A DNA stretch of 64,000 nucleotides, from NCBI GenBank assembly GCA_002418865.1, contig DIEY01000100.1, positions 2,170 to 66,169 on the forward strand. Direction: 5' to 3'. This DNA is from Bacteroidales bacterium UBA5762 (GTDB lineage: Bacteria > Bacteroidota > Bacteroidia > Bacteroidales > TTA-H9). The translations under genes were made by a program, and so were the position numbers. The notes beneath the pieces were generated by a model. It was given only the letters and a program-made list of their open reading frames with translations. It searched no databases and had not been told where the DNA came from. Within the stretch, counting starts at the first letter, position 1; every line of letters begins with the position of its first letter. Positions 1 to 64,000 of the stretch are shown here, piece by piece.

Positions 1-2
1 TC

Positions 3-659
3 CCACGTTTTTCGGTAACCGATCCTTCAGTTACATTTTCTTTACCTCCGCGACAAGTAGCCAATGGTATTGTGGATGCATTTATTCACACTATGGAACA
101 ATATCTTACCTACCCTGTTAATGCACCCATACAGGACCGCATGTCAGAAAGCATACTGATTACTTTGATGGAAGAAGGTCCAAAAGCCATAGTAAAACCC
201 AATGATTACGACACACGGGCAAATATCATGTGGTCTGCTACCATGGCTTTGAATGGGTTGATTGCCTGCGGTGTTCCTACCGATTGGGCTACTCATGGCA
301 TAGGGCATGAACTCACTGCCTTGCATGGCCTCGACCATGGCCTAACGCTTGCAATCGTTTATCCAGGGGTAATGAAAGTGATGCAAAATGAAAAACGTGA
401 AAAAATTCTTCAATATGCCGAAAGAGTCTTAAAAATTACTCAAGGGACTGAGAATGAAAGAATAGATAAAGCTATTCTAAAGACCGACGAATTTTTCCGC
501 TCTTTAGGCATGAAAACTCGCCTGAGCGAAAATGGTATAGGCCAGGATACAATAGAAACTATTGTGGAACGCTTTACTAAACCCCAAATCGTACGTTTAG
601 GTGAAAACCAAAGCATTACGCCAGAAAAAGTACGTCAAATCTTAATAGAAAGATTATAA
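3..659 (+). CDS. iron-containing (group III) alcohol dehydrogenase, YqhD/BdhA-like; 5' end outside window
   Basis: Frame is open from nt 3 with no stop. Fe-ADH C-terminal metal-binding region is visible (DAFIHTMEQY ... WATHGIGHELTALHGLDHG). Confidence 0.85.
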   Translation, partial: PRFSVTDPSVTFSLPPRQVANGIVDAFIHTMEQYLTYPVNAPIQDRMSESILITLMEEGPKAIVKPNDYDTRANIMWSATMALNGLIACGVPTDWATHGIGHELTALHGLDHGLTLAIVYPGVMKVMQNEKREKILQYAERVLKITQGTENERIDKAILKTDEFFRSLGMKTRLSENGIGQDTIETIVERFTKPQIVRLGENQSITPEKVRQILIERL

Positions 660-670
660 TTCGTCACTTC

Positions 671-2242
671 GTGAAGACATATACATACGATATCTCAAAA
701 TTACTTCTTGGCGTTTGTCTTTTTTTATCATTGTCAACTACAGTTTTTGCTCAAGAAGAAAGCATAACCCCAACTATCCTAAAAAATCATATCGACTTTT
801 TGGCCTCCGATAGATTGCAAGGACGTAAAACACCAAGTCCAGGTCTCGATACTGCCGCAAGTTACATTGCGCATGAATTACAAAATCTTGGAATTAATCC
901 TCTGAATGGCACTTACTTCCATTCCTTAAATCTATGCAGATGTGGCTTAGGCAAACAACAACACTTCGAATTGAGTACACCCTCAGGGAAAGTTGTCATC
1001 CCGCTAAAAACGGGTTATATCCCTTTTCAGACCATTGGTGATACTACCATCGAAGGATCATTGGTCTTCGCAGGTTATGGACTTAGCCTGCCTAATCTGG
1101 GATATGACGATTACAGCAATGTTGATGTGAAAGGTAAAATCGTTGTGGTGTTGAGCCATTTTCCTGGTGAAACTTCTGATGATGACAGAGCAAAACAGAT
1201 CGAAAAATCAGGGAAAACCTCTATCGATGAGAAAATTGCTACAGCTCGAAGCAAAGGCGCTATCGGCCTGATTTTACTTACAAATCCCAAGAATCATCTA
1301 TTGTTGAAACCTCAGGGACATTCATGGGCAGCTCTTTTTAAAAGAGCAAAAGAAGATTCCGATCCGCTGATGTTGAAATCGGACAAGAAATCGTTTACTG
1401 CCATACATGCCGGCGAAGAAACGATGAAAACATTGTTTGGCAGCAAAGAAAACCTCATCAAGATTCAAGAAAAAATCGACGAGAATTTTCAATCTTATTC
1501 TTTCGAACTTCAAGGATTTACGGCATCCATTGAAACAAGTCTTCACAAACGTTTCATAAAAGCCGATAACGTCATTGGAATTCTCGAAGGCAATAATCCA
1601 GAATTAAAATCGCAGTACCTTATCATTGGAGCTCATTACGACCATATTGGAACAATGATATCCGATGGCAAAAATAGTTCTGACACTATATTCAACGGAG
1701 CCGACGATAATGCTTCGGGTACAGCTGCAGTACTGGCTATCGCCAGAGCTTTTTCAAGAGCCGAGAAATTGCCAGAGAGAAGTGTGGTTTTTATATTTTT
1801 TGCTGGTGAAGAATTAGGCTTGCTTGGCTCACGCAGTTTTGTACTCGACCCTCCCCTTCCATTAGACAGTATCATTGCCATGCTCAATTTCGATATGGTA
1901 TGCCGAGGTGGATATGATACGTTGTATATTGGTCCCGAAGCCACAAATTCAGCTTTATATTTGCTGGCTAAAGAAAAAGCCATGTCAGAAGGATTCAGGA
2001 TAGTTCAACAGAATAGGCTTTCGTTTGGCGGGAGCGATCATCAGCCATTTTTGAATAACAATATTCCCGCCTTGCATTTTTTTACGGGACTTCATGCAGA
2101 TTATCATCAGGTGAGCGATAACCCCGACCGCTGCGATTCCGTTAAAGCCTCCAAAGTGGCTCGACTCGGTTGGAAACTTGCATGGGAAATTGCCAATTCA
2201 AATATTAACTTTGCAGACAATTCTGCAGAAATAAAAAACTAA
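671..2242 (+). CDS. M28 family zinc aminopeptidase with PA (protease-associated) domain, secreted
   Basis: Signal peptide (LLLGVCLFLSLSTTVFAQE). M28 motifs GADDNASGTAAVLAIARAF, FAGEELGLLGS and GGSDHQPF. The only in-frame start ahead of the signal peptide is GTG at 671. Confidence 0.85.
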   Translation: MKTYTYDISKLLLGVCLFLSLSTTVFAQEESITPTILKNHIDFLASDRLQGRKTPSPGLDTAASYIAHELQNLGINPLNGTYFHSLNLCRCGLGKQQHFELSTPSGKVVIPLKTGYIPFQTIGDTTIEGSLVFAGYGLSLPNLGYDDYSNVDVKGKIVVVLSHFPGETSDDDRAKQIEKSGKTSIDEKIATARSKGAIGLILLTNPKNHLLLKPQGHSWAALFKRAKEDSDPLMLKSDKKSFTAIHAGEETMKTLFGSKENLIKIQEKIDENFQSYSFELQGFTASIETSLHKRFIKADNVIGILEGNNPELKSQYLIIGAHYDHIGTMISDGKNSSDTIFNGADDNASGTAAVLAIARAFSRAEKLPERSVVFIFFAGEELGLLGSRSFVLDPPLPLDSIIAMLNFDMVCRGGYDTLYIGPEATNSALYLLAKEKAMSEGFRIVQQNRLSFGGSDHQPFLNNNIPALHFFTGLHADYHQVSDNPDRCDSVKASKVARLGWKLAWEIANSNINFADNSAEIKN

Positions 2243-2341
2243 ATACCCTAAATCATTCGAAACTCATCTTATATCAAAATAAACAACATAATTCATCTTT
2301 TAATTTCTTCAATCCATCTTTTCACATAAAACCTAAAATTT

Positions 2342-3172
2342 ATGAAACATCAACATCTTGCGCTATTTCTTTTATTTCTTAGTCCTCTGATGGGCATTGC
2401 TCAAAAAAAATACAATCCAGAGATCAAACTCAACAAAGGAGATACATTGATTTATCTGATTCAAACCAATGTAGATATGACCCAAAGCATGATGGGACAG
2501 GACATAAACATGAATGTCTCTACCCAATCAAAAAATATCATTACTGTAAATGATATCGATAAGAATGATTATTACCATTTGAGCCAGTTAAGCAAAGAAA
2601 TGAAGGTTAATATGAAAATGGATCAGATGGATAGCACCATGTTTATCCCCGATATCAACAATCTTCCTGTTTTAGTAATGAGCAAAAAGGGAAACATCCT
2701 ACACAAAGTGGTTTCGACCAATGAAAAAGGCCAAACCATGGGCAATGATTTTGGCGATGTTACGGCCAGTTCGCCTTTTATTGAATTTCCTGACAGAAAG
2801 ATTTCGGAAAGCGAAAGTTGGGAAACCCTTCAAAATGATACCGTAAACTTTATGGGAGGTGACTTGATTACCAATGCAAAAACAGTATATACCCTTATTG
2901 GAACTGATAATAAAGAGGGAGTAAAATGCTTGAAGGTCAATCATAAAACTACTGCCAACAATGAAGGAACGACTAATATGCAAGGAATGGACTTTGCGAT
3001 AGAAGGAACTACTGTCATGGAGGGAACTACATGGATAGATTCAAAAACGGGCATACCTGTTTTTATAGATGGCACAGCTGAAAGTCAAATGACGCTATTA
3101 CTCAGTGGACAGCAAAACATGACCATCCCTTTAACCTACAAAACCACTTTTACTAAGAAACTCTTAAAATAA
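2342..3172 (+). CDS. secreted hypothetical protein (M/N/T/Q-rich, no recognised domain)
   Basis: 276-aa ORF with N-terminal signal peptide (LALFLLFLSPLMGIAQ), followed by a terminator-like hairpin. Confidence 0.6.
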   Translation: MKHQHLALFLLFLSPLMGIAQKKYNPEIKLNKGDTLIYLIQTNVDMTQSMMGQDINMNVSTQSKNIITVNDIDKNDYYHLSQLSKEMKVNMKMDQMDSTMFIPDINNLPVLVMSKKGNILHKVVSTNEKGQTMGNDFGDVTASSPFIEFPDRKISESESWETLQNDTVNFMGGDLITNAKTVYTLIGTDNKEGVKCLKVNHKTTANNEGTTNMQGMDFAIEGTTVMEGTTWIDSKTGIPVFIDGTAESQMTLLLSGQQNMTIPLTYKTTFTKKLLK

Positions 3173-3195
3173 TCCATTCGCTAATGATTTCCAAT

Positions 3196-3228
3196 AGAGG
3201 CTCTCACTAAACGAGGGACCTCTTTTTT
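3196..3228 (+). terminator. imperfect hairpin plus T-run, probable intrinsic terminator
   Basis: AGAGGCTCTC-N7-GAGGGACCTCT followed by TTTTTT, 24 nt after the stop at 3172. Confidence 0.5.
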
Positions 3229-3380
3229 GTATTTGTTGAACCCAAATTCACTAAAAATATTTAGAAATAAACAATGATTTGGGCCTTCGATATTTTAACG
3301 AATATTATTTATCCTATAATTTCCTAATTTTATCTATTATTTTTATCAATCATTGAAGTATAATCAAATTTTTAAATCCT

Positions 3381-4847
3381 ATGAAGCATATCAATTTTAT
3401 CTTTTTTGCCCTGATATTGATGGCAGGAGCATGTAAAAACGAGCAAGAAACAAACCTTGTAACCCCATCAATGGGAAATTTCGAAGGTAAAAAGCTGGTG
3501 GTTTATCTAACAGCCCAAGCCACGGATGCACGCTTGACTCTTTCACAAACCTCAGTATTTGCTGCTCAGAGACAACCTCTCGAAACGGAATACGTAGTTT
3601 ATGTTAATCCGAACAAAAGTTTTCAGGAGTACTTAGGCGTGGGTGGGGCTATTACCGATGCAGCAGCCGAAACCTTTGCCAAATTAACCCCATCGAATCA
3701 GCAAAAACTATTAGAATGTTACTTCAACAAAGAAAAAGGCATTGGTTATTCCATTATCAGAACCAATATACACAGTTGCGATTTCAGCAGTAATAGTTAT
3801 ACTTACATTGAGGAAGGCGATTCGGCTCTCAAAACCTTCAGCATTGCTCATGATACAGTTTATCGTATTCCACTCATCAAAAAAGCCATGAAAGAAAGTG
3901 GTGAGAAAGCTATTTTGTTTGCCAGCCCTTGGAGTCCTCCTGCATTTATGAAAAGCAATAACAATATGTTGTATGGCGGGAAGCTTTTGCCAAAATATTA
4001 TCAAGCCTGGGCTAACTATTTTGTGAAATTCATCAAGGAATATGAAAAGAAAGGTGTTCCTGTTTGGGGTATAACAGTTCAGAATGAGCCCATGGCTACT
4101 CAAATATGGGAATCATGCATTTATACGGCTGAGGAAGAACGCGATTTCTTGAAGAATTTTCTCGGGCCCACTCTCTCGAATAATGGATTGGGCGACAAAA
4201 AAATTATCGTTTGGGATCATAACCGCGACCTTTTGCCTTATCGAGCCTCGGTCATCTTTAGTGATCCTGAAGCTGCAAAATATGCCTGGGGTATTGGATT
4301 CCACTGGTACGAAGATTGGTCGGGGGGAGCACAAATGTTCGACAATGTAAGAGCCGTTTACGAAGCCTGGCCCGATAAAAATATCCTATTCACCGAAGGA
4401 TGCACCGAAAGTTTCAGACCTGACCATTATGATTACTGGCCTAATGCCGAAGATTATGGCACATCCATGATTCATGATTTCAATAATGGTACTGTAGGTT
4501 GGACTGACTGGAATATCCTTCTCGACGAAGTAGGAGGTCCAAACCATGTAAAAAATTATTGTTTTGCTCCCGTACATGGGAACACCCAAACCGGCGAATT
4601 AATCTTTACCCCTGCCTATTACTATATTGGCCATTTCTCCAAATTTATACAAAGAGGTGCACATCGCATACTGAGTACGCCCAGCCGCAGTGCTTTGCTC
4701 TCCACCTCATTTCTGAATCCCGACGGAAGCATTGCTACTATTGTTATGAACAAATCCGACCAGAATATTCCGTATCTTCTCATTGTCGCCGATGGCTTGG
4801 CTCAATTGAATATTCCGGCTCATGCTATACAAACTATTGTTTATTAA
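3381..4847 (+). CDS. glycoside hydrolase family 30 lipoprotein (glucosylceramidase-like; probable beta-glucosidase/beta-1,6-glucanase)
   Basis: Lipoprotein signal (LILMAGAC). GH30 motifs FASPWSPPAFMK, acid/base ITVQNEP and nucleophile region NILFTEGC. YFVKFIKEY resembles GBA-type GH30. Confidence 0.85.
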   Translation: MKHINFIFFALILMAGACKNEQETNLVTPSMGNFEGKKLVVYLTAQATDARLTLSQTSVFAAQRQPLETEYVVYVNPNKSFQEYLGVGGAITDAAAETFAKLTPSNQQKLLECYFNKEKGIGYSIIRTNIHSCDFSSNSYTYIEEGDSALKTFSIAHDTVYRIPLIKKAMKESGEKAILFASPWSPPAFMKSNNNMLYGGKLLPKYYQAWANYFVKFIKEYEKKGVPVWGITVQNEPMATQIWESCIYTAEEERDFLKNFLGPTLSNNGLGDKKIIVWDHNRDLLPYRASVIFSDPEAAKYAWGIGFHWYEDWSGGAQMFDNVRAVYEAWPDKNILFTEGCTESFRPDHYDYWPNAEDYGTSMIHDFNNGTVGWTDWNILLDEVGGPNHVKNYCFAPVHGNTQTGELIFTPAYYYIGHFSKFIQRGAHRILSTPSRSALLSTSFLNPDGSIATIVMNKSDQNIPYLLIVADGLAQLNIPAHAIQTIVY

Positions 4848-4876
4848 TATATTTTGCAAAAAACATCTTTCCCAAC

Positions 4877-7399
4877 ATGTGTAGATTACGGACTTGTTTA
4901 TTAATGATAACCGCCATAAGTATATTGGCATCTGGGTGTAAAAAACAGCCTCCTTATAAAGATAAGAACCTTGGTGTGGATCAAAGAGTTGAAGATTTGC
5001 TTGAACGAATGACTTTGGATGAAAAAATCGAACAATTAGCCGGCCTTCCCGACTCTTCGGGCATGAAAACGGTTTATAATCGACGTTTAGGCATACCCGA
5101 CTTTAAGATGTGTGATGGACCGGTTGGCGTTAGATGGGACACTTCGACGGCTTTCCCTTCGGGAGTATCACTTGCGGCAACCTTCGATACATCTCTGGCA
5201 AGGCAATATGGCGAAATGATAGCCAAAGAAACTTTGTTCAAGGGAAGAAATTATCTATTGGCTCCTTGCATCAATATTCATCGTTTGCCCACCGGAGGCC
5301 GAAACTTCGAAAGCTATGGCGAAGATCCATTCCTGGCCGGTAAGATTGCTTCGGCATACATCAAAGCTGTACAAAAAGAAGGGGTAATTACTTCGGTAAA
5401 ACATTACGCACTGAACAATCAAGAATGGGAACGCACTCAACTTGACGTAATAGCAGATGAACGAACAATGAGGGAAATATATCTGCCAGCCTTCGAAATG
5501 GCTGTAAAAGAAGGTGGCGCCTATACTGTGATGGCCTCTTATAATAAAATAAATGGCTGGTATGCATCGGAAAACGAACATTTGCTGCAAGATATTCTGA
5601 AAAATGAGTGGGGATTTAAGGGACTGGTAATATCCGACTGGGGAGCAACACATTCTACCAGTAATGCAATTCGCCATGGTTTAGATTTGGAAATGCCTAC
5701 GGGTGAATATCTTAACCGCGATAAAATCATGCACGCCATACAAAAGGGAGAAATCACAAAGGCTGATATCGACAACATGGTAAGAAGAATTCTTTGGGTT
5801 AAATTTCAATCGGGTCTTTTTGATCGCCCCCAGAACCTCTCTTATCCTGATCCTTCCGAGGCATCAGCAGAATTGGCTTATGATGTAGCTGTTCGTTCCA
5901 TCGTTTTACTAAAAAATTCCAATCATATTTTGCCTGTTGACCTTACGAAAATAAAGTCCATAGCGGTAATTGGGCCAAATGCTTCAGTTGCCAGAACTGG
6001 TGGAGGTGGAAGTTCGCATGTCGTGCCTTGGCGTGCTATCGATCCACTAACTCAACTCAAAAATGTTGCAGGTAATCAAGTAGAAATTAACTACGCCCAA
6101 GGAGTAAAACTTAGTGCTAGTCCTTTGCAGGCAATCCCATCCGAGTTTTTAAGAACAAAGGATGGAAAACATGGAATTAATGGAGAATATTTCAAAGGAA
6201 CCCAACTGGAAGGTTCTCCAACATTTCAACGATTAGATAGCAATGTAGACTTTGTTTGGGAAGAGAACGAGCCAGTTCCTTCATTGGGCAAAGACCATTT
6301 TTCGGTACGTTGGACGGGCTATCTCTTAGCTCCCGAAAGCCGAAATTATGTTTTATATACGGCCAGCGACGACGGCATCAGGCTTTATGTAAATAACAAG
6401 TTAATGATAGATAATTGGACCGATCATGGTACAACCATTGACTCGGCTCAGATTTTTCTAAAAGCCGGTGAGAAATATGAAATAAAGCTTGAATTTTTTG
6501 AAAATGCTGGTTCTGCAATATGCCAGTTAGGTTGGGATTACTTTGGTGCTGAAGGCGAAGAAGCAGAAAGGATAGTCGAGGCAGTCAGAGTTGCTAAAGA
6601 GAGTGACATAGCCATTGTTTTCGCTGGTTCGAGCGAATATATCGAAAGTGAAGGATACGACAGAATTGGTGGAATGAAATTGACCTCTGGCCAAGACGAA
6701 CTTATAGAGGCGGTGGTGAAGGCCAATCCTAAGACTATAGTAGTTCTATATGGAGGAACGAGCACAGACATGAGTAAATGGGGAGAAAAAGTTCCAGCTA
6801 TTTTGGATGTATTTTTTCCCGGTCAGGAGGGTTCAAGAGCAATTATCGATATACTGTTGGGTAAGGCCAACCCTTCGGGAAAATTACCTTTCAGTTTCAT
6901 TCAATCTCAACATCAATCTCCTGCTTATAAAGGCTATCAGGATCCTTCTAAGATTGCTCATTATAGCGAAGGCATATATGTGGGTTACAGGTATTATGAG
7001 AAAAATAGAATCCAACCCGCATTTCCTTTCGGATTCGGATTATCCTATACTGAATTCGAATACACTAATATGCAAGTTGAACCACTATCAAAAGATTCTT
7101 GCCTTGTAAGTATAGACATAAAAAATATCGGCCAAATGACAGGAACTGAAATTGTTCAAATTTATGTTGTTCCACCGGATGCCAGTAATAGGCCTTTAAA
7201 GGAGCTCAAAGGATTTGCAGCTGTTACTCTTAGGCCTGGCGAAAACCAAAACGTTAGAATTATACTAAATCCACGTTCTTTCTCCTATTATGACCAAACA
7301 CAAGGAAAGTGGGTCATACAAAGTGGAAAATATACAATCTTGGCTTCCAGTTCCTCAGTCGATACACGTCAACAGGCTTTTTTCGAAATTATGCCCTGA
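4877..7399 (+). CDS. glycoside hydrolase family 3 beta-glucosidase lipoprotein with inserted PA14 domain
   Basis: ATG at 4877 gives the lipoprotein signal MCRLRTCLLMITAISILASGC. GH3 motifs KHYALNNQE and nucleophile GLVISDWGA. PA14-like segment GINGEYFKG...FSVRWTGYL...LYVNNKLMIDNW (about 6170-6540). The upstream part of the 946-aa ORF overlaps the GH30 gene and is rejected. Confidence 0.9.
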   Translation: MCRLRTCLLMITAISILASGCKKQPPYKDKNLGVDQRVEDLLERMTLDEKIEQLAGLPDSSGMKTVYNRRLGIPDFKMCDGPVGVRWDTSTAFPSGVSLAATFDTSLARQYGEMIAKETLFKGRNYLLAPCINIHRLPTGGRNFESYGEDPFLAGKIASAYIKAVQKEGVITSVKHYALNNQEWERTQLDVIADERTMREIYLPAFEMAVKEGGAYTVMASYNKINGWYASENEHLLQDILKNEWGFKGLVISDWGATHSTSNAIRHGLDLEMPTGEYLNRDKIMHAIQKGEITKADIDNMVRRILWVKFQSGLFDRPQNLSYPDPSEASAELAYDVAVRSIVLLKNSNHILPVDLTKIKSIAVIGPNASVARTGGGGSSHVVPWRAIDPLTQLKNVAGNQVEINYAQGVKLSASPLQAIPSEFLRTKDGKHGINGEYFKGTQLEGSPTFQRLDSNVDFVWEENEPVPSLGKDHFSVRWTGYLLAPESRNYVLYTASDDGIRLYVNNKLMIDNWTDHGTTIDSAQIFLKAGEKYEIKLEFFENAGSAICQLGWDYFGAEGEEAERIVEAVRVAKESDIAIVFAGSSEYIESEGYDRIGGMKLTSGQDELIEAVVKANPKTIVVLYGGTSTDMSKWGEKVPAILDVFFPGQEGSRAIIDILLGKANPSGKLPFSFIQSQHQSPAYKGYQDPSKIAHYSEGIYVGYRYYEKNRIQPAFPFGFGLSYTEFEYTNMQVEPLSKDSCLVSIDIKNIGQMTGTEIVQIYVVPPDASNRPLKELKGFAAVTLRPGENQNVRIILNPRSFSYYDQTQGKWVIQSGKYTILASSSSVDTRQQAFFEIMP

Positions 7400-7411
7400 C
7401 TTTGTGGAAAT

Positions 7412-7456
7412 CAAAAAATTATCCAGCTTCTGATGAACAAAAGCTGGATTTTTTTA
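7412..7456. terminator. bidirectional intrinsic terminator between convergent GH3 and GH30 genes
   Basis: AAAAAATT-ATCCAGCTT-N11-AAGCTGGAT-TTTTTTT: a 9-bp perfect stem flanked by an A-run and a T-run. Confidence 0.7.
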
Positions 7457-7489
7457 TATAAAAAGAATTGTGTGAGGATGGTTTTGCAA

Positions 7490-8959
7490 TTACCAGATGA
7501 TAGTTGCTACCGATTTTGGTGCTATAGAATAGCTGAACGATTTTTGATTTTGTTGAACGGTAAAAGTCTTATAGGAATCACCATAATTTGCAACGATTAG
7601 CACTTTAGAAGAATCTTTATTTTGAAAGGCCACTGCATCTATATTCATCAATTGTTGGTCGATGCGCGAAAGAATACGTATTGCCTGGGGGCGAACGAAT
7701 TTGGAGAAATGCGCCAGACTGTAATATTCTTCATTTTTATAAATCTGGCCTTGAGAAGTAATTGTAACAACGCCTCTGCAGTTCGAGCACCCATTGTTTT
7801 TAGGCCCGTGGTTTTCATCCAGAGCCAGATTCCAGAACAAGGCATTTTTTGACCAGTTGTTGGCTGTGCCAATGAGGATATTCTTCATATTCCAAAGCAA
7901 GTTGTCGCTAAAATTAGTAGCCCAGTCACCTCCCGAAATTTCTGTGAAATAGAGGGCCTTGTCGGGATGAGCTTGATGAACGAGGCTCATAGCTGAAACG
8001 TCTCCGGCGTAGGCATGAAAAGCGCTGCCAGTAACATATTTACGAGTTTCCTGATCATTTAGAATATCGATGGGATAATCGGGTCTATCCCAGTTATGGT
8101 CGTAAACAATAATCTTGACGTCTAATCCATTTTGTTGGAATGCAGGCCCCAGATGATCGCGAACAAACTTATTCTGATCGGCAGCCTCCATGAGCATGCA
8201 AGGATAAGAAGCCGTGGCATATAAAGGCTCGTTTTGAGGAGTAATTGCGTCGATTCGTATTCCATTGGCTTGCATGGCCTGTACATATTTTACAAAATAT
8301 TGCGCATAAACAGGATAGCATTCCTGCTTCAATCGTCCTCCCTTAAGGCTTGCGCTGGTTTTCATCCAAGCTGGAGGGCTCCAAGGCGAACCTAATAAAT
8401 AAATATTTGGAACAACTTTTAGAATTTCTTTCAATACAGGCACTACATCAAGGGTATCCTGAGAAAGAGAAAATTTTTCTAATTCAAAATCAGTTTGTCC
8501 TGGTGCAACATCATCATAAGTAAAATCGGAAAGTGAAAAATCGGAAGCTCCTATAGTTAACCTTAAATAAGATAAACCAATACCCGAATCGGGAGTAAAT
8601 AAATCTTCAATTAAACGCTGACGGGCATCAGGCATAAGAATTCTATGAAAAAGATAAGCTGATGAACCAGTTAAAGCTGCACCGTAACCTTCGATTTCTT
8701 GAAATTGATAAGAAGTATCGACTATGATTGTAGGCCACTTAGGGGTAACCGAGCTGAGGATATTTAAATCATTTTGTTTAGAGAACAAAACGGTTTTATC
8801 ACCTTTTGTAAGCCACACTTGTGCTTTTGCATAATGAGTAGTATCTACAGGAGGTTCGGGAGGTGGGTTATCGCTTTTTCCGCAAGCCGAAAAAAGGCTA
8901 AGCAATGAAAGGAATAAGATTGAATAAATCATTGAAGGAAATATGGAAAGGGTTTTCAT
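7490..8959 (-). CDS. glycoside hydrolase family 30 lipoprotein (second paralog; endo-beta-1,6-glucanase-like)
   Basis: ATG at 8959 gives the lipoprotein signal MKTLSIFPSMIYSILFLSLLSLFSAC. Motifs GSPWSPPAWMK, ITPQNEP and ALYFTEISGG. The longer ORF to 9145 overlaps susD and is rejected. Confidence 0.85.
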   Translation of the reverse strand: MKTLSIFPSMIYSILFLSLLSLFSACGKSDNPPPEPPVDTTHYAKAQVWLTKGDKTVLFSKQNDLNILSSVTPKWPTIIVDTSYQFQEIEGYGAALTGSSAYLFHRILMPDARQRLIEDLFTPDSGIGLSYLRLTIGASDFSLSDFTYDDVAPGQTDFELEKFSLSQDTLDVVPVLKEILKVVPNIYLLGSPWSPPAWMKTSASLKGGRLKQECYPVYAQYFVKYVQAMQANGIRIDAITPQNEPLYATASYPCMLMEAADQNKFVRDHLGPAFQQNGLDVKIIVYDHNWDRPDYPIDILNDQETRKYVTGSAFHAYAGDVSAMSLVHQAHPDKALYFTEISGGDWATNFSDNLLWNMKNILIGTANNWSKNALFWNLALDENHGPKNNGCSNCRGVVTITSQGQIYKNEEYYSLAHFSKFVRPQAIRILSRIDQQLMNIDAVAFQNKDSSKVLIVANYGDSYKTFTVQQNQKSFSYSIAPKSVATIIW

Positions 8960-8991
8960 GACAAGAGATAAAAAAACGAGATAAAAATGAT

Positions 8992-9028
8992 AAGGGGCGC
9001 AGGCTTTCAAAGAAAGCCTGCGCCCCTT
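8992..9028 (-). terminator. 17-bp perfect GC-rich hairpin between susD stop and GH30 start (attenuator/terminator or RNA-stabilising 3' structure)
   Basis: AAGGGGCGCAGGCTTTC-AAA-GAAAGCCTGCGCCCCTT. On the - strand it is followed by ATCATTTTTATCTCGTTTTTTT. Confidence 0.6.
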
Positions 9029-9032
9029 AAGA

Positions 9033-10499
9033 TCAATATCCAGGATTTTGAGTAAGTTTTGAGTTCTTGTCGAGCTCGGCTTGAGGAATAGGCCATAACA
9101 AACGATTCTCGGTGAGTTGATATCCCAGAGGAATATCATTTTCACCTTTTACATTATTAATAACTTCTATGGCGCGACCTGTACGCTTCAGATCATACCA
9201 TCTGTGCCCTTCAAAAGCCAATTCGAGCCGACGCTCCTTTTCTATAGCTAATCGCATGGAAGCCTGATCATTAGCAGGAGTTTCTGGTAGATTTACTCTT
9301 GCACGAATCTGATTTACCAGATTTGCTGCTCCACTTACATCGCCAAGCTCGTTCAAAGCTTCGGCTTTTAACAAAATTACATCAGCCAAACGATAAATAA
9401 TGTAGTTCTGATCGCTTCCTTCGGTATAATTTCTCCATTTATTAATAAAGGGATAATGAACCTGAGGCCAGTGTTGGTCTGTCCAATGTCCTGATACATC
9501 TTCCCAAACAATAGAGGAGTTGAATCGAATCATATCGCCTTCCTGTTCAAAAGTTTTAACGAGATCATTGCTGGGGACATTGAATTTTTTCCAGTCAAGA
9601 CCACGAAACATTTTTGCTCCCCAGTTACCATCCGAAACGCCCCCATTATAATTGATCTCGAAGATAGACTCGGCACAGTTTTCCTGCGAATTATCCCAAA
9701 GTTGGTCATACTGCGGCATAAGTGAATAACCAAGAGCCATCACACTGTCGCAGTAAAGTTTTACTTTGTTATAGTCGTGGGGCTCGATAGTAGCATAAAC
9801 CTTGGCTAAAAGTGTATAAACCGCACCTTTTGTAGCATAACCCTTGTGTGGGGCAGTAACTCTAACTCCTCTGGCCGCTGTTTCCAAATCGGAAATGATT
9901 TGTTGATAAACCATATCCAGAGGAGTTCTTGGAGGATATAGCAAGGGATAGATTTCCTCGAGATTGGCTGCACTGATAGTACGAACCTCAGTTAGTTGAA
10001 GAGGTACATCTCCCCATAATTGTACGAGCTGAAAATATTGAAAAGCTCTTATGAACATTGCTTCGGCCTTAATCTCCTTTCTGCGAGCTGCCGATAAAGA
10101 AGCATCAGGACATTTATCGACATTGTTGATAACGGAATTGGCTTTCCCTATATGTGCATAAAGGTAAGCCCAGTCGCGTGATACATTCGAGTTTAATGCG
10201 TCGATTTTGTAATCGTCGATTTGAAAATTTGCGGGGTTATCGGCTCCGGCGTAAGCATCATCCGATTGTGCATCTCCATTCACATAATAATCCAACTGAT
10301 AATATTCATTCTTGAAATCGGCATAAGCCCCAGCCAGAGCAGCTTCAACCTCTGCACCGGTCTTATACACGATAGAATCGCCTGCAACATTTTCGACGGC
10401 AATTCCATTCGATACAGGGTCGAGTTCAAGAAAATCTTCACAGGAGGCCAGCATTAAAACAAATACAAGGCCTACACATCCAAATATAAATTTTTTCAT
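9033..10499 (-). CDS. susD: SusD/RagB family nutrient-binding outer-membrane lipoprotein
   Basis: ATG at 10499 gives MKKFIFGCVGLVFVLMLASC. It lies immediately downstream of SusC. The SusD-like C-terminus is present (RLELAFEGHRWYDLKR). Confidence 0.9.
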   Translation of the reverse strand: MKKFIFGCVGLVFVLMLASCEDFLELDPVSNGIAVENVAGDSIVYKTGAEVEAALAGAYADFKNEYYQLDYYVNGDAQSDDAYAGADNPANFQIDDYKIDALNSNVSRDWAYLYAHIGKANSVINNVDKCPDASLSAARRKEIKAEAMFIRAFQYFQLVQLWGDVPLQLTEVRTISAANLEEIYPLLYPPRTPLDMVYQQIISDLETAARGVRVTAPHKGYATKGAVYTLLAKVYATIEPHDYNKVKLYCDSVMALGYSLMPQYDQLWDNSQENCAESIFEINYNGGVSDGNWGAKMFRGLDWKKFNVPSNDLVKTFEQEGDMIRFNSSIVWEDVSGHWTDQHWPQVHYPFINKWRNYTEGSDQNYIIYRLADVILLKAEALNELGDVSGAANLVNQIRARVNLPETPANDQASMRLAIEKERRLELAFEGHRWYDLKRTGRAIEVINNVKGENDIPLGYQLTENRLLWPIPQAELDKNSKLTQNPGY

Positions 10500-10522
10500 A
10501 GTATGATTCCTCCTGACATTCA

Positions 10523-13459
10523 TTAAAATTCTACATTTAATCCTAACATAAGCGAACGAGCCTGTGGATAAGTACCATAATCTATCCCAACTTCCACAGC
10601 ACTGTTGCCATAAGCGTTAACCTCGGGATCGAAACCACTATAGCCCGTAAAGGTCAATAAATTGTTCCCGGTTAAATAGATTGATAGCCTGCTAATGCCC
10701 GTCTTCTTGGAAGGTTTGTCAATGATTTTATAGGACAAGGTGAGTGACTTCAAACGAACATAAGTTCCATCTTCCACAAAACGAGTCGAATTACGCACAT
10801 TATCCATGTTACCCCCTCCAACGGCTCTTGGAATATCCGTATAAGGATTTTCAGGTGTCCAACGATTCAGCACAGCAGTCGATTGATTTTTGCTATCGAA
10901 CATACCTTCCAAATCGATGCGCGTAGCATTGTAAATATCATTGCCTACACTTCCCTGAAAGAAGAAACTGAAATCCCATTTCTTATAGGAGAAACTATTG
11001 GTCAATCCAAAAATAAAATCAGGATTAGGGTCGCCAATAACTGTTCTATCACCGGGATCAAGAATACCATTGTTGTTCACGTCTTTGTATATTAAATCAC
11101 CAGTTGCTGGATCTACACCTTCCGAAATATAGCCATAAAACGAACCCAAGGGTAAACCTGCACGAAGAATAACTACGTCGGAATTGTTGCTGTATATCCG
11201 TCCAAAGTAATAAACATCGGTAAATTTAAGACTGAGGACTTTATTCGTGTTGAAAGCAATATTGAAATCGGTAGTCCACTTCCAGTTCTTATCAACATTA
11301 ATAGTGTTCAGGTTCAGTTCAATTCCCTTATTTTCGATTTCACCAGCATTGGTTTGTATGGAAGTAATGGGCAAAGAGTTGGGAAGTTGAACATCAAGGA
11401 TAACGTCGCTAGTTTTTTTATAATAATAGTCAAAATTTAAGGTAACTCTCGAATGGAACATGGTGAGGTCGAAACCGATGTTGGTTTGAGCCGTAGTTTC
11501 CCATTTTAGGTCGGGATTGCCATAAGTGATTTGAACGGCAGCTGGGCCTGAGAGTGGATCTGTAATTTCACGTCTATAATAATTGATTAATCCATAACGG
11601 GCATAATTAGGAATGCCCTCCTGATTTCCATTCTTTCCCCAGCCTCCACGTATCTTTAAATCATCTATGAAAGTAAGGTTTTTCATGAATTCTTCGGAGC
11701 TTACACGCCAACCAGCCGAAAAAGAAGGCATGGTGCCCCAGTGATGAGCCAGCTTTGAAGAACCATCATGACGAATACTCATTGTTAAGTAATACTTGGA
11801 AAGATAATCCCAGGTTACACGACCAAAGAAGCTTGCCAGAGCCCATTCTTCACGAGTAGTCCCTGCTGTAATGTTATTGGCAGCCCAAAGTGTCCGCACA
11901 TTGGTATCCGCTGGGAAATCATTTCCTTCAATGTAACTATCATTCCCTTGAAATTTTTGTATACTTGCACCGGCCAAGGCCGTAAAATTATGCTTACCAA
12001 CTATAAATTTATAATCAAGTGTATTTTCCCACAGCCAAGTTAAGTTATTATACTTGTCGGAACGACCTATGCCATTCATGTTGCGGCCGTAATTAGTACG
12101 GAAAGGATCAAGATAATAATCCCACTGGTGAGTAGTAATATCAGTTCCAACATGAGTTTTAAAATAGAGGTCTTTGACGATCCGAGCTTCTAAACCAATA
12201 TTTCCGAATACCTGATAATCAGTAGATTGTTGATCGGGGCCATACATATATGCTGCAGGATTTTCCCACGAAGGTTGAAAGGGATTAGGATCGTACTGTC
12301 CGCTACCATCTTGCTTGTAAACATGAAGAAAAGGAGGAGTATTCAATGCACTCATAATTACACCACCTCTTCCCGAACTCAGATTATCGGGAGTATCTTT
12401 TACATCTATCCCTAGCACATTGATATTGGAAGTCAGCTTCAACCACGATTTCATTTCGCTGTCGAAGTTGATTCTAAAATTATAACGATCAAATCGTGCG
12501 GGCTTAACAATACCCTTATCGCTTAGATAGCCTCCAGCCACGTAATATTTCGACTTGGAACTTCCGCCAGAAACAGAAAATTGATAACTTTGGGTGTAGC
12601 CAGTGCCAAAAACATAATCCGGCCAATTATTGAAATAGGTCATCGTAGGATCTAACCCTCCGGGAAGAATTTCTTCCATTAAATCTCTGTATTGTTTGGT
12701 ATTCAATACATCTATGTTTTTCCTCAGGTTCGACATTCCAAAGTAAGTACTGAAGGTTACCAGAGGTTCTCCTTCCTGCCCACGTTTAGTAGTAATTAAA
12801 ACAACTCCGTTAGCTGCACGTGCTCCATAAATAGCCGAAGATGAAGCATCTTTTAAGATAGTCATACTGGAGATGTCGTTGGGGTTTAAACCGCGTATAT
12901 CAGTTGTTGGAACTCCATCTACTACATAAAGTGGATCATTGCCGGCCAGAACGGAGGTTGCTCCACGAACTCTCACCGCAAGTTGCTGGCCTGGTTTGCC
13001 CGAGGGCTGCACAACCTGAACTCCTGCAGCTTTACCTTGCAAGGCTTGTGCTGCCGAAATAATAGGACGATCTCGAAAATCCTTTTCGTTCACCACAGCT
13101 ACGGCAGTAGTCAAATCCTTTTTCTGTTGAGCTCCATAACCTATTACAACAATTTCACTCAAAACAGTAGTTTCCTCTGTTAAAACGACATTAATAACTG
13201 TTTGCGAGCCTACTAGAATTTCTTGTTTGTTAAATCCGACAAAGCTGAAAATCAGTACATCTGAATCTTCTACCTCAATCTTATAGTTTCCATCAAGATC
13301 GGTAACCGTTCCGGTATAAGTGCCTTTTACCTGAATGGTAACTCCAGGGAGAGAACCACCTTTTTCGTCGGTTACCTTACCGGTAACCATTTTCTTTTGT
13401 CCCCAGACACTACCCGAAAATGCAATAAGAGATATTAAAAGCAGAGTAAAATGTTTCAT
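10523..13459 (-). CDS. susC: SusC/RagA family TonB-dependent outer-membrane transporter
   Basis: Signal peptide, then a CarboxypepD_reg domain (VTGKVTDEKGGSLPGVTIQVKGT) and plug motifs (DPLYVVDGVP, ILKDASSSAIYGARAANGVVLITTKRG). C-terminal residue is F. There is no N-terminal STN extension. Confidence 0.95.
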   Translation of the reverse strand: MKHFTLLLISLIAFSGSVWGQKKMVTGKVTDEKGGSLPGVTIQVKGTYTGTVTDLDGNYKIEVEDSDVLIFSFVGFNKQEILVGSQTVINVVLTEETTVLSEIVVIGYGAQQKKDLTTAVAVVNEKDFRDRPIISAAQALQGKAAGVQVVQPSGKPGQQLAVRVRGATSVLAGNDPLYVVDGVPTTDIRGLNPNDISSMTILKDASSSAIYGARAANGVVLITTKRGQEGEPLVTFSTYFGMSNLRKNIDVLNTKQYRDLMEEILPGGLDPTMTYFNNWPDYVFGTGYTQSYQFSVSGGSSKSKYYVAGGYLSDKGIVKPARFDRYNFRINFDSEMKSWLKLTSNINVLGIDVKDTPDNLSSGRGGVIMSALNTPPFLHVYKQDGSGQYDPNPFQPSWENPAAYMYGPDQQSTDYQVFGNIGLEARIVKDLYFKTHVGTDITTHQWDYYLDPFRTNYGRNMNGIGRSDKYNNLTWLWENTLDYKFIVGKHNFTALAGASIQKFQGNDSYIEGNDFPADTNVRTLWAANNITAGTTREEWALASFFGRVTWDYLSKYYLTMSIRHDGSSKLAHHWGTMPSFSAGWRVSSEEFMKNLTFIDDLKIRGGWGKNGNQEGIPNYARYGLINYYRREITDPLSGPAAVQITYGNPDLKWETTAQTNIGFDLTMFHSRVTLNFDYYYKKTSDVILDVQLPNSLPITSIQTNAGEIENKGIELNLNTINVDKNWKWTTDFNIAFNTNKVLSLKFTDVYYFGRIYSNNSDVVILRAGLPLGSFYGYISEGVDPATGDLIYKDVNNNGILDPGDRTVIGDPNPDFIFGLTNSFSYKKWDFSFFFQGSVGNDIYNATRIDLEGMFDSKNQSTAVLNRWTPENPYTDIPRAVGGGNMDNVRNSTRFVEDGTYVRLKSLTLSYKIIDKPSKKTGISRLSIYLTGNNLLTFTGYSGFDPEVNAYGNSAVEVGIDYGTYPQARSLMLGLNVEF

Positions 13460-13535
13460 ACTTTAATTCATTAAATAATTTTTTATTCAAAAAAATTACA
13501 ACGGAAAATTTATGAGTTAGAACAAAATAAGAAAG

Positions 13536-13563
13536 AATCTGGGGTCAATGTTGACCCCAGATT
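13536..13563 (-). terminator. 13-bp perfect hairpin between PKD-lipoprotein gene and susC (terminator/attenuator-like)
   Basis: AATCTGGGGTCAA-TG-TTGACCCCAGATT. On the - strand it is followed by CTTTCTTATTTTGTTC. Confidence 0.55.
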
Positions 13564-13582
13564 TGAACCAGATGCAAAAACT

Positions 13583-15343
13583 CTATCGCTCAAGAATTAC
13601 CGACCAAGCTGGAGAACCGCTGTGGTCTGCACTGATATCAACGGAGACGAAGAGGTATTCTTTTGTTCCAGTATTGGCGTATCCCATTACTTCATATCTA
13701 TTAGTAAGGTTGCCGCCATTGGGAGGATTAGCGCCATCAATATTTTCACCTCCATAATAGCCTTTATAGAAGCCCAAGAAGGCTGCTCCTGTTGGGCCAT
13801 TGGTCAGTATGATCAAAGGTCTGCTACCAGCGGAGGCCGGAATTAATTCCCATGAATGTGTTCCAGAACCAAAGGCAGCTCCATTACCACTGGCCGCAAT
13901 TTGTTCATCTGTCCAGCATCCATTTGGAGAACCCATATAACCGTCATTGCGAGCGCTGCCATTGGTATTGTAAATATAAACTCCACCTTCGGCAAAGGTG
14001 AATTCATCATCTGTGATACACGACCAATCATCGGTGCCTGTAGTGCTACCATCGAGGTAATTTTTAGGAACACTCCACCACGAATAATCGCCTAAACCTG
14101 GGCCAACAAAAATGGATAGATCTTCGGCTCTTGGACGCCATGGACCGCCCATCAAAAGCTCAGCAGTCAATTCTGTTGCCGAAACAAAGGCTTGCTTTGT
14201 GACAGTGCTTTCTCCATTCGGATTACTTGCAGTGAGTGTAATGATATAAATTCCATCACCAGCATAAGTATGCACAGGATCTTTTTCCGTTGAAGTATTG
14301 CCATCACCAAAATCCCAGAGATAAGTTTCTCCATTCTCGGTAGTATTGGTAAAACTTACCGTACGACCATCTATCTGCATGGTGAAAGAAGCTTCTGGTT
14401 TTGGACCTGGAATAGGAGGTTCATCGGCAGGATTATCGTAATGAACCAGTACAAATCTCCAATATCCGCCCTGAGAGGCTGGATCCCAACGATAAATCCC
14501 TTCTACGATCAAGGTATCAACCGTACCATCGGTTAATTTTATAATATCATATTCAACATAATCCTGTGGTGTTTTTACTTCTGTTCCATTGCCAAGTTTG
14601 TAGAAACCAAGGTAAGCTCCTTTCCCAACAGCCTTAATTTTGGATGGATTTCCGACAGTTAGCTCAAAAGTGTGATTTCCATCTCCCCAAGCCGACAGGT
14701 CTTCACCATTGGGACCTACCATCTGATCGGTAGTGTTACATTGATTTTCAGGAACAAACATTCCACCTTCTGCCCAATAATCGCCTTGGGTACGGAATTC
14801 CATACGTCCATCACGATAGAATGTCCATTCATCATTCAATAGGCAAGGACGATTGGCAAGCTCATTATTGTCTCTTCCCATGGCCCACCAAATTTGAGAA
14901 TGATCTTCAGGACCTACCTCCAAAGGATAACGACCAGTGCTGATGTCACGAAGTAATTTCCATGTCTTCGATTCCATGCCCGTTAAGGCCGTCAATAAAA
15001 CATTGGGATCCGATAAGGCAATTTTTGTTGAATACACATCCTGATTCCCGTCAGCATCTTTTGCCGTAAGAGTAACCGTGTATTCACCCTCAGCAGCATA
15101 AATGTGAACCGGATTGACTTCGGTGCTAGTTTGTCCATCACCAAAATTCCAATCGCAGGTAGTGAAGTTTTGCGAAGTGTTCGTAAAAATAACTTTCAGA
15201 AAATTGCTGGAATCCACTTTATAAGTGAAACCGGCAATTACTAGATTTTCATCCTCATCATCGTTACACGATGTGAGATAGGTGATTGAAAATAAAGCCA
15301 TTAAGGCAAAGCTCATGGTCATTAATTTCCGTGCTGTTTTCAT
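13583..15343 (-). CDS. surface lipoprotein with two PKD domains, each followed by a ~190-aa module; candidate surface glycan-binding protein of the PUL
   Basis: Lipoprotein signal (LFSITYLTSC). PKD signatures CDWNFGDGQTSTEVNPVHIYAAEGEYTVTLTA and YLWDFGDGNTSTEKDPVHTYAGDGIYIITLTA. Internal duplication is evident. Confidence 0.8.
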   Translation of the reverse strand: MKTARKLMTMSFALMALFSITYLTSCNDDEDENLVIAGFTYKVDSSNFLKVIFTNTSQNFTTCDWNFGDGQTSTEVNPVHIYAAEGEYTVTLTAKDADGNQDVYSTKIALSDPNVLLTALTGMESKTWKLLRDISTGRYPLEVGPEDHSQIWWAMGRDNNELANRPCLLNDEWTFYRDGRMEFRTQGDYWAEGGMFVPENQCNTTDQMVGPNGEDLSAWGDGNHTFELTVGNPSKIKAVGKGAYLGFYKLGNGTEVKTPQDYVEYDIIKLTDGTVDTLIVEGIYRWDPASQGGYWRFVLVHYDNPADEPPIPGPKPEASFTMQIDGRTVSFTNTTENGETYLWDFGDGNTSTEKDPVHTYAGDGIYIITLTASNPNGESTVTKQAFVSATELTAELLMGGPWRPRAEDLSIFVGPGLGDYSWWSVPKNYLDGSTTGTDDWSCITDDEFTFAEGGVYIYNTNGSARNDGYMGSPNGCWTDEQIAASGNGAAFGSGTHSWELIPASAGSRPLIILTNGPTGAAFLGFYKGYYGGENIDGANPPNGGNLTNRYEVMGYANTGTKEYLFVSVDISADHSGSPAWSVILER

Positions 15344-15393
15344 GTGTGTTTGGTTTTAAGGTTTAACATATTTGTCTGATGCGATAACGTATC

Positions 15394-15401
15394 CAAAGTT
15401 A
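15394..15401 (-). promoter_or_regulatory. possible Bacteroidota -7 box (TAACTTTG) upstream of the PKD/susC/susD/GH30 genes
   Basis: The + strand CAAAGTTA equals TAnnTTTG on the - strand, about 50 nt upstream of the ATG at 15343. No clear -33 TTTG. Confidence 0.3.
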
Positions 15402-15803
15402 GTAATATTTTATCCTATCGATAGTTGATATATATAATTGTATAAATTGACCCAAAGATTTGTTCAATGTAAAATATTGAATATTAAGGCAATAAATTAT
15501 AAAAAGAACCTAAACACTTTTATTAGTGTATTCACTACAAAGATATAAAAAGTTTACAAAATTCATCTTTTTCTAAGAAAATTTAAAAATATTTCACCAC
15601 TTATGCCTTGAAATTAAAGATGATGAAGTAAATTCTGCTTTAACTCATTCAATATCAATATAATTATTTAGAGATAAAATCATACTGGTAAGTTTAAAGT
15701 TCTGAATCATTTTAGAATAAAAATATCCAACAGATAAATTATAGAGAAGAAGGAGATCCCTTTGAGAAGGGGAAACACCTACTATGTTGAGCAATTATAG
15801 AGC

Positions 15804-15836
15804 TAAAAAACCCTGAAAGCAAGAGCCTTCAGGGTT
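15804..15836 (-). terminator. intrinsic terminator of nifJ
   Basis: On the - strand: AACCCTGAA-N10-TTCAGGGTT followed by TTTTTT, 26 nt after the stop. Confidence 0.7.
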
Positions 15837-15862
15837 GACAAAAGGAGGTTTTAAAAAGGAGG

Positions 15863-18800
15863 TTATTTGCTATAATCCATACTAGCCAAGCGAAGATAGG
15901 AACGATATCTCCAGCGGGCATTTTCTTCAGCTGCGGCAAAGAGTTCTTCAGCTTCTTTTGGAAAGGCTTTTTTCAAGGAAGTAAAACGGACTTCACTCTC
16001 AAGAAATTCCTGGAATTTACTCCAATCTGGTTCTTTAGAGTCGAGCTGGAAAGGATTCTTGCCTTCGAGTTCCAAACGGGGATCGTAACGATATAATGAA
16101 GTATAGCCACATTCAACGGCAAATTTTTCCTGTTTTTGAGATTTTCCCATTCCAGCGCGCAAGCCATGATTAATACATGGAGAATAGGCAATAATGAGAG
16201 AAGGTCCTTTATATTCCTCTGCTTCACGCACTGCTTTGAGGAATTGACCCTGATTGGCTCCCATGGCTACTTGTGCCACATATACATAACCATAAGTCAT
16301 AGCCATTGCGCCAAGGTCTTTTTTGCGTACTCTCTTACCAGATGCAGCAAATTTTGCCACAGCAGCTGTTGGGGTCGATTTTGAAGCTTGACCGCCCGTA
16401 TTCGAATATACTTCTGTATCTAAAACAAGCACATTGATATCTTCACCTGAAGCCATTACATGATCGAGGCCACCATAGCCGATGTCGTATGCCCAACCAT
16501 CACCTCCAACCACCCAAATGGATTTTTTAATAAGGTATTGACGCAGGGCCAAAATCTCTTTCGAAATCTCGTCATTGGCCTTTTCCAACAAAGGTATCAT
16601 GCGCTGAGTGGCTTCATTCGACTTATCGTAATCATTCATGCCTTCTATCCATAAGCCATAGGCTTCTTTCAATTCGGCATTGATGTCCATTTCCATAGCT
16701 TCTTTCATTCTTTGGGCAATTCGATTTCGTAATTTCTGTATTCCAGTAGCAATTCCAAATCCATATTCTGCATTATCTTCAAAAAGTGAATTAGCCCATG
16801 CTACGCCATAGCCAGAATCATAATTCGATGTGTAAGGAGTACTTGGAGCCGAACCTCCATAAATGGAAGAACATCCTGTAGCGTTGGCAATAATCATTCT
16901 ATCGCCAAAAAGTTGAGTAATCAATTTAATATAGGGAGTTTCACCACATCCGGAGCAGGCTCCAGAAAATTCAAATAAAGGCTGTGCAAATTGACTATTT
17001 TTAACATTCTTGGTTTTATCGAAGTATTGCTCTCTGTATCCAATTTTGGTATCCATAAATTCCCAACGACTTATTTCTGAAGTCTGGGTATCTAATGGTT
17101 TCATTACTAATGCATTCTCTTTTGCGGGACATTCTTCCACGCAGTTACCGCATCCTGTACAATCGAGAACACTCACTTGCAGCCGATATCTCATCTCGCC
17201 CATACCTTTACCAACGGCCTTAATGGTTGTCGTTCCTTCGGGGGCTAAAGCGGCTTCTTCGGCTGTCATTAAAAACGGACGGATGGCAGCATGCGGACAC
17301 ACGAAAGCACATTGATTACACTGAATACAATTTTCGGGGATCCATTCTGGCACCGTCACGGCAATGCCACGTTTTTCATATTTAGTAGTTCCGGCAGGGA
17401 AAGTCCCGTCTTCTCTATCTAAAAATACACTTACGGGAAGGTCGTCGCCGTTTTGAGCATTCATAGGTTCTACCACTTTTTTAATAAATTCAGGCAAAGG
17501 ACGCTCGTCTTCTTCAGTCTCAATCACAATATTTGCCCATTCTGAAGGTATCTCTACTTTGATGACATCACCGCCACGGTCAACAGCAGCGTAATTCATC
17601 TTAACTATATCCTCGCCCTGCCGACCATAAGACTTCTTTATCATTTCCTTCATCTTTTCTATGGCCAGGTCGTAAGGAATAACATTGGATACTTTAAAAA
17701 AGGCACTCTGCATGATCGTATTCGTACGATGCCCCAACCCTATTTCTTCGGCAATAGCTGTAGCATTGATAATATAAAAGGAAATATCGTTGGCTGCCAA
17801 ATATTTTTTGATAGTATTGGGTAAACGCCGTTTAGTTTCTTCAACATCCCAAATAGAATTAAAAAGGAAGTTGCCACCTTTTTTAAGTCCTTTGAGCATA
17901 TCGTACTTATTGAGGTAGGCAGGTACATGGCAAGCTACGAAGTCGGGATTTGTAACTAAATAAGTAGAACGAATGGGGTGTTTTCCAAACCTTAAATGAG
18001 AGGCTGTAAATCCGCCGGATTTTTTTGAATCGTAGGCAAAATAGGCTTGGCAATATAAGTCGGTTTCTTCACCAATAATCTTAATGGTGTTTTTGTTGGC
18101 TCCAACTGTGCCATCTGAGCCTAAACCATAAAACCTGGCCTCATAAGTTCCTTCGGGGGCAAAACTTTGCTCGGGAAGCAAAGGCAAAGATTTAAAGGTA
18201 ACATCATCTATTATACCTATTGTAAAATCGTTTTTGGGTTCAGGCATTTGCAGATTATCATACACCGCCAAAATTTGTGATGGAGTAGTGTCTTTCGAAC
18301 TTAATCCATATCGTCCACCCACAATCAAAGGGGTAATTTCCATGCCATAAAACATGCTTCGCACATCCTGATATAGAGGTTCACCATCAGCACCAGGTTC
18401 TTTGGTACGGTCGAGAACAGCTATACGTTTTACGGATTGAGGAAGAACCTTGAAGAAATATTTCGAGCTAAAGGGGCGATAAAGATGAACACTGACAAGA
18501 CCGACTTTTTCGCCCTGTTTCAGTTTATAATCTATGACTTCTTTTATAGTTTCGGTAACCGAACCCATGGCAATGATTATATTTTCAGCATCGGGGGCTC
18601 CATAATAATCGAAGGGATGGTGTTCGCGTCCAGTAATTCTGGTCATTTCGTTCATATACTGTTCGACCAGATCGGGCACGGCATCATAGAAACGATTAGA
18701 GGCTTCACGCGCCTGAAAGAAGATATCAGGATTTTGAGCTGTACCACGGGTGACTGGATGTTCAGGATTAAGAGCCCGGTTACGAAAGGCGGCTAAAGCT

Positions 18801-19399
18801 TCTTTATCGAGAAGAGCTGCAACATCGGCTTGGTCGAAAACTTCTATCTTTTGAATTTCATGACTGGTACGAAAACCATCGAAGAAATGAAGAAAAGGAA
18901 TACGAGCCTTAATAGCCGTTAGATGGGCAACAGGTGCAATATCCATGATTTCTTGGACACTACCACTGGCTAATAAGGCAAAACCTGTTTGACGAGTTGC
19001 CATTACATCACTATGATCACCAAAAATAGAAAGCGCATGAGTGGCAACAGTACGAGCACTAACATGGAATACGGCAGGTAGTAACTCACCTGCCATTTTG
19101 TACATGTTCGGAATCATAAGCAACAGCCCTTGAGAAGCGGTAAAAGTGGTAGTTAAAGCTCCACTTTGCAACGAGCCATGAACCGCTCCAGCAGCCCCAG
19201 CTTCCGACTGCATCTCGACAACTTTCACCTGTTCTCCAAAAATATTCTTACGCCCAAATGCCGACCATTCATCCACATATTCAGCCATAGTAGAAGATGG
19301 AGTAATGGGATAGATAGCTGCTACTTCGCTAAACATGTAAGCTACATGCGATGCCGCCATGTTCCCATCGCAAGTAATAAAATTTTTCTTCTTATTCAT
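15863..19399 (-). CDS. nifJ: pyruvate:ferredoxin (flavodoxin) oxidoreductase
   Basis: 1178 aa from the ATG at 19399 (MNKKKNFITCDGNMAASHVAYMFSEVAAIYPITPSS). Two 4Fe-4S ferredoxin motifs (CIQCNQCAFVCPH, CTGCGNCVEECP) and a TPP domain (GGDGWAYDIGYGGLDH). Confidence 0.95.
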   Translation of the reverse strand: MNKKKNFITCDGNMAASHVAYMFSEVAAIYPITPSSTMAEYVDEWSAFGRKNIFGEQVKVVEMQSEAGAAGAVHGSLQSGALTTTFTASQGLLLMIPNMYKMAGELLPAVFHVSARTVATHALSIFGDHSDVMATRQTGFALLASGSVQEIMDIAPVAHLTAIKARIPFLHFFDGFRTSHEIQKIEVFDQADVAALLDKEALAAFRNRALNPEHPVTRGTAQNPDIFFQAREASNRFYDAVPDLVEQYMNEMTRITGREHHPFDYYGAPDAENIIIAMGSVTETIKEVIDYKLKQGEKVGLVSVHLYRPFSSKYFFKVLPQSVKRIAVLDRTKEPGADGEPLYQDVRSMFYGMEITPLIVGGRYGLSSKDTTPSQILAVYDNLQMPEPKNDFTIGIIDDVTFKSLPLLPEQSFAPEGTYEARFYGLGSDGTVGANKNTIKIIGEETDLYCQAYFAYDSKKSGGFTASHLRFGKHPIRSTYLVTNPDFVACHVPAYLNKYDMLKGLKKGGNFLFNSIWDVEETKRRLPNTIKKYLAANDISFYIINATAIAEEIGLGHRTNTIMQSAFFKVSNVIPYDLAIEKMKEMIKKSYGRQGEDIVKMNYAAVDRGGDVIKVEIPSEWANIVIETEEDERPLPEFIKKVVEPMNAQNGDDLPVSVFLDREDGTFPAGTTKYEKRGIAVTVPEWIPENCIQCNQCAFVCPHAAIRPFLMTAEEAALAPEGTTTIKAVGKGMGEMRYRLQVSVLDCTGCGNCVEECPAKENALVMKPLDTQTSEISRWEFMDTKIGYREQYFDKTKNVKNSQFAQPLFEFSGACSGCGETPYIKLITQLFGDRMIIANATGCSSIYGGSAPSTPYTSNYDSGYGVAWANSLFEDNAEYGFGIATGIQKLRNRIAQRMKEAMEMDINAELKEAYGLWIEGMNDYDKSNEATQRMIPLLEKANDEISKEILALRQYLIKKSIWVVGGDGWAYDIGYGGLDHVMASGEDINVLVLDTEVYSNTGGQASKSTPTAAVAKFAASGKRVRKKDLGAMAMTYGYVYVAQVAMGANQGQFLKAVREAEEYKGPSLIIAYSPCINHGLRAGMGKSQKQEKFAVECGYTSLYRYDPRLELEGKNPFQLDSKEPDWSKFQEFLESEVRFTSLKKAFPKEAEELFAAAEENARWRYRSYLRLASMDYSK

Positions 19400-19459
19400 T
19401 CGTTCTGAATTATTAAAATGTTTATTATCAATAAAATAACTTGCTATTCCTAAGCACGG

Positions 19460-19467
19460 CAAAGGTA
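19460..19467 (-). promoter_or_regulatory. possible -7 box (TACCTTTG) for nifJ
   Basis: The + strand CAAAGGTA equals TAnnTTTG on the - strand, about 60 nt upstream of the start. Confidence 0.35.
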
Positions 19468-19647
19468 CGAAACTTTCTTTTAGCTAAAATAACCCAGTAG
19501 CTTTCTCTGAATTTCTAATATAGAATTTTTATGGTTTCTCCATAAATTAGCAGCTGATTCAGAAATCATTTTTGAGTGGGCGCTAAACAAAATGATATAC
19601 ATATTGTTGTACCAAAGAAAAGTATAATGAATTAAATACCTATAGTT

Positions 19648-20664
19648 ATGGCTGATTTAAGTACAAATTACATGGGGATTAGTTTAACGAATCCCATAAT
19701 AGCAGGAGCTTCATCTTTGAGTTTGAAGGCCGACAATTTAAAGAAATTAGAAGAAGCGGGCGCCTCGGCCATAGTTTTCAAAAGTCTTTTCGAAGAACAG
19801 ATTCAACTGGAAAATTATGAGATGAACAGGATTATTGAGGGTTTCAACGAAAGAAATGCCGAGATGTTGAGCATTTTTCCTCATATGCCCGATTCCGGTC
19901 CTCAGCAACATCTGATAGCGCTCGAAAAAGCAGTAAAATCAGTTTCTATCCCCATTTTTGCAAGCCTCAATGCAGTAAATCCTGAAACATGGATAGAATG
20001 GTCATATCAATTAGCACAAATTGGGGTAGCAGGTCTTGAGCTGAATTTTTATTATTTACCCAAATTCGACCATGTTACCGAAGTTGAATTTTTAGAACAA
20101 ATGGTACAAACCATCACAAAAATCAAATCGAGAGTAAATATTCCTATTGCCATCAAATTAAGCCCATACTATTTCAACTTATTGGGCATTCTTAAAAGTT
20201 TGGAAGAAGCAGGAGCTGATGGTTTTGTTTTGTTCAATCGCTTTTTTCAGCCCGATATCGATATTCAAGATGAAAAACACACAACCCCATTCAACCTGAG
20301 TCATTCAGGCGACTATCGCTTAGCCTTACGCTATACAGGATTAATTTATGGCCGAACCAAGGCGGGGATATGTGCCTCTCAAGGAATCTATAAAGGAGAG
20401 GAAATTATAAAACTCATTTTGGCTGGAGCTGACTGCGTTCAAGTGGTTTCGGCTCTTTACAAAAAAGGAATAGACCATATTTCTACTATGATCAGCGAAA
20501 TAGAACAATGGATGGAATCTAAGAATTACAGCACAATTTCGGAGTTTAAGGGCAAACTCGCCGAAAAAAACACAAAAAATCCATTCATCTACCGCAGGGC
20601 TCAATACATCGATTTCCTTATGAAGGCACACTCACTTACCTGGGAAGAATATCCTACTATTTAA
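19648..20664 (+). CDS. dihydroorotate dehydrogenase-like (class 1 DHOD/DPD fold) flavoprotein, probably not a true DHOD
   Basis: TIM-barrel DHOD-like N-terminus (GISLTNPIIAGAS). The position of the ELNLSCPN active-site motif reads ELNFYYLP. Confidence 0.7.
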   Translation: MADLSTNYMGISLTNPIIAGASSLSLKADNLKKLEEAGASAIVFKSLFEEQIQLENYEMNRIIEGFNERNAEMLSIFPHMPDSGPQQHLIALEKAVKSVSIPIFASLNAVNPETWIEWSYQLAQIGVAGLELNFYYLPKFDHVTEVEFLEQMVQTITKIKSRVNIPIAIKLSPYYFNLLGILKSLEEAGADGFVLFNRFFQPDIDIQDEKHTTPFNLSHSGDYRLALRYTGLIYGRTKAGICASQGIYKGEEIIKLILAGADCVQVVSALYKKGIDHISTMISEIEQWMESKNYSTISEFKGKLAEKNTKNPFIYRRAQYIDFLMKAHSLTWEEYPTI

Positions 20665-20785
20665 ATAAACCTTTTGACCTCAATTCCATTTATGGAATAT
20701 ATTCCCTTGGGAGGCATCGTATAAGCGAGAACAGTTCTTTATTTAGCATACAATCCGCAAATTAGGCATCTAAACTTGCTTGCAG

Positions 20786-20793
20786 TATCTTTG
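20786..20793 (+). promoter_or_regulatory. possible -7 box (TATCTTTG) for mutS2
   Basis: Exact TAnnTTTG match 27 nt upstream of the TTG start. Confidence 0.35.
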
Positions 20794-20819
20794 TAAGTTT
20801 ATTCGAACGCGCTTGAAAA

Positions 20820-23237
20820 TTGATTTATCCGGAAAATTTCGAAGAAAAAATAGGTTTTAGTGAGATCAGGCGGCTTATCCAACATGGATGCATTAGTACT
20901 ATGGGCTTGGATGAGTTGGGAAGGATGCATTTCGAAACTGAGCCCGAACAAATAGAGATACTTTTAGGACAAGTAGGTGAGATGATGCAGATTATTCAAT
21001 TCGAGAATCATTTCCCTTCTCAAGATTATTTCGATTTACGGCAAGAGTTGCTGCGTATTAAACCTGAAGGAACTTATATTTTACTTGAATTTCTACCCGA
21101 GCTACGCGCCTCTCTTTCTACTATTCAACAAATTCTCGATTTCTTTTTCCACAAGAAAGAAAATATCTATCCTTATTTAAAAAGCTTTAGCGACAAAGTG
21201 GTACTGGAAAGGTCAATTTTGCAGAAATTAAACCTTTTGCTAACCGAAAAGGGAGAATTACGCGATGATGCTTCAGAAAAATTACTGAAAATAAGGCAAC
21301 AAATAAGACAAAAGGAGAAACTGGCCATTCAAAGGATACACGAAATTCTTGTGGAAGCCAAAAAAAGCAAATTCTTATCTCCCGATGCCGAAATCACCAT
21401 TCGCAATAGTCGTTTGGTACTGCCAGTTCCTTCTTCAGGGAAAAGGCAATTAAAAGGTTTTGTACACGATGTCTCGGCAAGTGGCCAAACCTTATTTATC
21501 GAACCTGAAGAAGTGTTCGAAATCAACAATGTTATCGTCGAATTAAAGGCTGAAGAGAAAAAGGAAATCATTGCCATATTGACCGAGTTTACCGATTTTG
21601 TGCGCCCACATATCGAGCATTTAATAGGTGCTTACGAGTTTCTGGGTATTATTGATCTCATAAGAGCTAAGGCCCGTTTTTCGATTGAGATAAATGCCAA
21701 TCTTCCTCAACTTCAGCATCAACCCGTCATGCAATGGATAGAGGCTTACCATCCTCTTCTGTTGATTAAAAATAAGGCTCAGAAAAAACCCGTGGTTCCT
21801 ATGGATCTGCGCTTGGATAACAACCAGCGTATTCTCATCATTTCAGGGCCTAATGCAGGTGGAAAATCCGTATGTCTTCGCACGGCAGGCTTGCTACAAT
21901 ATATGATACAATGTGGAATTCCTGTACCTATGAAGCAAACCTCAGTTGCAGGCATATTTCAGGATATTTTCCTTGACATGGGAGACGAACAATCCATAGA
22001 AAACGACCTGAGCAGCTATAGTTCGCATTTACTAAATATGAAGTTTTTTCTTCAAAATGCTTCTTCACAAACGCTTTTCCTTATTGATGAGATGGGTGAA
22101 GGAACTGAACCTCGAGTTGGAGGTGCCATAGCAGAAGCTATATTGGAGAAACTAAGCCAACAAAAGGCATTTGGTATAGTAACTACCCATTATTCCAACT
22201 TAAAACTGCTCGAAGGAAAGGTGGAAGGCATTATCAATGGAGCCATGTTATTCGACATCAACAAGATGCAGCCATTGTATCACTTACAAATGGGTAAACC
22301 AGGTTCGTCGTTTGCCTTCGAAATTGCTCATAATTTAGGATTCCCCGAAGAAGTCATGCAAATGGCAGTTGAAAAAACAGGCGAAACTCAACTTTCTTTC
22401 GATAAGCAATACCAACAAATAGAAGACGAAAAAAACCAACTCGAACAAAAAAGAGCCGAGTTAGAGCTGGCCGATGAATTATTGACACAGGCTTTGAAAC
22501 GTTATCAAGATTTGTATAACCAATTAGATAAGTCGAAAAAAGAAATCCTTAAGAAAGCGAAAGAAGATGCGGCTGAATTGATCAGACAATCTAACCGATT
22601 AATCGAAAAAACGATTCAGGAAATTAAAAACTCAGCAGCCCAAAAAGAGGCCACTCATAAATCGAGAGAAACACTTAAAGAATTTCAGAAAGTTCTTGAA
22701 AAAGAATCGCAAGAACTTGTACCTCAACCCATTCAGCTCATTAGAGATGAAGAAAATAGCGATAAAGAAGCTCTCCCAAAGCAGAAACCTTTGCAAGCCG
22801 GTGATTGGGTTCACATTAAGAATCTGGATGCCGCAGGTGAACTTTTTTCGATAAATGATACAGAAGCAGTAGTAATTATCAATTCTGTCAAATTAAATAT
22901 CAGCACCGATAGACTCGAGCCAACCACGAAACCTAATTCTACAAAAAAATTCCGTGGTCGACTGCTGGAAGATATAAACCAAAAATTACAAGATTTTCGT
23001 TTAACCATAGATGTTAGGGGAAGCAGAGCCGACGATGCTATTGCCCAGGTGGACCACTACATTGACGAAGCCTTACTTCTTGGAATTAATGAATTCCGGA
23101 TATTGCATGGCAAAGGGAATGGCATTCTACGCAGCATCATTAGAGAACATTTGAGCCAGCATCAATCAGTGGCTGAGTTTTCCGACGAAACTATCGAAAA
23201 CGGTGGAAGCGGATTGACTTTGGTTAGAATAAAATAA
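20820..23237 (+). CDS. mutS2: endonuclease MutS2 (MutS domain V ATPase plus C-terminal Smr domain)
   Basis: N-terminus MIYPENFEEKIGFSEIR is typical of Bacteroidota MutS2. Walker A GPNAGGKS. Smr end ILHGKGNGILR. The start codon is TTG. Confidence 0.9.
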   Translation: MIYPENFEEKIGFSEIRRLIQHGCISTMGLDELGRMHFETEPEQIEILLGQVGEMMQIIQFENHFPSQDYFDLRQELLRIKPEGTYILLEFLPELRASLSTIQQILDFFFHKKENIYPYLKSFSDKVVLERSILQKLNLLLTEKGELRDDASEKLLKIRQQIRQKEKLAIQRIHEILVEAKKSKFLSPDAEITIRNSRLVLPVPSSGKRQLKGFVHDVSASGQTLFIEPEEVFEINNVIVELKAEEKKEIIAILTEFTDFVRPHIEHLIGAYEFLGIIDLIRAKARFSIEINANLPQLQHQPVMQWIEAYHPLLLIKNKAQKKPVVPMDLRLDNNQRILIISGPNAGGKSVCLRTAGLLQYMIQCGIPVPMKQTSVAGIFQDIFLDMGDEQSIENDLSSYSSHLLNMKFFLQNASSQTLFLIDEMGEGTEPRVGGAIAEAILEKLSQQKAFGIVTTHYSNLKLLEGKVEGIINGAMLFDINKMQPLYHLQMGKPGSSFAFEIAHNLGFPEEVMQMAVEKTGETQLSFDKQYQQIEDEKNQLEQKRAELELADELLTQALKRYQDLYNQLDKSKKEILKKAKEDAAELIRQSNRLIEKTIQEIKNSAAQKEATHKSRETLKEFQKVLEKESQELVPQPIQLIRDEENSDKEALPKQKPLQAGDWVHIKNLDAAGELFSINDTEAVVIINSVKLNISTDRLEPTTKPNSTKKFRGRLLEDINQKLQDFRLTIDVRGSRADDAIAQVDHYIDEALLLGINEFRILHGKGNGILRSIIREHLSQHQSVAEFSDETIENGGSGLTLVRIK

Positions 23238-23452
23238 GCTCACCCCCTACCCTTTCAAATAAATTTTACTTATCATTCAGTTTTAATAAATTTACATTCT
23301 TCCATCTGGTTTTGGAAAAATAGATTTGTAATGAACCTACTCAGCCTTTTAGACATGCGATTTTTAGGGATTTTTCGTTTTTAAGCCAATTCAACTTTTT
23401 GAATGTTATATAACTTTGTACCATTGAATGTACTGCTTGTAAATTAAATGAT

Positions 23453-23460
23453 TACTTTTG
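23453..23460 (+). promoter_or_regulatory. possible -7 box (TACTTTTG) for the patatin gene
   Basis: TAnnTTTG match 44 nt upstream of the ATG at 23504. Confidence 0.35.
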
Positions 23461-23503
23461 AGTAGTTTAAAATAAAAGAGGAAAAGCATTTCAGACTTCA
23501 AAA

Positions 23504-24391
23504 ATGACACGAGAAATTGCATTAGTATTATCTAGTGGCGGGGCCAGGGGATTGGCTCACATAGGTGTTATTGAAGAGCTCGAGCAAGCGGGTTTTAAAA
23601 TAAAATCAGTAGCTGGGAGCTCGATGGGAGCACTTGTGGGTGGAATATACGCTACAGGAAAGTTAAAAGAATGTACGGAATGGATTTGTTCGCTCGATAG
23701 AAAATCGGTTTTTAGCTTGTTCGATTTTACAATAAGTTCAACAGGATTGGTCAAGGGGCAAAAAGTTCTCGATCAGATGCAACAAATAATACCTGACTTG
23801 GACATAGAGGATTTACAGGTAAATTTTTGTGCAGTAGCCACTGATATCAAAAATCAGGAAGAAATGGTTTTTGAGAAGGGGAGTCTTTTAGAAGCTATCA
23901 GGGCTTCTATTTCTATACCAGGGGTTTTTATCCCTTACAAATCTGACCGCAAAATTTTAGTAGATGGCGGAGTTATTAATCCTTTACCTTTAAATCATGT
24001 GAAGCGGTCGAAAAATTCACTTTTAGTCGCCGTAGATGTCAATGCTCCTTTTCAAAGTCATGCATCAAAACGAAAAAAGAATCCAGAACTCCAAAATAAT
24101 CATGAATTAAAACTCCTTGAAATCATAAGAGACAGATCGAAATCTCACAAGCATCAAAAAAATGAGGAAGAACAATTCAATTATTATCAATTACTTAGCT
24201 TGTCCGCTCAGATGATGTTGCAACAAATTACCCGTTTAACTATAAATCTCTATCCTCCTCATTTACTCATTCAAATTCCTATGAATTCATTTGGAACCTT
24301 TCATTTTTACAAAGCAAAAGAAATTATAGAGACTGGAAGAATGGCTGCAAGAAAAGCTATAGCTGAATTCTCAAATAAACAATTGCATTGA
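23504..24391 (+). CDS. patatin-like phospholipase family protein (RssA-like)
   Basis: Oxyanion motif SSGGARG, nucleophile elbow GSSMGA, catalytic DGG (LVDGGVINPLP). Confidence 0.85.
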   Translation: MTREIALVLSSGGARGLAHIGVIEELEQAGFKIKSVAGSSMGALVGGIYATGKLKECTEWICSLDRKSVFSLFDFTISSTGLVKGQKVLDQMQQIIPDLDIEDLQVNFCAVATDIKNQEEMVFEKGSLLEAIRASISIPGVFIPYKSDRKILVDGGVINPLPLNHVKRSKNSLLVAVDVNAPFQSHASKRKKNPELQNNHELKLLEIIRDRSKSHKHQKNEEEQFNYYQLLSLSAQMMLQQITRLTINLYPPHLLIQIPMNSFGTFHFYKAKEIIETGRMAARKAIAEFSNKQLH

Positions 24392-24676
24392 AAATCATTT
24401 GATTTCTCATTCATTGTAACAGAAATAGAAAATTATAAAATCTCAGTAAAAGAAATTTACAAATGTTATTTATAGTCAAAATAACAGTTCTAATAATTTG
24501 GTGAGGCAGTTTTGTTGAAGGATGCGTCAAATTTTTCACGATTTTGACTAATTCGAGAGGCAGCCTATTTTTTTTGACAGACTCATAAAAGACAAAAAAC
24601 ATCAAACCTTTTATCCTATTTCTTCTCTTCTTCATTCACCATCTTGTTGAAAGTCGAATACAAATCTCACATTTGC

Positions 24677-26122
24677 TCAATTCTGTTTCATTTGCATAGC
24701 CTCAATCTTTTCTGCTCGACTATGATGTTCGATAAAGGATTCAATTTGTTCAGCAGTAAGACGTTTGGCCAGTATGGTTTTCTTTTCATCGAGTAGGTAC
24801 ATGACCGGTGTGGAATAAATATCATACAGATCATGATAATTAGGCGTATAAGCTCTTGGACCGTTCACATTAATCCAATCCATAGCATATTGCCTGATAT
24901 ACTTTTTCATCTCAGCCATATTGGTATCGCTGCAAACGGCAAATACCTTTATATCATATTGTTTGGCTTTTTGGTCGATAAAATTCTTAAGTACGGGAAT
25001 TTCTTTTTTACAATGCCCACAACTTGGATCCCAGAATAAGAGTATAGTATATTTTGCCTTGACTTGATGAAGTGAAACAGCTTGCATGAGCGTATCAAGC
25101 ATAATAAGTTCGGGAGCAGTTTGACCAATGAGAATGGGTTTGAGCTTTTTTGCTTTTTTTATCAAATTCTCTTTTACCGTTTGATTAATCCAAAAGTCCA
25201 TTTCACCTGTGGCATAAAAATTTTCCACCATATAAACAAAAGCCGCATCCATGCCCATAATTTCACTTCGTTCTGTATAATTGGTTAAAAACCATATCAT
25301 GTAACGGTAGGTATCGGGCGACTGCTTGGCTATTGGAATCAAACGCTTTGCTTCAGCAATAATACTGTCAGGATGTTGTAAGACCATTTTTGAGAAGTAA
25401 TTATTGACGCGTTGATGATAGAAAGGTGTTCGCAATAAGCGTGCATCGTTCAGGGGAAGATTATCGAAATAATGTGCCTTGTAATATTTATAAGCAAACA
25501 ATGAATCAGGCCTTCCATTAGGAAGCACTGGAGGATCGGGAATTTCTGGCTCTTGTGAGGCCTTCACAAAATCCGCCACTAACATGCCCTCATGAGACTT
25601 GATAAAATTTCTAATAAAAGATAATACCTCTTCATTGATCTTTTGCAACTGAATCTTGGACAAATTAGCCGAATCGGGAAACAAATTCTCGGTTCGTCTG
25701 AAAATCTTTTGCCAGGGCTCAATCTCTTTTTGTTTCTTCCCCAAAAATTGAACATATTGAAAAAAAGCAATGTTTTCGGGTGAACCTTTTACTTGCATAT
25801 CATTGATAGGATCATCCAATGTGGTTTCGAAACTTATACGAGTTTCATTATGAATAAGAAACTCGAAATACCTGTTTTTTTTCTCCCCAGCAATAATATA
25901 TAAACCCCCTGGAAGCATAGAATCAACCTCCAGAACAAACCATTCCCCCTTAGCTTTTTGTAGAGTATCGTCCATATATTGTTTATCGGCAAAATAATGC
26001 GCTAAATACAATTCATTATCCTGTGCCCCCTTTATTCTTACCTTAAGTTGAATATTCTGAGCCAAAACTTCATTGGAGAAGAAAAATACAGTGGACATCA
26101 ACAACAATAACATATTTCTCAT
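24677..26122 (-). CDS. TlpA/thioredoxin-fold thiol-disulfide oxidoreductase with large N-terminal domain, secreted
   Basis: Signal peptide. C-terminal thioredoxin fold with the CxxC motif (FWDPSCGHCKKEIPVL). Confidence 0.8.
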   Translation of the reverse strand: MRNMLLLLMSTVFFFSNEVLAQNIQLKVRIKGAQDNELYLAHYFADKQYMDDTLQKAKGEWFVLEVDSMLPGGLYIIAGEKKNRYFEFLIHNETRISFETTLDDPINDMQVKGSPENIAFFQYVQFLGKKQKEIEPWQKIFRRTENLFPDSANLSKIQLQKINEEVLSFIRNFIKSHEGMLVADFVKASQEPEIPDPPVLPNGRPDSLFAYKYYKAHYFDNLPLNDARLLRTPFYHQRVNNYFSKMVLQHPDSIIAEAKRLIPIAKQSPDTYRYMIWFLTNYTERSEIMGMDAAFVYMVENFYATGEMDFWINQTVKENLIKKAKKLKPILIGQTAPELIMLDTLMQAVSLHQVKAKYTILLFWDPSCGHCKKEIPVLKNFIDQKAKQYDIKVFAVCSDTNMAEMKKYIRQYAMDWINVNGPRAYTPNYHDLYDIYSTPVMYLLDEKKTILAKRLTAEQIESFIEHHSRAEKIEAMQMKQN

Positions 26123-26240
26123 AGACTATGCACTTTTAAATGATATTTGTCTATAATTTTACCTCGAATACCTCGCAAAAATATTACTTTTGTGTATAAA
26201 CGACAGACCAAAACACTCAATCCTTTATCCTTCAAAGAAT

Positions 26241-27548
26241 ATGACAAAAAAGATCCTTATTTTTTCATTTTTGTTGATTGGTTTATTTTTTAATAGTCAG
26301 GCGCAAGACAGCCTTATCAACCAGCTGCTTAAAAACCGCGAAAGAGACTATTTGAATTACATTCATCAACGCGACAGCATCAAGGTGAGAACATGGGAAA
26401 AAGTAGTAATGCTAAATGGATTAGCCGCCAAATTAATCCAATCCGATAGTATTCTAATTGCGGCTTGTCTCGACCAATTAGCCTCGGGTATACCTTCAAC
26501 CAGAGAGCAGCAACTTTTAGACACCATCACTCGTCTGAAGGGTAGAATAGATTATTTGAAACTAAGCTCCGCCTCTAAAAAAGATTTGAGCCCCAGAGAT
26601 TATGTAATTCTGTTGGCAGTATCATTCATTTTGATTTTATTAGGAATTTTTGCTCTTGTTTTGCTCAGAAAACTCCAAAAAGCCAATCGAACAGAACAAA
26701 AAACCAAAGAAGAACTTGCAACTTTTAAGAACTCACAAATTGATTATGAAAAGAAACTCGAGCAAATCAACATCGAGCTAACCCAAATCTATCAAGAACG
26801 CGAAGAACTTTTAAAACAGATTACTGAACTCAATAGAGCTTTAATAGCCGAGAAACAATATAGCAGCCAATTAAAAGTGCAACTAGAAAGGGAATTCAAC
26901 GAAAAGCAAGATATTCAAAACCAATTGAATGAATTAACCGAACAGGCAACAAGACTCCAGAACCTTCCCGATGAAGGCACAATAAATGAAATGCTCACAG
27001 AAAACAATCTTCTCAAATCGGAAAATATCCAATTGAAGCAAAAAATGACAGAGCTTCAAGACAAGCTTTCACAGATTAATTCGGAATTAGAAAAGACTTC
27101 GGTAGCCTCGAACGAAATTTTGACAAAAGCTATCGAAGAAAGAGAGCAAAAATTCAGGATGGAACTTCAAAAGTTTCAACAGACACAGTTACAATTAGAA
27201 GACAAGATAAAGGAAACCGAAGAAAAATTAAAAAAACTGGGAGAAGAGAAAGACATGCTGTCGGCAGAGCGAAACTATGCCATGGAAAGTCTTGCTTCTA
27301 TGAGTGATGAATTTGAAAGAACAAAATCACAATTACAACAGCTCCAATCAGAAAAAAGCGAATTAGAAGAACAAATTGCCGGTCTTTCGGCTTTAACGCA
27401 ACAAATTGATTTACTAAATGCTGAAATTATTCGTTGGCACAATGAAAATGAAGAACTTCAACAACAATTAGCTCGTGAAATAAAGTTGCGTAAAGAAATT
27501 GAATCGGATATTCAGAAAATATTCAGCCGGCTCGAAGGAGGAGTTTAA
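26241..27548 (+). CDS. membrane-anchored long coiled-coil protein (unknown function)
   Basis: ATG at 26241 gives the signal peptide MTKKILIFSFLLIGLFFNSQAQ. One TM helix (VILLAVSFILILLGIFALVLL) is followed by about 280 aa of Q/E/L/K-rich heptad-like sequence. Confidence 0.65.
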   Translation: MTKKILIFSFLLIGLFFNSQAQDSLINQLLKNRERDYLNYIHQRDSIKVRTWEKVVMLNGLAAKLIQSDSILIAACLDQLASGIPSTREQQLLDTITRLKGRIDYLKLSSASKKDLSPRDYVILLAVSFILILLGIFALVLLRKLQKANRTEQKTKEELATFKNSQIDYEKKLEQINIELTQIYQEREELLKQITELNRALIAEKQYSSQLKVQLEREFNEKQDIQNQLNELTEQATRLQNLPDEGTINEMLTENNLLKSENIQLKQKMTELQDKLSQINSELEKTSVASNEILTKAIEEREQKFRMELQKFQQTQLQLEDKIKETEEKLKKLGEEKDMLSAERNYAMESLASMSDEFERTKSQLQQLQSEKSELEEQIAGLSALTQQIDLLNAEIIRWHNENEELQQQLAREIKLRKEIESDIQKIFSRLEGGV

Positions 27549-27555
27549 TAAGAAC

Positions 27556-28218
27556 TCAATCAGGAGGATGGAAGAAAAATCGAACGAAGAAATATCCTAA
27601 GGCTTCTACAGGCACTGTGCGAAATCCCTTGCTTGTTTTCCACCATCGGTGTTGGTCGAAAGTGAGGTCAGGTGCGGCAATAATACCGACCTTTATTTTG
27701 TAAGGCTCTAAAGCCTTACGATATAAAAACCAACTACGTCTGGCGTGAGCACCCATTGAAAAAAGATTAATGGCGGCTGGCAATTTATCTTGTTGTTCGA
27801 ACCACTTGCCCAAAGCCACTGCATTTTGATAGGTTCTATCAATAAAAGCCTCGGGTGATGGAACACTAAAAACTCGATTCGAATCTATTCCCATGCTGAT
27901 GAGCGTAGCTCGGGCTAAATCGGCATAACTGTCGTAGCGGCAAAATTCCATCCCATTCGTAAAAGGTAAGCCCGTGGTAACTATATAATCATATTGATTT
28001 TCTTCGAATTCTTTGCAAACCAACAATAATGCATAATCAGGCAAAAAACCCTCAACCACCAAAACCTTCGCCTCAACGGGTTTATTAACTCGCAAATAAT
28101 CGCCTAAACCCCTTGATAGTCCAATAATGAACATTACTAAAACCACTATGAGGATTATCCATCCCCAAATTGTGAGAATCCATGCCTCCTTCTTTTTTCT
28201 TAACCGAAAATGCATCAA
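27556..28218 (-). CDS. YdcF/DUF218 family membrane-anchored protein
   Basis: N-terminal TM helix. DUF218-like core (VVEGF..., IVTTG, FSMGAHARRSWFLYRKAL). Confidence 0.7.
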   Translation of the reverse strand: MMHFRLRKKKEAWILTIWGWIILIVVLVMFIIGLSRGLGDYLRVNKPVEAKVLVVEGFLPDYALLLVCKEFEENQYDYIVTTGLPFTNGMEFCRYDSYADLARATLISMGIDSNRVFSVPSPEAFIDRTYQNAVALGKWFEQQDKLPAAINLFSMGAHARRSWFLYRKALEPYKIKVGIIAAPDLTFDQHRWWKTSKGFRTVPVEALGYFFVRFFFHPPD

Positions 28219-28411
28219 ATCCTAATAATTAATAGATGTTAAAATCTTATAGAATATTTTAAGTGTAAAATTGCAAACTTTTGGCTTAATATTCTTCTTT
28301 CTTTGAAAACTTGCATAGATTTAACCTTGGCTTTAAATTGGGATTAACAAAAACTTAATATAGATATAAATCGCTTTTAACACCAGGCGCTGAAAGCCAA
28401 CATAGATTTGC

Positions 28412-28804
28412 ATGCGCAAAATACTATTTTTTATGAAAAAAATAATGTCCATCGTCTTTTTACTGCTCTCTCTTAATTACCTGGTGTTTGCCGATAATGG
28501 GAAGGATAATGAACAAAAGGCTTCTCAAAGCGAGCGGCCTACAGCAGATAAAAACATTTCGCTTCAAGGCAAAGTGATTGACCTGATTACTGGAGAAGCC
28601 TTAGCTGGGGCCGAAATCTGCCTTGTAGGAACAGATATAAAAGTTTTTACTGATTTAGAAGGAAATTTTAGCATACAACAGATTTCGCCGGGAAATTACA
28701 ACCTAATATGTTCACTCATTACTTATCATAAAAGTTTGATAGAAAACCTCCAAATTTCCGAAAAGGAAAATACGCTTAAAATAGCCTTGGAAGAAATCAA
28801 ATAA
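28412..28804 (+). CDS. small secreted carboxypeptidase-regulatory-like (CarboxypepD_reg) domain protein
   Basis: LQGKVIDLITGEALAGAEICLVGTDIKVFTDLEGNFSI. The alternative start at 28433 (MKKIMSIVFLLL) fits better with a TAGATTTG box at 28401-28408. Confidence 0.65.
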   Translation: MRKILFFMKKIMSIVFLLLSLNYLVFADNGKDNEQKASQSERPTADKNISLQGKVIDLITGEALAGAEICLVGTDIKVFTDLEGNFSIQQISPGNYNLICSLITYHKSLIENLQISEKENTLKIALEEIK

Positions 28805-29045
28805 TGCATTCTGGTTTTGGTTGTAGAAAGTTTGTGCTTATCATGCCCAATTTATAACCCAGAGGCTGTATAAAAATAAGAGAGCTCCATCCAAAACTCA
28901 TAGCCTCAACTTCTGCATATTTTTTAGGATGAGAATCGTACCATTTTTAGTTACATCCACATGCCGAGATAATTATTTATTGTCTTTTATGCAGCTTAGC
29001 AGTGAAAAATGATAGAAGAAAACACAAAAATCATTAGAAATGAGG

Positions 29046-32000
29046 CTATAACATATCAAGATAATTTTGGACCATACTTTTTATTTGTTGTGCACGTAAT
29101 GGTTTGATAAGGTAATCATCGCATCCGGCCAATAATGCTTTTTCTCTATCGGATGCCATAGCGTAGGCTGAAGTACCAATCACTGGAATGTTAGGGTATT
29201 TTTGTTTGATGAGGGAAGTAAGTTTTAATCCATCTATATCGGGTAGCCTAATATCCATGAATATTAAGAAGATATCGGAATGCTGGTTAAGAATTTGTAA
29301 TGCTTCACGTGCATCCCAAGCGTGATAAATCTTCATGTCTAACTTATGGAGCAGAACCTCCATATAGGCATAGTTGCTTGGTTCATCCTCTACCACTAAA
29401 ATGCTACAATTTTTTTCGTGCGTAGAGGTTGGCAGAGGTTTTTGAACCTGATTTTCTGGTTCGAGTGAATCTATAGATTGAAACGGAACAAAGGGAATAG
29501 TAAAATAGAATACCGAGCCTTTCCCAGGCTGAGATTCAACCCATATCTGGCCACCAAGCAATTCTATCATAGCTTTGCATACCGATAAACCTAATCCTGC
29601 ACCTTCGTGCCCTCTCGACAAGGAAAAATCAAGCTGATAAAACCTGTCGAATATTTTTTGAAGCTTATCAGACGGAATTCCTACACCGTCATCTTTAACA
29701 AAAAACTTCAAATTTCTCTTCTCAGGAATAAATCCCAGTGAAATTGTTCCGGCAGCAGAAAATTTTATGGCATTATCGAGAAGGTGTTGTAAAATGTTTT
29801 TTAGTTTTTCTTCGTCGGATTGCCATAAAAGATTGGGATCAATCTGAGTTTTTTGCAACATAAGCCCTTTTTCGAGTGCACGAGTAGAAAATTGCTCTAT
29901 CAGGTCGGTAAGTAGGCTATCTGGCGAAAAGGAAGAAATATGGAGTGTTTCCATTCCTGCATCTAATCGAGTTAGATCAAGAATATCGGTAAGGAGCTGA
30001 AGCAGACGTAAGCCACTTTGTTCTATGCCTTCTATATACAGCCGCATTTGGCTGGTATCGACATTGCCTTCGAGTAAAATATTGGCAAACCCCAAAATTC
30101 CATTTAAAGGGGTTCTGATTTCGTGTGACATGTTTTGAAAAAATGCCACCTTGAGTTTTTCGCTTTCCAGAACCTTGTTGAGGGCATCCCGAATCTCTTG
30201 TTCGGCTTTTTTACGATGCAAGGCCAAACTTAAATGATAAGAGATCTTACGGAAAAGCTCCAAATCTTCTTTTGAGTAGGCATCAGGGTTGGTATAATTT
30301 TGTACTACCATTACGCCTTCTTTTACCCCTTCTACTTCGAGAGGAATTCCCATCCATACTTCCGCAGGAGTTCCTATCATTTGAATAATTCCTTGCGAAG
30401 CCAGCTCATATATGTCTTGTTTTTTCAATAAAACTGCCTCACCCAAATTTATAACATAACCCGAAAGAGTACCTTCTGCAGGCCATGATTGAAAACCATC
30501 ATAATCGTCTTTAAAATAAGGTGATGAAAACTGTTGTGTAGAAGGATTGTAGAAAGCGACAAATAAATTCGAGCAATCCATGATTTTTCCCAATTCCTTC
30601 CTAAAGGTTTCAATAAATTCTTGAAAGTCGGAAAAGCGGGTAGCAGCTTCAACAATACGAAATTGAAGATTTTGAATCAATTCAAAGCGTTTTTGCTCAG
30701 TAATATCTCTGGCAGAACCTATAATAGCAACCACATTGCCCTCTTCATCCACTAAAGGCGATTTAATGATATCCAGATACATGTATTTTCCTCTCACATT
30801 GCCAAAATTCATATACCTAATCGGCTTACCGGTTTCCAAAACCTTAGCATCAGTAGCATACGAGGTTTCATTCAACGTAAAATATTGTGGATTTTCCCGA
30901 TGCGCTTCTTTTTGAAGTTCTATGAAAAAACTATTTTTTTGGCCAATAGCTTGTTCAATATCCGTAATACCTAAATAATTCTCACATAGGGCTTTATTTA
31001 CGAAAATATATTTCATGTCTTTATCCTTTACCCATAGCCAGTCGACGAGATTATCAGCTATTTTGCGAAATAAATTTTGCATTTCCCTATATTGCAGTTC
31101 GCTCTCTTTTAGCGAGTCTTCATTTCTTCGGCTGATAAAGGCATTGGTTAGAATTCGAGAAACCATTCTAAGCAACCAACTTTCATCTGTATCTAATGAT
31201 TTACAGAGATAATCATTAGCTAAACAAAAATATCCCATACCCTTACCTACATCATTCAAGATACTTACTAACAAAAAGTTGATTCCAAAAGGCTCGAGAG
31301 CTCTTCTAATTTTGCTTGACAAAGGCAGGCTGGTCAAATCGATAGTGATAATTTCTTCAGAAGTCAATTTAGCATCATACTCCTGAAATAAATCAATCGA
31401 TAAATTTGGATTAGTTATGAAATCAGTACCCACCGATGCATGCCATTGGTAAGATATATCCAATAAGCTTTCAGAATTTTTATTCAGAAGAAGAAAAGCA
31501 TGATCCATCGATATTTCTTTGCCTATAAGTTCTAGCATCCTATGAATCTGCTTGTCGAAACTCGAGGACTCTATATGGATATAATCTATGGCTACCTGAA
31601 AAACAAGCTTCTGAAGATTTTGTAATCTAGAAAGTTCTTTTTTTGCAAAAACACTTTCACTAATATTTCTTACAATGCTCAAGACACGGCGTTGACCGGC
31701 CGGAACGTATCTTGCCTCAAATTGTCGCAAAGAGCCATCAATAACCAACTCGTATTCAGCAGATTGAGGCTGCATGGTAGAGAGAGTTTCCTTCACCATT
31801 TGTTGAGTTAAACGTGCCAAATCATCAGGTAACACTTCTGCGGCCAATTTCCCAATAAAGTTCTCGGAAGGTAAAAGCAAATCATTTCGATTCGAAGCAC
31901 TAATATCGATAAACCTCGAATTCTCATCCAGTAAAAAGATCATATCAGGAAGAGCATTGACAATGGCTTTTAAACGCGCCTCTCTTTCGAGTAATTTGTT

Positions 32001-32900
32001 GTGTACGAGAGCATCTGAAACTAAGTCTGTGAGTAAATCACAAAATTCGATTTCCTCCTTTGTCCAGCTATAAGGATTCAATTTTCCAATTGATAGAATT
32101 CCTTTTAAAAAGGAACCCCTTTGAAAAGAAGTATGAATAAAGGAAACTATTTCATTAGAATGAAAAAAATTGGCCTGATAAAATGAAATGGTTTCAAAAT
32201 CAGCTACATCGGCTACAACCAATTGCCTATCCTTAAAAAGAATCTCAAGAAAATTTTTCTTTTCAACTCCTAAATCCTGTACACAGTTTTGAGGATTCTC
32301 GATGGCTTCATTTGTTATGGCAGAAATGCAAACAAGTTGATCTCTTTCATCATCCAACTTCCACAGACCAATAGAATCGGCATTAATCTCCGATTTTGCA
32401 TATTCCAGTAAAGAGTGGAGAAATTCTTCGAGCGACATTTCTGGCTTGAGCAATAATTTCCTGAAATTTTGAAATTCTTCCCTATAAGAAGAATGAATGG
32501 GCGATGCAAAGGAATTTGTCTCTGTAAACTGAGGGCTATCCATCCATTGAATAAGATGGATCAAAAGATTTCCATCAGCGAGAATATGACCTGAAATTGA
32601 GCACCATTTCTGTAGTTTAGCAGAATAAAAATTCTGCTGAAATCGTTGTTCGTTTTTCAATCTCAGGCTGACTTCATCCCATAAGGCATGACCACCAACC
32701 ATCAAAATCAAATCATACAAATGAAAATTTTGAGGTAAATTGCTCAAATACTGTCCAAAAAACTCACTCCCTGCAGAATTGCATTCTAAAACCTTAAAAT
32801 CGGCACCTAAGTCTTTTACGTCTACTAAGGGCTCAAAAAGAAAAACAGCATAAGGAGCTTCCCTAAAAATCAGCTTAAAACCATCTAAAGATTCACTCAT
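29046..32900 (-). CDS. cytoplasmic hybrid sensor histidine kinase/response regulator with multiple PAS and GAF domains
   Basis: No TM segment or signal peptide. H-box FFQNMSHEIRTPLNGI, HATPase_c G-boxes (DDGVGIP, GAGLGLS), C-terminal receiver (ILVVEDEP...FMDIRLPDIDG...DDYLIKP). Confidence 0.9.
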   Translation of the reverse strand: MSESLDGFKLIFREAPYAVFLFEPLVDVKDLGADFKVLECNSAGSEFFGQYLSNLPQNFHLYDLILMVGGHALWDEVSLRLKNEQRFQQNFYSAKLQKWCSISGHILADGNLLIHLIQWMDSPQFTETNSFASPIHSSYREEFQNFRKLLLKPEMSLEEFLHSLLEYAKSEINADSIGLWKLDDERDQLVCISAITNEAIENPQNCVQDLGVEKKNFLEILFKDRQLVVADVADFETISFYQANFFHSNEIVSFIHTSFQRGSFLKGILSIGKLNPYSWTKEEIEFCDLLTDLVSDALVHNKLLEREARLKAIVNALPDMIFLLDENSRFIDISASNRNDLLLPSENFIGKLAAEVLPDDLARLTQQMVKETLSTMQPQSAEYELVIDGSLRQFEARYVPAGQRRVLSIVRNISESVFAKKELSRLQNLQKLVFQVAIDYIHIESSSFDKQIHRMLELIGKEISMDHAFLLLNKNSESLLDISYQWHASVGTDFITNPNLSIDLFQEYDAKLTSEEIITIDLTSLPLSSKIRRALEPFGINFLLVSILNDVGKGMGYFCLANDYLCKSLDTDESWLLRMVSRILTNAFISRRNEDSLKESELQYREMQNLFRKIADNLVDWLWVKDKDMKYIFVNKALCENYLGITDIEQAIGQKNSFFIELQKEAHRENPQYFTLNETSYATDAKVLETGKPIRYMNFGNVRGKYMYLDIIKSPLVDEEGNVVAIIGSARDITEQKRFELIQNLQFRIVEAATRFSDFQEFIETFRKELGKIMDCSNLFVAFYNPSTQQFSSPYFKDDYDGFQSWPAEGTLSGYVINLGEAVLLKKQDIYELASQGIIQMIGTPAEVWMGIPLEVEGVKEGVMVVQNYTNPDAYSKEDLELFRKISYHLSLALHRKKAEQEIRDALNKVLESEKLKVAFFQNMSHEIRTPLNGILGFANILLEGNVDTSQMRLYIEGIEQSGLRLLQLLTDILDLTRLDAGMETLHISSFSPDSLLTDLIEQFSTRALEKGLMLQKTQIDPNLLWQSDEEKLKNILQHLLDNAIKFSAAGTISLGFIPEKRNLKFFVKDDGVGIPSDKLQKIFDRFYQLDFSLSRGHEGAGLGLSVCKAMIELLGGQIWVESQPGKGSVFYFTIPFVPFQSIDSLEPENQVQKPLPTSTHEKNCSILVVEDEPSNYAYMEVLLHKLDMKIYHAWDAREALQILNQHSDIFLIFMDIRLPDIDGLKLTSLIKQKYPNIPVIGTSAYAMASDREKALLAGCDDYLIKPLRAQQIKSMVQNYLDML

Positions 32901-33557
32901 TCAAAATAAGTATAGGAGTATTAAAAAGTAAAAAGTCTTCAAATTTCATAAAAGTTTTCGAAATCATCCAATAATTGTAATAATTGATTCAAAAAAGTTC
33001 TTTTACCTGACCAAAATACAGACACTTTCGACTCAATTAACAAATAATTTCACGTTCAAATTTAAGAATAAGATACGACAAATTTACAGATGCCATCAAC
33101 AAAGCATGAAAATTAGACTCCCTTTCACGGACTCCTAAAATAACCATAGTACCATCATGCTTTAGACATTAAAATATTTGACAAATAATGAAACCTATAT
33201 ATATGCAGCATCTCAAAAGGTACAAGAAATTTTACAGAAAACTAGCATAATGATTATTTGTTGCTTTTATGAATTCGATGAATTTTAACATTATGTAGCT
33301 CAGTAGCCCGCTTGCAAATGCGAAGGGAACAGACAAGCTTTTTCTCATTTAAAAAGAAGAGTATATTTCCTACTTATAAATTCAGAACTAATTATCTATC
33401 AGGAGAAATGCATTAAAGAGTAAACTACGAAGAGACTTGAGACTTTAGCTTTCTTTCGGTCTATTTCAATCTGCCCATTCATTAAAATCGATAAGATTTT
33501 TGAAACAATTTATAGAAAAACCGTCAAGTTCACACATCAGGTTGAGGGATAGAGATT

Positions 33558-34031
33558 TCAAACGACAGCTATAATAAAAACGATAGCCAGGGCAATGACG
33601 AAAATCATATTTAATAGGGTGCTGGTAATAAAACCAAAAAAAGAGCCTAGGCCCGAACGTAGAGCATAATTTAAATCTTTGCCCCCAATTATTTCACCCA
33701 GCATTGCTCCCAAAAAAGGACCCAGAATAATTCCCAAAGGACCAAAAAGAAAGCCGATTACTAGTCCTACGGCACTACCTCGAGTTCCATATTTGGTACC
33801 TCCAAATTTACTAGTGCCTATTACTGGAATGACGTAATCCAATAAAGTAATCAGCAATGTAGCAATTCCCCAGAAAATCAGAGTTTTTTGTGAAAACGGC
33901 GAAAAAGAGGTGAGTTGAAGTGCAGGTAAAGCCAGATAAGCTAAAGGAGGGCCAGCCAATATGGGGGCAAAACTACCTATAAATCCTAAAACCAATAAAA
34001 TCGCTCCTATAGTTATCCAAATCCAGTCCAT
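33558..34031 (-). CDS. DUF456 family membrane protein
   Basis: 157-aa polytopic, glycine-rich protein (MDWIWITIGAILLVLGFIGSFAPILAGPPLAYLAL). Confidence 0.7.
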   Translation of the reverse strand: MDWIWITIGAILLVLGFIGSFAPILAGPPLAYLALPALQLTSFSPFSQKTLIFWGIATLLITLLDYVIPVIGTSKFGGTKYGTRGSAVGLVIGFLFGPLGIILGPFLGAMLGEIIGGKDLNYALRSGLGSFFGFITSTLLNMIFVIALAIVFIIAVV

Positions 34032-34089
34032 TTTTAAAAAAAATTCAAAGAGTCAAATGTAATACTTTTGCACTGAAAAATAAAATCTT

Positions 34090-35319
34090 TTGGGTGCTGA
34101 ATTATTTATCGCAAGTCGTTTAGTTAAGCCAAAAAAGGAAAGTCTTTCGGGGCCTTCTATAAAGATTGCCGTAGCAAGTGTAAGCATAAGCCTTGCAGTG
34201 ATGATTTCGGCGGTTTGTATATTAAGAGGATTTCAGCAAGAAATACGCGAAAAAGTAAGCGGATTTGCTGCTCACATTCAAGTTCATTCATTTGTTAGTA
34301 GTGCCAGCCAAACCGAGAATCCACCAATGATTTACGATAGTGGATTAATGGTGAAATTAAAAAATTACCCTGAAATTAAACATATTCAAGCTGTAGCCTA
34401 TAAAACAGGCATCATTCAAGCCAATCAACAAATTTTAGGGGTAACCTTAAAAGGTGGAGGTTCCGACCTCGATATGCAGTTGATCGAAAACAAACTCGTC
34501 AAAGGAAGATTGCCTTTGCTGAAGGATAGCACGTTAAAATATGAAATTCTCCTTTCACAAAACATAGCTGATAAGTTACTTCTCGACACTGGACAAGACA
34601 TCCGCATGTATTTCTTGAACGAAGGAGAAAATTCACCTCGAGCACGCAGAATGAAAATCGTGGGCATTTACAATACTGGCCTCGAGGATTTCGATCAATC
34701 GTTTGCGTTTACCGATATTCGCCACATACAAAAACTTAATGGATGGAACAAAAATGAAGTAGGAATGATAGAAATCATCCTCCGAAATATTGATGAATTG
34801 GAAATAGTAAGCCGTAAAATTTATGAAGATTTACCTTCTAACCTTAACGTTACTAACATACATCAGACCTATCCCCAAATTTTCGATTGGCTCGAGCTGC
34901 AAGATGTGAATGTATTGGTTATTCTGATTCTGATGATAATAGTAGCTGCCATTTCGATGATAAGCGCTCTATTTATCATGATAGTTGAAAAAACTCAACT
35001 CATAGGTATTCTAAAAGCTTTAGGAGCGAGCAGTTTAAGCATTAGAAAAATATTCGTTTATACTTCAACGTTTATAGCCTTGAAAGGCATGCTATATGGA
35101 AACGCCATCGGCATTGGCCTCATGTGGCTTCAAAAGCATTTTCAGGTAGTAAAATTGCCCGTAGAATCCTATTTTATGGAGTACGTGCCTGTAAATCTTA
35201 ATTTAACTAACCTTCTTATTATCAATATTGCAACATTCATCTTATGCATAGGTTCACTTCTTTTACCCACCTTAACCATAACCCGCATTTCACCATTAAG
35301 AGCCATACGTTATCACTAA
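34090..35319 (+). CDS. FtsX/LolE-like ABC transporter permease (lipoprotein-release type)
   Basis: MacB-type topology: TM1, a large periplasmic domain, then three C-terminal TM helices with the FtsX motif (GILKALGAS). TTG start. Confidence 0.8.
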   Translation: MGAELFIASRLVKPKKESLSGPSIKIAVASVSISLAVMISAVCILRGFQQEIREKVSGFAAHIQVHSFVSSASQTENPPMIYDSGLMVKLKNYPEIKHIQAVAYKTGIIQANQQILGVTLKGGGSDLDMQLIENKLVKGRLPLLKDSTLKYEILLSQNIADKLLLDTGQDIRMYFLNEGENSPRARRMKIVGIYNTGLEDFDQSFAFTDIRHIQKLNGWNKNEVGMIEIILRNIDELEIVSRKIYEDLPSNLNVTNIHQTYPQIFDWLELQDVNVLVILILMIIVAAISMISALFIMIVEKTQLIGILKALGASSLSIRKIFVYTSTFIALKGMLYGNAIGIGLMWLQKHFQVVKLPVESYFMEYVPVNLNLTNLLIINIATFILCIGSLLLPTLTITRISPLRAIRYH

Positions 35320-35327
35320 AGGCCTTG

Positions 35328-35969
35328 ATGTGGATTGGCTTGCTCTTGTGGATTGTATTTGTAGCAGAAAGCTGTAAGAAAAAAGAGGCGAAATTTTATC
35401 CCAATGGTCAATTAATGTCGGAGATTGAAATGAAGGGGGATAAGAAGCATGGTAAAGCCATTTATTATTACCCTAATGGGGTAATTCAACAAGAAATGAC
35501 TTATAAGAATGGAAAACCCGATGGGGTATCCTTTCGTTTCAACAGTATGGGAGGCCTTGAAATGGAAGAAAATTATCAGGAGGGATTGCTTAATGGATAT
35601 GTACGCCAGTATGTTGCAAATAAAAAGAAGGTCATGGAAGCATTCTATGTGAATGATACCTTGCATGGGGACTATTTTGAATGGCATGAAAACGGAATGC
35701 CCAAGATTACGGGACATTATTTTAAAGGCTTAATGGATGGAAAATGGGAGTTTTATGACGAGAATGGTTATCAATTAGGCGAGGCCAATTTTATAAAAGG
35801 AGATGGCATCCAGAAATCATGGTATCCAAATGGACAAGTACAAAGAATAATACAATATAAAAACAATCATAAAGAAGGCAAACAACAGGAATTTTCAATT
35901 GAAGGAAAGCTTATCAGAGAAGTTATCTACCATAAAGATAGTATTATTGAAACGAAGCAACAGGAATAA
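35328..35969 (+). CDS. MORN-repeat (YwqK-family) lipoprotein
   Basis: ATG at 35328 gives MWIGLLLWIVFVAESC. Repeated G-x-x-x-x-YYPNG / W-x-ENG MORN-variant units. Confidence 0.7.
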   Translation: MWIGLLLWIVFVAESCKKKEAKFYPNGQLMSEIEMKGDKKHGKAIYYYPNGVIQQEMTYKNGKPDGVSFRFNSMGGLEMEENYQEGLLNGYVRQYVANKKKVMEAFYVNDTLHGDYFEWHENGMPKITGHYFKGLMDGKWEFYDENGYQLGEANFIKGDGIQKSWYPNGQVQRIIQYKNNHKEGKQQEFSIEGKLIREVIYHKDSIIETKQQE

Positions 35970-36012
35970 AAAAAATATCACTCATTAGAACCTTTCTAAA
36001 ATACGATAAAAG

Positions 36013-36043
36013 TTTGGCAGATGAAATATAAGCCATAATTTTG
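36013..36043 (+). promoter_or_regulatory. Bacteroidota-type promoter of gdhA (-33 TTTG / -7 TAATTTTG)
   Basis: TTTG (36013-36016), a 19-nt spacer, then TAATTTTG (36036-36043). This matches the TTTG-N19-21-TAnnTTTG consensus. Confidence 0.6.
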
Positions 36044-36116
36044 CATTGTGAATTAATTAACAATGTTTTTGTATAAACATCAAATACATCGACAACCCTC
36101 ATAAAAACTTAATAAT

Positions 36117-37451
36117 ATGAATTTAGAGAAAATAATGTTCAATCTGGAGAAGAAGAATCCAGGTCAGCCTGAGTTTTTGCAGGCAGTGCGCGAAGTGCTC
36201 GAGAGCATAGAAGAGTTTGTGAACGAGAATCCACAATATGATTCTCACAAAATCATCGAGCGTCTAACAGAGCCCGATCGTATCATACAATTTCGAGTAT
36301 CTTGGGTTGACGACAATGGAGAGATCCAAGTAAACACCGGATATCGTGTACAATTTAATAATGCCATTGGCCCTTATAAAGGAGGTATTCGTTTTCACCC
36401 CAGCGTAAATCTGAGTACTTTGAAATTTTTAGGTTTTGAGCAAATTTTCAAGAACAGTCTGACTACTTTACCTATGGGTGGAGCAAAAGGTGGCAGTGAT
36501 TTTAATCCTAAAGGGAAGAGCGACAATGAAATTATGCGTTTTTGCCAGGCATTTATGTCGGAACTGTGGCATAATATAGGTCCCGAAATGGATGTACCTG
36601 CTGGTGATATTGGTGTAGGTGGCCGTGAAATTGGTTACATGTATGGGTGGTGGAAAAAATTAACCAGAGAACACAACGGCGTACTTACGGGCAAGGGTCA
36701 TAACTGGGGTGGATCGTTAATTCGTCCCGAAGCCACTGGTTTTGGAGTGGTTTATTTTGCCAACGAAATGTTGAAACTCCAAGGAAGTGACATTAAAGGA
36801 AAAACAGTAGCAATTTCAGGATTTGGCAATGTGGCATGGGGTGCAGTAACCAAAGCCACACAATTGGGAGCAAAAGTTGTTACCATTTCAGGCCCCGACG
36901 GGTATATATACGACCCAGATGGAATTTCGGGTGAGAAAATTAATTATATGCTCGAACTGAGGGCATCCAATAATGATATTGTTAAACCTTATGCTGAAAA
37001 ATATGGTGTTGAATTTTTCGAAGGAAAACGTCCATGGGAAGTTAAATGCGATGTAGCATTACCTTGTGCCATTCAAAATGAGCTTGACGAAAACGATGCA
37101 CGTAACTTAATCAATAATGGAGTAAGTATTGTATGCGAAGGTGCAAATATGCCATGTACACCCAATGCCATCAATCTTTTCCATCAGCATAAAATCCCCT
37201 TTGGACCAGGAAAAGCCGCTAATGCTGGTGGTGTAGCCACTTCAGGGTTGGAAATGAGCCAAAATAGCATGAAGCTGAACTGGTCGGCAGCCGAAGTAGA
37301 ACAACGTTTACATGAAATAATGATCAATATTCACAATAATTGTGTAAAATATGGGAAAGAAACCGATGGTTATATTAACCACGTAAAAGGTGCCAATATT
37401 GCCGGATTCATTAAAGTGGCCGATGCAATGATTGACCAAGGAGTTTATTAA
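36117..37451 (+). CDS. gdhA: NAD(P)-specific glutamate dehydrogenase
   Basis: Glu/Leu/Phe/Val dehydrogenase signature LPMGGAKGGSDFNPKG and dinucleotide fold GFGNVAWG. Confidence 0.95.
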   Translation: MNLEKIMFNLEKKNPGQPEFLQAVREVLESIEEFVNENPQYDSHKIIERLTEPDRIIQFRVSWVDDNGEIQVNTGYRVQFNNAIGPYKGGIRFHPSVNLSTLKFLGFEQIFKNSLTTLPMGGAKGGSDFNPKGKSDNEIMRFCQAFMSELWHNIGPEMDVPAGDIGVGGREIGYMYGWWKKLTREHNGVLTGKGHNWGGSLIRPEATGFGVVYFANEMLKLQGSDIKGKTVAISGFGNVAWGAVTKATQLGAKVVTISGPDGYIYDPDGISGEKINYMLELRASNNDIVKPYAEKYGVEFFEGKRPWEVKCDVALPCAIQNELDENDARNLINNGVSIVCEGANMPCTPNAINLFHQHKIPFGPGKAANAGGVATSGLEMSQNSMKLNWSAAEVEQRLHEIMINIHNNCVKYGKETDGYINHVKGANIAGFIKVADAMIDQGVY

Positions 37452-37467
37452 TAAAGTGTTTTTTTAT

Positions 37468-37501
37468 GAGCGCAGCCGCCCCAATTGGGGCGGCTGCGCT
37501 C
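37468..37501 (+). terminator. strong intrinsic terminator of gdhA
   Basis: GAGCGCAGCCGCCCC-AATT-GGGGCGGCTGCGCTC (15-bp perfect stem) followed by ATTTCTTTC. Confidence 0.8.
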
Positions 37502-37656
37502 ATTTCTTTCCCTTCTCTTCCCCCTCATCAATTCACTAGATTCCCTTCCAAACTTTTCCACCCACCCTTTCCACCTCATAACCAATCCATGCGTCTAATA
37601 AATAATGAATGTTCTATCAAATTCTCATAATTTTGCCCTTCTGAAGTATTATACTT

Positions 37657-39117
37657 ATGAACATTCAACTTAAACAATACTATACCTACCAAGATTTCAG
37701 CTCAAACTGTGCATTCCTGCTTTCATCGCTTGAAGATATTCCCGAAAATTGGCTGAGTTCTGACGAAGCATACTATTTACAACGAATAAAAACAAATTCA
37801 CCTGACGAAATAATTTTCCCTATTAACCGAGCTAATTATTCATGGTTCTTTATCTTACCTCAGCCAGATGAAAACATAGCAAAATATCTCGAAAACATTC
37901 GTTTGGCCGGATATCGTCTTAACAAATACACTCGTAAGCAAGGGATAAAAGAATTAAATATCTCTTTGTTTCATTCATCTTCGCATAATTTGTATGCCTT
38001 AGCCGAAGGCATCATATTAAGTGATTATTCATTCCAAAAATATCGAAATAAAAAGAATAAAGTGAACAAGCTTCTGGAATCAGTCTATATCTTATCAGAA
38101 GATTTCACCGAAAAACAAATTCAAGAACTTCAAATCATAACTGAAGCCGTTTACTTTTGTCGCGACCTTGTTAATGAAATTCCTAGCAAGTTAAATGCAG
38201 AAACTCTGGCCGAAGTGCTTAAGCAAAAAGCCGAAGAAGTTAGTATGAGGGTCGAAGTGATGAATAAGGAAAAAATAGAGTCTTTAAGGATGGGAGGCTT
38301 GTTAGGTGTAAACAAGGGAAGCTCTATTCCTCCCACATTTACTGTACTCGAATGGAAGCATCCGCAAGCCATCAATCGGCAACCCATCGTATTTATAGGA
38401 AAAGGAATCACTTTCGACAGTGGTGGCATGAACATCAAAACGGGCACATATATGGAAAACATGAAATCAGACATGGCAGGAGCAGCTACAGTTGCCTCTG
38501 TTGTGATAGCTGCCGCCCGCTTATCTTTACCCATTTATGTCTTGGCCTTTATACCAGCTACCGATAACCGCATCAACTCAGACGCCATTGTTCCCGGTGA
38601 AATCATCACGATGTATAACGAAACAACCGTTGAAGTGGTCAACACCGATGCCGAAGGAAGATTAATTTTGGCAGATGCCTTAAGTTATGCAAGCAAGTTT
38701 GATCCTTTACTCACAATTACAGCGGCTACGCTCACAGGTGCAGCAGCCCGAGCCATAGGAAAATTTGGCATCGTAGTTATGCAATCGAAAGCCAAGGCCC
38801 AACTCGAATGGCTCAAAAAAAGCGGAGAGGAAGTTTATGAACGTTTGGTCGAATTTCCTTTATGGGAAGAATATTTCGATTTGATAAAATCGGATATAGC
38901 CGATATAAAAAATTCAGGCCCAGCCGAAGCAGGTGCTATTACGGCAGGAAAATTCCTCGAATATTTTACTTCTTATCCTTTCATTCATCTTGATATTGCA
39001 GGAACGTCATATACCGAAAAACACGAAGACTATAGAGGGATTGGAGCCACTGGAACGGGAGTGAGACTTTTGATATCCTTTCTCCAAAATTTTATTCAAA
39101 ACACTCAAAATCAATAA
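37657..39117 (+). CDS. pepA: leucyl aminopeptidase (M17)
   Basis: M17 signature NTDAEGRLILADAL and GKGITFDSGGMNIK. Confidence 0.9.
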   Translation: MNIQLKQYYTYQDFSSNCAFLLSSLEDIPENWLSSDEAYYLQRIKTNSPDEIIFPINRANYSWFFILPQPDENIAKYLENIRLAGYRLNKYTRKQGIKELNISLFHSSSHNLYALAEGIILSDYSFQKYRNKKNKVNKLLESVYILSEDFTEKQIQELQIITEAVYFCRDLVNEIPSKLNAETLAEVLKQKAEEVSMRVEVMNKEKIESLRMGGLLGVNKGSSIPPTFTVLEWKHPQAINRQPIVFIGKGITFDSGGMNIKTGTYMENMKSDMAGAATVASVVIAAARLSLPIYVLAFIPATDNRINSDAIVPGEIITMYNETTVEVVNTDAEGRLILADALSYASKFDPLLTITAATLTGAAARAIGKFGIVVMQSKAKAQLEWLKKSGEEVYERLVEFPLWEEYFDLIKSDIADIKNSGPAEAGAITAGKFLEYFTSYPFIHLDIAGTSYTEKHEDYRGIGATGTGVRLLISFLQNFIQNTQNQ

Positions 39118-39118
39118 T

Positions 39119-40249
39119 ATGAACCACGATAGATTGAATAAGGTGGAAAATCAAGACGAGAATCTCAGTTCTCAAGAGCAGGAATTGATTCGCGTCGGTT
39201 TAACCCAAGGCGATTTTAATGGAATAGGATATGAAGTCATTTTGAAAGCCCTTTCCGAAATTGGAAATTCATGCAATTTCATTCCTGTTTTATATGGTTC
39301 TTCGAAAATAGTCTCTTATCATAGAAAAACCCTGAGTATTCCCGATTTGCCATTCAATCATGTTCGAAAGGCATCACAAATCCAAGCTCAAAAAGTCAAT
39401 ATCGTAAATATCACGGATAAAGAAATTAGAGTAAGTCTGGGGCAATCTACCCCAGAAGCAGGAGAAATGGCATACCTATCTCTTAAAGAAGCTTGTAAAG
39501 ATTTAGAAGAAGAACTGATTGACGTTTTAGTCACTGCTCCTATCAATAAATACAATATCCAATCTGACGAATTCCAGTTCATAGGGCATACTGAATATTT
39601 AGCGCATAGATTCAATGCTCACAATACTATCATGATAATGGTGAGCAACGATTTAAAGTTAGGTTTTGTTACCAATCATCTTCCCATCCGACAAATAGCC
39701 GATGCAATTACTACAGAGCTTATCTATAATAAGATTAAAGCCTTGGATTTGTCTTTATTTCAGGATTTTGGCATTAGCCATCCCAAGATTGCTGTTCTAA
39801 GTCTCAATCCTCATGCTGGAGATAATGGTTTATTGGGAAATGAAGAAAAAGATATTATCAATCCTGCCATTCATCAAGCTTATGAAGAAGGAATTCTTGC
39901 ATTTGGCCCTTATCCGGCAGATGGATTCTTCGGAATGAATCTTTATAAAAAATTCGAGGGAGTGTTAGCCATGTACCACGATCAGGCTTTGCCAGTATTT
40001 AAGCTTTTGGCACAAGGTTATGGTGTAAATTTTACGGCTGGTCTTCCATTCGTGAGAACATCCCCAACTCATGGTACGGCTTACGATATTGCAGGAAAAG
40101 ATTTAGCCTCGCATTATTCCATGAGAGAAGCCATTTATTTGGCTATAGATATTTTTAAAAATCGTCAAGAATATGCAAAAATGACAGCCAACCCACTTCG
40201 TTATTCTACTCAACATGGCCACGAAGAAACCGAAGAGGAAGAACTATAA
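39119..40249 (+). CDS. pdxA: 4-hydroxythreonine-4-phosphate dehydrogenase
   Basis: GDFNGIGYEVILKA, GHTEYLA, LNPHAGDNG and RTSPTHGTAYDIAG. The start is 1 nt after the pepA stop. Confidence 0.9.
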   Translation: MNHDRLNKVENQDENLSSQEQELIRVGLTQGDFNGIGYEVILKALSEIGNSCNFIPVLYGSSKIVSYHRKTLSIPDLPFNHVRKASQIQAQKVNIVNITDKEIRVSLGQSTPEAGEMAYLSLKEACKDLEEELIDVLVTAPINKYNIQSDEFQFIGHTEYLAHRFNAHNTIMIMVSNDLKLGFVTNHLPIRQIADAITTELIYNKIKALDLSLFQDFGISHPKIAVLSLNPHAGDNGLLGNEEKDIINPAIHQAYEEGILAFGPYPADGFFGMNLYKKFEGVLAMYHDQALPVFKLLAQGYGVNFTAGLPFVRTSPTHGTAYDIAGKDLASHYSMREAIYLAIDIFKNRQEYAKMTANPLRYSTQHGHEETEEEEL

Positions 40250-40262
40250 TCTTTAGCCTGCA

Positions 40263-42740
40263 ATGGATTATACCATCTCATCGCTTGCAAATCTCGTCTC
40301 TCCTCATTGGGTTTCACTTCCTTACCCAAACGATGCGATTCATTTTCTACTTACCGATAGCCGACGACTGATAGAGGCAAAGTCTACGCTTTTTTTCGCC
40401 ATCGCTACTTCACGCAATGATGGCCACCGCTATATTGAAGATCTTTTCAGAAAAGGAGTAAGAAATTTCGTCATCACTAATACCCAAATCTTCCCTAATT
40501 TATTAGAACATGCCAATCTGATTCAAGTTGAAAATTCAGTACATGCATTACAAAAGATTGCTGCTGCTCATAGGGCTGCATTTCAAATACCTGTTTTAGG
40601 AATCACAGGAAGTAACGGAAAAACCATTGTAAAGGAATGGCTCACTCAGATTCTATCTACTCAACTCTCTATTTGTGCTAGTCCAGATAGTTACAACTCT
40701 CAGATTGGCGTGCCTCTTTCGGTATGGCAATTAAACAGCCATCATCAACTGGGAATATTCGAGGCAGGCATATCGCAACCAAACGAAATGGAAAATCTTC
40801 AAAGAATAATTCGACCTAACTACGGAATCTTTACTAACATTGGACAGGCTCATTCTGAAAACTTCAATTCCATAGAAGAAAAAGCAAAAGAGAAATTAAA
40901 ACTTTTCAAAGACTCAGAAGTATTGATTTATTGCAGAGACGACGAGGTTATTCATCAATTAATAAAAAAATATTTAAATAAAAAAATAAAACTTATTACC
41001 TGGGGCGAAAACCCAGAATCTACATTTCGACTTATCCATAAAACACGAAATGGCAAATCCACCATTCTTTCCATATATTTTAAAAAGCACGAGAAAGTTG
41101 TAGAATTACCTGTTAGCGATAATGCCTCCATAGAAAATGCGATGCATTGTTATACCTTTCTCGATTATTTAGGATGGGATGATAAAAAAAAGGCCGAGGC
41201 TATGCTTCAACTCCATCCTATTCCCATGCGAATGGAAATGATGGAAGGTATCAACCAATGCACATTGATTAACGATACTTACAACAGCGATATCAATTCT
41301 CTCGAGGTTGCTCTTGATTATTTGAATAGACAGGCTGGCGACCGTCCAACTACGGTAATTCTTTCTGATATATTACAGAGCGGGCAAAATCCTGCCGAGT
41401 TATACAAGCATGTCGCTCATTTGTTAAATCAAAAAAAAGTGGGACGAGTGATAGGCATAGGTTCTGAAATATCAAAATACGCAGGCTTATTCCCCATGCA
41501 GAAACAATTCTACATTTCTACTAACCAATTTATGGTCGAATTTCCCTTTTCAAGCCTCCAAAACGATGTCATTCTGCTTAAGGGAGCTCGTTCTTTCGAG
41601 TTCGAAAACATTACGCGATTATTGAGGCGACTTTCCCATCAAACTGTGCTCGAAATCAATCTGGAAAATCTGATTCACAATTTCAATTTTTATAAGCAGA
41701 AAACAAGACCAGGGACACTTACATTGGCCATGGTGAAGGCATTTGGCTATGGAAGTGGAATGCACGAAATAGCCGGTGCTCTGCAGCAAAATGGAGTGGA
41801 CTGGCTTGGTGTGGCTTATCCCGACGAAGGAGCTCAGCTTAGAAAAGCCGGAATCCAAACGCCGATTATGGTTATGAATCCCGAAAACGAAAATCTCGAT
41901 CTTATAACGCAATATCATTTAGAACCAGAAATATATAGCCAGACTACATTAACCGAGCTGGCATATTACTTATCTTATCACCGACCCGATTATTTTCCCT
42001 TTCCTGTTCATTTAAAATTCGATACAGGCATGCACAGATTAGGATTTTTGCCCGAACAACTCGATGAAGCCCTCAAGTTTCTTAAACATCATCCCGAAAT
42101 CAAAATAAAGTCGGTATTTTCGCACCTTGCTGCCAGTGAAGATCCAAATATGGATTATTTTACACGAAAACAAGCCGGAATTTTCGAAGAAATGGCACAG
42201 AAAACTATGGAAGCCTTAGGATATTCCATTATCAGGCATTTGGTCAATTCAGCCGGAATAATACGATTTCCTGAGTATCATTACGAAATGGTACGCATTG
42301 GGCTCGGATTGTATGGAATAGGTCACGACCAACCAACACAGCGCTCGCTCCAATTAGTAAGCAAATTCTCGTCAGTAATCTCTCAAATTAAAATGATTCG
42401 CAAAGGCGAAGGAATAGGCTACAATCTGAGATGGAAGGCGCCTGCCGACACCCTTATCGGGATTGTCCCTGTGGGTTATGCCGATGGATTGCGAAGAGAA
42501 TTGGCGTCCAAAGGATTTTGTTTTAGCGTACATGGTCATATAGCTCCTTTAATTGGTACCATTTCTATGGATATGTGTGCCATTGATTTAACCGGCACAA
42601 ACGCAACAGAAGGCGACCCAGTCATCATTTTCGACAATGCAGATACCATTCACCAACTTTCTCGTTTACTTAATACCATCCCTTACGAAATATTAACTTC
42701 TATCTCCCAACGAGTTAGAAGAGTATATCTCATGGGTTAA
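40263..42740 (+). CDS. bifunctional UDP-MurNAc-tripeptide:D-Ala-D-Ala ligase (MurF) / alanine racemase (Alr)
   Basis: The N-terminal half has the Mur ligase P-loop (GITGSNGKT). The C-terminal half has the PLP-binding Alr motif (AMVKAFGYGSG) and PVGYADG. Confidence 0.9.
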   Translation: MDYTISSLANLVSPHWVSLPYPNDAIHFLLTDSRRLIEAKSTLFFAIATSRNDGHRYIEDLFRKGVRNFVITNTQIFPNLLEHANLIQVENSVHALQKIAAAHRAAFQIPVLGITGSNGKTIVKEWLTQILSTQLSICASPDSYNSQIGVPLSVWQLNSHHQLGIFEAGISQPNEMENLQRIIRPNYGIFTNIGQAHSENFNSIEEKAKEKLKLFKDSEVLIYCRDDEVIHQLIKKYLNKKIKLITWGENPESTFRLIHKTRNGKSTILSIYFKKHEKVVELPVSDNASIENAMHCYTFLDYLGWDDKKKAEAMLQLHPIPMRMEMMEGINQCTLINDTYNSDINSLEVALDYLNRQAGDRPTTVILSDILQSGQNPAELYKHVAHLLNQKKVGRVIGIGSEISKYAGLFPMQKQFYISTNQFMVEFPFSSLQNDVILLKGARSFEFENITRLLRRLSHQTVLEINLENLIHNFNFYKQKTRPGTLTLAMVKAFGYGSGMHEIAGALQQNGVDWLGVAYPDEGAQLRKAGIQTPIMVMNPENENLDLITQYHLEPEIYSQTTLTELAYYLSYHRPDYFPFPVHLKFDTGMHRLGFLPEQLDEALKFLKHHPEIKIKSVFSHLAASEDPNMDYFTRKQAGIFEEMAQKTMEALGYSIIRHLVNSAGIIRFPEYHYEMVRIGLGLYGIGHDQPTQRSLQLVSKFSSVISQIKMIRKGEGIGYNLRWKAPADTLIGIVPVGYADGLRRELASKGFCFSVHGHIAPLIGTISMDMCAIDLTGTNATEGDPVIIFDNADTIHQLSRLLNTIPYEILTSISQRVRRVYLMG

Positions 42741-42753
42741 AAACTATTCTCTC

Positions 42754-45054
42754 ATGGAACAAGCCACCTTGAGTATTATAATTCCTGCTTATAACGAAGA
42801 AAGAACCATTGCAGAAGTTACGCGTAGGGTTTGGGAAACACCATTACAAGAAAACGTTACTCGCGAAATTATCATCGTAGACGACGGAAGCAAAGATGCA
42901 ACCGTAAAAGTAGTAAAAGAATTCTTGAATCAAAATAACGACAAGAATATCCGATTGATCGAATGTGGGAAAAATCGTGGGAAAGGAGCAGCTATTCGTG
43001 AAGGAATAAAACAGGCCAGTGGCAAATGGATCATTATTCAAGATGCAGATATGGAATATAATCCTCGAGATTACAATATCTTGCTTCAACCTGCACTCGA
43101 AGGATATGCCGATGTGGTTTACGGGTCGAGATTTGTGGGAGGCAATCCTCACCGCATCCTATTTTTTTGGCATTCTATCGGAAATAAATTCCTTACTTTT
43201 ATTTCGAATGCTTTCACTAATCTCAATCTCAGCGACATGGAAACCGGCTATAAACTGTTTAGAGCCGATATATTAAAGAGTATAGAATTAGAAGAGAATC
43301 GTTTCGGATTCGAAACAGAGGTTACAGCAAAGATTGCCCGAATACCTGGAATTCGTATCTACGAAGTAGGTATTGCCTACTATGGCCGAACCTATGAAGA
43401 AGGGAAAAAAATAAAGGCAAAAGATGGATTTCGTGCATTATACACTATTCTAAAATATAACCTCCAACGCAAAAATCCCCGACGTCCTGTTGCCTTGGCT
43501 ATTACCCTGCTTTTATTGTTCATACTTGGTTTGAAAATCAATGATTATTACAAGGGAAAACCATTCAATTTCACTGTCAACGATGCGGGTGAATATTACC
43601 AGTATCTGCCTGCTCTTTTCATTCATCACGATCTTGGATTTAGCTTTCTCGATAAAACAACTCCTGCCGAATACATACATTATTATAAATTTTCGGCCCT
43701 TCGTTTAGAAAATGGAAAAGCTACAGGTAAAATGAGTTTGGGCATGGCTATGATGCTTACCCCAGGTTTCCTCATCGCTCATGGTATAGCCTTATTAACT
43801 GGCTTACCTGCCGATGGATTCTCGCCTCCTTATCAATGGGCAATTCTCCTGAGTAATTTACTTTTTTTAGGACTTGGAATCTACTTTACGCTCAAAACCC
43901 TTTTCCGTTATTTCGACAGCATTGCCTCGGTGGTAACCATTATTATGTTAGTGCTTGCAACTAACGTATTGGCTTATGTTTACCTGCATCCTGGATATTC
44001 CCACATCTTTACTTTTGGTTTAATGGGAATGCTCTTGTATGTAACCGATAGTTTTTATCGCAAACCATCCATCGGGCTGGCCATTAAGTCAGGTTTGCTT
44101 ATGGGTTTTATCAGTCTCATACGACCGAGCAACACAATAGTCGGACTGCTATTTTTGCTTTGGGGAACGCTTTCAGTTGGCGACTTAAAAAAAAGATTCC
44201 AATTTTTCATAAAGAATTATCATCTGGCTTTGATAATTGTTGCTTCAATCCTCATAGTCTGGCTGCCACAAATGATTTATTGGAAATGGGTAAGCGGCAA
44301 GTTTTTCTTATACACTTATGGACTAAAGGAAGAAAGATTTTATTTTGGTAATCCTCAAATAATTAATGTTTTACTAAGCTATCGCAATGGATGGCTGGTT
44401 TATTCCCCTCTGTTTTTCCTTGCATTGCTTGGTTTTATTTTTATGATAAAGAACAAAAACCGACAAGTGTTAGCCATAGGTTTATATTTTATTGGACTGG
44501 TATATATTATTTCATCGTGGTGGTGCTGGTGGTATGGGGGTTCGTTTGGAGCTCGTAGCTTAATAGATGCCTACCCGGCTCTGGCTTTCCCATTAGCAGC
44601 TTTCTTCGAAAAAACCGAAAAAACTCCTTGGTGGATACAAGTCTTACTACTTGTTGTGTGCGCTTATCTCATCCATCTGAATTACTATCAATCTTATCAA
44701 TATTCCAAAGGAATCATACATTGGGATGGAATGTCGAAAGAAGCCTATTGGAGATCTATAAAAGAAAAACATCCTCAAAAAGATTATTATCAATTATTTG
44801 TAATTCCCAATACGCCTTATGCCCAAAAAGGAATTTATTTCGTACACGATACCTTGAACATTCGAAAGCCTCAAACTTTGGGAGAGAAAGAATTTATCGA
44901 AAAAATAAAAAGCAATATTCGGATTAATAAAGAATGGATGCAAGTAATAGAAGAAAAAGCCAAACGAAAAGGAATATCTATTGATTCTATGGTCACACTC
45001 GATGCTCTACACGTTTTCAAAACTAGATATCACGACAAAGTTCCAAAACAATAG
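42754..45054 (+). CDS. fusion of a GT2 polyprenol-phosphate glycosyltransferase-like domain (aa ~1-235) with a large polytopic GT-C-like membrane domain
   Basis: GT2 motifs LSIIIPAYNEE, IIVDDGSKD and QDADMEY (DxD). About 12 hydrophobic segments follow, beginning with a conserved loop VNDAGEYYQYLPALFIHHD. The start is 13 nt after the murF-alr stop. Confidence 0.75.
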   Translation: MEQATLSIIIPAYNEERTIAEVTRRVWETPLQENVTREIIIVDDGSKDATVKVVKEFLNQNNDKNIRLIECGKNRGKGAAIREGIKQASGKWIIIQDADMEYNPRDYNILLQPALEGYADVVYGSRFVGGNPHRILFFWHSIGNKFLTFISNAFTNLNLSDMETGYKLFRADILKSIELEENRFGFETEVTAKIARIPGIRIYEVGIAYYGRTYEEGKKIKAKDGFRALYTILKYNLQRKNPRRPVALAITLLLLFILGLKINDYYKGKPFNFTVNDAGEYYQYLPALFIHHDLGFSFLDKTTPAEYIHYYKFSALRLENGKATGKMSLGMAMMLTPGFLIAHGIALLTGLPADGFSPPYQWAILLSNLLFLGLGIYFTLKTLFRYFDSIASVVTIIMLVLATNVLAYVYLHPGYSHIFTFGLMGMLLYVTDSFYRKPSIGLAIKSGLLMGFISLIRPSNTIVGLLFLLWGTLSVGDLKKRFQFFIKNYHLALIIVASILIVWLPQMIYWKWVSGKFFLYTYGLKEERFYFGNPQIINVLLSYRNGWLVYSPLFFLALLGFIFMIKNKNRQVLAIGLYFIGLVYIISSWWCWWYGGSFGARSLIDAYPALAFPLAAFFEKTEKTPWWIQVLLLVVCAYLIHLNYYQSYQYSKGIIHWDGMSKEAYWRSIKEKHPQKDYYQLFVIPNTPYAQKGIYFVHDTLNIRKPQTLGEKEFIEKIKSNIRINKEWMQVIEEKAKRKGISIDSMVTLDALHVFKTRYHDKVPKQ

Positions 45055-45074
45055 CAAAATTTTGAGAATCAAGC

Positions 45075-46484
45075 ATGACATTCAATTCACTGCCTTTTCT
45101 TATTTTTCTGCCTATTGTCGTCATCACATATTATCTTTTAGCACCAAAGTGGCGATGGATAATGCTACTCGCGGCCAGTTACTTGTTTTATATGTGGTGG
45201 AATCCAGCCTATATCATTTTAATTCTTTTTTCAACCCTTATTAATTTTTACTCGAGTCATGCCATCGAAAGACATGCATCAAAACAACAAAAGAAAAAAT
45301 ATCTTTACTTATGCTTAATTACCAATTTAGGAATTTTATTTATCTTTAAATATTATGGCTTATTTACACAAGCCTTCATGGGTATTGCCGATATTTTTGG
45401 TGTAAAAGCCCGCTTGCCTTTTCTCAATTTATTACTTCCAGTAGGAATCTCATTTTATACTTTCCAAACTTTAAGTTATACCCTAAATGTATATTTTGGG
45501 AAACAAAAAGCGGAAAAACATCTCGGATATTTTGCTCTTTTTGTTACTTTCTTTCCTCAGTTAGTAGCCGGACCCATAGAGCGCTATGATAGGCTTACAC
45601 CTCAGTTGAAAACCCCACATTATCCTTCATACGAAAACTTTTCCAATGGTTTTAGGCTAATCATTTTCGGATTATTCATCAAAATGGTTATTGCAGACAA
45701 TTTAGCTCCTTACGTAGAAGAAATTTACAGTCAACCTGCGGCATACAACACTTTTCACCTTATGGCAGGGCTTGGGTTTTATTCCTTTCAGATTTATGCC
45801 GATTTTTATGGATATTCGACCATAGCCCTTGGTTCGGCTCTACTAATAGGGGTCAATTTAATGGATAATTTCAAGACTCCTTATTTATCGGCAAGCATTC
45901 GGGAATTTTGGAGACGCTGGCATATCAGTCTTAGTACATGGTTCCGCGATTATGTTTATATTCCTCTTGGAGGCAACCGTGTAAAATGGAGCAGATGGGC
46001 ACTTAATATCTTCATAGTTTATACACTGAGCGGATTGTGGCATGGCGCCAATTGGACATTTTTAATTTGGGGAAGTATTTTTGGTCTTATGTTCATTATT
46101 GAAAGATTTTTCTACGAACGCTTCGGAATTATCAGTACACAGAAATGGGGAATAAGAAGAATTTTTGGCGTGCTCATCACTTTTGTAATCGTCACTCTTG
46201 CATGGATTTTTTTCCGTAGCAGCTCATTATCGAATGCCCTCTCCATGTTCGAGGCATTATGGAATAACACTGTATTGGCCGATCCATGGCGGCCCGATCC
46301 TTTTATAATGTTCTGGCTTGGATTGTTCATTATTCTCGATATACTCCTTTTTAACAACCGTTTCGATCAATGGTGCTCTAAAAAACCTTTATGGCTGAGA
46401 TGGACTATCTACACATTGCTCATTTTCGGTATCACAGCCTTTAGTGGAATAGATAATCAACCCTTTATATATTTCCAGTTCTGA
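45075..46484 (+). CDS. MBOAT family membrane-bound O-acyltransferase (AlgI/DltB/PatA-like)
   Basis: Polytopic protein with MBOAT signatures FFPQLVAGPIERY and the invariant His region FWRRWHISLSTWFRDYVYIPLGG. Confidence 0.9.
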   Translation: MTFNSLPFLIFLPIVVITYYLLAPKWRWIMLLAASYLFYMWWNPAYIILILFSTLINFYSSHAIERHASKQQKKKYLYLCLITNLGILFIFKYYGLFTQAFMGIADIFGVKARLPFLNLLLPVGISFYTFQTLSYTLNVYFGKQKAEKHLGYFALFVTFFPQLVAGPIERYDRLTPQLKTPHYPSYENFSNGFRLIIFGLFIKMVIADNLAPYVEEIYSQPAAYNTFHLMAGLGFYSFQIYADFYGYSTIALGSALLIGVNLMDNFKTPYLSASIREFWRRWHISLSTWFRDYVYIPLGGNRVKWSRWALNIFIVYTLSGLWHGANWTFLIWGSIFGLMFIIERFFYERFGIISTQKWGIRRIFGVLITFVIVTLAWIFFRSSSLSNALSMFEALWNNTVLADPWRPDPFIMFWLGLFIILDILLFNNRFDQWCSKKPLWLRWTIYTLLIFGITAFSGIDNQPFIYFQF

Positions 46485-48013
46485 TGAAGCCGCTTGCCGC
46501 CAAAATATTGCCCCGCCTTTTCATATTAGCCATTATTGCTTTTCTATTGAATTGGATCTATACCGTTGAGTTTTATCCCCGCGACCTGAAAAAAATCGAC
46601 TTACTCGATTCTCTCCAGAAAGTTATACCTCAATCCGATGTCATCTATTTCGGAGAATCATCCAATTTTAGTTTTATATATGAAGACTACGATCAACGCC
46701 GCATAAGTGATTTCATAACTGATTATTTTCCGGGACTGCAAATGGGTACGGTCAATAAAGGAGCCTTGCATGCCGGCATCTATCTGAGACTGCTGCAGCA
46801 AATTCCACCTGAGGCTCCCGTAAAAACAATAATTATTACCATGAACCTGCGTTCCTTCTCTGCCGACTGGATTTATTCGAAACTCGAAAACGTGTTACAA
46901 CGCGACATGGTTCTTATTAGCGATGGACCTCCACTTTGGAATCGATTCCGTTTAGGACTCAAGGCTTATGATAATAAAACCTCCATGCAGCGTAGCCTGC
47001 AGGTAAAACATGCTCTAAAAACCCAAGCTTTACCTGTTGACCCTCCTTGCAACTTCCCCAATGCGGCCGCATGGATAGAAACCATCAAGAAATCGCCAAC
47101 TTATCCCTTGATTGAAGATAGTGTAGCAAAAGCACTGGCCGTTTCATTCGTCATCAATTATGGTTTTCAAATCGATACCATGGATAATCCAAGAATTCAT
47201 GATTTTGATGATATCGTAAAATACGCTCACCAAAGAGGTTGGCAGGTAATATTGAATATTTTACCTGAAAATACACAGCTATCTTCTGCATTATTAGGGC
47301 CATGTCTTAAAAAACTAATGATGAGCAATGCAGAATTGCTCACCAAAAGATACGAAAGTCAAGGTGCAATCGTAGTAAATAATCTCGAGTTGGTTGATTC
47401 ATCACACTTCAGCGATAAAAAATGGCCAACCGAGCATTACGATGAGTATGGTCGAAAAATGGTAGCCCGTCAAATAGCTCTAAGCATGAAAAATCTTTAT
47501 CCAAACTATTTTTCCGATGTATTCATGAAATCCAATTTCACTTGTGATTACGAAACCCCATCACCCTTTTTTCTTACACTTAGAAAAGATTCAACTTGCT
47601 CTCGTTCGGGAAAATTTGCCGAGAGACTCGATACGAATAACGCATTTGGAGCCAGATTTGTCAGACATTATTACGAAGTGAAAACTCTTAATCCTCAAAA
47701 AATTACTGCCAGCGGATGGTTTACTGGAAACTATCAGCCTAAGGATGTAAAACTCATCATTAGCATCGAAGATGATAAGAAACAAAGCAAACTTTGGACG
47801 GCTAGCGTTTCGAAAGACATGGAAAATGGGAAATGGGCTTCACTACAAGTGAGTGCAACTATTCCCGAGAATTTCGGCCCTAATGATGTAATAAAAGTAT
47901 ATTTCTGGTACACAGGGAAAAACTCGGTCTGGATAGATGATGTAAACATTACGCTACAAACTGAGAATTTGAACACTGAATCCGATACAATTTCTTCTTT
48001 AATCGAAAATTAA
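46484..48013 (+). CDS. membrane-anchored extracytoplasmic protein: SGNH/DltD-like N-terminal domain (tentative) plus C-terminal beta-sandwich (CBM-like) domain; probable partner of the MBOAT protein
   Basis: Its ATG overlaps the MBOAT stop (TGATG). Single N-terminal TM helix. GDS-like block VIYFGESSN and block-V-like WPTEHYDEYGRKMVARQIA. The C-terminal 160 aa are homologous to the C-terminus of the next gene. Confidence 0.6.
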   Translation: MKPLAAKILPRLFILAIIAFLLNWIYTVEFYPRDLKKIDLLDSLQKVIPQSDVIYFGESSNFSFIYEDYDQRRISDFITDYFPGLQMGTVNKGALHAGIYLRLLQQIPPEAPVKTIIITMNLRSFSADWIYSKLENVLQRDMVLISDGPPLWNRFRLGLKAYDNKTSMQRSLQVKHALKTQALPVDPPCNFPNAAAWIETIKKSPTYPLIEDSVAKALAVSFVINYGFQIDTMDNPRIHDFDDIVKYAHQRGWQVILNILPENTQLSSALLGPCLKKLMMSNAELLTKRYESQGAIVVNNLELVDSSHFSDKKWPTEHYDEYGRKMVARQIALSMKNLYPNYFSDVFMKSNFTCDYETPSPFFLTLRKDSTCSRSGKFAERLDTNNAFGARFVRHYYEVKTLNPQKITASGWFTGNYQPKDVKLIISIEDDKKQSKLWTASVSKDMENGKWASLQVSATIPENFGPNDVIKVYFWYTGKNSVWIDDVNITLQTENLNTESDTISSLIEN

Positions 48014-48080
48014 TCACTCCAAATAAATTTTCTATCTTTCAAAAATTTATATCACTTACTATTGAATTAATAACACATTT

Positions 48081-49922
48081 ATGAAAAAGATAAAATACCC
48101 CATTTCGACAGCAAGTCTGCTCTTATGTGTGATTGTATTAATAGGTGTGCGCTTGAATTATCCTCCCAAAAATATATTGACGTACGATACTTTTGGCTAT
48201 TATATTCATTTACCCGCCCGTCATATTTACCACGACCCTATGATTCAAAATTTCGAGTGGGTAACGGAAATAAACCAGAAATACAATAACACTCCAACAT
48301 TTTATCAATTTTCAGAAGGAATAAACGGACAGAAAGTCATTCGTTTTAATCGAGGTATTTCTTACCTTCTGGCTCCTGGGTTCTATGCCGGCCATGTTTG
48401 GGCAAAATTGAGCGGAGCTCCTCAAGATGGCTTCTCTAAACCCTACCAACAAGCAATTTGGATCTGGGGAATGATTTTTAACCTCTTGGGATTCTATCTC
48501 ATAAAAAAAATTCTGCTCCGTTATTTTAACGATCTTACCACAGCCATAACACTGGTAGTTATTCTACTGATAAGTAATCTTTATTTCTTTTATGGCTACG
48601 GCAACGATATTCCTCATGTTTATTTGTTCACTCTCAACGCTGCTCTCATTTGGTTTAGCATTCGCTGGCATCATCATTTTAAGATATGGGATGCAGCCCT
48701 TATTGGATTTACGCTTGGCATCATCGCTATTACACGCATGAGTGAGATACTCATCGTTTTTATTCCATTATTATGGGGCGTAAAAAATAAAGAAAGTCTA
48801 CATTCACAATTACGACTCTTCTGTAATAAATGGCAACATATTGTGTTTGCCGTAATTGCAGGAATTATTCCTATATTAAGCCAGATTATTTACTGGAAAC
48901 AAGCCTCTGGACAATTTGTGTATCATGTTTATACAGATCCGGGCTCAACGCTCGATTTGATGAATCCACGGTTTTTTTATACTTTACTAAGTTTCCGCAA
49001 GGGCTGGTTGATATATGTTCCTGTGATGATATTTGCTTTATGGGGTATCTACAAGGCCTTCCGCAGAAAGGAAGAATGGGCATGGGCTGTATTAGTGTAT
49101 ATTGCACTCAATTTTTATGTGATTTCAAGTTTTAGCAGCTTGTTAAGCTATGGATGGAGGGCTTTTCTCCAGTCGTATGCCGCACTTGTTCTTCCCATGG
49201 GCATATTTATACAATGGATGCTTTCGAGAAAACCTCTCGCCATCGCTGGATGGTGCATTATTCTGGCAATCTTAGGTGTAATAAACATCTTTCAAGCATG
49301 GCAAATCAATATGGGTATCATCGACGGTTCACGCATGACGATGAAATATTATGTTTCGGTTTTTATGAAAAAACATCCTCCCGAAAATGCAAAAAAATAT
49401 CTTTTGGTTCAGCGCTCGGTCACTGGCAGAGAAAATTTGGAAAAAACTGACAACTATTTCAACCATGTCTTAAAATTTTACGATTTCGAAACACCTAATC
49501 CCAACCTTAAGTCACATATCGATTCCATCGTTTCTTTTTCGGGAAAATATTGTTTGAGGCTGGACAGTACGATTGAATATACTCCCGGACTCGAATGTTC
49601 TTATGGCGATATAAGTAATGGTAAATATGCATGGATAAGAATCAGTGCAAGGGTATATCCTACCCAACAGCTCGAAGATGCTTCGGTTTCGCTGGTGACG
49701 CACGCCATTCGAAACAAACAGACTTATAAATATTCAGCGAGAAAAATTACAGATACAATTTTCCACGTACAACCCAATCAATGGAATTATGTCTGGCACG
49801 ATTACATGACCCCCGAACCAATTTCAGCCGAAGATGGCATCAAAAGCTATATTTGGAACCGAAGCAAGTACCCGGTATTTATCGACGATATCCGCATCGA
49901 AGTATTCGAACCCATTCTGTAG
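48081..49922 (+). CDS. polytopic GT-C-like membrane protein (paralog of the membrane domain of 42754..45054) with C-terminal beta-sandwich (CBM-like) domain
   Basis: About 11 hydrophobic segments. Conserved loops YDTFGYYIHLPARHIYHD and GAPQDGFSKPYQQAI match the upstream fusion protein. The C-terminus ends YPVFIDDIRIEVFE. Confidence 0.7.
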   Translation: MKKIKYPISTASLLLCVIVLIGVRLNYPPKNILTYDTFGYYIHLPARHIYHDPMIQNFEWVTEINQKYNNTPTFYQFSEGINGQKVIRFNRGISYLLAPGFYAGHVWAKLSGAPQDGFSKPYQQAIWIWGMIFNLLGFYLIKKILLRYFNDLTTAITLVVILLISNLYFFYGYGNDIPHVYLFTLNAALIWFSIRWHHHFKIWDAALIGFTLGIIAITRMSEILIVFIPLLWGVKNKESLHSQLRLFCNKWQHIVFAVIAGIIPILSQIIYWKQASGQFVYHVYTDPGSTLDLMNPRFFYTLLSFRKGWLIYVPVMIFALWGIYKAFRRKEEWAWAVLVYIALNFYVISSFSSLLSYGWRAFLQSYAALVLPMGIFIQWMLSRKPLAIAGWCIILAILGVINIFQAWQINMGIIDGSRMTMKYYVSVFMKKHPPENAKKYLLVQRSVTGRENLEKTDNYFNHVLKFYDFETPNPNLKSHIDSIVSFSGKYCLRLDSTIEYTPGLECSYGDISNGKYAWIRISARVYPTQQLEDASVSLVTHAIRNKQTYKYSARKITDTIFHVQPNQWNYVWHDYMTPEPISAEDGIKSYIWNRSKYPVFIDDIRIEVFEPIL

Positions 49923-50084
49923 AACCCAATTCGTTCTAAAACTTTAAATTGTAGACTATATCAAAAATTAAAAATACAATCCAGTTTCAAAGAAGGTTAA
50001 TTAGGAATACAACTAAAGAGAAAATCGTTGTATATATTCATCCTCCCGCATTCTTAGTTTATTCAACTTATCCATGGAGTGGCC

Positions 50085-50732
50085 TCAAGATAGATCGGAA
50101 CTAATAAGGTGAATAAATTCTTCTCGGGTTTCTTTGCGCGTAAATGCACCCGTAAAATCGGAAGTTGTGGTTACCGAATTTTGTTTTTGAACGCCTCGCA
50201 TAGCCATGCACAAGTGTTTTGCTTCTATTACAACGGCTACACCTAAAGGATTAAGAGCCTCTTGAATACATTCCTTAATTTGTGTAGTAAGACGCTCCTG
50301 AACCTGCAAACGTCGTGCATAAGCATCTACAACTCTGGCAATCTTACTTAAACCCGTGATGTATCCGTTGGGAATATAAGCCACATGCGCTTTCCCAATA
50401 AAGGGGATCATGTGGTGCTCGCACAAGCTGTATATCTCAATATCCTTAACGATTACCATTTGCCTATAATCTTCTTTAAACCGAGCCGAAAGCAACATTT
50501 CCTTCGGATCAAGGTCGTAACCATGAGTAAGAAATTGCATAGATTTTGCCACTCGCATAGGCGTATCAAGCAAACCATCACGATCGGCATCTTCTCCAAT
50601 CAATTTTAAAATTTCATGATAGTGATACGATAACTTTTCCAGTGTTTCGTAATTGTATTTGTCAATTTTCTTATACCCTTCGAGGGAATTTTCTTCTATC
50701 ATATCGTGAATAATCTTTTCGTTGTTATGCAT
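50085..50732 (-). CDS. folE: GTP cyclohydrolase I
   Basis: Type I FolE motifs [30 protein letters not shown] and QVQERLT. Confidence 0.95.
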
Positions 50733-50794
50733 AAAGTAAAGTAAATATCGAGTGTAACAAAGGATTGAACATTGGATAAACTAAAATGTTTAAT

Positions 50795-51208
50795 TTATTT
50801 TCCAAAATATTCAACAGAATTATTTTCGGTTTCTTCGAGTCTGATTTTATAGAGCTGAGCTCCGCTTTCAAGAATGGGTTGTTCGAGTTGCTCCCATATT
50901 GCCATGGCGATAATTTCGGTAGAAGCCATTCTCCCTTGCATAAAATTCACTTCAGTGTTAAGGTTCTTGTGATCCACCTTTTCAATCACATATTGTTGAA
51001 TGATCTGGCTTAATTTTTTCAGGTTGACGACCATGCCAGTTTCGGCGTCGGGAATTCCTTTCACGGTAATATAAAGTACATAGTTGTGTCCATGCCAATT
51101 GGGATTGCTACATTTACCGAAAATCTCGAAATTTTTTTCATCGTTATATTCGGGCTTGAAAAGACGATGAGCAGCATTGAAAGTCTCACGCCGGGTAAGA
51201 TATATCAT
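50795..51208 (-). CDS. 6-pyruvoyl-tetrahydropterin synthase family protein (PTPS/QueD family, eukaryote-like Cx5HGH type)
   Basis: The ATG at 51208 gives MIYLTRRETFNAAHRL. Active-site segment FGKCSNPNWHGHNY. Confidence 0.85.
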   Translation of the reverse strand: MIYLTRRETFNAAHRLFKPEYNDEKNFEIFGKCSNPNWHGHNYVLYITVKGIPDAETGMVVNLKKLSQIIQQYVIEKVDHKNLNTEVNFMQGRMASTEIIAMAIWEQLEQPILESGAQLYKIRLEETENNSVEYFGK

Positions 51209-51212
51209 GATC

Positions 51213-51602
51213 TTATGGGTTTTTCTTACGAAGATGGGGCAAAAGTGCAGAAAGTTCAAAAAAAGTGTAAATTAAGTAAAATATGAAGAAACATACGGTA
51301 AAGGCTTTAAAATCTTTTGGAAAAAGAAATGCATAAAGGATTAATATTAATACAAACACAAGTAGACGGCCGGCAGTGGATAGCATGTAAAAGTTGACAA
51401 ATTTTTTCGGATTTTGACGAATTAGTTTGACGGCCATATTATTGTATACCAAGGTATGGGCCATAAAAAAAATAAGAATAAATGGCATAGCCGGCGTAAT
51501 AATACCTTTTGGTAGAATAAAAGTTAAAATAGTACCAATAATGGCAAGAAATACCGAAAGTATAACCAATTTACGTAAATAATGCTTAAACTCATTCGTC
51601 AT
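51213..51602 (-). CDS. small polytopic membrane protein (4 predicted TM helices), unknown function
   Basis: 129-aa ORF. Its start overlaps the upstream AtpZ-like gene by 11 nt, and its stop lies 4 nt before the PTPS start. Confidence 0.6.
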   Translation of the reverse strand: MTNEFKHYLRKLVILSVFLAIIGTILTFILPKGIITPAMPFILIFFMAHTLVYNNMAVKLIRQNPKKFVNFYMLSTAGRLLVFVLILILYAFLFPKDFKAFTVCFFIFYLIYTFFELSALLPHLRKKNP

Positions 51603-51846
51603 GTGATTGATTGTTTTTAGAGTTTTTGGGATGAAGTTTTATGAAATCCTTTATGCCTAAATAAACAGCAAAAGCAACACCAACCAATGTAAATAGTATG
51701 GTAAATATTGGAAATTTTAATTTGAGATATTGATCGAGTTTGATTCCACCCACAACTCCCAAAAGAATGACCGCCAGCATTTGGAAGGCAAGCGAAGAGT
51801 ATTTGGCATAATTAAATAAAGGATTTTTTAGGTCATTCTCTTTCAT
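51592..51846 (-). CDS. AtpZ/AtpI-like small membrane protein
   Basis: The ATG at 51846 gives MKENDLKNPLFNYAKYSSLAFQMLAVILLGVVGGIKLD..., a two-TM hairpin typical of AtpZ/AtpI. It overlaps the bactofilin stop by 14 nt. Confidence 0.6.
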   Translation of the reverse strand: MKENDLKNPLFNYAKYSSLAFQMLAVILLGVVGGIKLDQYLKLKFPIFTILFTLVGVAFAVYLGIKDFIKLHPKNSKNNQSHDE

Positions 51847-52213
51847 TTTTAGGTACGCCTTGATTGTTTTCAGGTAGCTCCATAATGCATTTCCCACTGA
51901 AACGTGCACCAGGTTCAATAGCCAATTTACTGCAAGTAATATCACCCTGAAGCACAGCAGTTGATTTTAGAGTCAGAAGCTCGGATATATTAATGCTTCC
52001 TTTGATTTTTCCAGCAAAATCACCAGTGCGGCAATAGATTTCTCCATCTACACTCCCTGATTCACCAATGACAACCTTGCCTTTGCAATCGAGCTTACCT
52101 CTTAATTGGCCTTCGATTCGAATATCGCCTCCACAGCTCACATCACCTTCTATAGATGTCATAGAGCCAATGATATTCACAATAGGGTTTTCAATAACTG
52201 TAGTTTTAGCCAT
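51833..52213 (-). CDS. bactofilin family polymer-forming cytoskeletal protein
   Basis: Beta-helical repeat pattern IEGDVSCGGDIRIEGQLRGKLDCKGKVVIGESGSVDGEIYC...LQGDITCSKLAIEPGARFSGK. Confidence 0.85.
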   Translation of the reverse strand: MAKTTVIENPIVNIIGSMTSIEGDVSCGGDIRIEGQLRGKLDCKGKVVIGESGSVDGEIYCRTGDFAGKIKGSINISELLTLKSTAVLQGDITCSKLAIEPGARFSGKCIMELPENNQGVPKNERE

Positions 52214-52266
52214 TACCGTATTTTTTTCAAATTTACATTAAAAATCACCGCTTTCTAAAAATTATC

Positions 52267-54939
52267 TCAATTTTTCTTCAGATATTCCTTTTCAAAAAAC
52301 ACTTTATACTGCGAAATGTCTCTGTCTTGATAAAAGAGTTGATAATTTTTTGTCGAAATAGCATAGACTTCATAAAATTTACCCTTAAGCATCGAAAAAA
52401 CATACTCGTTGTCTATAATCTGATGGTAATAATCCAATGCTTTAGAAGCATTCTTAAAGACGCCTATACTAATAATTTGCAATGTATCATTCAAGAGAAT
52501 GTCAGAAATGTAGAAATTTTCCAATCGGAAGGCACGTTCATTAAAATCTGCTATTCTGATTTTAAGGGCATTGATATCTGTTTGGGAAGGATTAGCCATG
52601 ATGACCACAAAATGATCGCTTTGGGATTCCATCACATAAGTTACTTTAGGAGTTTCGGAACCCGGGGATGTACTAATGGTGTCGCCAGGTATTTGAATTC
52701 TCGAACTCACTGAAGGATCTAATTTAGAAAGTTGATCGAGAATATCATGAGCCAAAGCCACCAACTCATGCTTGGGGTAATGTAAGATGAAACGTTGTAA
52801 ATTGATAGCCAAAGAATCGGCCACATCAATTTTCCCTATAGAGATTGCCCTTAAAAATTCAAATTTCGGTAAAAGAGGATGATTGGGAAATCGATTGACT
52901 GCATCATCACAATTCATTACCACTAAATAATACTGGCCTGATTGATAGGCTCGATAAGTATTAGTATAAAACTCGTCTACACTTTTGTTTTTTCTTTCCA
53001 TTTCTTGAACATAGGCAGGATCACCTAATATTTTGGCATAATCGGTAGTGGGGAAGTTGCTTGTGAGAATGTTACGATAGTAATCGGCCTTTTCTTTATT
53101 GCCCAGCTTCTCATTGAGCACTACCAGCTGATAACAGCTCAGCAAATAGTGCTTATTCATACTCGTATCGGGATAACGTTCTACTAGTTGCTCGAAGGTT
53201 TTTTCGGCATTAACCAAATCGAACAAGCCTTCGCGATATATAAAAGCGGCATTGAAAAGCGCTTCTATTATGTTTTGATTGCTTTGCTGAAGTTTTTCGG
53301 GGGTTAGAGGAAGGTTTTGCAAATATGTCTCACGTTTTAACGGATCATTCGAGATTTTGGCTATAAGGCTGTCGGAAGTTATGGAATCTGACGAGGCTAA
53401 AGTTTGCTCTTCTTCCCAAACTGCTATTACTTGTTTATTGCTAAGTCGCCAGAGGTCTTCGAGTTTTCGGTTGCCCCATTTTCTCCTGAATTCGGTAAAT
53501 CCCAAGCTAATAGCCGAAGGATTATAAAAATACCATGCGCCCGATGGATTCATTTGTTGTTCTATTCTATTTTGCCCTAGTGTAGCAAGATCGCTCTGCC
53601 TAAGCATTTCTTCCTCTTGCTTTTTCTTTTCTTCTTCAGCATATTGGGCAATGATTCCATCTATAACCTTCATGCGTTCGGCTTCGGGCATCAATGCCAA
53701 ACGCTGAAGACTGTCTTCGGTCTGCACAATAATGAGATTGTTGACCAACTCTGTAAGAACCTGCGACTTATTCTGAAGTGAATCGTAATGAGGATGCTCC
53801 TTGGGCAAAGCCTGCAAAGCCGTATCGTAATAAGCTTGCGAAAGAAAGTAATCAGGTTTTTCAAAATATAAATTGGCTAAAATCAACGAAGACTGTACTC
53901 TTTGGAAATCATTGTCTTTGCTTGTGGCAACAGAAAGCCGAAGATTTTCAATCGCTTGCGCCCTATTCCCTTTTTTTAAGTCAACTTCGGCCAGAGCATA
54001 GTAAACCTGATCTTGATAAGGCTTGTTTTTCTCTTCTTTTAACATATTGCGCAGCATCTTTTCGATATTGTCGGCCTCTCCTGAATTTACATCGTAACAC
54101 CTGGCCAGATTGAGCTGAGCAGCAAATTGCATATTGTAAGGCGGCGTCCGTTTTATAACCTCCTGAAACATTTGAGAAGCATTGGCCAGATCGTTATTTT
54201 GCAAGTATAACTGACCCAAGATGAAATGCAAACGCGTTTTGTCGGATTTTTTCCTGCTTAAATTCGTAGCAACATGCAAAGTCTTGATAGCCTCATTGGT
54301 TTTATTTTGTTTCAAATAAAAATCGGCCAATACCTTGTTATAGAACAACATCATACTACGTGGCATAGTTTTCTTTGCCGAAAGCATACGAAATTTCTCC
54401 AATTCAGCCTCCGAGCGAGAATATTGCTCCATTTGGTTATTGGTTAATCCTAACCAAATATAAACTTCGGGAATTAATGGGGAATCTTTATAACGAGAAA
54501 GGATAAATTCGAAAGTTCTTCTTGCCGATGCATAATCCTGCTTGTAAAAATATGCTTTGCCTATCATCATGTAACTGTCGTCAATCCAACGGTTATACTC
54601 TTTTTTATTAAAATACATGCTGTTGTTTTGTATCACCTTCGATGCTTTTTCGATAGCCCTGTCGGCTTTGGCATTGATGGCAGCTATTTCTTTTTTCGAT
54701 CCCAATTTGAATACCGGAAGAACTTCTGTATAATTATCATTGGCATTCTTTTCCAAATCCTTGACAGCATCTTTCAAACTTTCATTGCCATTCCACCATG
54801 TATTGTAATGGGCCGTCAGATTATGATAAACCCTCCGGCTGAATGTGTTTTTCTTGTTTGAACAGGCCGTGGGTAAAATTATGGCAACAATCCATAAAAC
54901 AACGACTATGCTTTGAGGTATAAAATTTCTACTTTTCAA
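52267..54939 (-). CDS. TPR-repeat outer-membrane lipoprotein, PorW/SprE-like (type IX secretion/gliding)
   Basis: The TTG at 54939 gives the lipoprotein signal MKSRNFIPQSIVVVLWIVAIILPTAC. It is followed by SNKKNTFSRRVYHNLTAHYNTWWNG, which resembles the SprE/PorW N-terminus as I recall it. Many TPR-like repeats. The ORF is open up to the TTG at 54993. Confidence 0.6.
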   Translation of the reverse strand: MKSRNFIPQSIVVVLWIVAIILPTACSNKKNTFSRRVYHNLTAHYNTWWNGNESLKDAVKDLEKNANDNYTEVLPVFKLGSKKEIAAINAKADRAIEKASKVIQNNSMYFNKKEYNRWIDDSYMMIGKAYFYKQDYASARRTFEFILSRYKDSPLIPEVYIWLGLTNNQMEQYSRSEAELEKFRMLSAKKTMPRSMMLFYNKVLADFYLKQNKTNEAIKTLHVATNLSRKKSDKTRLHFILGQLYLQNNDLANASQMFQEVIKRTPPYNMQFAAQLNLARCYDVNSGEADNIEKMLRNMLKEEKNKPYQDQVYYALAEVDLKKGNRAQAIENLRLSVATSKDNDFQRVQSSLILANLYFEKPDYFLSQAYYDTALQALPKEHPHYDSLQNKSQVLTELVNNLIIVQTEDSLQRLALMPEAERMKVIDGIIAQYAEEEKKKQEEEMLRQSDLATLGQNRIEQQMNPSGAWYFYNPSAISLGFTEFRRKWGNRKLEDLWRLSNKQVIAVWEEEQTLASSDSITSDSLIAKISNDPLKRETYLQNLPLTPEKLQQSNQNIIEALFNAAFIYREGLFDLVNAEKTFEQLVERYPDTSMNKHYLLSCYQLVVLNEKLGNKEKADYYRNILTSNFPTTDYAKILGDPAYVQEMERKNKSVDEFYTNTYRAYQSGQYYLVVMNCDDAVNRFPNHPLLPKFEFLRAISIGKIDVADSLAINLQRFILHYPKHELVALAHDILDQLSKLDPSVSSRIQIPGDTISTSPGSETPKVTYVMESQSDHFVVIMANPSQTDINALKIRIADFNERAFRLENFYISDILLNDTLQIISIGVFKNASKALDYYHQIIDNEYVFSMLKGKFYEVYAISTKNYQLFYQDRDISQYKVFFEKEYLKKN

Positions 54940-55309
54940 AATTATCGGATTTCCCCTGATATTAAGGTTTATTGAATAACTTAAAACTTGCAAAAATATT
55001 TCATTTCTGTTTTATGGCGAAACTCCTCTCTTTTAGCCAAGAACATAGCCTGACTATCAATGGCCTAATTCATATTATCTTTCAAGATGATTGCCCTTTC
55101 TGGCAATTGGACAACAATCTATTTTAACCCATAAATCAATGGACAATCTATCATAATTTATATGATAAGGCGTTTATCATTAAATTTGCCGTGTCTAAAA
55201 TTATTTTGTACTTCATACAATTATTTAATTAAAAAAGACTATTTTGTTAGATGTTGACGATCTGCTGACATTAGAGTTAGACAAAAAATTCCCTAGAGCA
55301 TATTAAACC

Positions 55310-56191
55310 ATGCACATCAATGTTAAAAACACTAAGAATGTTCTTTTTCGGAATATAAAATCGAAGTATAGGCTGGTTATTCAGGATGCCGAAACTTTCG
55401 AGGAAAAATTCAGTCTAAAACTATCACGTCTCAATGTTTTTATCACCTTGGGTATTCTTATTATTGGACTTATCATATTAACAACTTACCTTATAGCCTT
55501 CACCTCACTGAAGGAATATATTCCTGGATACAGTGATCCGGGATTAAGCCGAAAGGTTTATGAACTCACATTACGCGCCGATTCGCTCGAACTTTTACTC
55601 AATCAGAGAGCCGCTTATTTAGAAAACATTCAAAAAGTGCTTATGGGTAATATTCCTATATTTGTTTCTAGTGATACTGCCATTCAAAAACGCGACTATT
55701 CCAAAATAAATGATAATAGAATAGTGGAAGATTCGATGTTACGTCAAGAAGTTGAGAATCAGGATAAGTATGAATTAAAGACAACTTATTCAACTTCCAG
55801 TATAAAAAGTTCCTCCATTTCGTCGTTTAATTTTTTCAGACCTGTAAATGGTTATTTAACTTCACACTTCGATCCGTCGCATGGCCATTATGGTGTTGAT
55901 ATTGCCACAGCAGAAGGTGAAACCGTAAAAGCCGTGTTTGATGGAACCGTCATTCAGGCAGGATGGAACATAGAAACAGGTTACAGCATTACTATTCAGC
56001 ATATATCCAATTTGGTTTCCATCTATATGCACAATTCCTCATTGTTGCGAAAGCAGGGTGATATTATCAGAGCGGGAGATCCTATTGCAATTGCAGGTTC
56101 GACAGGTAAACTGAGCACTGGAACCCATTTGCATTTTGAGCTATGGTATAATGGTACAGCAGTTGATCCTTTAAATTATATAACTTTTTAA
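55310..56191 (+). CDS. M23 family peptidoglycan metalloendopeptidase, membrane-anchored
   Basis: TM helix, then the LytM motifs HGHYGVDIA and GSTGKLSTGTHLHFELW. Confidence 0.9.
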   Translation: MHINVKNTKNVLFRNIKSKYRLVIQDAETFEEKFSLKLSRLNVFITLGILIIGLIILTTYLIAFTSLKEYIPGYSDPGLSRKVYELTLRADSLELLLNQRAAYLENIQKVLMGNIPIFVSSDTAIQKRDYSKINDNRIVEDSMLRQEVENQDKYELKTTYSTSSIKSSSISSFNFFRPVNGYLTSHFDPSHGHYGVDIATAEGETVKAVFDGTVIQAGWNIETGYSITIQHISNLVSIYMHNSSLLRKQGDIIRAGDPIAIAGSTGKLSTGTHLHFELWYNGTAVDPLNYITF

Positions 56192-57342
56192 TGAATCCCA
56201 AGCACTTAGCCATACTTGGTTCAACCGGAAGCATTGGACGCCAATGCCTCGCTGTAGTTCGGGAGCACCCCGAAAATTTCGTGGTAGACATACTAGGTGC
56301 TCGAAGTTTCTCAGAAAATCTGGTTTCGCAAGTGAAAGAATTCAAACCCAAAGTAGTCGCAATTTCACAAGCGGCCGATTATGAAGCACTTCGATCTCAT
56401 TTCAACCGAGATCACATTGAAGTAGTTGCCAAAGAAAATGCATTGGCTGAGGTAGTTTCATTACAAGAAATTGACATGGTTGTTTCAGCTATAGTAGGAT
56501 TTGCAGGCCTAAATTCGGCAGTAGCTGCTATAGAAGCAAAAAAACACCTTGCTTTAGCCAATAAAGAAACCCTTGTTGTGGCGGGCGAATGGGTAATGAA
56601 CCGCATCAAATCACTTCAAGTAGATCTGCTTCCTATAGATTCGGAACATTCTGCCATTTTTCAGTGTCTGGAGGGTGAAAAATTAAACGAGGTTGAAAAA
56701 ATTATACTTACAGGTTCAGGTGGGCCCTTCAGAGGAATGAGCAAAGAAACTCTGCAAAATGTTAAAGTCGAAGATGCTTTAAGGCATCCTACATGGAATA
56801 TGGGCCCAAAAATCTCAATCGATTCGGCTACCTTAATGAATAAAGGGCTCGAAGTCATTGAAGCTAAATGGTTGTTCAATTTAAATCTCCATCAAATCGA
56901 AGTAGTTATTCATCCCCAAAGTGTGATTCACTCGATGGTGCAGTTTGTTGATGGTTCTATAAAAGCCCAGATGGGGGTGCCCGATATGCGTTTACCTATC
57001 CAATATGCTCTTTCCTATCCCGAAAGATTGCCTTCTTCTTTTCCTCGTTTCGATTTTTTTAATAATTCCTCTCTTACTTTCGAGATGCCTAATACCCAAG
57101 TCTTCAGGAATCTTTCACTCGCTTATGAGGCATTGTATAAAGGTGGAAATATGCCATGTATATTGAATGCAGCCAATGAAATAGCCGTAGAAGCTTTCCT
57201 TCATCACCGTATCCCTTTCCTTCAAATACCCATCATTATCGAACACTGCATGAATAAGGTGGATTTTATTTCATCACCCGACCTTTCTCAACTTTTTGAA
57301 ACAGACAAAATAACTCGAGAAACCGCTCTAGACTTTCTATAA
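56191..57342 (+). CDS. dxr: 1-deoxy-D-xylulose-5-phosphate reductoisomerase
   Basis: ILGSTGSIGRQ, LANKE, DSEHSAIFQC and NKGLEVIEA. The start overlaps the previous stop (TAATG). Confidence 0.95.
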   Translation: MNPKHLAILGSTGSIGRQCLAVVREHPENFVVDILGARSFSENLVSQVKEFKPKVVAISQAADYEALRSHFNRDHIEVVAKENALAEVVSLQEIDMVVSAIVGFAGLNSAVAAIEAKKHLALANKETLVVAGEWVMNRIKSLQVDLLPIDSEHSAIFQCLEGEKLNEVEKIILTGSGGPFRGMSKETLQNVKVEDALRHPTWNMGPKISIDSATLMNKGLEVIEAKWLFNLNLHQIEVVIHPQSVIHSMVQFVDGSIKAQMGVPDMRLPIQYALSYPERLPSSFPRFDFFNNSSLTFEMPNTQVFRNLSLAYEALYKGGNMPCILNAANEIAVEAFLHHRIPFLQIPIIIEHCMNKVDFISSPDLSQLFETDKITRETALDFL

Positions 57343-57406
57343 ACCATCACGGCCTAATGTTTGTTAATCCAATGATAGAAATTAAAAATAAACATCTACT
57401 AATTTT

Positions 57407-58720
57407 ATGAATATACTTATTATGGTAGGCCAGCTCATCTTAGGCCTAAGTATTTTAGTAATCCTTCATGAGCTGGGTCATTTTCTTGCCGCTCGTGCTT
57501 TCAAAATCAGAGTAGAAAAATTCTATTTATTTTTCGATGCTGGCAATTTCAAACTTTTTAGTTTTAAAAAAGGAGAAACCGAGTATGGCATTGGTTGGCT
57601 CCCATTGGGAGGTTATGTAAAAATTGCTGGTATGATTGATGAATCAATGGATAAGGAACAATTGAAATTACCTCCTCAGCCCTGGGAATTTCGTTCCAGA
57701 CCAGCCTGGCAACGTCTCATAGTAATGGTAGCAGGCGTTTTTGTCAATCTTATTTTAGGAATACTTATCTTCGGGTTCACCCTTCTACAATACGAAAAGT
57801 CGTATCTACCACTAAGTGAGGTCAATAAAGACGGCATTTATGCCTCATCTAAAGGAAAAGAAATAGGTTTTGAGACGGGTGATAAAATCATCAGCATCAA
57901 TGGAAAACCGATAGAACGCTTTAAAGATGCTCAGTCGGTGGATGTGCTCTTTGGAAGCACTTTCGAAGTAGAACGAAACGGTAAAATTGTCAGTGTAGAA
58001 ATTCCAGAGGATTTTTACCGTAGTGAAGGCAGCAGCCGAGGAGTAAGATTTATCGAACCTCTGAATTTTCCTTTTCGAATCGATAGCGTTTTCCCCGGAT
58101 TACCAGCTGCAAATGCAGGTTTGGCCAAATCGGACAAAATGCTAAAAATAGACTCTATAGAAATTAAATCCTACGGACAGTTCAAAGAGTTGATCAGTAC
58201 TTCTGCAGGTCGTGAGCTCACTATTCAAGTCTTAAGAGGAAACGACACCCTTCAAAAGCAACTTACAGTCGATTCATCGGGCATTATTGGTATTTTAGCT
58301 TCTATACCTTATACACAAACTCCTTATGATTTCGGTAAAGCACTTTCATACGGATATAAAGATGCCATGGATATGCTCTCGGCCAATATCAAAGGTCTTG
58401 GAAAAATCATTAGCGGTGAAGAAAAAGCCAGTGAAAGCTTACAAGGACCTATTGGAATAGCCCAAATCTATGGCTCTCAATGGATTTGGGCAAAATTCTG
58501 GTACATTACAGGACTGTTATCCCTTATCCTTGCTTTTATGAATATTCTTCCTATCCCTGCTCTTGATGGCGGACATGTACTTTTCTTGCTCATAGAAATA
58601 GTAACACGTCGCAAACCCAGCGATAAAGTCCTCGAATATGCTCAGATGGCAGGTATGATCATCCTTTTAGGGATTATGGTATTTGCTATAGGCAACGACA
58701 TTATGAGAATATTTAGATAA
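57407..58720 (+). CDS. rseP: RIP site-2 zinc metalloprotease (M50)
   Basis: HELGHFLAAR, PDZ region and C-terminal LNILPIPALDGGH. Confidence 0.9.
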   Translation: MNILIMVGQLILGLSILVILHELGHFLAARAFKIRVEKFYLFFDAGNFKLFSFKKGETEYGIGWLPLGGYVKIAGMIDESMDKEQLKLPPQPWEFRSRPAWQRLIVMVAGVFVNLILGILIFGFTLLQYEKSYLPLSEVNKDGIYASSKGKEIGFETGDKIISINGKPIERFKDAQSVDVLFGSTFEVERNGKIVSVEIPEDFYRSEGSSRGVRFIEPLNFPFRIDSVFPGLPAANAGLAKSDKMLKIDSIEIKSYGQFKELISTSAGRELTIQVLRGNDTLQKQLTVDSSGIIGILASIPYTQTPYDFGKALSYGYKDAMDMLSANIKGLGKIISGEEKASESLQGPIGIAQIYGSQWIWAKFWYITGLLSLILAFMNILPIPALDGGHVLFLLIEIVTRRKPSDKVLEYAQMAGMIILLGIMVFAIGNDIMRIFR

Positions 58721-58792
58721 TACCTAGTTCATTGGTTGGCATTTCTGAAGGTTAGACTGCAAAATTTCTAAATACTACAATAGACAAAACAG

Positions 58793-59608
58793 ATGAATTC
58801 ATATTCAAATTTCGAAGAAAAAAACAAAGAAGAACTCGAAAAGATAAAAACCATAGCTGGCGAGAAAGAAAAAGATAAAAACCTTTTAAAACAACTTTAT
58901 TCTTTTATCGATCTGACTTCTCTAAGTGGAAAGGACAATTCACAAAGCATAGAATCCTTATGCAATATGGCACTTCAAATACCTCATAAAGTAGCCGCTG
59001 TTTGTGTTTATCCCGTATTTACCCGACAAGTTAAATCCTTACTCAGAAATTCAGGTATTCGGACAGCTGCCGTAGCAGGTGCCTTTCCTTCAGCACAAAG
59101 CCCTTTTACTATTCGAATGGCCGAAGTGGAATGGACTCTTAAAGAAGGCGCCGACGAAATAGACATTGTAATCAATCGTGGCAAATTTTTAGAAGGGAGA
59201 ACTACGGAAGTATTTGATGAGATAAAAACTATAGTCGACTTATCAAAAGATGTCCCCGTAAAAGTTATCCTCGAGACGGGGGAACTCGAAAGCACGGAAA
59301 ACATAAGAAAAGCCAGCCAACTGGCTATGGAAGCAGGAGCGTCTTTTTTAAAAACAAGCTCAGGAAAAATTACTCCTGCAGCAACACCCGAAGTGGCCTT
59401 TGTAATGTGCAATAGTATTCTCGAATTTTATCAATCTACAGGTAAAAAAATTGGCTTTAAAGCCGCAGGGGGAATTCATACTGCCAGTCAGGCAGTTTTA
59501 TATTATACCATCATAGAACAGATTCTTGGTTCTGAATGGTTAAGCCCTCAATTATTCAGAATTGGCGCAAGCCAGCTTGTCCAAACACTTCTGCAATCCA
59601 ACGTATAG
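58793..59608 (+). CDS. deoC: deoxyribose-phosphate aldolase (long form)
   Basis: DLTSL, Schiff-base region FLKTSSGK and GFKAAGGI. Confidence 0.8.
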   Translation: MNSYSNFEEKNKEELEKIKTIAGEKEKDKNLLKQLYSFIDLTSLSGKDNSQSIESLCNMALQIPHKVAAVCVYPVFTRQVKSLLRNSGIRTAAVAGAFPSAQSPFTIRMAEVEWTLKEGADEIDIVINRGKFLEGRTTEVFDEIKTIVDLSKDVPVKVILETGELESTENIRKASQLAMEAGASFLKTSSGKITPAATPEVAFVMCNSILEFYQSTGKKIGFKAAGGIHTASQAVLYYTIIEQILGSEWLSPQLFRIGASQLVQTLLQSNV

Positions 59609-59616
59609 AAACACTT

Positions 59617-60159
59617 ATGGAAAGGGAGAGAAATTCGGCAGCAAGTACTCTAAATCATTCAACTTCTTCAATCTTTCCAATCCTATTGGTTGATTTTGTT
59701 GCCATAGCCTTTGTTTATTTCATGCCCCATTTGGTCAAAATAACAGGCATTCCTCTCTACCTAATCGATCCTATGCGTCTGTGGGTTCTTACGGCTCTTA
59801 TTTTTACTAATAAACTCAATACTCTCGTTTTAGTATTAGTCTTGCCACTTCTTTCACATTTGGTCGGTGGACATCCACACATTGTAAAATCCATACTCTT
59901 ATCAATCGAATTGCTACTCAATGTTTCATTTCTGTATTATCTTGAAAAACATTGGACGGTGTTTTGGAGTGCATTTGTAAGCATCATCATTAGCAAATCC
60001 ATTTACTATATCTTAAAATTTATGAGTCTGAATTTTGGATGGATACAAGGAGACCTCCTTTCCACTCCTTTGTGGATTCAAGCTGTCATGACCATTGTAA
60101 TGAGTTTTTATGTTACTTCGTTTTATCGATTTTATCCGAAAAAAATAAAAAATAAATAA
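59617..60159 (+). CDS. polytopic membrane protein, unknown function
   Basis: The ATG at 59617 lies 9 nt after the deoC stop. About 5 hydrophobic helices. The longer ORF from 59536 overlaps deoC and is rejected. Confidence 0.55.
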   Translation: MERERNSAASTLNHSTSSIFPILLVDFVAIAFVYFMPHLVKITGIPLYLIDPMRLWVLTALIFTNKLNTLVLVLVLPLLSHLVGGHPHIVKSILLSIELLLNVSFLYYLEKHWTVFWSAFVSIIISKSIYYILKFMSLNFGWIQGDLLSTPLWIQAVMTIVMSFYVTSFYRFYPKKIKNK

Positions 60160-60161
60160 CC

Positions 60162-60605
60162 ATGAAAAGCATCTTTGTGCGAAGACATTTCCTCAATCAA
60201 AAGATGGAATTTCTTTGGCTTATAACCTTTAGTCTGACATTAGGTTTTCAGGCCTGCGAGGATATCGAAACCCTACCCAATGGAGAAGACGTGCGCACTC
60301 CTTGGTTAGGTGAATGGTTATGCACAGAATCTCCATATAAGGCAAGCGAAAATGCGTATATTGTAAACATCACAATCGATCCCGACAATTCGGCACAAGT
60401 AAAGTTGTATAATTATTTCCAGTTAGGAGAAGACGTTGCTCCGTATGCTGTGGTCACCTCATCCACTATCACTGTTCCTCAGCAGCAAGTTTCAGGAGGA
60501 AGCTGGACAGTTTCGGGTTTTGGAAAAATGTCAAAGGATGAGATAGTGTGGAGTAGTTATAGAGCCAATGAGTTAAGTTTCAAGGCTACCTTTCGTCGGC
60601 CTTAG
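60162..60605 (+). CDS. small putative lipoprotein, unknown function
   Basis: Signal/lipobox-like LTLGFQAC. The start is 2 nt after the previous stop, with an alternative ATG at 60204. Confidence 0.55.
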   Translation: MKSIFVRRHFLNQKMEFLWLITFSLTLGFQACEDIETLPNGEDVRTPWLGEWLCTESPYKASENAYIVNITIDPDNSAQVKLYNYFQLGEDVAPYAVVTSSTITVPQQQVSGGSWTVSGFGKMSKDEIVWSSYRANELSFKATFRRP

Positions 60606-60967
60606 TTATGTTTTATAGCGGTTTTATTTTGTTCCTTCATTAGCTCAAGTTGCTGAATTACCTGATCATAGATTTTGTCAAGTTCCTCTGCATGAGCTGC
60701 ATACCATTTCATACTCGTATCAAACTGAGCTCGAGTAATCTGATGTTTTTTAAAGAGTGAATCCTGTAAATGTGTGGCAAGCTGTTTAATATCCTTACTT
60801 TCGCTTTTTTGAATCGCAATATAAGCATCAGCCAACTGCAAATCCGTCAGTATTTGGGTCATCTTTGAGGGTTCGATGAGATTAGCCGGTTTTTCCTCCT
60901 TAGGCCGAATACAAGCACTTAATCCTATGAAGGTTATCAGCAAAAAAAACCACTTATAAATTTGCAT
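60602..60967 (-). CDS. DUF4296-like lipoprotein
   Basis: Signal FFLLITFIGLSAC, then LIEPSKMTQILTDLQLADAYI, typical of DUF4296. Confidence 0.65.
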   Translation of the reverse strand: MQIYKWFFLLITFIGLSACIRPKEEKPANLIEPSKMTQILTDLQLADAYIAIQKSESKDIKQLATHLQDSLFKKHQITRAQFDTSMKWYAAHAEELDKIYDQVIQQLELMKEQNKTAIKHN

Positions 60968-60974
60968 GTAATGT

Positions 60975-61604
60975 TTATTTCTTACCCGAAGGTGGGGTAG
61001 TTTTGCTTTTCATGGTCTGATATTCCTTGTTTAATTCTTTAATGACTTCCGGGGTAATATCGAAAGTATCGTTAGTATAAAAAATATTTCCATTTTTATT
61101 ATAACCAAGGATATAATCGTAGCCAAGATTTTTATTATAGCGTTTTAACAGATTGGAAACGGAGTCGAAAAGAATGAAGTTGATTTGAGCCTCCTCACTG
61201 GCCAACTCCATATCGTAGCGATCTTTAAGGTCGAGGATACTTTGCTGTTTTTGCATGAGTTCCTGATAAATTTCCTGAGCACTTTTTTCGGATAATGCAT
61301 TGTTACGAACACTTTCTTGAAAATAAGCAGCTTCGTTTTCGAATTCGGCTTGTCTTCTTTGAAGGTCTTCACCATACTTTCGCGATTTCTGAGCCAGTTC
61401 ATCGGCTCTTTCCTTAACGAAATCATAATGATGTAGGATAGAATCGGTGCGAAAAAAAGCGATGCGATGCGCTTCGGATTCGAAAGCCTTTGGAACGCCT
61501 TTCTTACCATTGGAAGGCTCCATAAAATAAAGAACAAAAAGAATGACAACACCTACAAGTGAAATAACACTGAGGATAAGGCTTAGATTGGATTTATTTT
61601 TCAT
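60975..61604 (-). CDS. OmpH/Skp family periplasmic chaperone
   Basis: N-terminal TM/signal helix, then a coiled-coil-rich core (ELAQKSRKYGEDLQRRQAEFENEA...QELMQKQQSILD). Confidence 0.75.
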   Translation of the reverse strand: MKNKSNLSLILSVISLVGVVILFVLYFMEPSNGKKGVPKAFESEAHRIAFFRTDSILHHYDFVKERADELAQKSRKYGEDLQRRQAEFENEAAYFQESVRNNALSEKSAQEIYQELMQKQQSILDLKDRYDMELASEEAQINFILFDSVSNLLKRYNKNLGYDYILGYNKNGNIFYTNDTFDITPEVIKELNKEYQTMKSKTTPPSGKK

Positions 61605-61635
61605 GATGAAAGGAAAAAATTAAGGTTTTGAAGAG

Positions 61636-61643
61636 CAAATGTA
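61636..61643 (-). promoter_or_regulatory. possible -7 box (TACATTTG) for the ompH-like gene
   Basis: The + strand CAAATGTA equals TAnnTTTG on the - strand, 32 nt upstream of the ATG at 61604. Confidence 0.35.
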
Positions 61644-61805
61644 TAAAAAACGTATGCATTTGTGAGTCGAAAAGATAGAAGCAGGTATAAAAACGCACTT
61701 TAAAGAGGGTAATGATTTGAATACAACCATTGGCACACAATTTTCAATGGCTCTGCTCTCCCCATTAAGATAGCAAAGCCATTTTGAACTTAACTCAAGC
61801 TGATT

Positions 61806-64000
61806 TTAATTACCCATTTCCGAAATAAATTTGATACGCATAAGCCGAATTTCTTCTTCGGAAAATTCTTCTTCTCCGAGCTCTTCCCTTGCCTTTTCAA
61901 CAGAATCAGTTTCGGCTGTTCTAAAATACTCATAAACCTCTTCTTGATGGTATTCATCAATATATTCATCGATGTAGTAACTAATATCAATCTTGGTTCC
62001 CGAAGCTACAATGTGTTCTATTTCGGTAAGAAGCTCGTCGAACGAAAGATTTTTGGCCAATGCAATATCTTCTAATGGTACTTTACGATCTATACTTTGA
62101 ATGATGTAGATCTTGAGCCCTGATTTATTGATCACTGATTTAATAACCATGTCGTTGGGGCGGATAATTTCGTTTTCCTCAACATAGTTTTTAATCAAGT
62201 CAATAAAAGGTTTTCCAAATTTTAAGGCTTTGCCGGCACCAACTCCAGTAATTTGCTTTAGTTCGTCAATAGTAATAGGATATTGTATAGCCATTTCTTC
62301 GAGGCTTGGGTCTTGAAAAATAACAAAAGGCGGTAAATTTTCCTTTCGTGAGATTTCTTTACGTAAATCTTTCAAAAGCGCAAAGAGGGTGGCATCGGCT
62401 GTTCCTGGTTTTGCACCTGTGTTTTGATCGATCAGTTCGTCGTCTTCGTTATTGTCGAATTCACGGTCCTGTGTGAGCATAATTGTTTTCGGTTTTTTTA
62501 AAAACTTTCTCCCTTCATTAGTGATTTTAAGAATACCATAATTCTCAATTTCTTTTTCGATGAGATTTTCCACTAACATTTGTCTTATAACGCTATGCCA
62601 GTAGGGTTCGTCATATTCTTCACCTTTAGCAAAAACCTCAAGTTTATGGTGTTTAGCCGCTTTGACATTTGCAGTTAATTTTCCTGTTATTACGTGTACC
62701 AGATGTTTCGATTTGCATTGTTGTTTGGTTTGGGTTATGGCATCCAAAACGGTGAGAACAGCTTCTTTACCGTCATAACGTGTTTTGGGATGCAGACAGT
62801 TGTCGCAACTGCCACAGTTATCCTGGGTATATTGTTCACCAAAGTAATGTAATAAAACTTTTCGGCGACAAATAGTAGTTTCGGCATAGGCAACGGTTTC
62901 ACTCAGCAAGAGCTTGGTGATTTCCTGTTCGGCTACATGTTTGTTTTTTAAGAATTTTTCCAGTTTCAATATGTCATCATAACTGTAAAATACAATGCAA
63001 TTGCCTTCACCTCCATCGCGGCCTGCTCGACCAGTTTCCTGGTAATAACCCTCCAAACTCTTTGGAATGTCATGATGGATTACATAACGAATATCGGGTT
63101 TATCTATTCCCATACCGAATGCAATTGTTGCAACCACCACTTCGGCATCTTCCATCAAAAAACGATCTTGATTCTCTCGCCGAGTTTGAGGATCGAGGCC
63201 TGCATGGTAAGGCACAGCCCTTATACCGTTTACCTGAAGAGCTTCTGCTACTTCTTCAACTTTCTTCCGACTAAGACAATAAACTATGCCTGATTTACCT
63301 GGTTGACTCTTGATGTATTTAATAATGTCTTTAAGTACACTCTCAGTTTTTGGCCTTACTTCGTAATACAAGTTGGGACGATTGAAAGAAGTTTTAAACA
63401 GGGTTGCATTCATCAACGCCAGATTTTTTTGAATATCCTGTTGAACCTTTGGTGTGGCGGTTGCTGTTAATGCCATTACGGGTACTTCCTGTCCTATGGC
63501 TTCAATCATTGGCCTAATGCGCCTGTATTCAGGTCTGAAATCATGCCCCCATTCACTTATACAATGCGCCTCATCTATAGCATAAAACGATATCTTGATG
63601 GATTTGAAAAGTTCTACGTTGTCATCTTTGGTAAGCGATTCAGGCGCAACATATAAAAGCTTGGTCCTTCCTTCAGCTAAATCGTTTTTTACCTGGACCA
63701 GTTCCTGACGCGAAAGACTACTATTTAAATAGTGAGCCAAACCAAGCTCCATCCCAAAATTTCGTATGGCATCTACCTGATTCTTCATCAAAGCAATTAA
63801 GGGCGAAACAACAATGGCCGTTCCTTCCGATATAATCGCAGGAAGCTGATAACATAATGACTTCCCACTACCCGTCGGCATGATCACAAATGTATCCTTC
63901 CCAGCCATTAAATTCCGAATAATAGCCTCCTGTGAACCCTTGAAACTTTCAAATCCAAATACATCCTTTAAAACCTTATAGAGTTGATCTTTTACTGCAA
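61806..64000 (-). CDS. recQ: ATP-dependent DNA helicase RecQ; N-terminal end lies just outside the window
   Basis: The frame stays open to nt 64000 (…LKDVFGFESFKGSQEAIIRNLMAGKDTFVIMPTGSGKSLCYQLP). DEAH box (AIDEAHC), RQC zinc-binding cysteines (CGSCDNC) and a C-terminal HRDC-like region. Confidence 0.95.
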   Translation of the reverse strand, partial: AVKDQLYKVLKDVFGFESFKGSQEAIIRNLMAGKDTFVIMPTGSGKSLCYQLPAIISEGTAIVVSPLIALMKNQVDAIRNFGMELGLAHYLNSSLSRQELVQVKNDLAEGRTKLLYVAPESLTKDDNVELFKSIKISFYAIDEAHCISEWGHDFRPEYRRIRPMIEAIGQEVPVMALTATATPKVQQDIQKNLALMNATLFKTSFNRPNLYYEVRPKTESVLKDIIKYIKSQPGKSGIVYCLSRKKVEEVAEALQVNGIRAVPYHAGLDPQTRRENQDRFLMEDAEVVVATIAFGMGIDKPDIRYVIHHDIPKSLEGYYQETGRAGRDGGEGNCIVFYSYDDILKLEKFLKNKHVAEQEITKLLLSETVAYAETTICRRKVLLHYFGEQYTQDNCGSCDNCLHPKTRYDGKEAVLTVLDAITQTKQQCKSKHLVHVITGKLTANVKAAKHHKLEVFAKGEEYDEPYWHSVIRQMLVENLIEKEIENYGILKITNEGRKFLKKPKTIMLTQDREFDNNEDDELIDQNTGAKPGTADATLFALLKDLRKEISRKENLPPFVIFQDPSLEEMAIQYPITIDELKQITGVGAGKALKFGKPFIDLIKNYVEENEIIRPNDMVIKSVINKSGLKIYIIQSIDRKVPLEDIALAKNLSFDELLTEIEHIVASGTKIDISYYIDEYIDEYHQEEVYEYFRTAETDSVEKAREELGEEEFSEEEIRLMRIKFISEMGN

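Follow-up and report, generated by a model that had tools for sequence, protein, structure and literature searches.

The four genes studied here look like parts of two envelope-modifying machineries, and the locus raises the question of whether they act on one substrate. G1 to G4 are co-directional on the + strand and span positions 42754-49922 of the window, the whole 64,000-nucleotide stretch of Bacteroidales bacterium UBA5762 DNA that we analysed. An earlier note had suggested one system that both glycosylates and O-acylates a single polymer. We lean, with moderate confidence, towards a block of two extracytoplasmic modules, one for glycosylation and one for O-acylation, most likely decorating the same envelope glycan. 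Every part assignment of the earlier reading held, while its claim of a joint system was weakened by the G2-G3 pair, which stands alone in most species.

Gene layout and upstream context

The ORF coordinates (Table 1) agreed with the gaps described for the block: 13 nt between murF::alr and G1, 20 nt between G1 and G2, -1 nt between G2 and G3 and 67 nt between G3 and G4. The genes pepA, pdxA and murF::alr form a conserved context upstream of G1-G4, and the co-directional string is limited upstream by the gdhA terminator, which was confirmed. A hairpin scan of the + strand from 37504 to 49922 revealed nothing of that strength; the weak hairpins found there have stems of 5-8 bp and lie in coding sequence. 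The TAATTTTG box is, at motif level, a candidate promoter for the whole string; the -7-type motif is not enriched across the window as a whole, and a scan of the 67-nt G3-G4 gap found no such box. From spacing and the absence of an internal terminator, the block is predicted to be co-transcribed with murF::alr.

Table 1. Coordinates of the G1-G4 block, its domains and its upstream context
Feature	Position	Strand	Basis or detail
gdhA intrinsic terminator	37466-37503	+	17-bp stem, 13 G-C pairs, then T-rich tail
Candidate Bacteroidota -7-type promoter box TAATTTTG	37628-37635	+	Motif match, 22 nt before pepA ATG
pepA	37657-39117	+	Pfam/NCBIfam
pdxA	39119-40249	+	Pfam/NCBIfam
murF::alr fusion	40263-42740	+	Pfam/NCBIfam; PRK11930 1067 bits vs cutoff 804
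G1	42754-45054	+	766 aa
G1 cytoplasmic GT2 domain, aa 1-240	42754-43473	+	Pfam PF00535 and PDB match
G1 membrane domain and ~100-aa C-terminal tail	43474-45054	+	Paralogy to G4, hydropathy
G2, MBOAT acyltransferase	45075-46484	+	469 aa; Pfam MBOAT 108 bits
G3	46484-48013	+	509 aa
G3 signal anchor and predicted DltD-like SGNH-fold domain, to ~aa 345	46484-47518	+	AF2, Foldseek
G3 C-terminal beta-sandwich, aa 347-495	47522-47968	+	Foldseek, hhalign, domain HMM 128 bits
G4	48081-49922	+	613 aa
G4 predicted GT-C-fold membrane domain, aa 1-~440	48081-49400	+	AF2, Foldseek
G4 C-terminal beta-sandwich, aa 460-612	49458-49916	+	Foldseek, hhalign, domain HMM 178 bits

G1 and G4, predicted lipid-carrier glycosyltransferases

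The N-terminal domain of G1 matched PF00535 at aa 7-176 (121 bits); a DAD motif occupies aa 97-99 (nt 43042-43050). Among solved proteins, the best match was the P. furiosus Dol-P-Man synthase 5mlz (E 2e-17, aa 5-235), with Synechocystis sll0501 and ArnC next, and the top NCBIfam matches of G1 were AglJ, PgfS, ArnC and PpgS, each under its equivalog cutoff. Free-standing orthologues of this domain, 242-244 aa long, have no TM helix. Judged by sequence, the domain is of the polyprenol-phosphate-sugar-synthase type. Hydropathy placed TM1 of G1 at aa 245-263 and outlined at least nine hydrophobic segments ending at around aa 660. This region (aa 240-677) aligned with aa 2-436 of G4 at 29% identity (E 2e-51), which upholds the proposed paralogy of the second membrane protein. 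The proposed fusion of a DxD-bearing GT2 to a membrane domain was borne out as well.

The AF2 model of G4 (pLDDT 90.3) matched EmbA/B/C, PglB, ArnT 5ezm, ALG12, AftA and STT3 in Foldseek, so that G4 is a predicted GT-C-fold membrane glycosyltransferase, and by paralogy the membrane domain of G1 would share the fold. The NCBIfam LA_3751/LA_3752 putative glycosyltransferase family was detected on G1 aa 363-651, below cutoff (E 1.7e-14), and PMT_2 was matched by 13 of 36 G4 homologues, though not by G4. The first-loop aspartate is invariant in these 36 homologues (Asp36 in G4, nt 48186-48188) and conserved in G1 (Asp277, nt 43582-43584).

Ppm1 of Mycobacterium tuberculosis resembles G1 in joining a soluble GT2, a polyprenol-P-mannose synthase, to a polytopic membrane protein that anchors it; its membrane domain is Lnt-like and not of the GT-C type predicted for G1. 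In EmbA/B/C, the top Foldseek matches of G4, a beta-sandwich of carbohydrate-binding type likewise stands C-terminal to a GT-C membrane domain, but these enzymes share only 8-11% identity with G4, are much larger, use DPA as donor and occur specifically in building the actinobacterial cell wall. The logic resembles that of the three-component systems GtrA/GtrB/GtrC, ArnC/ArnEF/ArnT, CsbB/GtcA/YfhO and PpgS/Rv3779 (overview in PMC11127046), in which a GT2 charges polyprenol phosphate with one sugar and a GT-C protein transfers it outside the membrane; here, by contrast, the GT2 is fused to one GT-C, a second GT-C paralogue is present, the equivalog cutoffs are missed and the block encodes no GtrA-like flippase.

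G2 and G3, an MBOAT and its predicted SGNH-fold partner

The assignment of G2 as an MBOAT acyltransferase was confirmed, with conserved histidines at positions 283 (WHIS) and 323 (WHG). The protein ends in the hexapeptide FIYFQF (aa 464-469, nt 46464-46481), which contains Tyr466 and terminates all 68 intact orthologues. An FxYxxF tyrosine acyl-shuttle has been experimentally shown for PatA and proposed for every acyl-CoA-using MBOAT-SGNH pair (PMC12148441), and on sequence grounds FIYFQF is this shuttle motif of PatA/AlgI-type acyl-CoA-dependent MBOATs.

G3 fits its earlier description as a single-pass SGNH-like protein with GDS-like and His blocks. It has a single N-terminal membrane anchor (aa 4-30) and three blocks that are invariant among 30 homologues: GESS (aa 57-60, nt 46652-46663) with its serine, NLRSF (aa 121-125) with Asn121, and TEHY (aa 316-319, nt 47429-47440) with His318, block V reading T-E-H against the canonical DxxH. 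The sequence matched nothing in Pfam, the ALGX model included, NCBIfam or the PDB and had no sequence-level similarity to solved SGNH transferases or to any other solved protein, PatB and Ape1 included; by sequence, G3 is not a PatB/Ape- or AlgX-type partner. The AF2 model (pLDDT 89.8) matched DltD (3bma and 7dxm) over ~370 columns with a Foldseek probability of 1.0, which predicts a DltD-like SGNH fold for the catalytic domain. The G3 family is restricted to Bacteroidota, has no Pfam or NCBIfam model and was detected in 352 species genomes.

Since DltD is the top fold match of G3, and DltB the top match of G2 both in NCBIfam (155 bits) and in the PDB (6bug, E 4e-27, covering aa 118-380 only), the pair could be a DltB and a DltD that, as in the D-alanylation of teichoic acid, load D-alanine from the neighbouring alanine racemase, encoded two genes upstream, onto an envelope polymer; the N-terminal anchor of DltD is also like that of G3. 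Against this, G2 falls far below the DltB cutoff of 375 bits and has the shuttle motif fused to the MBOAT on extra C-terminal helices, the signature of MBOATs working without DltX/DltC. Among conserved neighbours 90 aa or longer in 80 loci, none resembled DltA, DltC or DltX, the 20-nt and -1-nt junctions leave no space for such a gene, of which there was none among the window ORFs scanned, and murF::alr is missing beside G2-G3 in most species. D-alanylation is therefore very improbable, and we rejected a Dlt system for G1-G4.

That G3 might be an esterase stripping acyl groups, as Ape1 does relative to PatB, is hardly plausible: the SGNH fold is common to hydrolases and transferases, but G3 is nearly always translationally coupled to a shuttle-bearing MBOAT, is membrane-anchored as DltD is, and belongs to a pair that has no second SGNH protein. 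The organization of G2-G3 comes closest to PatA/PatB, which O-acetylates peptidoglycan in Gram-negatives, and to the MBOAT-SGNH class (PMC12148441), with FxYxxF on extra helices of the MBOAT, an anchored SGNH partner adjoining it and neither carrier protein nor microprotein; G3 departs from it in resembling neither PatB nor Ape by sequence, in its predicted DltD-like fold and in an additional CBM-like domain.

A beta-sandwich common to G3 and G4

By Foldseek, the C-terminal sandwich of G3 resembles CBM16, CBM22 and CBM61 modules and that of G4 CBM22 and CBM16. The two domains recognized each other by BLASTP (E 5e-8), and hhalign of the two families gave a probability of 98.7% (E 1.6e-16). The suggestion that the two periplasmic proteins have a substrate-binding-like domain in common was thus confirmed as to homology, the binding being a prediction. 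Pfam has no model for the sandwich, a weak CBM_4_9 match from a single sampled relative aside; it is a putative substrate-recognition module. Related clusters contain further periplasmic modifying enzymes that carry it: a YfhO-like protein, an AT3+sulfatase protein and multi-TM proteins without an assigned family.

In AlgX, a carbohydrate-binding module follows an SGNH-like domain, a two-domain logic like that predicted for G3. Alginate O-acetylation by AlgI/AlgJ/AlgX resembles the block in pairing an MBOAT with an SGNH-like transferase, but the block lacks genes for polymer export or for an AlgF-like protein. Partners that are truly of ALGX type are found elsewhere in Bacteroidota, in clusters whose MBOAT is a different one (35% identity to G2).

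Conservation of the block

The exact G1-G4 block behind pepA-pdxA-murF::alr is confined to one narrow Bacteroidales clade, with the full seven-gene string in four loci (L001, L002, L081 and L083; G3 identity 44-81%) and a partial one in L003. The expected co-occurrence of the four genes was found there; elsewhere G2-G3 usually stand alone. The two are adjacent in 78 of 80 species-level loci, typically 3-10 nt apart or with a 1-nt overlap, and in ~74 of the 80 no GT-C gene accompanies them; within 10 kb there is usually neither a GT-C nor an orthologous GT2 gene, and no further gene family is conserved beside them. The G2-G3 pair is autonomous. Pedobacter arcticus has it flanked by skp/ompH and tamB/omp85-like genes, its neighbours in Brumimicrobium are unrelated, and GT2+GT-C pairs occur by themselves as well (L167, L168). 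Both modules can therefore work independently, and they may be unrelated and merely juxtaposed by a lineage-specific rearrangement in a housekeeping operon, G2-G3 acylating one polymer and G1/G4 glycosylating another, for instance lipid A/LPS core or proteins.

We think this unlikely, while giving it real weight, because the C-terminal domains of G3 and G4 are homologous at the family level and because the association recurs. Anchoring on G4 homologues gave 34 metagenome loci with at least 3 kb on each flank, which are not phylogenetically independent. Within 10 kb, an orthologous GT2 was present in 14 of them, an MBOAT in 11, an AlgX-type partner in 10 and murF::alr in 11. In distant Bacteroidota the order murF::alr-GT2-GT-C::sandwich recurs, often with the different MBOAT and AlgX-type partner at the equivalent position; the presence of these in 11 of the 34 loci indicates that acylation and GT-C modules have been joined repeatedly. 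One such locus, L149, reads pepA-pdxA-murF::alr-GT2-GT-C-MBOAT-X-X-AlgX-like-X, all co-directional. The notion of one unit acting on one polymer has indirect support from the common domain and the recurrent distant string, and loses ground to the autonomy of G2-G3.

Peptidoglycan as a possible target

Besides the four full-string loci, pepA-pdxA-murF::alr precedes GT2/GT-C genes in ~12 distant metagenome loci, and pdxA-murF::alr-GT2-GT-C is kept in ~12 loci though MurF::Alr identity is only ~47%. Such linkage would suit an extension of murF::alr in which G2-G3 O-acetylates peptidoglycan in the manner of PatA/PatB and the GT-C proteins add sugars to the sacculus or to a polymer linked to the wall. 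G2 would work by the mechanism described for PatA (PMC12148441), and Bacteroides peptidoglycan is O-acetylated (PMC1199599). We nevertheless regard this target as improbable. Clusters of Pat (MBOAT) and Ape type have already been assigned to the task in Bacteroides and Porphyromonas (PMC1199599), and G3 resembles DltD in predicted fold and not PatB or Ape1 in sequence. In addition, pepA and pdxA have no wall function, which makes the operon a mixed housekeeping one, and the presence of the G3 family in only 352 species genomes argues for an accessory function.

Proposed mechanism

On the three points that the earlier note had named as able to overturn it, G4 was modelled as GT-C, the four genes co-occurred in related genomes, and the block matched no characterised acetylation locus. 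A literature search found no paper describing this gene cluster, in line with the earlier note, which had recognised no described system of this architecture: lipid-carrier glycosylation and acylation are both familiar logics, and their combination is uncharacterised.

In the two-module reading that we favour, the GT2 of G1 would move one sugar from a nucleotide sugar to polyprenol phosphate on the cytoplasmic side, a flippase from outside the block would flip the lipid-linked sugar, and the GT-C domain of G1 together with G4 would pass it to periplasmic acceptors via D277 and D36, respectively. G2 would take an acyl group, probably acetyl and most likely from acetyl-CoA, onto the periplasmic Tyr466; the GESS serine of membrane-anchored G3 would accept it and hand it to the glycan. 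We infer both this direction of the chemistry and the acyl donor. The CBM16/22-like sandwich on G3 and G4 would link the modules by recognising the substrate, on which both probably act.

Organization of the locus

The ORF map placed the four co-directional genes of the block directly behind pepA, pdxA and murF::alr. The block is predicted to encode a GT2::GT-C fusion (G1), an MBOAT protein (G2), a membrane-anchored DltD-like SGNH-fold protein with a beta-sandwich (G3) and a GT-C protein with a beta-sandwich (G4). The spacings before and inside it are 13, 20, −1 and 67 nt, an exact match to the layout described in the earlier note. That note had also read a strong terminator behind gdhA and none comparable in the string formed by the three upstream genes and the block, and the terminator scan agreed. 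The gdhA terminator is a GC-rich hairpin with a 17-bp stem, no + strand hairpin of its strength was found up to position 49922, and the internal hairpins of the string are weak, with 5-8-bp stems located within coding sequence. A TAATTTTG box of the Bacteroidota −7 type lies 22 nt 5' of the pepA ATG, and the same box occurs upstream of gdhA; the pair is consistent with −7 promoter elements. Nevertheless, the pepA promoter call is weak, since TAnnTTTG is not enriched across the window (67 observed vs 76 expected). We found no −7-type box in the 67-nt gap 5' of G4, and the sigma-70 promoter scan, whose model is uninformative for Bacteroidota, gave chance-level results. Judging from the terminator and promoter scans and the spacing, it is plausible that the block is co-transcribed with the upstream string.

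Positions of the features discussed in the text. L numbers designate relatives' loci from the species-genome or metagenome surveys.
Feature	Source	Position	Strand	Details
TAATTTTG box	window	36036-36043		upstream of gdhA
gdhA terminator	window	37466-37503
TAATTTTG box	window	37628-37635		upstream of pepA
pepA	window	37657-39117	+	486 aa
pdxA	window	39119-40249	+	376 aa
murF::alr	window	40263-42740	+	825 aa, single fused protein; PRK11930, 1067 bits
G1	window	42754-45054	+	766 aa
G2	window	45075-46484	+	469 aa
G3	window	46484-48013	+	509 aa
G4	window	48081-49922	+	613 aa
Sandwich of G3	window	47522-47968	+	homologous to the sandwich of G4
Sandwich of G4	window	49458-49916	+	homologous to the sandwich of G3
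folE and 6-pyruvoyl-tetrahydropterin synthase (PTPS) gene	window	50085-51259	−	converge on the G4 end
Envelope-related neighbourhood	window	52267-58720
ORF	window	26190-27548	+	452 aa
ORF	window	27556-28218	−	220 aa
ORF	window	59536-60159	+	207 aa
Second MBOAT and ALGX pair beside GT2/GT-C::sandwich	L091	7129-9868
Second MBOAT and ALGX pair beside GT2/GT-C::sandwich	L149	11852-13312, 17234-18760
Second MBOAT and ALGX pair beside GT2/GT-C::sandwich	L086	1-2580
GT2/methyltransferase/FrhB/LPG_synthase_TM set following or flanking G4	L083	13486-17376
GT2/methyltransferase/FrhB/LPG_synthase_TM set following or flanking G4	L081	19361-21482
GT2/methyltransferase/FrhB/LPG_synthase_TM set following or flanking G4	L086	4863-7856, 9839-10690
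Other sandwich carrier	L091	13903-16932	−
Other sandwich carrier	L081	13595-17212	−
Other sandwich carriers	L149	13328-15211, 15292-17220, 18800-20680
Epimerase, GT2 and 604-aa protein	L167	9001-11839
Epimerase, GT2 and 604-aa protein	L168	5192-8030
folE/PTPS pair	L027	2646-3706
G2-G3 of Pedobacter arcticus A12 and flanks	L025	7235-18856

The proposed glycosylation half

In G1, a Pfam GT2 domain spans aa 7-176 and includes a DAD motif (aa 97-99). Its closest solved relatives are the Dol-P-Man synthase of P. furiosus (5mlz; E 2e-17 over aa 5-235), Synechocystis sll0501 and ArnC, and its top NCBIfam models (AglJ, PgfS, ArnC and PpgS) each scored far under their equivalog cutoffs. With its DxD motif, the domain belongs to the polyprenol-phosphate glycosyl synthase subgroup. 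Behind it, a TM helix (aa 245-263) leads into a polytopic domain that shares 29% identity with the membrane domain of G4 (E 2e-51), of which it is probably a GT-C paralogue, and that has a weak match in NCBIfam, to the putative glycosyltransferase family LA_3751/LA_3752.

A Pfam and NCBIfam search with G4 gave no real match and a search of PDB sequences gave none. We built a structure model with 36 homologues (pLDDT 90.3), and in Foldseek its membrane part resembled the GT-C enzymes EmbA/B/C, PglB, ArnT, ALG12, AftA and STT3, while the C-terminal 150 residues resembled CBM22 and CBM16 modules. The earlier assignment of this membrane domain to GT-C was thus borne out by the Emb, PglB, ArnT, ALG12 and AftA likenesses, on which we rejected a transporter or another non-GT-C fold for the membrane domains. 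The first-loop Asp36 of G4 is invariant among its homologues and aligns with Asp277 of G1, so that the modelled GT-C fold of G4 appears to carry a conserved acidic residue in its first extracytoplasmic loop. PF13231 (PMT_2; GT39, ArnT-/PMT-like) was matched by neither G1 nor G4, and weakly by 13 of the 36 G4 homologues (best E 6.7e-7).

With over 90 clusters of 640-840-aa proteins spanning most of G1, the GT2::GT-C fusion is common. A stand-alone 242-aa GT2, followed by a separate 604-aa protein (L167), shares a 90% identity cluster with the G1 N-domain, which indicates that the fusion or fission is recent and evolutionarily labile. At this locus and at L168, an NAD-dependent epimerase/dehydratase gene precedes the GT2 gene, which hints at a sugar other than a simple hexose. 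The block shares a GT2 of the synthase subgroup and a GT-C protein with the three-component systems of the GtrB/GtrC type, but not their small flippase gene: there is no extra ORF in the block, no GtrA/SMR-like gene alongside it and no LPG_synthase_TM in the window.

The proposed acylation half

G2 is an MBOAT protein (PF03062, 108 bits vs a cutoff of 27) whose His residues in WHIS and WHG align with those of DltB. The DltB-like core spans aa 118-380 of 469 and is followed by extra C-terminal helices ending in FIYFQF, an ending kept by all 68 intact G2 orthologues from the 80 species loci. In acyl-CoA-using MBOATs that are paired with SGNH proteins, a C-terminal FxYxxF "acyl shuttle" sits on two helices absent from DltB, and its Tyr is auto-acetylated and passes the acetyl group to the SGNH serine; in the Dlt system the donor is DltC and the motif is carried by the microprotein DltX (PMC12148441, a 2025 JBC study of PatAB). 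The FIYFQF end in G2 and its intact orthologues places G2-G3 in the PatA/AlgI mechanistic class and not with Dlt. Three features of the PatA/PatB class are present: an MBOAT with a catalytic-type His, the FxYxxF shuttle, and an adjacent predicted SGNH-fold partner with a conserved candidate nucleophile Ser and a His.

A D-alanylation of the Dlt kind is highly improbable, as its defining features are lacking. G2 missed the TIGR04091 (DltB) equivalog cutoff with 155 bits vs 375, and no DltA, DltC or DltX was conserved beside G2-G3 among the ORFs of at least 90 aa in the 80 loci. The 20-nt and −1-nt junctions leave no room for such a gene here, and AMP-binding and PP-binding domains had no match among the scanned window ORFs. 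With no DltA, DltC or DltX among the ORFs scanned and the shuttle fused to the MBOAT, we rejected the Dlt system.

G3 had no match in Pfam or NCBIfam and only two chance-level matches among PDB sequences (E 0.43 and 1.3), and a 30-sequence profile of the family found nothing there at E ≤ 10. Lax per-member Pfam scans returned only a spurious TRAPP for the G3 family and a weak PMT_2 for the G4 family. In the G3 model (pLDDT 89.8), Foldseek related the catalytic domain to DltD (3bma and 7dxm; ~370 aligned columns) and the region behind it to CBM16/22/61-like beta-sandwiches; as the sequence searches were empty, the relationship to DltD is one of fold. The family comprises 489 protein clusters, with all those carrying a source name coming from Bacteroidota, and was detected in at least 352 species genomes. 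Its invariant blocks are GESS, NLRSF and TEHY, with residues S59, S60, N121 and H318, and about a quarter of the homologues have no sandwich. From the model, G3 would be an SGNH-fold partner with a conserved candidate nucleophile Ser and a His, and its relatives would define a Bacteroidota-specific DltD-fold partner family for PatA-type MBOATs that has no Pfam or NCBIfam model.

The species-genome survey anchored on G3 found 352 relatives, of which 80 loci were kept. G2 and G3 are adjacent in 78 of them, mostly 3-10 nt apart or with a 1-nt overlap. That G3 acts as an esterase is extremely improbable given this near-constant coupling to a shuttle-bearing MBOAT. When the ORFs of at least 90 aa from the 80 loci were clustered, no carrier protein, ligase, esterase, exporter or other family recurred near G2-G3.

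Two known identities for G3 were rejected: PatB/Ape (CE3-like), for lack of any sequence match, including that of a 30-homologue profile against PDB sequences, and AlgX/AlgJ (PF16822), as neither G3 nor 29 aligned homologues matched ALGX. G3 likewise differs from the PatB/Ape-type partner that occurs in OAP clusters of Bacteroides (PMC1199599).

The shared sandwich domain

The earlier note had suspected a common domain on G3 and G4, and at family level their C-terminal sandwiches are indeed homologous (hhalign 98.7%, E 1.6e-16). At E ≤ 1e-3 the sandwich profile matched 4,415 representative clusters, and at the stricter E ≤ 1e-10 it matched 2,033. The architectures extend from stand-alone proteins of 150-250 aa to 1,300-aa proteins in which the domain occurs three times. 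Of ten proteins sampled, one had a weak CBM_4_9 match in Pfam and the other nine had none. In related clusters the domain is also found on a YfhO-like GT-C protein, an AT3+sulfatase-type protein and 9-10-TM proteins of no assigned family. Its fold suggests that the substrate may be a glycan. The best argument for a single substrate, albeit an indirect one, is that periplasmic modifying enzymes of several classes carry what would be a common recognition module.

Conservation of the block and its proposed function

The whole string from pepA to G4 was found in L001, L002, L081 and L083, and partially in L003, with G3 identities from 81% to 44%. These loci belong to one Bacteroidales clade, and the exact block is clade-specific. 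In the metagenome survey anchored on the G4 family, we compared the 34 loci whose flanks reached at least 3 kb on either side; these loci are not phylogenetically independent. Within 10 kb of the G4 homologue, a stand-alone orthologous GT2 with 59-65% identity to the G1 N-domain was present in 14 of the 34 (directly adjacent in 8), an MBOAT in 11, an AlgX-type partner in 10 and murF::alr in 11.

Some of the distant Bacteroidota carry another type of MBOAT, which shares 35% identity with G2, has FIYF[KR]F at its end and is partnered by a true ALGX-domain protein; the partners in L091 and L149 match the ALGX model, unlike G3. This pair, which looks like a non-orthologous replacement of G2-G3, lies beside GT2/GT-C::sandwich genes. 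In L149 the order on one strand is pepA-pdxA-murF::alr-GT2-GT-C::sandwich-MBOAT-X-X-AlgX-like-X. Different lineages have therefore put together the combination of GT2, GT-C::sandwich, MBOAT and SGNH-like partner 3' of murF::alr, using acylation pairs that are not orthologous. The earlier idea of a four-gene module wired to murF-alr was partly supported: the combination recurs behind murF::alr, the exact block is limited to one clade, and G2-G3 is autonomous in most species.

On balance, we lean towards two coupled periplasmic modules, one for glycosylation and one for O-acylation, that act on one glycan. The GT2 would make a polyprenol-phosphate sugar for the two GT-C enzymes, whereas the acyl group would pass from acyl-CoA to Tyr466 of G2, to the serine of G3 and on to the glycan; the flippase step would have no gene in the block. 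Each part is of a known kind, and by analogy with PatAB and the GtrB/GtrC-type systems the chemistry should be predictable. The autonomy of G2-G3 in most species would also fit independent modules that are merely juxtaposed. We hold this to be rather unlikely, because the repeated assembly with non-orthologous acylation pairs favours a functional link over accident, though the metagenome loci are not phylogenetically independent.

The glycan addressed by the coupled modules could be peptidoglycan, as the synteny with murF::alr would suggest, but this is improbable: Pat/Ape clusters already exist for that polymer and the string is of a mixed housekeeping nature. The pdxA-murF::alr order is kept across Bacteroidota loci at ~47% identity, and PdxA makes the PLP precursor that Alr requires.

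In related loci, G4 is trailed or flanked by genes for a GT2 (~285 aa), a SAM methyltransferase, an FrhB/FdhB-like protein and a flippase-like LPG_synthase_TM protein, a set absent from the 64-kb window. This set may be the source of a second sugar, lipid-linked or modified, and of the flippase that the block lacks.

A possible relation to protein O-glycans

The OTase, ligase and core-glycan flippase of the general protein O-glycan of Bacteroidota are undiscovered, the site where its common O-acetyl and O-methyl groups are added is not known, and homologues of eukaryotic O-mannosylation (GT2 Dol-P-Man synthase and GT-C PMT) have been recommended as search targets (PMC12871550, a 2025 review). 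As a long shot, the GT2/GT-C proteins, the MBOAT-SGNH pairs and the other sandwich enzymes (YfhO-like, AT3+sulfatase) would be a periplasmic toolkit that decorates these O-glycans or helps build them. It would put on acetyl groups and extra sugars after transfer or, in a more extreme version, include a PMT-like transfer step dependent on a lipid-phosphate sugar. The patchy distribution of the G3 family (352 species genomes) argues against a core, phylum-wide role of this kind, and the epimerase genes beside some GT2/GT-C pairs argue against mannose as the sugar.

Novelty of the architecture

The earlier note had not recognized the architecture as a described system, and our literature searches likewise turned up neither this cluster nor any GT2-GT-C/MBOAT system from Bacteroidota. 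Public MAGs of Bacteroidales and Lentimicrobium-like bacteria contain identical copies of G1-G4, labelled only "hypothetical", "GT2 family" or "MBOAT family". For four elements we found no earlier description: the G3 family with its DltD fold; the sandwich family, which is large, has no model and occurs on periplasmic modifying enzymes of several classes; a GT2::GT-C fusion accompanied by a second paralogue; and the recurrent coupling, beside murF::alr, of lipid-phosphate-sugar glycosylation with MBOAT-dependent acylation. The chemistry of the Bacteroidota envelope affects recognition by the immune system, resistance to phage and antimicrobials, and colonisation of the gut; to our knowledge, few periplasmic glycan-modification steps have been assigned in this phylum. 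If the sandwich marks one substrate, it would be a handle for finding a Bacteroidota envelope polymer, and dozens of "hypothetical" membrane enzymes could be assigned to that polymer's decoration.

Neighbouring genes

Among cultured species, the genes around G2-G3 in Pedobacter arcticus and Brumimicrobium glaciale did not point consistently to any target polymer; B. oceani carries the pair as well. In P. arcticus A12, G2-G3 lies between a skp/ompH-like gene and tamB with an Omp85-family gene, which is an outer-membrane biogenesis context.

In the window, three ORFs outside the block had no Pfam match at E ≤ 1e-4. Further along, a − strand gene encodes a TPR protein of 908 aa, one segment of which resembles YfiO/BamD. 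It is followed on the + strand by an M23 peptidase gene, by dxr, which serves the synthesis of isoprenoid precursors, and by a gene for an RseP-type M50 protease. This neighbourhood is envelope-related, and we draw no link from it to the block. Closer by, folE (GTP cyclohydrolase I) and the PTPS gene converge toward the block. The same pair occurs in L027, near a rearranged GT2 / MBOAT-G3 / murF::alr-pdxA-pepA neighbourhood, and this recurrence suggests an old syntenic region.

Follow-up and report, generated by a model that had tools for sequence, protein, structure and literature searches.

Two neighboring genes in the genome of Bacteroidales bacterium UBA5762 encode proteins of different folds, a 509-aa SGNH-like protein and a 613-aa GT-C-like protein, and both proteins end in homologous copies of one unannotated domain of about 145 residues. 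The two copies belong to a single unannotated subfamily of the CBM4/9/16/22-type beta-jelly-roll, for which carbohydrate binding is putative. I propose that the domain is a mobile accessory module, carried at the extracytoplasmic end of enzymes that build envelope glycans, where it would serve in the handling of the acceptor. This I consider likely. The features concerned lie within the window, that is, the whole stretch of 64,000 nucleotides that was analysed (Table 1).

Table 1. Coordinates of the four genes and their domains within the window
Feature	Position (nt)	Strand	Extent and basis
766-aa GT2::GT-C-like fusion	42754..45054	+	GT2, residues 1-235; polytopic GT-C-like domain, residues 240-677
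MBOAT acyltransferase, 469 aa	45075..46484	+	Pfam MBOAT, E 7.6e-31
FIYFQF, last six residues of the MBOAT	46464-46481	+	read from the sequence; fits the FxYxxF acyl-shuttle motif
509-aa protein, N-terminal part	46484..47488	+	TM anchor, residues 4-36; DltD-like SGNH-type alpha/beta domain, residues 53-335
CBM4/9/16/22-like beta-jelly-roll of the 509-aa protein	47534..47959	+	residues 351-492 (AlphaFold-based limits); BLASTP, AF2, Foldseek, hhalign
Disordered tail of the 509-aa protein	after 47959, up to 48010	+	follows the beta-jelly-roll
613-aa protein, polytopic GT-C-like membrane domain	48081..49298	+	residues 1-406; about 11 TM helices (hydropathy, positive-inside rule)
CBM4/9/16/22-like beta-jelly-roll of the 613-aa protein	49464..49910	+	about residues 462-610 (AlphaFold-based limits); AF2, Foldseek, BLASTP, hhalign

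When the full-length proteins are compared by BLASTP, only their C-termini align (25% identity over 202 columns, E 5e-8). The profiles of the two families align by hhalign with a probability of 98.9% (E 1.4e-17), over 148 columns that all fall within the C-terminal domain. Used as query against the whole genome, the domain of the 509-aa protein finds its counterpart in the 613-aa protein (E 5.4e-6) along with two more copies (E 2.1e-8 and E 1.9e-4), and jackhmmer converges on the identical set of four ORFs whether it is started from the one domain or the other. The similarity is far above what chance would produce, and it confirms an earlier note on this DNA, which had claimed clear blocks of sequence common to the two C-termini. 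All three blocks that it quoted are found in the translations of ORFs 46484..48013 and 48081..49922. It put the start of the second segment at about 49460; the reading frame begins at 49461. The motifs within the blocks, D-x-E, SGK, W, and IDD, turn out to be the signature of the entire family.

What sort of domain is this? In the AF2 models of the 509-aa protein (pLDDT 89.9, pTM 0.87) and of the 613-aa protein's domain (pLDDT 90.4), it is a beta-jelly-roll, and the best solved matches to both by Foldseek are CBM22, CBM16, CBM4-2, and CBM61, with probability 1.00 and target-normalised TM-scores of 0.5-0.62; overall, TM-scores to solved CBMs are moderate (0.45-0.62). For the 613-aa domain, CBM22-1 (4xuo) ranks first (E 2.9e-5), ahead of CBM16 and CBM4-2. 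A porphyran-binding CBM is also among the domain's best matches. Set against PDB, the domain profile finds the CBM22 tandem 4xup_A at E 2.4e-5 when built from four sequences and at E 6e-8 when built from 70. The earlier note had described the domain as beta-sandwich-like and likened it to the CBM4/9/22 type, and both statements are supported. Pfam gave no match for either of the window's copies even at E<=1. PF02018 (CBM_4_9) matches nine of 70 relatives of the domain, always below threshold (best 4e-4), and no Pfam CBM model rises above threshold in the window domains or in those 70 relatives.

The closest known modules are therefore those of CBM22, CBM16, and CBM4 (PF02018; CBM22-1/-2 of Paenibacillus barcinonensis Xyn10C, 4xuo, 4xun, 4xup). 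They too are beta-jelly-rolls of about 145 residues with a terminal '..iDD..i' strand, a conserved core Trp, and tandem copies, and the profile similarity just cited links them to the domain. The window domains differ in lying below the Pfam threshold and in being borne by membrane-bound biosynthetic transferases that face the periplasm, not by secreted glycoside hydrolases. The D-x-E and DD motifs might correspond to the Ca2+ site that has a structural role in CBM4/6/22-type modules, a possibility to which I give no weight.

The two hosts are indeed of different folds, as had been claimed. The model of the SGNH domain has a parallel sheet of five strands (53-57, 87-91, 115-120, 254-259, 296-299), flanked by helices in an alpha/beta/alpha fold, and Foldseek matches it to DltD (3bma_C) at E 1.8e-5, a weak match with a target-normalised TM-score of 0.40 at rank 41. 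Invariant in 43 SGNH-like homologues are S59/S60 (within GESSN), N121, D311, and E317-H318. The serine of block I and the histidine of block V are conserved, and the spacing of acid and histidine is unlike the classical DxxH. No Pfam family covers this N-terminal domain; AlgX_N matches just one of the 43 members, at E 0.1. Most members of this DltD-like family are named 'hypothetical'. The 509-aa protein has one TM helix, at its N-terminus and preceded by basic residues; this and the lipoprotein signal peptides found on stand-alone homologues of the C-terminal domain support an extracytoplasmic location of the SGNH-borne copy.

The MBOAT gene directly precedes, its stop codon overlapping the start of the SGNH-like gene (TGATG). 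With the full-length family alignment as query, 80 loci of SGNH-like homologues were found, and the MBOAT gene adjoins in 77 of them. A cultivable carrier of the MBOAT-SGNH-CBM pair is Pedobacter arcticus A12 (locus L030). A C-terminal motif of FxYxxF type is present in 75 of 76 MBOAT orthologues; FxYxxF is the acyl-shuttle motif of PatA-type MBOATs (PMC12148441). The only recurring neighbor of the MBOAT-SGNH pair is an occasional GT2 (10 of 80 loci), and a scan for sigma-70 promoters and terminators gave signals at the level of shuffled sequence. An alr gene lies upstream. D-alanylation, suggested by alr and by the DltB-like and DltD-like matches, is unlikely: DltC has no match at E<=0.01 in the genome (95.6% complete), the best match to DltA scores 136 bits where the cut-off is 560, and the MBOAT has an FxYxxF of its own.

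The membrane domain of the 613-aa protein is GT-C-like, a putative glycosyltransferase as judged by its sequence relatives. The window protein itself matches nothing in Pfam or NCBIfam, nor any solved GT-C by sequence in PDB. In its family, Pfam PMT_2 matches three of 15 members (E down to 2e-5), and D36 is invariant within Y-D-x-F-G-Y-Y, in the first extracytoplasmic loop after TM1. It is also paralogous (E 2e-51) to the membrane part of the 766-aa protein, where NCBIfam recognizes the putative glycosyltransferase LA_3751/LA_3752 at residues 363-651 (E 1.7e-14). The 766-aa protein begins with a GT2 domain that resembles polyprenyl-phosphate-sugar synthases (Pfam Glycos_transf_2, E 6e-35) and ends in a short basic tail devoid of a CBM-like domain. 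The copy borne by the 613-aa protein is predicted to be periplasmic from a TM model made by hand, in which 11 helices with the N-terminus in and the C-terminus out satisfy the positive-inside rule.

The domain is not peculiar to these neighbors. The four copies in this genome are attached to the SGNH-like protein, the 613-type protein, a PMT_2-type protein, and one further membrane protein without a family match, so that three different membrane scaffolds carry it. Two of these carriers, one of them the PMT_2-type GT-C, are unlinked membrane proteins encoded on other contigs. When the profiles of the 613-type and PMT_2-type families are compared by hhalign, this domain alone aligns. Beyond this genome, the domain is found in 2966 protein clusters (50% identity, E<=1e-3), mainly of Bacteroidota and in many architectures: in one to three tandem copies, alone, as lipoprotein-only forms, and on other hosts. 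Among the hosts are the DltD-like protein that partners, as its SGNH component, an MBOAT of PatA/AlgI type, polytopic membrane proteins from three or more distinct families (PMT_2, or GT-C, signals in two, no assignment for one), and other carriers such as small lipoproteins. Most of the identified carriers are carbohydrate-active biosynthetic enzymes; of the 150 best hits, roughly one in three has an unidentified C-terminal region. Profiles of the SGNH-like and the three membrane-protein families find nothing in PDB for the catalytic parts. The module is missing from 21 of the 80 SGNH-like homologues, roughly one in four.

Could the resemblance of the two C-termini be an accident, or a matter of composition? 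A pairwise identity of just 25% might raise the thought, which is already refuted by the pairwise and profile E-values, by the arrival of reciprocal iterative searches at the same ORFs, and by the single fold of two independent structure models. It is a better question whether the domain binds sugar at all. It might instead mediate contacts between proteins or act as a spacer, for instance by docking the enzymes to a periplasmic or outer-membrane partner that they have in common, or by setting how far they reach above the membrane. The Foldseek matches include toxin receptor-binding domains, TNF-like lectins, and phage fibres, and in toxins, phage fibres, and TNF-like proteins comparable jelly-rolls bind proteins or receptors; since the fold is common to all of these, it is by itself no proof of sugar binding. 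The failure of every Pfam CBM model to reach threshold points the same way, and the conserved residues (D/E in the N-terminal strand, G, W, and DD in the last strand) seem to belong to the core or the structural framework, not to a binding cleft. Nonetheless, true CBMs, the porphyran-binding one included, consistently head the matches by both sequence and structure, most of the identified carriers are of the biosynthetic kind already described, and multiplication in tandem is typical of CBMs. I regard a non-lectin role as improbable. At the other extreme, the domain may found a new CBM family, specific for a bacterial envelope glycan (peptidoglycan strands or a periplasmic or outer-membrane polysaccharide specific to Bacteroidota) and used by acyl- and glycosyltransferases as their common device to recognize the acceptor. 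This I consider rather unlikely.

Then there is the claim of the earlier note that a shared module counts as 'direct sequence evidence' for a substrate common to the two enzymes. It is not supported, given the four copies in the genome, two of them unlinked, the roughly 3000 clusters, and the homologues that lack the domain; and the blocks quoted in its favor are core motifs of the whole family. A domain so widespread and mobile cannot, by being shared, prove that two enzymes act on one substrate. One may still suppose that both copies recognize the same envelope glycan, so that glycosylation and acylation are aimed at one polymer. The row GT2::GT-C, MBOAT, SGNH-CBM, GT-C-CBM is kept in seven loci (the window, L006, L007, L008, L094, L095, and L097), across a range of 42-81% identity of the SGNH-like protein. 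The window's two copies are 28% identical, against a range of 16-25% among the genome's remaining pairs, and the SGNH copy keeps about 10 of the 15 near-invariant positions of the 613-type domain, where the genome's other two copies keep about six or seven. A quick LG+G4 tree even nested the SGNH copy of the window's lineage within the clade of copies borne by membrane proteins. With an LG+C20 mixture model and more rows, however, the tree falls into three clades in a polytomy in which the window's copies are not close relatives, and an AU test does not reject a single clade of all SGNH-borne copies (p-AU 0.44). The swap of the domain between neighbors that the first tree had suggested is accordingly dropped; the tree indicates no exchange between neighboring genes. 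It also speaks against a common glycan that the best match of the SGNH copy within the genome is the unlinked PMT_2-type protein, not the 613-aa neighbor, and that outside one lineage the MBOAT-SGNH-CBM pair has no GT-C neighbor at all. That both copies recognize one glycan is possible, but I would wager against it. It is plausible that the two enzymes share a pathway, and the evidence for this is the conservation of the operon in seven loci, not the domain. What the common domain indicates is that acceptors are handled in a similar way, not that the substrate is the same.

How might a mobile module of acceptor handling work? On the outer side of the inner membrane it would bind a glycan polymer, which it would hold at the adjacent catalytic site or feed to it. 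The GT2 domain of the 766-aa protein would load a polyprenyl-phosphate sugar, and in the periplasm the two GT-C-like paralogues would transfer the lipid-linked sugar. Through the MBOAT, the tyrosine of FIYFQF would receive an acyl group (probably acetyl, drawn from acyl-CoA), which the SGNH-like protein would accept on the serine of GESSN and place on the glycan. The arrangement of enzyme plus CBM has precedents. The CBM of AlgX has been proposed to guide polymer to the active site (PMC4148444), and the C-terminal CBM of EmbC has likewise been proposed to handle the acceptor (PMC3044687).

In AlgX of Pseudomonas aeruginosa, too, an SGNH-like acyltransferase of the periplasm ends in a CBM-type beta-sandwich and is paired with an MBOAT, AlgI (PMC4148444). 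The protein described here differs in that its N-terminal domain is DltD-like by fold, puts the block-I serine first, and is anchored in the membrane, its CBM is of a different subfamily, and there is no alginate operon. In PatA/PatB and DltB/DltX/DltD, MBOAT and SGNH partner genes also lie side by side, and PatA shares the C-terminal FxYxxF; PatB is described without a carbohydrate-binding domain (PMC12148441), whereas the SGNH partner here carries a CBM-like one. The DltD-like fold and N-terminal anchor recall the Dlt pathway, from which the lack of a DltC match sets this system apart. On the other side, the EmbC/AftD arabinofuranosyltransferases and GT136 ORF12 are polytopic GT-C-type enzymes whose last TM helix is followed by a lectin-like beta domain (after TM11 in ORF12, where it is beta-rich and periplasmic), and they use a lipid-linked donor, the type proposed for the 613-aa protein (PMC3044687, PMC11127046). 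They differ from it in CBM subfamily, in that its membrane domain has no detectable sequence relation to any solved GT-C, in its Bacteroidota context, and in that its module is common to an acyltransferase partner.

CBMs are mostly known from secreted enzymes of degradation. The unannotated subfamily, by its roughly 3000 clusters at 50% identity, is found mostly on membrane-bound biosynthetic enzymes of Bacteroidota, the partners of MBOATs and several families of polytopic GT-C-like or PMT_2-type proteins. A promiscuous accessory domain held in common is weak evidence of a common substrate. Should a new CBM family be involved after all, then the widespread pair of MBOAT and SGNH-CBM would represent, in Bacteroidota, an uncharacterised equivalent of PatA/PatB that has a targeting module built in. 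And if the domain binds glycan, it would help to track down the acceptor polymers of these orphan enzymes and to annotate a DltD-like family for which Pfam has no model, and it would provide a probe for the envelope glycans of uncultured Bacteroidota.

That the 509-aa SGNH-like protein and the 613-aa polytopic membrane protein of the window share a C-terminal domain is real and statistically solid. The three sequence blocks cited in the earlier note are found as written in the window translations, and the homology of the C-termini is borne out by BLASTP of the full proteins, in which the alignment is limited to these ends (25% identity, 202 columns, E 5e-8). Profiles of the two families, compared by hhalign, also align over the C-terminal domain only (148 columns, probability 98.9%, E 1.4e-17). 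When the whole 2.8-Mb assembly is searched with the first, SGNH-borne domain, the second is found (E 5.4e-6), along with two more copies on other contigs, and jackhmmer converges on exactly the same four ORFs whichever window copy seeds it. The carrier on contig C40 belongs to a third, unannotated membrane-protein family.

Features in the window, in other contigs of the assembly (G000), and in compared loci (L-numbers)
Feature	Position	Strand	Remark
murF-alr fusion	40263-42740	+	
766-aa GT2::polytopic fusion	42754-45054	+	GT2 domain recognised by Pfam
its basic tail, residues about 678-766	44780-45051		
MBOAT	45075-46484	+	MBOAT domain recognised by Pfam
its C-terminal FIYFQF	46464-46481		
509-aa protein	46484-48013	+	start overlaps MBOAT stop (TGATG)
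its DltD-like N-domain	46484-47488		
its CBM-like domain (first copy)	47534-47959		
613-aa polytopic protein	48081-49922	+	begins after 67-nt gap
its CBM-like domain (second copy)	49464-49910		
Third carrier, 645-aa PMT_2-type protein	G000:C43:24526-26460 (L002)		E 2.1e-8 vs first domain
Fourth carrier, polytopic membrane protein, at least 582 aa	G000:C40:1-1833 (L004)		cut by contig end; E 1.9e-4 vs first domain
GT-C-like protein, divergent domain	L094 9550-11430		
GT-C-like protein, divergent domain	L095 9571-11424		
Three consecutive ORFs	L037 4237-6891	-	

The earlier note's assignment to carbohydrate-binding modules of the CBM4/9/22 type is correct as regards fold and remote homology, because structural and profile matches both lead there. 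AlphaFold2 gives a confident model for the 509-aa family (43-sequence alignment, pLDDT 89.9, pTM 0.87), in which residues 4-36 form a TM helix, 53-335 an alpha/beta domain, and 351-492 a beta-sandwich. The 613-aa C-terminus, modelled as a domain only (70-sequence alignment, pLDDT 90.4), has nine strands, and the beta-sandwich that had been predicted is seen in both models. Against the PDB, the leading Foldseek matches are CBM16, CBM22, and CBM61 for the first sandwich and CBM22-1, a porphyran-binding CBM, CBM16, and CBM4-2 for the second. The CBM22 tandem 4xup is matched both by a profile built on the genome's four copies (E 2.4e-5) and by the 70-sequence profile (E 6e-8). Pfam CBM_4_9 gives sub-threshold matches only, in 9 of 70 members, and the subfamily itself is outside Pfam coverage.

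The two hosts do differ in fold, one with a DltD-like alpha/beta domain, the other a polytopic GT-C-like membrane protein; a Pfam search of the two proteins gave no match in either. The alpha/beta domain has a five-stranded parallel sheet, and DltD (3bma; E 1.8e-5) is, with a modest TM-score, its sole catalytic-domain match among the 50 Foldseek matches listed. Pfam SGNH models do not match it. Invariant in the family are the GESSN serines, N121, D311, and E317-H318. This N-domain family (P0001-P0120 among the homologous proteins) numbers at least 489 homologues, seemingly restricted to Bacteroidota, and is not modelled in Pfam or NCBIfam. Some NCBI records label its members 'DUF4843 domain-containing', and Pfam TRAPP finds weak, probably spurious matches in 22 of 43 (best 5.6e-5). 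The 613-aa protein, with about 11 hydrophobic helices and a first external loop in which one Asp is invariant, is clearly paralogous to the membrane part of the GT2::polytopic fusion (E 2e-51); 3 of its 15 family members match Pfam PMT_2. I call it GT-C-like, short of proven full membership. The fusion ends in a short, very basic tail (22 K+R in 124 residues), in the place that the CBM-like domain takes in the 613-aa protein.

In 77 of 80 loci (species genomes) the gene ahead of the SGNH-like gene encodes an MBOAT. At its C-terminus the MBOAT has FIYFQF, which 75 of 76 orthologues adjoining an SGNH-like gene retain, and this fits the FxYxxF acyl-shuttle motif of PatA-type MBOATs, whose Tyr carries an acetyl group from PatA to PatB (PMC12148441). 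D-alanylation was considered for the pair and judged unlikely: since DltC was not found in the genome, nothing above cut-off was found for DltA, and the MBOAT has FxYxxF, the preferred reading of the pair is an O-acyl relay like PatA/PatB or AlgI/AlgX.

The SGNH-borne copy is extracytoplasmic by virtue of the type-II anchor of its host, and some stand-alone homologues of the domain have lipoprotein signal peptides. In an 11-TM N-in/C-out model of the 613-aa protein, all predicted cytoplasmic loops contain K+R clusters (density 0.21 vs 0.11), and the model agrees with GT-C enzymes in which a beta-rich periplasmic domain follows TM11 (PMC11127046). On this model the second copy would also lie outside the cytoplasm.

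The domain is mobile in its company. In a profile search across 1.84 billion representatives it came up in 2966 clusters at E<=1e-3 (880 at E<=1e-10). Among the best 150 of the 2966, it stands behind three membrane scaffolds (613-type, PMT_2-type, and contig-C40 type) singly or in tandems of two or three, trails an SGNH-like domain once or twice, and makes up small lipoproteins; about a third have an N-terminal tandem pair followed by about 400 residues without family match. These tandem-pair proteins (P0124-P0139 and similar; 650-780 aa, N-terminally anchored) have no member in this genome. By hhalign, the 613-type and PMT_2-type families align in the CBM-like domain only. It is missing from 21 of 80 SGNH-like homologues, and in an even sample of the phylum just 8 of 201 genomes have it at E<=1e-5, so its distribution is patchy.

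Does the shared module mean a shared substrate, as the earlier note held? Alone it does not suffice, and that inference was overstated. The cited blocks recur across the family as its signature: a D-x-E close to strand one, SGK, the core Trp, and an IDD in the final strand. The best match of the SGNH copy in the genome is the unlinked PMT_2-type protein, not the neighbouring 613-aa protein. A quick tree pointed to a membrane-protein-type copy having replaced the SGNH copy in the window lineage; a careful mixture-model tree with extra loci left a polytomy of three clades, and the AU test did not reject one common origin for all of the SGNH-borne copies (p 0.44), so the replacement is not upheld. 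Identity between the window copies is 28% (other pairs 16-25%), and of the 15 positions that make up the 613-type signature the SGNH copy retains about 10; both are mild hints towards a common substrate.

For a common pathway, gene order is the stronger argument. From murF-alr through the 613-aa gene, five genes form a tight row on one strand. The conserved row, M17 peptidase, PdxA, MurF-Alr, GT2::GT-C, MBOAT, SGNH-CBM, GT-C-CBM, is conserved in the window and in L006, L007, L008 (partial), L094, L095, and L097, with SGNH-like identity down to 42%; L096, a slightly more distant relative, retains GT2-MBOAT-SGNH alone. In L094 and L095 the downstream GT-C-like protein has a strongly diverged C-terminal domain (E 2.8e-12, long branch), which seemingly lacks the terminal IDD strand motif. 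In L037, from one Bacteroidota MAG, GT2, GT-C-like membrane part, and CBM-like domain are separate ORFs downstream of an MBOAT-SGNH pair, by a split gene or frameshifts. In L032, from a more distantly related uncultured Bacteroidales, murF-alr is once more next to the MBOAT-SGNH-CBM pair, here on the opposite strand, and folE and a GT2 lie close by; the murF-alr link may predate the five-gene row, or may be plain synteny.

I propose that the GT2 domain would make a polyprenyl-phosphate sugar, from which the GT-C-like paralogues would transfer the sugar to an envelope glycan in the periplasm. The MBOAT would pass an acyl group via its C-terminal Tyr to the SGNH-like serine, the SGNH-like protein would then acylate a glycan, and the jelly-roll modules would hold the polymeric acceptor in place. 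There is precedent for a CBM on such an acyltransferase in AlgX (PMC4148444) and on such a glycosyltransferase in EmbC (PMC3044687). The arrangement is a new, unannotated variation on an established design, and is useful mainly as a lead for annotation and ligand discovery.
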